Assembly: GCA_964423455.1 (NCBI GenBank)
Contig: CAYRFS010000003.1
Span: forward strand, 1 to 37,326
Direction of reading: 5' to 3'
Origin: an uncultured Acidimicrobiaceae bacterium
GTDB taxonomy: Bacteria; Actinomycetota; Acidimicrobiia; Acidimicrobiales; SZUA-35
Length of the DNA: 37,326 nt
In this document: positions 1 to 37,326 of the stretch, piece by piece
How positions within the stretch are numbered: position 1 is the first letter of the stretch
How the letters are laid out: every line of letters starts with the position of its first letter
The notes under the pieces: model-generated
Database searches by the model: none
The model's input: the letters and a program-made list of their open reading frames with translations, nothing else
Told to the model about the DNA's origin: nothing
Position numbers and translations under genes: made by a program

Positions 1-7338: not shown

Positions 7339-7977
7339 ACCACCTCCCCATTCTCTGTTGCGTCTTGGATACGACGGTACTGGCCGACTGTCTCGCTCGA
7401 CGAACCCGATACGCCAGCGAAGCTACTGCCGGAGGCTCCTTGCCTCTCGGTAGTCGCCGCAAAGGGGGACGACGTGAGGCAGGACGGATGAGTTGTCGCA
7501 CAGCCTGCGAGCTGTCCTGGGCCTCCAGGGGGTCAAGCGGCAAGCGTGGCGGTCGCCTTGGTGATGTGCCCCGGGGTCGTGATGTAGCAGTAGCATGTGG
7601 GCTGCGGGAGGGGGCACGTCACCCTTGTTCGCCGCCCGCCCAGTGGGATCGCCGAATTGGCTGAGGTCCCGCGGAGCCCGGCTAAGGACGACTTGACCCC
7701 CGTCCGATCTCGGCTGGTGTTCCTCGCCCGACCCTCTCGCGCTCCGTGGTGGTGGCCCTCGGCCTTGCTGCGCGAGCAGATCTGCCTCCGGGGCACGACG
7801 GAGTCGCAAGAAGCCTCGGCGATTGCCCAGACTGCCCACGACACACTGAGGCGCTTGTGCCGAGCCTAGTGGGGGGTGGCAGGTCGTGAGCTGGTGGCGC
7901 AACGGTGACTTGCCATGCTACCTTGACGAGTCGCTGGCCTTAGATTGTCTCGTTCGGAGACTAAGGGGGTAACGAAA

Positions 7978-9204
7978 ATGGTAAGCGGAAAGGATTTCAG
8001 CCCGATCGACGCCACGGTGATGGCCGACCCCTACCCGTACTACCAAGCGCTCCGCCGGGGTCCGTCCGTGACCTACCTCCCGGATGACGACCTGTGGGTT
8101 GTGCCAGGTTTCGATGAGGTATGGCAGATCGTCCGCAATCCGGAGTCGTTTTCGTCGAAGGCGTTGCGTGCGCTGGGCATCGGTGCAATCAGTGCACGGA
8201 CCGGTGCCCGTCCCGACATCCGCGAGTTGGACGCCCGCGCCCCGCGGAGCCTGATCGCCTCGGACCCTCCGGATCACACCCATCTGCGGCGGCTCGTGTC
8301 GAGGCCCTTTACGCCTCGGGCGATCAGCACGCTGACTGGGGAGATCCGCTCGATCACTGAGCAGGTCGTCGAGGATCTCATCGCTGCGGGGGAACGCGGA
8401 GAGGGCGACTTGGTGCACCAAGTCGCCTTCCCTCTGCCGGTACTCGTCATCGCCGCCGCTCTCGGTATCCCGGGCGAGAAGCGGGACGACTTCAAGCGTT
8501 GGTCCAACGCGCTGGTAGGTCGACTCGACGGGCAGCCGCTGACCCCGGCGGCGGCCGCTGACCTCGGCGAGATGGTCAGCTACTTCGAGCAAGTTGTCGC
8601 CGAGCGCACCGCAAACCCCGGGGATGATCTGATCAGCTGGATCATTGAGGGGTCGGCTGCGAGCGATGAGGCGCTGGCCCCCCGTGACGTCGTGTCGTTC
8701 TGCACGCTGCTGCTGATTGCAGGCAATGAGACGACCACGAACTTGCTCGGGAATGCCTACAACGCGTTCTTCCAGCATCCCGACCAGTTTGAGGCCGTCA
8801 AAGCTGGCGTGGATCTCGGACCCGTGGTCGAAGAGGTGCTGCGTTACGACTCCTCGATCCAGGGAATCCTTCGCCTGGCTAATGAAGACGTGACTATCGG
8901 TGATGTGACCGTGCCGCGCGACGCGGTCGTGATGGTGCTGTTCGGTTCGGCCAACCGGGACGAGCGACGCTGGCCTGACGGCCACCGCTTCGACATCAGC
9001 CGAGAACCGCTCGACCACCTCGGGTTCGGCTCGGGTATCCACTTGTGCTTGGGCGCTCACCTGGCTCGGCTAGAGGTGACCACCGCCCTCGATGTCCTCA
9101 GGACTCGCCTCGCGCACATCGAGCCTCGTGGCGAAGCCACCAGGTTTGCGTCGTCGATCCTGCGGGGTTTCACATCGATGCCCGTTCATGTGAAACCGGC
9201 ATGA
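7978..9204 (+). CDS. Cytochrome P450 (paralog 1)
   Basis: I-helix AGNETT, ExxR (EEVLRYD), heme-Cys loop FGSGIHLCLG. ATG at 7978 preceded by AAGGGGG SD. The N-terminus aligns with paralog 2. Confidence 0.92.
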   Translation: MVSGKDFSPIDATVMADPYPYYQALRRGPSVTYLPDDDLWVVPGFDEVWQIVRNPESFSSKALRALGIGAISARTGARPDIRELDARAPRSLIASDPPDHTHLRRLVSRPFTPRAISTLTGEIRSITEQVVEDLIAAGERGEGDLVHQVAFPLPVLVIAAALGIPGEKRDDFKRWSNALVGRLDGQPLTPAAAADLGEMVSYFEQVVAERTANPGDDLISWIIEGSAASDEALAPRDVVSFCTLLLIAGNETTTNLLGNAYNAFFQHPDQFEAVKAGVDLGPVVEEVLRYDSSIQGILRLANEDVTIGDVTVPRDAVVMVLFGSANRDERRWPDGHRFDISREPLDHLGFGSGIHLCLGAHLARLEVTTALDVLRTRLAHIEPRGEATRFASSILRGFTSMPVHVKPA

Positions 9205-9274
9205 GGTCGGTCGTGTATCCCCGTGTCTGGCGCGGTCACCCGAGCGCGCTCGTCTGTTCCCGAGAGGACTCCGT

Positions 9275-10279
9275 GTGGATCAGGTAGTGACGATCGAGGA
9301 GCTGGCCGCCGCTAGTAGTGCCATTCTCGACGAGATCGAGAAGGCGGTGGTGGGCAAGCGGGCGGTGCTCGAGTTGGTGCTGGCCGGGCTGCTGGCCGAC
9401 GGGCACGTGCTGGTGGAGGACGTCCCCGGTGTGGCTAAGACCCTGATCGCCCGATCGCTGGCCGAGGTGACGGGCCTGCGGTTCTCCCGGATCCAGTTCA
9501 CCCCCGACCTGATCCCCTCCGATCTCACCGGAGCCGTGCTTCCTGGGCCTGACGGCCAACCCGCCTTCGCCCCCGGGCCCCTGTTCGCCAACGCCGTTCT
9601 GGGTGACGAGATCAACCGCAGCCCGTCCAAGACCCAGGCCGCGGCGCTGGAGGCGATGGAGGAGCGGCAAGTGACGGTGGACGGGCGGTCACACCCCCTG
9701 CCCCGTCCCTTTCTCCTGATCGCCACGCAGAACCCGGTGGAGACCGAGGGCACGTATCCGCTGCCCGAGGCCCAGCTCGACCGGTTCCTGGTGCGGATAC
9801 ACGTGGGTTACCCGGCCCCGGCCGACGAGCGGGAGCTGCTCCGTCGCCGTCTCGATCGGGGCACCGACCGGGCCCAGCTCCGGCCGGTCACCGATGCTGA
9901 GGGGGTGCGCCGGCTCCAGGCCGCGGTGGAGCGGATCGAGGCCGCCGACGACGTTGTCGACTACGCGGTGCGCCTAGTGGAGGCTACCCGGGCCCACGAC
10001 GCGCTGGAGATCGGGGCCAGCCCCCGGGGTGGCCTGGCCCTGGTGAAGCTGGCCCGGGCCCGGGCCGGGCTCAGCGGCCGGGGGTTCACCACCCCCGACG
10101 ACGTGAAGCGGATCGCGGTGCCGGTGCTGGCCCACCGGGTGGTGCTGCGGACCGAGGCCTGGGTGCGCGGCGTGCGGGAGGAGGCGGTGATCCAGGAGTG
10201 CCTGGATCGGGTGCCGACTCCGTCGAGCCTCACCGTGGAGGACCGTTCGGCTCTCGATCCGGCCTCCGCCGGGCCGTGA
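9275..10279 (+). CDS. MoxR-family AAA+ ATPase
   Basis: VLVEDVPGVAKT (Walker A-like), VLGDEINRSPSKTQAALLEAMEE-type Walker B/sensor region (seen as AVLGDEINRSPSKTQAAALEAMEERQVTVDG). GTG start with GAGAGGA SD. Confidence 0.9.
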   Translation: MDQVVTIEELAAASSAILDEIEKAVVGKRAVLELVLAGLLADGHVLVEDVPGVAKTLIARSLAEVTGLRFSRIQFTPDLIPSDLTGAVLPGPDGQPAFAPGPLFANAVLGDEINRSPSKTQAAALEAMEERQVTVDGRSHPLPRPFLLIATQNPVETEGTYPLPEAQLDRFLVRIHVGYPAPADERELLRRRLDRGTDRAQLRPVTDAEGVRRLQAAVERIEAADDVVDYAVRLVEATRAHDALEIGASPRGGLALVKLARARAGLSGRGFTTPDDVKRIAVPVLAHRVVLRTEAWVRGVREEAVIQECLDRVPTPSSLTVEDRSALDPASAGP

Positions 10280-11625
10280 CCGGTCCGTCGACCGTAGCCC
10301 GGGCCGTGGCCGGGGCCCGTCCCCGGCGGCTGTCCAGCGAGCAGGCCAGCCCCCGCCTGCTGGTGCTGGTGGCCGTGAGCGCCACCGGGCTGTGGCTGGC
10401 GGTGCTGAGCGGCCGGCCCGAGCTGGTGGTTCTGGTGGCTCCCCTGGTAGTGCTGGTAGTGGCGGGTGCCGCCGTGCACCGCTGGCCCGACGTGGCGGTG
10501 GACGTGGGCGGGCCGGCCCGCTGCGTGGAAGGGGACGAGATCGACCTGACCGTCACCGTGGTCACGGCAACTGGCATCCCCTGGCTCCACCTCAGCCTGG
10601 AGCTGCCGACCGAGCTGGAAGCGGCGCCCGGCGCCGCCGAGGCTCTACTGCAGGTCGGCCCCCGGCGCCGCACGGTGGTGACGATCCCGGTGCGGGCCAC
10701 CCGGTGGGGGGTGGCCAGTCCCGGACTGCTCACAATCATCGCCCGCGACCGGTTCGGGCTGTTTGTGTCGTCGCAGGTGGTGCGGCCCGATCTGCGGATC
10801 CGGGTCCATCCGCCTGACGGGAGCCGGCGGGCCGTGGTGGCCCCGGCCCACCTCCACCGGCGGGTCGGTACCCACGGCTCCCGGGCCCACGGCGACGGGT
10901 CGGACTTCGCCGAGCTGCGGCCCTGGCGTCCCGGCGACACGGCCCGAGCGGTCAACTGGCGGGCATCGGCCCGGCGGGGGGAGCGGTGGGTTACGGTCCG
11001 CCATCCCGACCGCTCGGGAGACCTGGTGCTCCTGGTCGATTCCTTTCGCGATCTCGGCCCGCTGGGCGACCGGCTGGTGCAGCGGGCGGTGCGGGCCGCC
11101 TTGGCCCTTGCCGAGAGCAACCTGGCCGTCCACGACCGGGTCGGCGTACTCCAGGTGGGCCGCCACATCCGCTGGCACCGGCCCGGCCTAGGCCGGCTGC
11201 ATTCATCCCGGCTGGTCGACGCCCTGCTGGAGACCCAGGTCGAGCCGGGCCTGCGGGCCCCCCGGGTGGAGCAGCTGCCGCTCCACGAGCTGCGGGAAGG
11301 GATCCTGATCGTGGCCCTCACCGGCCTGCTCGACCCGGGAGCGGCCCTGCTGCCGCTGGAGCTGCGGGCCCGGGGCCACGAGGTTGCCGTGATCGAGGTT
11401 GCGGCCGAGGGTCACCTGCCGGAGCGGCCCAACCGGACCCAGGTGCTGGGCCGGCGGCTGTGGCGCCTGCGCCGGGCGGCGCTGGCCGAGCAGCTGCGCC
11501 GGGGCGGGGTGACCGTGGTGCGGTGGGAGCCTGACCAGGCCATCGAGCAGGTCGTCGCCGCCCTAGCCCGCCGGGCCACCGGGGGCCGACGGGCGGGCGT
11601 GGGCGCAGCGGGGACACCCCGATGA
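10276..11625 (+). CDS. DUF58 domain protein (MoxR partner) with N-terminal TM segments
   Basis: FAELRPWRPGDTARAVNWRASARRGERWVTVRHPDRSGDLVLLVDSF is the DUF58 signature. The GTG at 10276 overlaps the MoxR stop (GTGA). Confidence 0.85.
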   Translation: MTGPSTVARAVAGARPRRLSSEQASPRLLVLVAVSATGLWLAVLSGRPELVVLVAPLVVLVVAGAAVHRWPDVAVDVGGPARCVEGDEIDLTVTVVTATGIPWLHLSLELPTELEAAPGAAEALLQVGPRRRTVVTIPVRATRWGVASPGLLTIIARDRFGLFVSSQVVRPDLRIRVHPPDGSRRAVVAPAHLHRRVGTHGSRAHGDGSDFAELRPWRPGDTARAVNWRASARRGERWVTVRHPDRSGDLVLLVDSFRDLGPLGDRLVQRAVRAALALAESNLAVHDRVGVLQVGRHIRWHRPGLGRLHSSRLVDALLETQVEPGLRAPRVEQLPLHELREGILIVALTGLLDPGAALLPLELRARGHEVAVIEVAAEGHLPERPNRTQVLGRRLWRLRRAALAEQLRRGGVTVVRWEPDQAIEQVVAALARRATGGRRAGVGAAGTPR

Positions 11626-11773
11626 GCCCCCAGCCCCTGTCGCCGGCGCAGCCGCCGCGCCCGGAACCCAGCGAAAGCCGGGTTTCTCGCGGCGCACTTC
11701 GATGCGGTGACGCGGTGGACGCGCCCACGGTTGGATCTCACGTCGGGACTACAGACGAGGTTGGGGGACAACG

Positions 11774-13081
11774 GTGAGGCGGTTGTCTTTGCTCGCGGTG
11801 GTAGCGGCTGCGTTGTCGGTGGGGGCCCTGGTGGTAGGCGGGATCGTGGCCGCCGCCGTGTCGGGCCGAGGGGTCGTGGCTGCGGTGGCCGTGGCCGCCG
11901 CCGGTTTCCTCGGACTGGGGTTGGCGATCGGGTGGCGGCCGGCGCTGGCTATGGGCCTCGGGCTTGGGCTGGTGACCGCGCTCGTGCTGCCCTCGACGCC
12001 CGTGCCCTGGCTAGCGGCCGCCGTGCTGGGGGTGGCGGTGGTGGTCGCCCACGAGGCGGGCCGACTGTCGATAGACCTGCGCCGGCCATCGCGCCTCGGC
12101 CCCGAGGTGTTGGGCCGCCTAATGGGCTCAGCGGCGGCCGTGGCGGCCGCGGCGCCAATGGCAGCCTTCGCTGGCGCCGTCATGCCCGTCCGGAGCCTGC
12201 CTGGGCTGGCTGTCCCACTGGCCCTGATGCTGGCGGCCGTGCCGGTGGCAGTGCCGGTCCTGGCCGGCGGGATGGCCGTCCGACCCTCCCTCGGCGGAGC
12301 AGGCGCCGGCAGCGGCCCCCCGCGGTCGTGGGTCGGGGCCGGATCGCGTATCCTTAGTCACGTCGGACCGAGCGGCCGCTTAGCTGCTGCCGGGGTAGTG
12401 GCGGCGCTCGTCGTGGGCGCAGCGCTCGTGGGCGCAGCCGCCCGGGACGAGCTGACGAGCGTCACTGCTCCCGGTGCCGGTGCCTCCTACACCGTCAGCA
12501 CCGATCCGCCGACCGCACCGCCCGCCGGCGGTGGCCCCGCCGCCCCGGCCGACCAGCCCGGCGAGCAGTCCGAGAGGGGATCGGTCGTCACCATCGTGCT
12601 GGTCACCGTGGCGGCGTGCGTCGTCGTGCTGCTCCTGGTCCGCCTGCGCCGCAACCGGATCCCCCTGGAACAGGACCAGGTCGACGTCGAACCCGACGAG
12701 CCCGGCCTGGCCATCGTAGGAGCCGCCGACCTGGACGATGAGGCAGTGGTCCTGGCCGATGAGGTGGCGGCTTCCATCGTGGCCGACCTCACCATCGACC
12801 TTCGGTCTGAGCCCGACCCGGGTCGGGCCGTCCGCTTCGCCTATGCCCGGGTGGAGCAGCGGCTGGCTGCCGTCGGCATTGAGCGCCGCCCCGCCGAGAG
12901 CGAGCACGAGTTGCTAGGCCGGGCCCTGGGGGTCCTCGGCGACGACGGCCGAGCGCTTGCCGACCTCACCGCCCTGTTCGAACGGGCTCGGTTCTCCGAT
13001 GAGCCGGTGCCGGAGGCACTGAGAACCGGCGCCATCGCCGCGCTCGATCTGCTCCGAGGTCGATTGGAGCCGGCCCGGTGA
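11774..13081 (+). CDS. Polytopic membrane protein with C-terminal DUF4129-like domain
   Basis: The N-terminal half is hydrophobic, followed by a Pro-rich linker and a TM segment. Then RFAYARVEQRLAAVGIERRPAESEHELLGRA...LTALFERARFSDEPV, which is typical of DUF4129 in MoxR/DUF58 operons. Confidence 0.75.
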   Translation: MRRLSLLAVVAAALSVGALVVGGIVAAAVSGRGVVAAVAVAAAGFLGLGLAIGWRPALAMGLGLGLVTALVLPSTPVPWLAAAVLGVAVVVAHEAGRLSIDLRRPSRLGPEVLGRLMGSAAAVAAAAPMAAFAGAVMPVRSLPGLAVPLALMLAAVPVAVPVLAGGMAVRPSLGGAGAGSGPPRSWVGAGSRILSHVGPSGRLAAAGVVAALVVGAALVGAAARDELTSVTAPGAGASYTVSTDPPTAPPAGGGPAAPADQPGEQSERGSVVTIVLVTVAACVVVLLLVRLRRNRIPLEQDQVDVEPDEPGLAIVGAADLDDEAVVLADEVAASIVADLTIDLRSEPDPGRAVRFAYARVEQRLAAVGIERRPAESEHELLGRALGVLGDDGRALADLTALFERARFSDEPVPEALRTGAIAALDLLRGRLEPAR

Positions 13082-13470
13082 ACACCCTGCTGCTGCTGGC
13101 GGTGGTTGTTGGGCAACTGGCACTGGCCGCGGCCGGGTTGGCCCTCTCGACCCTCATCCGCCAGCTCCAGGTCGACGCCCGCCGCCCCGGCGCCCTCATC
13201 GACCGAGCCGACGGGCGGGTGGCGATGATACAGCCCCCGGAGCTTGAGGCCATGGAGCGGCTGGTCGCCGAGTCGATCACCAGCGAGGCCAGCGCCGAGT
13301 TCCAGCTGGTACCGGTCCTGGTGCAGCTCGCATGCGATGCACCCGGCGAGCTGGTGACGGTGGCCCCACCCGGGCGGGAGCGTCGCCGCTGGATCACCAA
13401 GAACCTCGCCGCCCTTGAGCAGGCATGGGGCCTCGCCACCGCAGCCGACCAGCGCCGCCGACCCCGCTGA
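13078..13470 (+). CDS. Small hypothetical membrane-anchored protein (130 aa), last gene of the MoxR operon
   Basis: GTG overlaps the preceding stop (GTGA at 13078-13081). N-terminal TM segment LLLLAVVVGQLALAAAGLALS. Confidence 0.55.
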   Translation: MNTLLLLAVVVGQLALAAAGLALSTLIRQLQVDARRPGALIDRADGRVAMIQPPELEAMERLVAESITSEASAEFQLVPVLVQLACDAPGELVTVAPPGRERRRWITKNLAALEQAWGLATAADQRRRPR

Positions 13471-13951
13471 CAGACCCGCGATCCGTGGGCCGAGCACTGA
13501 ATTTCGGGGCCACCTCTACCCAGCGCCACCCGCTCTCTCCCTCAAGCCCCGGGACCTGGCCGATCTCACCGATCGAGCGGTCACCCCGACCGCATCACTC
13601 AACGCGTCCCGCCGGCTGTATTGGTCGAGCGGGTGCGCGCCAACCTGCTGTCACCGTCGGAAGGCAACGTGGCTGGCACCGTCGCCGAGGAGGACCACCC
13701 CAACAGGGATGCTCAGAGGGCAGATGGAGAGTCTCATGGCCGCCCCCGGGGGACAACCAGACGGCCGCCCCGGGGAGAACCCGTGACCATCCACGGGGAC
13801 AATCTCCTGGCCGTCGTCACGCCTGGCCACCAGGCTCCTATCAAGTCACGCCGGGCGGTCCCAACGCGCCCGGCGGGGCCGCACATCGCGGAAACGGTCA
13901 CAGACAAGCTGGACAGCGACAATACTAGCGAACCCCGCCGGGCGCTGCTCA

Positions 13952-14068
13952 GGATGACACAGACGCGAAAAAAGCCGACGCCCGCCGCAGGATCTCATTG
14001 GCCCGGCGGAGCTCTCGCACCTCGGCCTCCAGATCCTTGATCCGGGCCGCGTCACCCGACGTCAGGCC
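13952..14068 (-). pseudogene. IS3-family OrfA C-terminal fragment
   Basis: The tail of track ORF 13949..14578 reads DAARIKDLEAEVRELRRANEILRRASAFFA, the leucine-zipper end of IS3-family OrfA. It is fused in frame to an unrelated IS256 fragment. Confidence 0.6.
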
Positions 14069-14578
14069 CATCGTCTCCCGGGAGAGGTCGGTGCCGTACA
14101 CCTCGGCCAGATGGGCCTGGACCTCACCCGTCGTCAGGCCCTTGGCCGTGAGGGAGATCACCATCGCATCGACCCCGTGCAAGCGGCGTTGATACTTGCG
14201 GACGGTCTTCGGTTCGAAGGTGCCGTCACGATCACGGGGCACGTCGATATCGACCGGGCCGACCTCGGTCAGCACCTTCTTCGAGCGGGTCCCGTTGCGG
14301 GAGTTGCCACCATCCCGGGTCCCGTTGCGGGAGTTGCCACCATCGCGGCCCTCCGGAGCGTGTTTCGCATTGCCGAGATGTTCTTCCATCTCGACCTCGA
14401 GACAGCCTCCAAGGATCTGTTTGGTGAGCTCGCTCAACAGTCCACCCGGGCCGACCAGGTCGACCCCCTCGGCCCGGGCCTGGGCCACCAGCCGCTCAGC
14501 GATCCCGGAGTCCACCTGCGACGGCAACCGCAGCTCGGGCTTCTTCTTCGACGCCACCGCGCCATTCTCATCCGTCAT
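14069..14578 (-). pseudogene. IS256-family (mutator-type) transposase, N-terminal fragment only
   Basis: LVGPGGLLSELTKQILGGCLEVEMEEHLG...SRNGTRSKKVLTEVGPVDIDVPRDRDGTFEPKTVRKYQRRL...VISLTAKGLTTGEVQAHLAEVYG matches the first 170 aa or so of IS256 transposases. The DDE domain is absent. Confidence 0.8.
14287..14346. repeat. 30-bp tandem duplication inside the IS256 transposase fragment
   Basis: GGGTCCCGTTGCGGGAGTTGCCACCATC(C/G)C occurs twice (29/30 identical). It encodes the duplicated RDGGNSRNGT. Confidence 0.9.
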
Positions 14579-15011
14579 CGTTGATCTGTCCCCCCCGCCG
14601 AACCCACGAGCAGCGGGATCAGCGTGTCAGGCCAGACCAGTTACACCGCGGATCTGACAGTCCCTGACTCCGCACTCGATGTTCGACCCTAATGCAGGAT
14701 ACTTCTCGGCATCTTGTAGCACCGTGCAGGGCGAGAATCTCGTCACGCGACGAGAAGTGGCGACAGGAGGGCGGGCGACACCAGACGCCTGCCTTATGTG
14801 TCGCCCGCCAGCTTGCTTGACGGTGGCAGCCGTCGAGCATTGCAGGCGATCGAGCGGCTCGCCCGTGCAGCTGCGAGCAACGACAGGTGCAGCCGGGGGG
14901 CGGGGTCAGCCTCCTGCTAAGGGGGGGGAAACAGGATGGCCGCTCGCCCTGCCCCTCGACCGCACTGCTGATGATGGGGGCCACCAGATGCAGATCGCAT
15001 GGCGGCCACCC

Positions 15012-15163
15012 TCAGCTTCTTGAGACAGATGGTAGATGTGTCTCAGGCGGTGTGCAAGCCGGCTCGGACGCGTTTGGGGAATTTGGGGAGCGAGGTCAGG
15101 GAACGGTGTATCCGAATCCGCCCCAGGGACCCTCGTGGGAAGATACAGCGTTCCCTGAGGATG
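15012..15163 (+). other. Recombinase-less sequence related to the IS110 left (non-coding) end
   Basis: Colinear shared blocks with 1513-1625: TCAGCTT, GTGTGCA, GAAC..GTATCCGAATC (11-nt exact), CCCCAGGG, CTGAG.GATG. Same order and strand. No recombinase ORF follows. Confidence 0.35.
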
Positions 15164-15220
15164 TTGCGGTGAGAGCCCACGTGCCGAGGTCACATCGCCA
15201 GCTCAAAGCTCCGCTCCGCA

Positions 15221-17668
15221 TCAGTCCAGGACGCCGGTGGCGGCCAGGTCGGCGATGCGATCGGTGTCGTACCCAAGGATCTCGTTGAGAATCATCCAGT
15301 TGTGCTCGCCCAACGTTGGGCCGGCCCGGTAAACATCGGCTGGCGTGCGGGAGAGGTGGAATCGAGTGCCCTCGACCCAGGTGGTTCCCAGCGAGCCGTG
15401 GTCGACTTGCACCCAGTAGTTGCGATGCCGGAGCTGAGGGTCGTGCCAACACTCGACGGTGTTCTGCACGCGGTGGGCGGGGATCCCGTTGGCCTGCAAC
15501 GTAGCCATGGACTCGTCGGCGCTCCGGGCCGCAGTCCACGCAGCGACGATCTCGTCGAGATCTCGGCGTCGAGCGACTCGATCGTCCTGCGACAGGCTGC
15601 CAAGATCATCTCGTGCCAGCACCGAGCAGAGCGCACGCCACTCGTGGTCAGCTGTAATGGCGACGGCGACCCACTTATCGTCACCGGTCGACGGGTACAC
15701 TCCATGGGGCGCGTATCGGTCATCGTCGTTGCCTCGGCGCTGGTAGGAGCGGCCGATCCGTTGCGTCTCGAGCAGGGCCGGCGTGAGCTGATGCAACGAT
15801 GCCTCGGCTTGAGACAGATCGATGTACTGACCTTTGCCCGTGGTTCGGCGATGATCCAGCCCGGCCATGATGGCAGCGACCAGGAAGCGCGGCGAGATGT
15901 AGTCTGTGTAGGCGCCGAACGGCCCGCTTGGCGAGCGATCGGGCCACCCTGTCACGTTGAAGAACCCAGAGATGGCGGCCGCCATCGTGCCGAAGCCGGC
16001 CAGCCGGCACAGAGGTCCCGTCTGGCCCATGAGGCAGGTCGAAGCCATGATGAGGTCGGGGTTCACCGCCACAAGGTCCTCGTAGGCGAGCCCCCAATGC
16101 GCCATCCGGCCGTGGGCGAATGACTCGACGACGACGTCGGCCCACCGCACGAGATCGAGGATGATCTCTCGCGACGCCGGATTCGACAGGTCGAGGGTGA
16201 GGCCGAGCTTGTTGGCGTTGAGGTTGTGGAACAGCGCTGACTCGTCGGGATGGTTCGAGTTCCTGACGTAGGGCTGCAGCGTGCGGGCACCGTCGAGATG
16301 GTTCGTCGACTCGACGCGAATCACCTGGGCACCGTAGTCGGCCAAGACGCGGGTGGCGGCCGGCCCCGCCATCACCCACATGAGATCGAGGATCTTCACG
16401 TCCTCGAGCGGTTGCCGGGCTGAGCGGGGCGAGGCGAGAGACACCAGCGCGGGTGAGCGAGGAGCTTCCGCCAAGAGCGCTTTAGTGTGCTGCCCCAGAG
16501 ATGGCGTGGATCCGAGGGGGACCAGGGGTGAACCCTCGAACCGTGCGAAACGCCCCGGATAGCGGAAGCCGCCGAGGTCCTCCCAGAAGCCGCGTGCCTC
16601 GAAGTGGTCCAGAGCCAGGACCTCCTCGGTGGTGGTGACCGGGGCAATGAGCACCCGTCTTGAGAACGAGGCGTCGAAGAGTTCAGCTTTGGTTTTCGTG
16701 GCGAAGAAGTCCGCGAGGCACTGTTTGACGCGGATGTACTCGCTGTGGGGTTCGACACCGGTGAAGAGGTTCACGGCGTAGTTCACCCAGTCCTTGTCTC
16801 GTGTGGCCTCGTCGCAGAACCCCTCCTCGTGTACCCAGTCCATGAGATTGCGGGTGAACGGGGCGATGGCCACTCCGAAGAGAAAGGTCACTGATACGTG
16901 ACCGTCGGCGCAGGGCCAAGTGAGCTGGATATGGAACGGGCCCACCTGGCCCCCGTCGGGCAGAGGGATCGGGCCGACCTTCATGCCCCCCGAAACGCGG
17001 TTGCCGTACGTCGACCCGACCGGCTCACAGAGCATCCATGATTGCGATGCTTGCAGCATGGAGGTCTGGGCCGAGCAATCGACATGCTGCCCCAGGCCGG
17101 AGTGGGCCTGGCGCTCGTGGAGAGCGATAAGGGCCGCTCCGACCGACTCGACGCTCGGGTGGAACCAGGCCTGTGGCACGCTCATCCGGAGTGGCGGGCG
17201 GTCTTCGTCACCGGTCATTGCCATCTGACCAGAAGCAGCGGCGATCACGAGGTCGGACACGGCCCAGTCTGCCTTCGGGCCGTCGCTGCCGAACGCCGAG
17301 ATTGAGACATAGATCAGCGCCGGGTTGATCTCGGCCAGCTCCTCGTAGCTCAGGCCCCATTCGGTCATCGCCGCCCAGCCGTGCGTCTCGAACAGGAAAT
17401 CAGCTCCCGCCGCCAACGCTCGGACGGCCGACCGTCCCTGGTCGGTCCCGAGATCGAACGCGGCAGACCTCTTACCCCGGTTGTAGCTGAGCCAGGACAG
17501 GGAAGTGTCGCCTCTAGCCTCATCGTTGAGGTGGGGGCCGATCGCTCGACTGGGGGATCCGGCCGGGGGCTCGACCAGGATCACCTCGGCTCCGAGGCTG
17601 GCCATGAGATGGCCTGCTAGTTGACCTCGCTCGTCGGTGAGGTCCAGAACCCGATATTGACCGAGCAT
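15221..17668 (-). CDS. Tandem two-module family III (CaiB/BaiF) CoA-transferase
   Basis: Two CaiB/BaiF-like halves: YRVLDLTDERGQLAGHLMASLGAEVILVEPP and VKILDLMWVMAGPAATRVLADYGAQVIRVES. I prefer the ATG at 17668 (GAGGAG SD 5 nt upstream) over the GTG at 17674. Confidence 0.85.
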   Translation of the reverse strand: MLGQYRVLDLTDERGQLAGHLMASLGAEVILVEPPAGSPSRAIGPHLNDEARGDTSLSWLSYNRGKRSAAFDLGTDQGRSAVRALAAGADFLFETHGWAAMTEWGLSYEELAEINPALIYVSISAFGSDGPKADWAVSDLVIAAASGQMAMTGDEDRPPLRMSVPQAWFHPSVESVGAALIALHERQAHSGLGQHVDCSAQTSMLQASQSWMLCEPVGSTYGNRVSGGMKVGPIPLPDGGQVGPFHIQLTWPCADGHVSVTFLFGVAIAPFTRNLMDWVHEEGFCDEATRDKDWVNYAVNLFTGVEPHSEYIRVKQCLADFFATKTKAELFDASFSRRVLIAPVTTTEEVLALDHFEARGFWEDLGGFRYPGRFARFEGSPLVPLGSTPSLGQHTKALLAEAPRSPALVSLASPRSARQPLEDVKILDLMWVMAGPAATRVLADYGAQVIRVESTNHLDGARTLQPYVRNSNHPDESALFHNLNANKLGLTLDLSNPASREIILDLVRWADVVVESFAHGRMAHWGLAYEDLVAVNPDLIMASTCLMGQTGPLCRLAGFGTMAAAISGFFNVTGWPDRSPSGPFGAYTDYISPRFLVAAIMAGLDHRRTTGKGQYIDLSQAEASLHQLTPALLETQRIGRSYQRRGNDDDRYAPHGVYPSTGDDKWVAVAITADHEWRALCSVLARDDLGSLSQDDRVARRRDLDEIVAAWTAARSADESMATLQANGIPAHRVQNTVECWHDPQLRHRNYWVQVDHGSLGTTWVEGTRFHLSRTPADVYRAGPTLGEHNWMILNEILGYDTDRIADLAATGVLD

Positions 17669-17827
17669 TTGCACTCCTCTGCGCCAAACCAGTTCGGTGA
17701 GCTTCAGGCCCAGGTCACGTTTAGCACATGTGGGCCGAACTGTCTCATCCAGCGAGGACTTTGATGCTGGCCGTCTCGATGGCTCGGCACCAGCCGGTTC
17801 AACCTGGCTCGATGAACCCGACTTGGG

Positions 17828-18310
17828 TCAGAGCACGAACGTGAGGTTCTGGTAGTAGCGGCCGTAGTCGACCAGCGTTATCCGCTTCTCCACGATCTGC
17901 AGTCTGCCGTCGGCCACCCGGAGCCGCCAGGCGACCCGGGTGGGAACAGCCTGGAGGCCGGTGCTCGGCCTGCATTCGTAGACGACCTGGACCGCCGCCA
18001 CCGCGATCATGCCGCCGTCCGGCTCGATGCCGATCGAGATGTTCGAGAGTTGGTGGCAGGTGACCGACGGCGGATCTTGGGCGTACTCCTTCCCCGAGGT
18101 CAGGCGCGCCAGCCGCGACTCGAGACGGGGCCGGTCGTCGTAGACGATGGACACCTCTCGGCTGGGATCCCGTTCGCCGGGGCCAGCGGGGATCCAATAG
18201 CAGCAGTCGGCTGCGTACAGGGCGAGCCAACCGGCCAGATCGCCGTCGTCGAGGAGGGCTGCCTCTCTGATGACGAAATCGACGATCGACTGACGATCGA
18301 GTTCGATCAT
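17828..18310 (-). CDS. Aromatic ring-hydroxylating oxygenase beta subunit (NTF2-like)
   Basis: The ATG at 18310 overlaps the alpha-subunit stop (ATGA). ALLDDGDLAGWLALYAADCCYWIP...IVYDDRPRLESRLARL...PPSVTCHQLSNISI is typical of Ring_hydroxyl_B. The upstream 42 codons of the track ORF overlap the alpha gene. Confidence 0.85.
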   Translation of the reverse strand: MIELDRQSIVDFVIREAALLDDGDLAGWLALYAADCCYWIPAGPGERDPSREVSIVYDDRPRLESRLARLTSGKEYAQDPPSVTCHQLSNISIGIEPDGGMIAVAAVQVVYECRPSTGLQAVPTRVAWRLRVADGRLQIVEKRITLVDYGRYYQNLTFVL

Positions 18311-19593
18311 GCTGTCATCTCCTCCCGCCATCGTCGGTAGAAGCCCCGTTGCGGATGCTCGTCGGTGACCTGGCCGACCAGCTCTCCGTTGGGTCCTTGC
18401 GTCGTGCGACGCAGGCCGCGCACCATCGGCAGCCATTCCATCGACTCAACCCGCAGACCTTCCGACACGCGCCGGAACATTTCTAGATCGCCGGGAGCAC
18501 CGCCCCCCGCCGGCCCGTAGAAACTCTCGTGGGCCCGCAGCCGTTGCTCGTTGGTTCCACGGTCGGCACCGTCGAGAAGCGTCGGGTAGAGATCTATCTC
18601 GGTGAGATCGACCCGCCTGGGATGGACTACTCGGATCTGGTACTGGATGATCAGCATGTTCGGGAAGACGAGCAGGTTGAAGCCCTGCCCGCCGTTGGTG
18701 CGGACCACCTCACGGGCCCGCTCCGGACCCAAGCGCTCTACGAGAAGAGACAGGTGGCGCCGACCCTCGTCGGTCGCTTCGAACGACCGCTCGTGGCGAT
18801 CAGCGAGGTTGGGGCGATTGTCCAACAGCGCATGGCCGTTTCCCAGGTCGGCAGCCGTGGCCGGTGACGCCCCGTTGAAGAGCTGCATTGCCCGCCCGCT
18901 CGGGCTCGCTCCTTCCAGGTAGGCTTGGTGGACGAAGTTCGGGTGGTAGCCGTCGACTCCGTTCTCGCACTGCAGCTTCCAGTTCCCCTCGTAGCCGTAG
19001 TGATTGGTACCGGGCGTACCCACGAGGATACGCCCTGACGGTGCAAGGTCGCAGAACAGGTCGAGGTAATGGGCAGCGTTGCCAAGATGCTTGCGTAGCG
19101 ACGGTCCGCGGCGAGCCAGGCTGGCGAACACGAAGCCGCGATGGGAATCGACTCGGGCTGGCCGGCCGAGCGGATGGTCGGCGCCGTCGAAGTCCTCGGC
19201 TGCGTACCCGTCGGAGAACGTGGCGCCGATCAGCGATCCGTCGAGCCGGAAGGTCCAACCGTGGTAGGCGCAACGGAGATGACCGGCCACCCCACAGCGG
19301 TCCTGGCAGATGGTGGCCGCTCGATGGCTGCAGCGGTTGAACAGCACATGCAGCGCCCCGGCAGTGTCTCGGGTGAGGATGACCGGCTGCCGCCCGATCC
19401 AGCTCGTCTTGAAAGAGCCCGGCGAGGCAACCTCACTCTCGTGTCCGACGTACACCCACGTGCTGCCGAAGATGCTCGTCATCTCCCGCTCGAAAATCTC
19501 GGGGTCCACATAAACCCGTCGATGAACGCCTCGTTCGGTAACCAGTGGCGCGATTGTCGCCCGATGATCGTCCTGGTCGGTTGTGGTTGGCAC
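18307..19593 (-). CDS. Rieske [2Fe-2S] non-heme iron oxygenase alpha subunit
   Basis: Rieske motif CSHRAATICQDRCGVAGHLRCAYHGW (CxH-x17-CxxH). Mononuclear-iron motif NGVDGYHPNFVH. GTG start. Confidence 0.9.
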   Translation of the reverse strand: MPTTTDQDDHRATIAPLVTERGVHRRVYVDPEIFEREMTSIFGSTWVYVGHESEVASPGSFKTSWIGRQPVILTRDTAGALHVLFNRCSHRAATICQDRCGVAGHLRCAYHGWTFRLDGSLIGATFSDGYAAEDFDGADHPLGRPARVDSHRGFVFASLARRGPSLRKHLGNAAHYLDLFCDLAPSGRILVGTPGTNHYGYEGNWKLQCENGVDGYHPNFVHQAYLEGASPSGRAMQLFNGASPATAADLGNGHALLDNRPNLADRHERSFEATDEGRRHLSLLVERLGPERAREVVRTNGGQGFNLLVFPNMLIIQYQIRVVHPRRVDLTEIDLYPTLLDGADRGTNEQRLRAHESFYGPAGGGAPGDLEMFRRVSEGLRVESMEWLPMVRGLRRTTQGPNGELVGQVTDEHPQRGFYRRWREEMTA

Positions 19594-19713
19594 AGCGGGT
19601 ACCCCCGGGGTGTCGTACTAGATGCCCATCTTGTCATGCCGCGTGCCCTGCCGCCCACCGGAGACGACAAAACCCGTAAGTTGTCGTATGGGGAAACGTG
19701 ATTGCGTGCTGGC

Positions 19714-22236
19714 TCAGATCGGCGATCCGTCGGGGTTGAGGTAGTCGGTGGCGATGTGCCCGTCGGTGACTAGCTCTCGGTACTCGTGGTCGTCGAGGCC
19801 GAGCACCTGGCGGTAGACGTAGTCGTTGTCGGCGCCGAGGCGCAGGATGGGGTCCCAGCGAAGGTCGGGCCCGGTCCAATGCCAGAGGTGGCCGGGATAG
19901 TCGTGCGTTCCGGCATCGGTGGAGCCATTCGGGCGGAAGAAGCCACGAGCCCGCAGATGAGGATCGGCGAAGCAGGCCGACTCCTTCAACACCGGGCCCG
20001 ACGGCACTCCGTCGGCCTGGCAGGCGGCGAACACCTCGGTGGGGGTGCGGCTCGCTGTCCACTCGCCGATGCGGCGGTCGATCTCGTCGTGGTGGTCTCG
20101 CCGGCCCTCGGAAGTGGCGAGCTCAGGAGCGCTGGCCCACTCGGGTGAATCCATGACGCGCACCAGCCCCGACCACTCTTGGTCGGAGCCCACGCTGATC
20201 ACCACCCACTGGTCGTCGCCGGCGCACCGGTAACATCCCTGCGGCGCCCGCAGCGGGTGCCGGTTGCCGCCTTGGGGGAAGTCGCAGCGTGAACGGTGAC
20301 CTTCGATGAGGTACTCGCCGATGTGCTGGAGCATGTTCTCGGCCTGAGGTAACTCGATCAGGCCGCCCTCTCCGGTGTGTTCCCTGCGCCGGAGAGCGAG
20401 CATCACCGCCAAGGCACCCATGACCCCGCTGGCCGGGTCCATGTGGTAGGTGCTTGTGGTGCTCGTCGGGTCGGCGTCGCCGTAGCCCCGGATGGCGGTG
20501 AGCCCGGACAGTGCCTCGAAATGGGCCCCAAACCCCACATAGTTCCGGTACGGTCCATCGAGGCCGAGCGGCGGCATCCGGAGCATCACGAGCGCGGGGT
20601 TGTGCCGTTCCAGCTCCTCCCAGCCCAGCCCGAGCTTGTGCATCGTCTCCGCCGCGTTGTTCTCGACCACCACGTCGGCCGCGGCCACGGCCCGCAGGAA
20701 GGTGGCCCGCCCGAGCGGTCTCGACAGGTCGAGTGTCGCGCCAAGCTTGTTGCGGGCGTGTGCGTTGAACATGGCGTGGCGGTTCCAGGGCCGGTCGCCA
20801 GGGTCGAGGTCTGGGAAGCACGAGCCCAGGAGCCCGAGGGCGCCCATCATCTCGCGAGGCGGGCGCGGCATCAGTCCCCGGGTGGACGATGGGAACAGCC
20901 ACGGGTTGTCGAAACGGATGACCTCAGCCCCGAGGTCGGCCAGGAGCATGGTGCACAGGGGCCCTGCCCACACGACGGTGAGGTCGAGCACCCGGATCCC
21001 GTCGAGCGGAAGGCGGGACTGAGGGGGCGCCGTTCGCTGCCTCGGCCCCGGCCTCGGCCCCGGGGCCGGGACCGAGGCGACAGCGTCAGCTTGCGCCCGG
21101 ATCTCGGCGCCGTGCTGGTCGAGCATGGGGGCCGGCCGACGGAGCGACCAGCCGTCGGGCATCCGTACCGGAGCGCCGGGTTGGCGCACGGTGCCCGCGA
21201 CGGGGTGATCGATGTCGACGAAGAAGCCTCGGCTGGCGAAGTGCCGATCGTCTACGACCTCTCGTGGCTGGTTGACCGGGGTGATCGCCCACCGCTGCGC
21301 CTGGGCCGCCTCGGTGACCTCCTGGCGGGACCGTGCCAGGAGCCAGGGGAAGAGCACCTCGTCGCTCCGTTCGGGCACGGTCGGATCGAGGATCCAGGTC
21401 GGCGAGCTATAGACCTCGGCGAGCGCAGGGTCGCCGACGGCGGCCAGCATTCGCGGTACCCACGCCGGAATCGTGATGATCTGGGCGTAGCCGTCGCCCG
21501 TCGGGTAGATGCCGACCGGCGCTGGCGACAGGCGGCTCGTGCCTTCTCTCTGTGCGTCTCGCCCGGTGTAGGCGTAGTTCAACAGGAAGGTCGTCCGGCG
21601 GTCGATGCTGGCAGCCTGCGACTCGAATTGGGACAGATCGAGGTGGATGGCCTCGTGGCCTGCCTCGACTGTCAGGAGGGCGGCCACGGTGGCCATGGCG
21701 GCCAGGTTGCCGCACTGGTACTGGACGATGTTGCCCCCGAGCTTGACCGGCTCCCGTTCTTCGACGCCGGTGCCCGACATGGCACCGCCCATTGCGTAGT
21801 ACACGATCTCCTCACCCTGGAACTGGGCGTAGGGACCCGTCTGCCCGAACGGTGTGATGCTGGTGAGGACCAGGTTCGGGTTCAGCTTCCTCAGGTCCTC
21901 GAATCCGAGGCCCCAGCCCTCGAGCGTGCCGGGAGCGAACGCCTCCAGCACGATGTCGGCGCCGGAGATCAGGCAGCGGACGAGGTCTCGATCGGCCTCG
22001 GAGCGGGCTAGGTCGGCCACGATCGAGCGCTTGTTGGTGTTGAGATGGAGGTGGAGCGGCCCGAGCTCCGGTCCCGGCAGCTCGGAGGTGGGTGCCCACT
22101 GCCGGGCCGGATCTCCACCCGGGGGCTCGACCTTGATCACGTCGGCACCGAAGCCGGCCAGGATCCGCCCCGCATAGGGCCCGGATATACCGGTTGTCAG
22201 CTCGATCACCCGGATGCTGTCGAGTGCCTGGGTCAC
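19714..22236 (-). CDS. Tandem two-module family III (CaiB/BaiF) CoA-transferase, paralog of 15221..17668
   Basis: Halves begin IRVIELTTGISGPYAGRILAGFGADVIKVEPP and IRVLDLTVVWAGPLCTMLLADLGAEVIRFDNP. I prefer the GTG at 22236, preceded by GGGAGGGAGAGG. The track start ATG at 22296 is the alternative. Confidence 0.85.
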   Translation of the reverse strand: MTQALDSIRVIELTTGISGPYAGRILAGFGADVIKVEPPGGDPARQWAPTSELPGPELGPLHLHLNTNKRSIVADLARSEADRDLVRCLISGADIVLEAFAPGTLEGWGLGFEDLRKLNPNLVLTSITPFGQTGPYAQFQGEEIVYYAMGGAMSGTGVEEREPVKLGGNIVQYQCGNLAAMATVAALLTVEAGHEAIHLDLSQFESQAASIDRRTTFLLNYAYTGRDAQREGTSRLSPAPVGIYPTGDGYAQIITIPAWVPRMLAAVGDPALAEVYSSPTWILDPTVPERSDEVLFPWLLARSRQEVTEAAQAQRWAITPVNQPREVVDDRHFASRGFFVDIDHPVAGTVRQPGAPVRMPDGWSLRRPAPMLDQHGAEIRAQADAVASVPAPGPRPGPRQRTAPPQSRLPLDGIRVLDLTVVWAGPLCTMLLADLGAEVIRFDNPWLFPSSTRGLMPRPPREMMGALGLLGSCFPDLDPGDRPWNRHAMFNAHARNKLGATLDLSRPLGRATFLRAVAAADVVVENNAAETMHKLGLGWEELERHNPALVMLRMPPLGLDGPYRNYVGFGAHFEALSGLTAIRGYGDADPTSTTSTYHMDPASGVMGALAVMLALRRREHTGEGGLIELPQAENMLQHIGEYLIEGHRSRCDFPQGGNRHPLRAPQGCYRCAGDDQWVVISVGSDQEWSGLVRVMDSPEWASAPELATSEGRRDHHDEIDRRIGEWTASRTPTEVFAACQADGVPSGPVLKESACFADPHLRARGFFRPNGSTDAGTHDYPGHLWHWTGPDLRWDPILRLGADNDYVYRQVLGLDDHEYRELVTDGHIATDYLNPDGSPI

Positions 22237-22321
22237 AGCCTCTCCCTCCCTGTTCTTGCTGGCCTTGTCTGCTCGTTGTTCGATCCGCCGGGACATCCAA
22301 TGGCTGTTCGAACCGGTTTAG

Positions 22322-24832
22322 TTAGTGGATCGGAGGTGCGTCGTAGCTCCGGATCTGCCGGTCCGCGGTCGCGGACTCGATTGCCAGGGCCCCGGACGCT
22401 GTTCCGTGCGCTGGCCTGTATGCATCGGCTTGACCAAGGAAATCCCTGAGCTGGTCCAGAGCGGAGGCGGTCCGCTCCTGTGCCGCTCGTAGGATCTCGA
22501 AGGTGACCGGATCGAGCGCGCCGGCCTCGGGCTCGGGCCCGGCCGTCAGCAGGCCATCGGCTAACCCCGAAGCCAGCTTGTCGCCTTCGGCGATCGCGGT
22601 GCCGTATCGGGCCCAGTCGGGCCTGTCCGCCGCGCTCGGCTGGCCCGCAACGGCGCGGTCCTCGCCCAGCCGGGCCAGCAACACAATGTCGGCGGCCTGC
22701 AACTCATCGACTGCTCGAACCAATGAGTCGGAGACAACCTGGTCGGGCGTGCTGTCGGCCCAAGCCCGAATGGCTTGGCGGCGGGCGAGCTCTAGTGCGA
22801 CCCACGTGGCGATCGCGTGGCCGGCGGCGGGGGCGTCCCCGTGGTCTGCCACACCGGGGGCCGGCTGGCCGACGTGGCTGGCCAGCTCTATACCGGCCCG
22901 CTGGCGGTGACGGTGGAGGAGGGCCGCGGTGACGGGGTCTGGGCGATGACCCGCCAGCTCCTGGCTGATGTCTGCCAGCCGATGCAGGTAGGTCTGCACC
23001 AGCTCGGCTGTCGTGGCGCAGGCGAGGCCGGGCGCCGACAGGCTCGACGGATGGTCGACCTCTCCGAGGCGAGCCACAAGCGGGTCGAGGCGCCGGGTCG
23101 CCTCGGCTGCGGCCCGCTCGAGAGCGCTGGACTTCTCCGGGGTGGCGCGCAGGGCCGCTCTCAGCGCGACCTCGAGGCCTGCCACCTGGCGGAGCAAGTC
23201 AAGGTACGGGGGGCGAATCCTAATCGGCTGCGTTGCGGGGGGGATCTGCACTGCGAGCGGTTCAAGCGCAGGTCCGCCAGGACCGGCGGACGCCGCGAAC
23301 ATCGCTGCATGATCGCGAAGCGGCAGCTCCCGCAACAGGAAGGAGACGAGCAGGGCCAGCAGCGCCATCGGCAAGGCGACGAGGAACACCAGCGCGATCG
23401 AGTCGGCGAGGGCGCTGGTCACCTGTTCCCGAAGGGCGACAGGCAGTCCGGCAATGATCGTTGGGCTGTTGGCGAGCGAGTCGGCGTTGACCCCAGGGGG
23501 GAGCTCGGCTCCGGCGGCCACGCCGGCCAGCCGGTCGGCGAGGCGGGCGGCGAACGCTCCGCCGAACATGGCGATCCCGAAGCTCCCGCCGAGTGACCGT
23601 ACGAATTGGACGGCGCTCGTGGCGCTACCCAGGTCTGCCATGTCGACGGCGTTCTGGGTGGCGGTGGTGAACACCGGCATGGCGGCGCCGAGGGCGAGGC
23701 CCTGGACGACCATGGCGAGGCTGATCGTGAGTTGTGAGGTGTCAGCACCGATCGTAGACAGGAACGCCAGGTTCGCCGAGAGCAGGGCGAAGCCGACGAC
23801 GACCCAGATCTTGTAGCGTCCGGTCACGGTGGTGACGCGGCCGGTCACCACTGAGCCGACTGAGACGCCGAGCATCATCGGGGAGATGAGCAGTCCCGAA
23901 TTGGTGGCCGACACCCCGGTGACGCCCTGGAGGTAGACGGGTAGGAACACGGTGCCGGCATACAGGGCGCTGCCGCCCAGGAAGCTGAGGGTCAGGGTGA
24001 CCCTCACCACCGGGTTGGCGAAGAGCCGCAACGGCAGGATCGGCTCCGAGGCCCGCCGCTCCCACAGGACGAAGGCAACGGTCAACACGAGCCCTGAAGC
24101 CCCAAGACTGAGGATCTGGGGGGACCCCCAAGCGTAGTCGTTCCCTCCCCAAGTGGTCACGAGCGTGACGGCCACGACGGCGCCGACCAACAAGACCGCG
24201 CCGAAGAAGTCGACTCGCGCGGCCCTCCGGCGTTGCTCTATCTTCAGGGTGAAGGCCGTCACCAGCAACGCGATCACACCCAGCGGGAGGTTGATGTAGA
24301 AGATCCAACGCCAGCTCACGTGGTCGACGAAGAACCCGCCGGCCAGCGGCCCAATGATGCCGGCACCGGCAAAGACCGCGGTGAAATAGCCGAGGTAGCG
24401 GCCCCGTTGCCGCGGTGGCACGATGTCACCGAGAATGGCGAAGATCACGGCGAACAGGCCACCACCACCCACCCCCTGCAGGGCCCGGAAGGCGATCAGC
24501 TGGTTCATCGTCTGAGCCGCCCCGCAGACGACCGACCCGACGATGAACACGATGATGGTGGCTTGGAACATCAGCTTCCGGCCGAAGAGGTCGCTCAGCT
24601 TGCCCCATAGGGGCGTGGCGGCGGTGCTGCTCAGCAGGTAGGCGACGATGACCCACGACAACTGATCGACGCCGCCGAGATCGCCCACGATCGACGGCAG
24701 GGCGGTAGCCACGATCGTGGTGTCGATGGCAGCCAGGAACAGCCCGGTCATGAGGGCGGCCAGGACGGTCATGGTCTGGCGGTGAGTGAGGAGGGGTGCT
24801 GGCGGATTGTGCGCCGGCGCAGTGGCGGTCAT
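22322..24832 (-). CDS. MFS transporter (DHA2/EmrB-QacA-like, 14-TMS type) with about 330-aa C-terminal soluble extension
   Basis: LAAIDTTIVATALPSIVGDLGG...WGKLSDLFGRK motifs. The hydrophobic core spans about 500 aa, followed by a long helical Ala/Arg/Leu-rich tail in the same ORF. The ATG overlaps the MmpL stop (ATGA, 24829-24832). Confidence 0.88.
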   Translation of the reverse strand: MTATAPAHNPPAPLLTHRQTMTVLAALMTGLFLAAIDTTIVATALPSIVGDLGGVDQLSWVIVAYLLSSTAATPLWGKLSDLFGRKLMFQATIIVFIVGSVVCGAAQTMNQLIAFRALQGVGGGGLFAVIFAILGDIVPPRQRGRYLGYFTAVFAGAGIIGPLAGGFFVDHVSWRWIFYINLPLGVIALLVTAFTLKIEQRRRAARVDFFGAVLLVGAVVAVTLVTTWGGNDYAWGSPQILSLGASGLVLTVAFVLWERRASEPILPLRLFANPVVRVTLTLSFLGGSALYAGTVFLPVYLQGVTGVSATNSGLLISPMMLGVSVGSVVTGRVTTVTGRYKIWVVVGFALLSANLAFLSTIGADTSQLTISLAMVVQGLALGAAMPVFTTATQNAVDMADLGSATSAVQFVRSLGGSFGIAMFGGAFAARLADRLAGVAAGAELPPGVNADSLANSPTIIAGLPVALREQVTSALADSIALVFLVALPMALLALLVSFLLRELPLRDHAAMFAASAGPGGPALEPLAVQIPPATQPIRIRPPYLDLLRQVAGLEVALRAALRATPEKSSALERAAAEATRRLDPLVARLGEVDHPSSLSAPGLACATTAELVQTYLHRLADISQELAGHRPDPVTAALLHRHRQRAGIELASHVGQPAPGVADHGDAPAAGHAIATWVALELARRQAIRAWADSTPDQVVSDSLVRAVDELQAADIVLLARLGEDRAVAGQPSAADRPDWARYGTAIAEGDKLASGLADGLLTAGPEPEAGALDPVTFEILRAAQERTASALDQLRDFLGQADAYRPAHGTASGALAIESATADRQIRSYDAPPIH

Positions 24833-27800
24833 CGTGCGTTCCTTGCTGCCAGATAGAGTTCGACGAGCTCGCGGTCCACGGGGCGGTCGAACAGCTCGGC
24901 CATCACCTCGTCGGGGATCCCTAGCCCGGCCTCAGAGGTGGCATCGGTGTCGTCCAACGTGCTCATCTCGTCGCCCCCGAGCTCGTCCAGCCGGCTGGCG
25001 AACAGCTCGGCAAAATCCAGATCATCGACCCCGATCGTTTCCGGTTGCGCAGCGCGGTCGGCCTCGTGGCGTTGGATCCGGCTCAGTGTCGCCATAAGGG
25101 CGGGAGAAGGGGGTGGCGTCAGGAAGAACAGGTCGGTGTTCTCGAGCTGTTGCCACAGGGTGCGGGACCGTAGCCCCCACCGGTCGAGCACCGAGGCCGT
25201 CACCACATCGTTGCCCATGGTGAGCGGGCCGAGTCGGGCGATTCGTTCGCTCAGCTCGCTGGCCTCCGTCCGCATCGCCCGGAGTGACAGGTGGGCCGCC
25301 GAAGGCAGAATCGCCAAGCCGAGCTCGGTGAGCCGATGCGAGAGCAGCTGGGTGCCGTAGCGCGCTTCCTCCAACAGCGTCTCGGCGCGGGGAAGCCGGC
25401 CGAGCAGGTCCGACAAGCGCTCGGCGTGGCTGGCGACGGCGACAAGAAGCTCGTCCTGAACTGCTCTCCTCGGACTTGCTGCATCCATGAGCGGCCCGTT
25501 CGGGTCGTCGCCGGCCGGTGGAGCGACGGCGGATCGGTCGGCGCCGTTCGACTGGGGGGAACCTTCGAGATCGGGTCCGGCGGGTCGAAGGTCACATTCG
25601 ACGATGAGCGTCGAGGCGGGAACTCCAGTCGGTGCTAAGGGCTGGTCCGAAGATGGCTCAACCGCTGGTGAGGCAGGCGGCGACACGGCGGGCTCGACGG
25701 CCTCCATCCCCTCCAGCGACAGCTCAGGAAGCACCCGGGCGAGCCAGGCCGGCATCCACCAGTTTAGACGCCCCAGAAGCTCCATCGTCGCCGGGACCAG
25801 CAGCGTGCGCACGATCGTCACGTCGATGAGGATCGCGCTGGCCAGGCCGATGCCAAACAGCTTCATAAGGCGCTCGTCGCCGAAAGCGAACGACGCGAAC
25901 AGCGTGATCATGATCGCAGCCGCTGCCGTGATCACCCTAGCTGTCGCTGCGAGGCCGTCGGCCACGGCTTCACTGTTGTCGCCGGTCCGGTCGAACTCCT
26001 CTCGGATGCGCGACAGGAGGAATACCTCGTAGTCCATCGACAGGCCGAACAGGATGGCGAAAAGGAACAGAGGTACGAAGGGCTCGATCGGTCCGGTCCG
26101 GTCGAGCCCGATGAGCTCCAGACCCCATCCCCACTGGAAGACGGCCACGATGACGCCGTACGAAGCAGTCACCGACAGTAGGTTCATGATGCCTGCTTTC
26201 ACCGACACCACGACCGATCGGAACACCGCGGTCAGCAACAGGAAGGAGACGAGCAGAACGGCGACGATGAGGATAGGCAGCCGGGCAGCAAGGAGGTCGG
26301 CTAGGTCGGCGAACGTGGCGGTAATCCCGCCGACGAGCACGGTGGCGTCGCTTCCGGCGGTCGCCTGCGGAACGAGATCGTCCCGTAGGGTCTTCAGCAG
26401 CGCCTCGGTTTCGCGTTCTTGGGGTGAGAATTTGGGGACCACCTCGAACACAGCGGCTGTGCCATCGCCGTTGAACGTAAGCGGCGACACCGCAGCCACA
26501 CTCTCGAGTTGCCCGACGGTGAAGCGAAGATCGTCCAGCACATAGAGATCGCCCTTCGCCGCGGCCTCCCCAACCACGAGCAGCGGACCGTTGAAGCCGG
26601 GCCCGAACCCTTCGGCCAGCAAGTCGTAGGCCCGCCGCGTGGTGCGAGACTCGGGAAGGTTCCCGGCGTCGGCCGTTCCAAGTCGCATCGAGAATACGGG
26701 GATAGTGAGCACCACCAAGGCGAGAGCGCCGAGCACGGCCCAGCCCACCGGGTGACGCTGCACCCGGCGGCTCCAGCGAAACCATCGGCTCGCCGTGTGG
26801 TCGTGCTGCCGCCTGAGGTGGGGGAGCCGCATGCGATCCAGGTGTCGCCCGCCGAATCCGAGCAGAGCCGGCAGCAAGCTCAGGGCAGCCACCATTGTCA
26901 TCAGCACGGCCAACGCAGAGGCGATCGCCATGCCGGTGACGATCGTGACACCGACCAGCACCAGCCCTAGCAGGGCGATCACCACCGTGATACCAGCGAA
27001 TAGGACGGAGCGCCCTGCGGTGCGCATCGCCTCCATCACCGCCAGCTCGACATCGTGATGACGGTCGAAGGCCTGGCGGTAGCGGGTGACGATCAGAAGG
27101 GCGTAGTCGATGCCTACCCCCAGGGCGATCATGGTGGCGAGTTGGGGAGCGAATCTGGAGATGGTTAGGAACTGGCTCGTCAGCGTCACGAGCATCAGGC
27201 CGACGCCGACGCCGAACAGGGCGGTCACGAGGGGAACGCCGGCGGCGGCCACAGTCCCGAAAGTCACCAGCAGCACGACGAGCGCCACCAGAACTCCGAT
27301 CTGCTCACGCTCGCCTGGCCCTTCCCTTTCGGCGAACTCGACCACGCGGCCGCCGAGCTCGACCTGGAGGTTCTCGTTCGATGCGGAACGTGCCAGCCCA
27401 TTCAGCTCGTCGACTACCGTATGGGGCAGATCCTGGGCTCGGCCGTCGAAGTGCACGGTGGCGTAGGCAATCGTGCGATCGGTCGAAACTCGGGCTCCGG
27501 TCGGGTCGTCATAGGGGCTGACGACCAGGGCTACATGGTCCAACTGGGTGATCGCGGCGAACAGCGCCTCGGCCTCGGACCGGACCTGCGGATCGAACAC
27601 GGAGGTCCGCGTATGCAGTGGGACGACGGCGGTGTCGCCTGCGAATGCGGGGAACCGCTGCTCGAGGAGGTCAAAGGCCTCCTGTGACTCTGCGCCGGGA
27701 ACATCGAAGCTGTTGGAGAACTCATCGCCCACCGCGCTGGCCGCAGCGACGAAGCCGCACAAAGCAGCCACCCAGATCACGAGCACGACCCAACGGCGGC

Positions 27801-27834
27801 GAACGCCGACCCGTGCCAGCGTGGACAGCATCAC
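24829..27834 (-). CDS. MMPL-family (RND superfamily) transporter with about 300-aa C-terminal extension
   Basis: The N-terminus VRRRWVVLVIWVAALCGF...FSNSFDVPGAESQEAFDLLEQRFP and two 6-TM bundles typical of MmpL. After ...LGRLNWWMPAWLARVLP comes a Pro-rich linker, then helical and acidic segments. The start overlaps the upstream stop. Confidence 0.9.
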   Translation of the reverse strand: MMLSTLARVGVRRRWVVLVIWVAALCGFVAAASAVGDEFSNSFDVPGAESQEAFDLLEQRFPAFAGDTAVVPLHTRTSVFDPQVRSEAEALFAAITQLDHVALVVSPYDDPTGARVSTDRTIAYATVHFDGRAQDLPHTVVDELNGLARSASNENLQVELGGRVVEFAEREGPGEREQIGVLVALVVLLVTFGTVAAAGVPLVTALFGVGVGLMLVTLTSQFLTISRFAPQLATMIALGVGIDYALLIVTRYRQAFDRHHDVELAVMEAMRTAGRSVLFAGITVVIALLGLVLVGVTIVTGMAIASALAVLMTMVAALSLLPALLGFGGRHLDRMRLPHLRRQHDHTASRWFRWSRRVQRHPVGWAVLGALALVVLTIPVFSMRLGTADAGNLPESRTTRRAYDLLAEGFGPGFNGPLLVVGEAAAKGDLYVLDDLRFTVGQLESVAAVSPLTFNGDGTAAVFEVVPKFSPQERETEALLKTLRDDLVPQATAGSDATVLVGGITATFADLADLLAARLPILIVAVLLVSFLLLTAVFRSVVVSVKAGIMNLLSVTASYGVIVAVFQWGWGLELIGLDRTGPIEPFVPLFLFAILFGLSMDYEVFLLSRIREEFDRTGDNSEAVADGLAATARVITAAAAIMITLFASFAFGDERLMKLFGIGLASAILIDVTIVRTLLVPATMELLGRLNWWMPAWLARVLPELSLEGMEAVEPAVSPPASPAVEPSSDQPLAPTGVPASTLIVECDLRPAGPDLEGSPQSNGADRSAVAPPAGDDPNGPLMDAASPRRAVQDELLVAVASHAERLSDLLGRLPRAETLLEEARYGTQLLSHRLTELGLAILPSAAHLSLRAMRTEASELSERIARLGPLTMGNDVVTASVLDRWGLRSRTLWQQLENTDLFFLTPPPSPALMATLSRIQRHEADRAAQPETIGVDDLDFAELFASRLDELGGDEMSTLDDTDATSEAGLGIPDEVMAELFDRPVDRELVELYLAARNAR

Positions 27835-28778
27835 CGGCTCCTCGTCGTGCTGATGGTCGTCGCAGTCGCAGTATCGGGCAGTGCGGCCACGAACGCCGGG
27901 ATCTCTGCAGGGACGAGCCCGATAGCGGTCAACAGGTCTAGCGCCTGGCGGACAGCCTCATCACGGCGGTCGTCGAGCAGCTGCTGGAGGCCAGGCTGGG
28001 CGGCGTCGAGAGAGCCGACCAGACACTGATCTGCCAGATCCCGAACGCGCGAAGCGACGGTCTCGCCGCCGAGGTCACTGCCGACCGCAAGCTGGCGGAG
28101 ATCGCCGCAAAAGAGCTTCCCTTGGAGAAAGTCGCCGTCGGACCAGGCCTTCAACACCCCGGTGAGAAGGTCGTCCAAGCCGGATCCCGTCGAGCTGAGG
28201 TCGACCGGCGGTGCCTGGGAGATCGACTGGAACAACTCGGTATTAGCCAGGTCGGGACAACGCTCGGCCAATGCCCCTCGGTACGTCGCCGCTCCCGAGG
28301 CCACCTGCCACGCCGTAAGTCCAGACCGTTCAATTGCCTCAGTGACGGCAACTGCGGCGTCGGTCCTGACCTGGCCTCGCCAGTCCGACAACGGCACCTC
28401 GCTTGTCCAAAGGGAGCCCGACTCAAGAGCTGATGCCAGCCATCCATAGTAGGCGACATGGGCCACGCGATGGGCCTCGCTCCCGTCGGCCAGCGCCGGC
28501 GGCGCAAGCTCCACCGTCTTGTCGAGACCGGTCAGCCAGCCTCGCAGCGCATTGGCGTAGTCGCTTCGGTCTGCCTCGGGCAACGCTGCGAGGTCCTGAA
28601 GCTGGAGTACACGACCCCGCTCCACCGCCTCGTTCGCCGCACAGAAGCTCGCCTTGGCCTCTGCCGCAGTTGCCTCGTCGGTCGCCGCCGGGCCTGCTAC
28701 AGCGTCGTTTGATCCACACGCCGAGCAGAGCAGTAGCGTCGCAAGCGCTGGTCCGCCGATCCGAGACAGTCGTCTCAT
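27831..28778 (-). CDS. Putative secreted protein/lipoprotein (first gene of transporter block)
   Basis: ATG at 28778 with GAGAGGGGA SD. MRRLSRIGGPALATLLLCSACGSND is a signal peptide with a lipobox-like LCSAC. Otherwise helical; no family recognised. Confidence 0.65.
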   Translation of the reverse strand: MRRLSRIGGPALATLLLCSACGSNDAVAGPAATDEATAAEAKASFCAANEAVERGRVLQLQDLAALPEADRSDYANALRGWLTGLDKTVELAPPALADGSEAHRVAHVAYYGWLASALESGSLWTSEVPLSDWRGQVRTDAAVAVTEAIERSGLTAWQVASGAATYRGALAERCPDLANTELFQSISQAPPVDLSSTGSGLDDLLTGVLKAWSDGDFLQGKLFCGDLRQLAVGSDLGGETVASRVRDLADQCLVGSLDAAQPGLQQLLDDRRDEAVRQALDLLTAIGLVPAEIPAFVAALPDTATATTISTTRSR

Positions 28779-28803
28779 CGAATCCCCTCTCATCGCGCAC
28801 AGT

Positions 28804-28830
28804 TTGGACATTGGTCCAATCCATGTCCAA
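28804..28830. promoter_or_regulatory. Candidate TetR operator in the divergent intergenic region
   Basis: TTGGACAT (28804-28811) and ATGTCCAA (28823-28830) are perfect inverted repeats. There is also an inner TTGGACattgGTCCAA palindrome (28804-28819). The site lies in the 44-bp gap between divergent starts and overlaps the proposed TetR ATG. Confidence 0.55.
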
Positions 28831-29443
28831 TCGACTACCTTGTACCGAGGTGACCGCGCGCCACGTTGCTTCAACCCCGCTCCCGACCGAGATCGCTGCC
28901 GCCCTCGAGGAGATTGCGGACCAGTGGGCAGCGCACGGGGCAGACCCGCGGATCAGCGACATCGCGGCCATGACCGGCATCCCCCGCTCGACGCTCTACT
29001 ACCACTTCTCCGGTCGCAAGGATCTGCTGGCCTATCTGGCGACGACGGTCATCGCCTCGTCGCGCGACATTGTCCTCGTTGCATCAACAGGGCCTGGTAG
29101 TGAGGTGGAGAAGCTCGGACGGGTTCTGGAAGCGCAGGTCAGGTTCTTCGCCGGTCGGCCGCACCTGGCCGTCACGCTTTTCACCAACCTCGGTAGTGCG
29201 GGCGACCTCCGGTCGCTGGCCGAACGTATGAACGCGGCCTTCCACCGGCCCGTAGAGCGCCTGCTGGTCGCGGGGCGTCGAGCGGGCCACTTTCGCCACG
29301 TCGTGAGCCCCGAGACAACGGCCTCGGCTCTCTTCGGGGCTGTGGCCATGACAGCCATCCACTATCTGGTGGTGGACGGGCACCTCGACGCCGAGCGGCT
29401 CATCCCGGAGCTCGTGCCGAACCTCTTGCGCGGGCTCGGCTGA
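28823..29443 (+). CDS. TetR/AcrR-family transcriptional regulator
   Basis: ISDIAAMTGIPRSTLYYHFSGRKDLL is the TetR HTH. Start chosen at ATG 28823 (alternative GTG 28850). The long upstream part of track ORF 28403..29443 is antisense to the lipoprotein gene. Confidence 0.85.
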   Translation: MSNRLPCTEVTARHVASTPLPTEIAAALEEIADQWAAHGADPRISDIAAMTGIPRSTLYYHFSGRKDLLAYLATTVIASSRDIVLVASTGPGSEVEKLGRVLEAQVRFFAGRPHLAVTLFTNLGSAGDLRSLAERMNAAFHRPVERLLVAGRRAGHFRHVVSPETTASALFGAVAMTAIHYLVVDGHLDAERLIPELVPNLLRGLG

Positions 29444-29493
29444 CGACTCGAACTTGTCGACTTCTGCTACATGTTGCCTAGACTGTCTTGTCG

Positions 29494-31074
29494 ATGACCG
29501 ACGCGATCTCACCCATGGCCCGATCGGGCGAGCCGTTCTCCCTGGTGGGGTCCGGTGGCCTGACCATCGTCGGAGAGCAATGGGGGGATCGGTCGGGCCC
29601 GCCGGTCCTCCTGCTCCATGGTGGCGGGCAGAACCGGCACGCCTGGAAGGGCAGCGCTGCCACCCTTGCCGCCGCCGGCTATTTTGTGGTTGCACTAGAC
29701 GCCAGGGGCCACGGCGACAGCGGCTGGTCCGACGATGGTCACTATGAGATGGAGCATCTGGCGGGCGACCTCATGGCGGTTCTTGGCTCGCTCGAGCGGC
29801 CCCCGGCCGTCGTCGGGGCGTCGATGGGGGGGATGACAGCGATCACGGCCCAGGGCATGGCCGACTTCCAGCTGTTCTCGGCCGTGGTCTTGGTCGACGT
29901 CACACCCCGCATGGAGTTGTCCGGTGTGACCCGGATCCTCGGCTTCATGACGGCCCATCCGGACGGGTTCGACTCACTCGAGCAGGCGGCCGAGGTCATC
30001 GCGGCCTACAACCCCCATCGCGAACGGTCGGGGTCTCCGGCCGGGCTGGGCAAGGTGCTCCAGGAGCGTGGTGGGCGTTGGCACTGGCGTTGGGATCCCC
30101 GCTTCATCACGAGCAAGGTCGAGATGATGAGCGGCGATCCGGTTGCGGTGGAGCAACGGATGAACACCATGGCGGCTCAGATGCACGAAGCAGCCAAGCG
30201 TGTTCAGGTGCCGACGCTGCTCGTGCGGGGTGCGCAGTCTGATCTCGTGAGCGCCGAGTCGGTGCAGGAGTTCCTCGCCGTCGTACCCCACGCCAGCTAT
30301 GTCGACGTGAGCGGCACTGGCCATATGGTGGCGGGCGACGACAACGACGCCTTCACTACCGCCGTGCTCGAGTTCCTCCGCGAGCACGTGCCAAGCGACG
30401 CAGAAGAAACTCGGCTGGTCGCCGCACGCCGAGCAGCTGCCGACGCGGTGCGCCGTTTCGGCCACGCGTTGGTGAATCACGACGCTCCGGTGGACCTGTT
30501 GGAGGCCATCGCCCGCAACCTCAGCGCGGCCGCCGTCGAGGTCGAGCAAGGTCCGGTCCGGGACCGGCTCGCCTCCATGATGGCCTCGGAACGTACCCGC
30601 GCCCTGCTTTCGGGAGATGAGCCCACGCCTCCGGTTAACGGCGCGGCACTCGACTTCGCCCCCTATGGTCTCATCGGGGGACCCGCCAACCCTCTTGGTG
30701 TCGACGCCACCTATCACCGGGACGGGCCCGACGTCGTAGCCACTCTCACCTTAGGGGCGGCGTTCGAGGGACCGCCTGGCCGAGCACACGGTGGCGTGGT
30801 CTCGGCGGTCATAGACGAGACTATGACTGCACTGCTTACGACGCTGGGTACGGCTGCGTTCACCCGCTCCCTCCAGGTCGACTATGTGGGCCCAGCCCCT
30901 CTCCACACACCACTCCATTTTCGGGCTCGCTTGTGTGAGCGTGACGACCGAGCGTTGGTCCTTGGTTGTGAGGGCCGGGCGGGTGATCGGTTGTTCGTCC
31001 AGGCGACTGGCACATTTGTCGAGGTCGACCTACGCCGTCTCATCGCCGAGATGGGCCGTATGGTCGGGGACTGA
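29494..31074 (+). CDS. Fusion protein: alpha/beta-hydrolase domain plus C-terminal PaaI/4HBT-type hotdog thioesterase domain
   Basis: VLLLHGGGQNRHAW, nucleophile elbow VVGASMGGM, GTGHMV in the N-domain. GRAHGGVVSAVIDETMTALL hotdog motif in the C-domain. ATG at 29494 (track TTG 29488). Confidence 0.8.
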   Translation: MTDAISPMARSGEPFSLVGSGGLTIVGEQWGDRSGPPVLLLHGGGQNRHAWKGSAATLAAAGYFVVALDARGHGDSGWSDDGHYEMEHLAGDLMAVLGSLERPPAVVGASMGGMTAITAQGMADFQLFSAVVLVDVTPRMELSGVTRILGFMTAHPDGFDSLEQAAEVIAAYNPHRERSGSPAGLGKVLQERGGRWHWRWDPRFITSKVEMMSGDPVAVEQRMNTMAAQMHEAAKRVQVPTLLVRGAQSDLVSAESVQEFLAVVPHASYVDVSGTGHMVAGDDNDAFTTAVLEFLREHVPSDAEETRLVAARRAAADAVRRFGHALVNHDAPVDLLEAIARNLSAAAVEVEQGPVRDRLASMMASERTRALLSGDEPTPPVNGAALDFAPYGLIGGPANPLGVDATYHRDGPDVVATLTLGAAFEGPPGRAHGGVVSAVIDETMTALLTTLGTAAFTRSLQVDYVGPAPLHTPLHFRARLCERDDRALVLGCEGRAGDRLFVQATGTFVEVDLRRLIAEMGRMVGD

Positions 31075-31107
31075 GGGGCACACCCTCTCGGTGGCTCCTC
31101 AGTCCCC
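31066..31107. terminator. Strong hairpin between convergent genes (bidirectional terminator candidate)
   Basis: GGGGACTGAGG (31066-31076) pairs perfectly with CCTCAGTCCCC (31097-31107), giving a 20-nt loop with an inner CACC/GGTG pairing. The 5' arm overlaps the stop codon of 29494..31074. No U-tract. Confidence 0.5.
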
Positions 31108-31139
31108 GCTGCACTCGTTATGTCGCGACCGCGCCCTGA

Positions 31140-32285
31140 TCAGACAGCCGACTCCACCATGACGTCACCGCCGACGGGCAGCGTGGAAACGTCGATTCCG
31201 TACAGATCCGCGACGTTGTCACACAATATGGCTCGCCGCTGTTCGGGGTTCAGTTGCGACGCATGCTCGTCCAGCAGCTGTTGGCTCCAGGGCCACGTGG
31301 AATCAGAGTGGGGAAAATCGTTGGCCCATAGCAGGCGGCGCCAGTTCATCTGATCGGCGTTCTGGAAGGCGATCCAATCGTCCTGGAACGTCATGTAGAT
31401 ATGCTCCCGGAAGTAGTCGGACGGCATCGTCTGGATGTTGGCCGTCAGCCACGCCCGGTGCCGGTTGAACGCATGATCCATGCGGTACATGAAGTGCGGA
31501 GCCCATCCGGCGTCGGCCTCCACGCACACAACGCGTAGATCGGGGTGCCGATCGAAAACACCACCGAGCACGAGCATAGCTATGATGTCCTGGCAGCCAC
31601 GGATGATTGCCAGGAAACCAGCCATCTTCGGGCCACGTTGCGGGCCGAGCTGATCGGCGGCGCTCGTGAGGATGTGGAACGACGGGACCATCTCCAAATC
31701 GACGCACGCGCGCCAGAAGTCGTCGTAGACCGGAGAGTCGTAGTCCTCCACCGCTGGGTTGCCGGGCATCATCACACCTCGGATGCCCTGACCCTTCATC
31801 TCCTCCAGATCGGCGATGCCCTCGCTCGGTGAGCGCATCGCGGTCTGCCCGAGAGCGAGTAGCCGGTTCGGGTCGGCGGAGCAGTAGTCGACGATCCATC
31901 GGTTGTAGGCCCGCATCGCGGCTCGCTTGTAGTCGAAGTCGGGGTGGTTGCACAACACCATGCCAACCGACGGGTAGATGATCTCGCAGCTGATCCCATC
32001 GCGGCGCTGGTCGGCCAGACGGTACGACGAGTCGTAGCCGCTCCGATGGAGCTCGTCGTAGCGGGCCCGCGTGTTCAGCTGGTCCGGTGGCTGCCCGGCT
32101 GCGGCCACCAGACCCATGGGGATGGTCCGCTTCATGCCATCGATGACGAACACATCACCGCGGTCCTCCGTGGATGCCACCCGGGGGGCGACCTCTCGGT
32201 AGGCCGGGTCGATGTAGTCGGTGTAGGTGTTCGGAGCTTCGGTGATGTGGGAATCAGCCGAGATGATTGGGTGGTCGACGCGCAC
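31140..32285 (-). CDS. Amidohydrolase-2 family protein (ACMSD/LigW-like metal-dependent hydrolase/decarboxylase superfamily)
   Basis: GTG at 32285 preceded by GAGGGGGA. The N-terminus VRVDHPIISADSHITEAPNTYTDYIDPAYREVAPRV is typical of this family. The rest of track ORF 31140..33245 is antisense to the acyl-CoA dehydrogenase gene. Confidence 0.8.
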   Translation of the reverse strand: MRVDHPIISADSHITEAPNTYTDYIDPAYREVAPRVASTEDRGDVFVIDGMKRTIPMGLVAAAGQPPDQLNTRARYDELHRSGYDSSYRLADQRRDGISCEIIYPSVGMVLCNHPDFDYKRAAMRAYNRWIVDYCSADPNRLLALGQTAMRSPSEGIADLEEMKGQGIRGVMMPGNPAVEDYDSPVYDDFWRACVDLEMVPSFHILTSAADQLGPQRGPKMAGFLAIIRGCQDIIAMLVLGGVFDRHPDLRVVCVEADAGWAPHFMYRMDHAFNRHRAWLTANIQTMPSDYFREHIYMTFQDDWIAFQNADQMNWRRLLWANDFPHSDSTWPWSQQLLDEHASQLNPEQRRAILCDNVADLYGIDVSTLPVGGDVMVESAV

Positions 32286-32324
32286 AGGTCCCCCTCGTGG
32301 TGATGGCGCTTGCGAGTGACCAAT

Positions 32325-32348
32325 GATACACGCGGGGTTAAATGTATC
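32325..32348. promoter_or_regulatory. Inverted repeat in divergent amidohydrolase/ACAD intergenic region
   Basis: GATACA (32325-32330) and TGTATC (32343-32348), separated by 12 nt, in a locally AT-richer 111-bp divergent promoter region. Confidence 0.35.
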
Positions 32349-32396
32349 GCCAGCTCGCTGGTGGCTCACTAGCTCGGTTCGCACTACGATCCCAAC

Positions 32397-33683
32397 ATGA
32401 TGCCCGCTCGTGAGATGCCGGCCCCGAACCGTCTTGCCGATGTTGCCCGCGAGGCCAGGAGCTGGTTCGAGGAGCACTGGGACCAGTCGCTGACCCTCGG
32501 CCAGTGGTGGCGGGCCCTGGCGGAGTCGGGCTGGGGCTTCCCGCTCTGGCCTGAGGGACGCTTCGGTCGGTCGTTGTCGATCGAAGAGGCCGAACGGGTC
32601 CACGTCGAGCGCCGGCGGATCGGGGCGCTCGGTCCGCCGACCGGCATTGCCACGATGCTCGCCGGGCCCACGTTGCTCACCCACGGCACGGACCGGCAGA
32701 TCGATCGCTATTTGCCTGGAATCGTAAGCGGCGAGCACATCTGGTGCCAGCTCTTCTCTGAGCCCAGTTCCGGTTCCGATCTCGCGTCGCTTAGGACCCG
32801 GGCCGAGCTCGATGGTGACCAGTGGGTCATAAACGGGCAGAAGGTGTGGACCTCGGGCGCCCACAAGGCGAGCTACGGCATCCTCATCGCCCGGACGGAT
32901 CCGGATGTCCCCAAGCACCGAGGCATCAGCTACTTCCTGATCGACATGCACCAGCCCGGCGTCGAGGTTCGGCCACTGCGGGAGATGACAGGCCGCGCCG
33001 TGTTCAACGAGGTGTTCCTCACCGACGCCGTCGTGCCGGCTTCCGACATGCTGGGCGGCCTGAACGATGGGTGGAGCGTTGCGAACACCACACTCGCCAA
33101 TGAGCGCAGCGGCCTGGGTGACACTGCGTCGAGGGGCGGGGGTCGACTCGAGATTACAGACAATGATCTGTCGATGCCGATCGCCGACATCTTGTCCGCT
33201 GTGGAGCAGCGGCTCGACGCCGACCGGATGCCCCGGGGCCACCACCTCCTCAACAGGATGGCCCGCGAGCTGGGTCGGAGCATCGATCCGGTTGTCCGGG
33301 GTCGAGTAGCGGCCGAGAACGTCACCGGTGAGGTGAGCCGGCTGTCGGGGCTACGGATCCAGTCCATGGCCTCCGACGCCCGGCGGAGGGGTGAGAAAGC
33401 TCCGCCCTCGCCGCTGGTGTCAGTCCAGAAAATGGCGGCGTCCAAAGGGCTTCATTCGTTGGGGCGAACCCTCCTTGCGGTCGAAGGCGCCCACGGGATG
33501 CTCGCCGCATCCGATGCCCTCTTCGACGATCGGGCAATGGAGACGATAGCCACCGCCTACATGATCTCGATCGGGGGTGGCACCGACCAGATCCAGCGCA
33601 ACATCGTCGGGGAGCGGGTGCTGGGGCTGCCGGGCGAGCCGAGAACCGATAGGGACGTCCCCTTTAAGGATCTCCCCAGATGA
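32397..33683 (+). CDS. Acyl-CoA dehydrogenase family protein (FadE-like)
   Basis: WCQLFSEPSSGSDLASLRTRAELDGDQWVINGQKVWTSGAH...YGILIARTDPDVPKHRGISYFLIDM matches the ACAD middle/N-domain signature. Confidence 0.88.
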   Translation: MMPAREMPAPNRLADVAREARSWFEEHWDQSLTLGQWWRALAESGWGFPLWPEGRFGRSLSIEEAERVHVERRRIGALGPPTGIATMLAGPTLLTHGTDRQIDRYLPGIVSGEHIWCQLFSEPSSGSDLASLRTRAELDGDQWVINGQKVWTSGAHKASYGILIARTDPDVPKHRGISYFLIDMHQPGVEVRPLREMTGRAVFNEVFLTDAVVPASDMLGGLNDGWSVANTTLANERSGLGDTASRGGGRLEITDNDLSMPIADILSAVEQRLDADRMPRGHHLLNRMARELGRSIDPVVRGRVAAENVTGEVSRLSGLRIQSMASDARRRGEKAPPSPLVSVQKMAASKGLHSLGRTLLAVEGAHGMLAASDALFDDRAMETIATAYMISIGGGTDQIQRNIVGERVLGLPGEPRTDRDVPFKDLPR

Positions 33684-33718
33684 AACACACGTAACCAGTA
33701 TCAAGTCGAGGAGTGACA

Positions 33719-37326: not shown

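Follow-up and report, generated by a model that had tools for sequence, protein, structure and literature searches.

A seven-gene block in an uncultured Acidimicrobiaceae bacterium is probably a species-specific mosaic of export-pump genes and a CoA-transferase pair split by a Rieske oxygenase

Results

Layout and Contiguity of the Seven-Gene Block

The window analysed (i.e., the whole stretch of 37,326 nt) comes from an uncultured Acidimicrobiaceae bacterium (GenBank assembly GCA_964423455.1, contig CAYRFS010000003.1), a member of the Acidimicrobiia living in wastewater and biofilter systems. Its minus strand holds seven genes between 15221 and 28778, with a TetR gene divergent from them (Table 1). 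The block probably consists of two functional units, placed head-to-tail on one strand in a mosaic peculiar to the species. The locus is an ordinary mosaic of known kinds of genes and not a new dedicated pathway, because it is a species-specific juxtaposition of two presumably repressor-controlled export pumps with an older pair of CoA-transferase genes split by an inserted oxygenase.

Table 1. Features in and around the seven-gene block.
Feature	Positions	Strand	Size	Domains and remarks
Mutator-family transposase fragment	13949..14578	-		PF00872, partial match; left edge of the block
Hairpin-rich stretch 3′ of the CoA-T1 stop	15085..15225	-		Candidate terminator without a U-tract
[quoted passage not shown]
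Rieske oxygenase beta subunit	17828..18310	-	160 aa	PF00866
Rieske non-haem-iron oxygenase alpha subunit	18307..19593	-	428 aa	PF00355, PF00848
RNA 5′ end upstream of Rieske alpha	19595..19608	-		Five contigs, five metatranscriptomes, three studies
[quoted passage not shown]
DHA2-family MFS efflux permease	22322..24832	-	836 aa	PF07690 matches
MMPL-family RND transporter (MmpL)	24829..27834	-	1001 aa	PF03176 in two stretches
Putative lipoprotein/secreted protein	27831..28778	-	315 aa	ATG 28778; N-terminus MRRLSRIGGPALATLLLCSAC
Operator-like inverted repeats	28804..28830			TTGGACAT-N11-ATGTCCAA; inner TTGGAC-N4-GTCCAA
TetR-family regulator	28823..29443	+	206 aa	TetR_N, TetR_C_24
Alpha/beta-hydrolase fused to 4HBT thioesterase	29488..31074	+		Pfam; downstream of TetR

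A previous reading of this DNA, made from the letters alone (the sequence-only reading), had described seven minus-strand genes running from 28778 to 15221, and the ORF layout agrees. The 4-nt overlaps it listed are present, at 27831–27834 and 24829–24832 (by which the MmpL gene overlaps both its neighbours) and at 18307–18310 (alpha/beta), and all the gene families it named were recovered with Pfam and NCBIfam. The 25-nt gap given between the MFS and CoA-T2 genes becomes 85 nt with the likelier CoA-T2 start: the longest ORF is 19714–22296, but GTG 22236 is probably the start codon because GGGAGGGAGAGG precedes it and the gene is called at 840 aa in the database. Likewise, CoA-T1 (ORF 15221–17674) may start at ATG 17668. 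The intergenic gaps in the block are all at most 159 nt, and no terminator-like structure was found in its three internal gaps. The stretch beyond the CoA-T1 stop folds with a minimum free energy of −59.3 kcal/mol (z = −2.34), reached by 4 out of 200 shuffles.

The contiguity is real; an assembly artefact is rejected because the block is found intact on contigs of independent metagenomes. One 18,126-bp contig from an independent biofilter metagenome covers 14635–31500 with 17 mismatches, and every junction of the block is also covered in three other metagenome runs. The arrangement is fixed across all environmental strains sampled (four independent metagenomes), which is compatible with selection for linkage. 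IS remnants lie close to the block, and all four metagenome assemblies break at 14120–14640; the region is rearrangement-prone and catabolic.

The Divergent TetR Gene and the Export Pumps

The start codons of the TetR gene (28823) and the lipoprotein gene (28778) are separated by 44 bp. The palindromes noticed there earlier could be confirmed: TTGGAC/GTCCAA at 28804–28819, and the 8-nt arms TTGGACAT and ATGTCCAA at 28804–28811 and 28823–28830, the right arm overlapping the TetR start codon. A single copy of the core motif is present in the window (0.01 expected by chance), and the operator-like palindrome is absent from the internal gaps. A divergent neighbour at a distance of under 200 bp is under the control of the TetR regulator (PMC3511530); because the 44-bp gap is within this rule, TetR very probably represses the divergent lipoprotein–MmpL–MFS genes.

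The lipoprotein has a signal-peptide-like N-terminus including LLLCSAC, in which the lipobox, judged by eye, is only approximate. Neither Pfam nor NCBIfam gave a family, a search of 5.8 billion proteins returned only the protein itself, and a single relative (36%) was found among 1.84 billion representatives, so that on sequence it is nearly an orphan; its AlphaFold model is unusable (pLDDT 46.7). The MmpL protein carries D-Y pairs at residues 243–244 and 601–602, does not reach the equivalog cut-offs of MmpL3 and actII, and ends in a soluble C-terminal extension of ~290 aa without a family match. Its relatives (at most 57% identity) are ~730 aa long, lack that extension, and also lack lipoprotein and MFS neighbours. 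The MFS protein passes TIGR00711 (EmrB/DHA2; 256.6 bits, cut-off 230.2) and has a C-terminal extension of ~330 aa, again without a family match. The proposed role in uptake is unlikely because DHA2 and MMPL transporters are both export families; transport would be outward. The same-species contig L077 keeps the order from the hydrolase–thioesterase gene through TetR, lipoprotein and MmpL to MFS.

In Streptomyces coelicolor, ActA is an MFS transporter and ActB an MMPL protein. A TetR gene (actR) divergent from such a pump pair is a described arrangement (PMC3482498), which shares with our locus a DHA2-type MFS transporter, an MMPL-family RND pump and a palindromic operator in the gap. The two differ in that MmpL precedes MFS here (the reverse order), the operon starts with an orphan lipoprotein-like gene, each pump has a long extension at its C-terminus, the locus does not lie within an antibiotic biosynthetic cluster, and MmpL reaches 189 bits with TIGR00833 (the model named “actII”) against a cut-off of 875.

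We propose a unit A in which the inverted repeat in the gap is the probable binding site of the TetR-family repressor, which would keep the translationally coupled lipoprotein–MmpL–MFS genes off until a ligand arrives, i.e., one repressor over two export pumps of different families, as with ActR/ActAB.

Two-Domain CoA-Transferases and the Rieske Oxygenase

CoA-T1 and CoA-T2 (~815–840 aa) each contain two CoA_transf_3 domains and show the architecture of DddD and PtmU4. The catalytic Asp occurs only in the C domain (D600 in CoA-T2, D589 in CoA-T1) and is absent from the N domains, a position which presumably agrees with Asp602 in DddD. As in DddD/PtmU4-type enzymes, tandem CoA_transf_3 domains form one polypeptide of ~820–840 aa (PMC6006322) with a single catalytic Asp in the C-terminal domain, and the halves, as seen for CoA-T2, best match the BbsE-like and BbsF-like chains of 9fn0. 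Unlike in that type, two such proteins here make up a conserved pair, occurring as four unfused genes in other lineages, and DddD-like matches from Gammaproteobacteria are only 29–32% identical. No NCBIfam equivalog model was passed by either protein. MAGs of Acidimicrobiia and Dehalococcoidia contain many CoA-T2 homologues.

The Rieske alpha subunit, which has relatives in the PDB, carries CXH-X17-CXXH (residues 88–111) and the iron motif DxxHxxxxH (214–222), and joins beta by an ATGA overlap, all as in BenAB/AntAB. BenA and AntA are its nearest curated models, with scores (228 and 202 bits) far below the equivalog cut-offs (781 and 672). In contrast to BenAB/AntAB, the pair is embedded between CoA-transferase genes, with no BenC-type reductase or ferredoxin gene nearby (none was found in the window) and no adjacent cis-diol dehydrogenase gene.

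Could the block be a small biosynthetic and export locus, where the two-domain CoA-transferases (cf. PtmU4 and thioacid formation) and the oxygenase tailor a metabolite that ActAB-like pumps export? ActAB-type pump pairs are known from biosynthetic clusters, but the window ORFs scanned gave no PKS, NRPS or terpene-synthase Pfam match, and the surrounding genes, in this window as well as in relatives, are of catabolic types (ACAD, ECH, thiolase-like, P450, Amidohydro_2, thioesterases), making this exceedingly improbable.

The Modules Are Separate in Relatives

Contrary to what would be expected of a conserved seven-gene synteny, the order was found nowhere outside this species. In five relatives, the CoA-transferases are directly adjacent, as fused genes or as four split genes, surrounded by genes of the beta-oxidation type and with no Rieske, MmpL, MFS or TetR gene alongside; their adjacency is ancestral. 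In L008/L010, the CoA-T1 orthologue (76%) lies directly 3′ of the CoA-T2 orthologue (71%) across an 88-bp gap; a thiolase-like and DUF35 pair precedes both, a 75% orthologue of the hydrolase–thioesterase gene is near, and neither a Rieske alpha/beta pair nor a transporter gene is present. In L011, T2 is fused whereas T1N and T1C, which come next, are not; in L020, L021 and L022, every domain has its own gene, ordered T2N-T2C-T1N-T1C, with ACAD, ECH, SDR, thiolase-like, MaoC, AMP-ligase and Amidohydro_2 genes around the module in L020 and L022. The catalytic Asp is confined to the C-type units in fused and unfused forms alike.

The nearest Rieske orthologues (alpha 78%, beta 68%) sit in other contexts: in L002–L004, they adjoin a P450 gene 84% identical to the one at 35433–36671 in our window, 16 kb from the Rieske pair. 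Since even the closest relatives whose context is usable share no more than 60–78% identity, the age and direction of the rearrangements are inferred.

An alternative is that the units are coupled in function without co-transcription, the pumps exporting a toxic intermediate or dead-end product of the neighbouring CoA-transferase/oxygenase enzymes that TetR senses, in line with the logic of ActR and with the idea for SAR202 that undegradable fragments are exported. The linkage is fixed in all strains, and the hydrolase–thioesterase encoded directly after TetR could set an acid free by cleaving its CoA ester. Two pumps are under the control of ActR, whose signals are pathway intermediates (PMC3482498), and MFS export of partially oxidised CoA-pathway products has been proposed in SAR202 (PMC5395668). 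However, adjacency is the sole tie found between the pump module and the enzymes, all the relatives with the CoA-transferase module or the Rieske pair lack the pump module and TetR, and the RNA data below show enzymes expressed with the pumps nearly silent; we consider such coupling unlikely.

RNA Evidence for Two Probable Units

Ten metatranscriptomes yielded 31 RNA contigs of 150 nt or more on the block, of which 27 fall in 15221–19608 (alpha/beta and CoA-T1) and four in 19609–28778; all are low-depth, unstranded assembled contigs from mixed communities, in which a depth of zero does not prove absence. Relative to the four genes upstream, alpha/beta and CoA-T1 have a ~14-fold higher contig density (binomial P = 4e-10). 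One contig (18157–18430) spans the alpha/beta junction, and RNA contigs also lie on the hydrolase–thioesterase gene. Five contigs end at 19595, 19597 (adapter read-through), 19598, 19607 and 19608, i.e., 2–15 nt before the alpha start codon. The sequence upstream of 19608 showed no canonical promoter, and this 5′ end could be a processing site.

Both the separate RNA 5′ end and the skewed density speak against co-transcription as one unit. A single TetR-controlled seven-gene operon or regulon, for transport and CoA-dependent oxidation of one hydrophobic carboxylic acid, would accord with the shared strand, the three overlaps, the short gaps devoid of terminator-like sites, the divergent TetR gene with its operator-like palindrome and the intactness of the block in all sampled strains. 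Against it stand the restriction of the order to this species with the modules separate in relatives, the RNA skew and recurrent end, the operator motif occurring nowhere else in the window and the exporter families of both transporters, and we judge it quite improbable. What stands of the sequence-only reading is therefore the gene families, TetR over the lipoprotein–MmpL–MFS genes and a plausible acid oxidation; the single regulon and the coherent new pathway are given up on account of the synteny, the RNA 5′ end and the lack of the palindrome in the internal gaps.

Discussion

In the two-unit mosaic that we favour, unit B would derive from an ancestral CoA-transferase module with four domains, made up of CoA-T2 and CoA-T1. 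Either protein would be a pseudo-heterodimer in fused form, its N-type domain non-catalytic and its C-type domain bearing the Asp. Outside this lineage, the module would activate a carboxylic acid that is then processed in a beta-oxidation-like way; here, a Rieske alpha/beta pair of benzoate/anthranilate-like type appears to have been inserted between the two genes, and it has its own RNA 5′ end. Read-through from the unit A promoter may, upon derepression, extend into the downstream genes, CoA-T2 being 85 nt away with no terminator between.

The repertoire of CoA-transferases, oxygenase and MFS transporter resembles that of organisms degrading recalcitrant organic matter, SAR202 among them. 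SAR202 genomes combine many CaiB/BaiF paralogues (including DddD-like ones), ring-hydroxylating oxygenases and MFS exporters (PMC5395668), albeit in a genome-level description with no defined locus, while our organism belongs to the Acidimicrobiia of engineered water systems. CoA-dependent oxidation of a carboxylic acid is a plausible role for the enzyme half because the module in relatives sits among ACAD, ECH, SDR, thiolase-like, MaoC and Amidohydro_2 genes. The substrate would be an aromatic or alicyclic acid, on which the oxygenase could act as the free acid or as the CoA ester. As judged from the metatranscriptome contigs, wastewater communities express alpha/beta and CoA-T1 and leave the pump genes nearly silent.

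Layout and Authenticity of the Block

The sequence-only reading had described seven minus-strand genes running from 28778 to 15221, a layout that we reproduced from the ORF map and the junction sequences. The lipoprotein/MmpL, MmpL/MFS and alpha/beta junctions are 4-nt overlaps of the ATGA/GTGA type, and the TetR gene is divergent, with 44 bp between its start and that of the lipoprotein gene. Pfam and NCBIfam return the families as named: two family III CoA-transferases (CoA-T2 and CoA-T1), Rieske alpha and beta subunits, a DHA2 MFS transporter, an MMPL protein and a TetR regulator. The gap between the MFS and CoA-T2 genes, read as 25 nt, had to be corrected to 85 nt from the MFS stop: CoA-T2 most likely starts at the GTG at 22236, directly after GGGAGGGAGAGG, in agreement with an 840-aa database call.

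Coordinates of the features discussed, in the window and in homologous loci of relatives (L numbers)
Sequence	Feature	Position	Strand	Method
Window	IS110-family transposase ORF	1636-2883	+	
Window	Long ISL3-family transposase ORF	1951-4257	-	
Window	MoxR AAA ATPase, DUF58, DUF4129 trio	9275-13081		
Window	Truncated Mutator-family transposase	13949-14640		
Window	RNA-covered stretch downstream of the CoA-T1 stop	14482-14973		
Window	ORF, no family match	14619-14984	-	
Window	ORF, no family match	14679-15023	+	
Window	CoA-T1	15221-17668	-	
Window	Rieske beta	17828-18310	-	
Window	Rieske alpha	18307-19593	-	
Window	CoA-T2	19714-22236	-	
Window	MFS	22322-24832	-	
Window	C-terminal extension of MFS	22322-23299	-	
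Window	MmpL	24829-27834	-	
Window	C-terminal extension of MmpL	24829-25698	-	
Window	Lipoprotein-like protein	27831-28778	-	
Window	Palindrome core	28804-28819		
Window	TetR	28823-29443	+	
Window	ABH-thioesterase, with hotdog (4HBT) domain	29488-31074	+	
Window	Second hotdog (4HBT) thioesterase domain	34638-35318		
Window	P450	35433-36671		
L020	Split CoA-transferase module	10034-15045		relaxed tblastn
L022	Split CoA-transferase module	10001-15033		relaxed tblastn
L011	Part-fused CoA-transferase module	3642-8592		relaxed tblastn
L002	Alpha-only Rieske oxygenase	4890-6050		
L008	Alpha-only Rieske oxygenase	8776-9972		

Several studies have yielded metagenomes with near-identical sequence, sampled from bioreactors, biofilters, wastewater and groundwater. 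We compared the contigs of four metagenome runs with positions 13000-31500. A single 18,126-bp contig spans 14635-31500 with 17 mismatches, and each junction of the block is spanned in other runs. The block is genuine and fixed in the species, because four metagenome runs carry it and all its junctions are spanned. Gene by gene, GC and GC3 reveal no clear foreign segment within it. Alpha and CoA-T2 have their closest homologues in MAGs of Acidimicrobiia and Acidimicrobiales (70-78% identity); an exact-protein look-up of alpha led to a 2.8-kb contig only, the best match on a genome contig being 71% identical.

All four metagenome assemblies are broken within 14120-14640, at the Mutator-transposase fragment. 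Several short high-depth contigs map to this truncated transposase, which behaves like a repeated element bordering the block on its left. Further left, the overlapping IS110- and ISL3-family ORFs look like nested or adjacent insertion sequences, and the MoxR-DUF58-DUF4129 trio is a compositional outlier (GC 0.72-0.76 and GC3 0.83-0.88, against about 0.65 around it). Rfam gave no match anywhere in the window.

A CoA-Transferase Module with One Probable Active Site per Pair of Domains

Both CoA-transferases carry tandem CoA_transf_3 domains, matched as two stretches per polypeptide, the halves of which align with single-domain PDB enzymes. When these halves were aligned to solved type III enzymes and to each other, the catalytic Asp (the column of the active-site Asp of formyl-CoA transferase and SUGCT) was found in the C domains only, as D600 in CoA-T2 and D589 in CoA-T1. 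The N domains of the window proteins have Q or W at this column, and N-type units overall have Q, W, S, E or F. In the PDB, the N and C halves find their best matches in benzylsuccinate CoA-transferase, whose two subunits are chains A and B of 9fn0. Since the Asp is confined to the C units and the halves match two different subunits, the best reading of each window CoA-transferase is that of a pseudo-heterodimer, fused into one chain and having a single active site.

Relaxed tblastn searches of homologous loci in relatives uncovered the same module in other states of fusion. In three of them (L020, L021 and L022), four consecutive single-domain genes, each with its own reading frame, correspond in order to the N and C halves of CoA-T2 (57-59% and 63-64% identity) and the N and C halves of CoA-T1 (36-37% and 41-42%). 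In a fourth (L011), CoA-T2 is fused and is followed by unfused N and C halves of CoA-T1. Judged from these gene orders, the adjacency of CoA-T2 and CoA-T1 is conserved over several lineages and their fusion is variable. It is an ancestral module, which in the window is broken up by the Rieske pair. It is also a clean case of a heteromeric type III CoA-transferase whose genes have undergone fusion and fission.

An SDR gene lies directly upstream of the module in L020 and L022, and the other neighbours there encode ACAD, two ECH proteins, another CoA-transferase, thiolase-like proteins, a MaoC hydratase, an AMP-ligase, a luciferase-like monooxygenase and an Amidohydro_2 protein: a setting of beta-oxidation-like acid catabolism.

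We rejected orthology with DddD, the DMSP CoA-transferase/lyase: gammaproteobacterial matches, called DddD-like by their organism labels alone, are 29-32% identical, and there is no DMSP-related context. The DddD clade stands apart from other two-domain enzymes, and DddD was the sole characterised enzyme of the two-domain type until the same paper added PtmU4 (PMC6006322). DddD-like CaiB/BaiF paralogues have been noted in SAR202 (PMC5395668).

Relatives Hold the Modules Separately

Conservation of the seven-gene order did not hold up beyond the species: the complete order was seen in same-species contigs only, and relatives hold its modules separately. In the loci L008 and L010, orthologues of CoA-T2 (71%) and CoA-T1 (76%) lie side by side with an 88-bp gap, preceded by a thiolase-like and DUF35 pair; Rieske alpha/beta genes do not separate them, and the surroundings lack MmpL, MFS and TetR genes. 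An orthologue of the ABH-thioesterase (75%) and an amidohydrolase fragment are found near this pair. The thioesterase part of that orthologue yielded fragmented, frame-shifted matches only.

Orthologues of the Rieske subunits (78% for alpha and 68% for beta) occur in neighbourhoods other than that of the window. The next gene in L002-L004 encodes a P450 with 84% identity to that of the window, which itself lies 16 kb from the Rieske pair on the opposite strand; in L005 and L007, the neighbours differ again. L002, which has the alpha/beta orthologue, and L008, which has the CoA-transferase pair, also share a separate, alpha-only Rieske oxygenase of 386-398 aa at 84% identity: one gene pool, differently arranged in each relative. 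In L008, this gene is close to one for a PdxA-family dehydrogenase.

The order ABH-thioesterase, TetR, lipoprotein, MmpL, MFS is kept in one locus only, a same-species contig (L077, 98% identical). The other 79 MmpL relatives are at most 57% identical, about 730 aa long and without the C-terminal extension; at these 79 metagenome loci, a raw-ORF scan, which is noisy in high-GC DNA, found no conserved lipoprotein upstream or MFS downstream. In one locus (L092), an MFS (52%) and P450s lie inside 6 kb, arranged differently. The arrangement in the window is a mosaic specific to this lineage, set in a catabolic region that is shuffled and rich in IS elements. A literature search for a locus joining Rieske, family III CoA-transferase and MmpL genes turned up nothing relevant.

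The Pump Genes and Their Probable Regulator

MmpL (1001 aa) matches PF03176 in two stretches, has 11 hydrophobic segments by a crude scan, and carries DY pairs at residues 243-244 and 601-602, which we take, after MmpL3, to be the proton relay. It was rejected as an orthologue of MmpL3 (NF052608, 231 vs 1400 bits) and of ActII-ORF3 (TIGR00833, 189 vs 875 bits). The MFS protein (836 aa) passes the DHA2 cut-off (TIGR00711, 256.6 vs 230.2 bits). Of the proposed "uptake/export", export is the likelier direction, both transporters belonging to exporter families (MMPL and, with the cut-off passed, TIGR00711); uptake is thus unlikely. Both pumps end in long helical, Ala/Leu/Arg-rich extensions of about 290-330 aa, with no Pfam family and no similarity to each other. 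Six SNPs common to all four metagenomes cluster at 24942-25014, in the MmpL extension.

The N-terminus of the lipoprotein-like protein, MRRLSRIGGPALATLLLCSACGS, is signal-like; read by eye, neither of its two candidate Cys fits the strict lipobox [LVI][ASTVI][GAS]C. A search of 5.8 billion proteins found no relative, and one among 1.84 billion representatives gave a single relative (36%), on a 1.2-kb contig without context. The AlphaFold model, built with no alignment, has a pLDDT of 46.7.

The palindrome reported in the TetR gap was confirmed, with 8-nt arms TTGGACAT/ATGTCCAA and an inner TTGGAC-N4-GTCCAA. The palindrome is significant: the whole window has a single copy of its core pattern, where chance predicts 0.01. 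Searches of the window for TTGGAC-N(3-12)-GTCCAA, and for the 16-mer with up to three mismatches, returned this one site only; the notion of a shared operator upstream of each transcription unit fails, the motif being confined to the TetR-lipoprotein gap. In most or all tested cases, a divergent neighbour at a distance below 200 bp is a target of the TetR regulator (PMC3511530), and the window's TetR_N helix-turn-helix regulator, divergent from the pump operon over 44 bp, lies within this distance.

TetR, the putative operator and the lipoprotein-MmpL-MFS genes (Unit A) would form a dual efflux module that a ligand derepresses, and transcription may read through from it into CoA-T2. ActA is an MFS transporter, and ActB an MMPL protein. 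ActR-actAB of Streptomyces coelicolor, where the gene of a TetR repressor and a two-pump export operon are transcribed divergently, is the closest described arrangement (PMC3482498); Unit A resembles it in that a TetR gene is divergent from genes for an RND-type and an MFS-type pump. Because of this precedent, the coupling of RND-type and MFS-type pumps under a divergent TetR is not new.

The Rieske Oxygenase and the Enzyme Half

The alpha subunit has an intact Rieske CXH...CXXH motif and 2-His iron motif, and together with the separate beta subunit it fits the alpha3beta3 type. It is most similar to the large subunits of benzoate and anthranilate dioxygenases, at scores far below their cut-offs. 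The 37-kb window holds no cognate ferredoxin or reductase gene, an absence that is common in actinobacteria and no argument against activity. Two hotdog thioesterase domains are also encoded in the window, one of them fused to an alpha/beta-hydrolase directly downstream of TetR.

CoA-T2 and CoA-T1, with alpha/beta inserted between them (Unit B), would transfer CoA to a carboxylic acid and so activate it, and the unit would oxygenate an aromatic or alicyclic substrate. As a general idea, the proposed CoA-dependent oxidation of a carboxylic acid suits this enzyme half; a single seven-gene operon or regulon serving one new pathway is not supported. The two units, being adjacent, may also be linked in function, for example by product export. 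We consider it improbable that the Rieske insertion was adaptive and that this wastewater lineage of Acidimicrobiia put together a new route, "activate, hydroxylate, release, export", whose substrate would be an aromatic or alicyclic acid and perhaps a xenobiotic, and in which the oxygenase would act on the CoA-T2/CoA-T1 thioester, the ABH-thioesterase would effect release, and MmpL, MFS and the lipoprotein would export under TetR control.

Transcription of the Block

RNA evidence came from ten genuine metatranscriptomes of activated sludge, wastewater and plastisphere. Co-transcription of the seven genes is not what they show: among unstranded, low-depth contigs of 150 nt or longer, 15221-19608 (CoA-T1, beta and alpha) accounts for 27 and 19609-28778 (CoA-T2, MFS, MmpL and lipoprotein) for four, a 14-fold difference in density (binomial P = 4e-10). 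Five contigs, from five runs and three studies, end at 19595, 19597 (with Illumina adapter read-through), 19598, 19607 and 19608, that is, 2-15 nt upstream of the alpha GTG (19593). One contig (18157-18430) bridges the alpha/beta overlap, and the beta/CoA-T1 gap is crossed by none, 17703-18156 being free of RNA contigs. These data speak for an RNA start inside the block and, under the sampled conditions, for pump genes expressed at a much lower level; little pump-gene RNA is what a TetR-repressed unit would look like. Two plastisphere runs (X28 and X29), labelled RNA-Seq with a METAGENOMIC source, cover the whole block evenly; they are probably DNA and were set aside as expression evidence.

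A promoter and terminator consensus scan gave counts as in shuffled sequence and no match inside the intergenic gaps, and the sequence upstream of 19608 offered no -35/-10 pair that convinced. Folding predicted no structure in the MFS/CoA-T2 and CoA-T2/alpha gaps, mild structure only in the beta/CoA-T1 gap (z = -1.8), no terminator-like structure in the internal gaps, and a hairpin-rich stretch 3' of the CoA-T1 stop codon (z = -2.3). Downstream of that stop, RNA contigs from three wastewater metatranscriptomes (X27, X31 and X33) cover a stretch whose only ORFs are the two without a family match; candidate explanations of this RNA are a 3' UTR, an unannotated small gene and a non-coding RNA.

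Implications

Every component of the block is a further representative of a kind already known, and precedents have been described for both units. As a pathway claim, the block carries little weight, since the juxtaposition is lineage-specific and its units are precedented. In wastewater communities, a common uncultured bacterium of the Acidimicrobiia expresses the oxygenase and CoA-T1, which points to a real substrate in such systems. The most useful lead is the conserved four-domain CoA-transferase module, which, fused or as four separate genes, has exactly one catalytic Asp per pseudo-heterodimer and gives a clear, testable model of how the abundant "CaiB/BaiF" paralogues are built.
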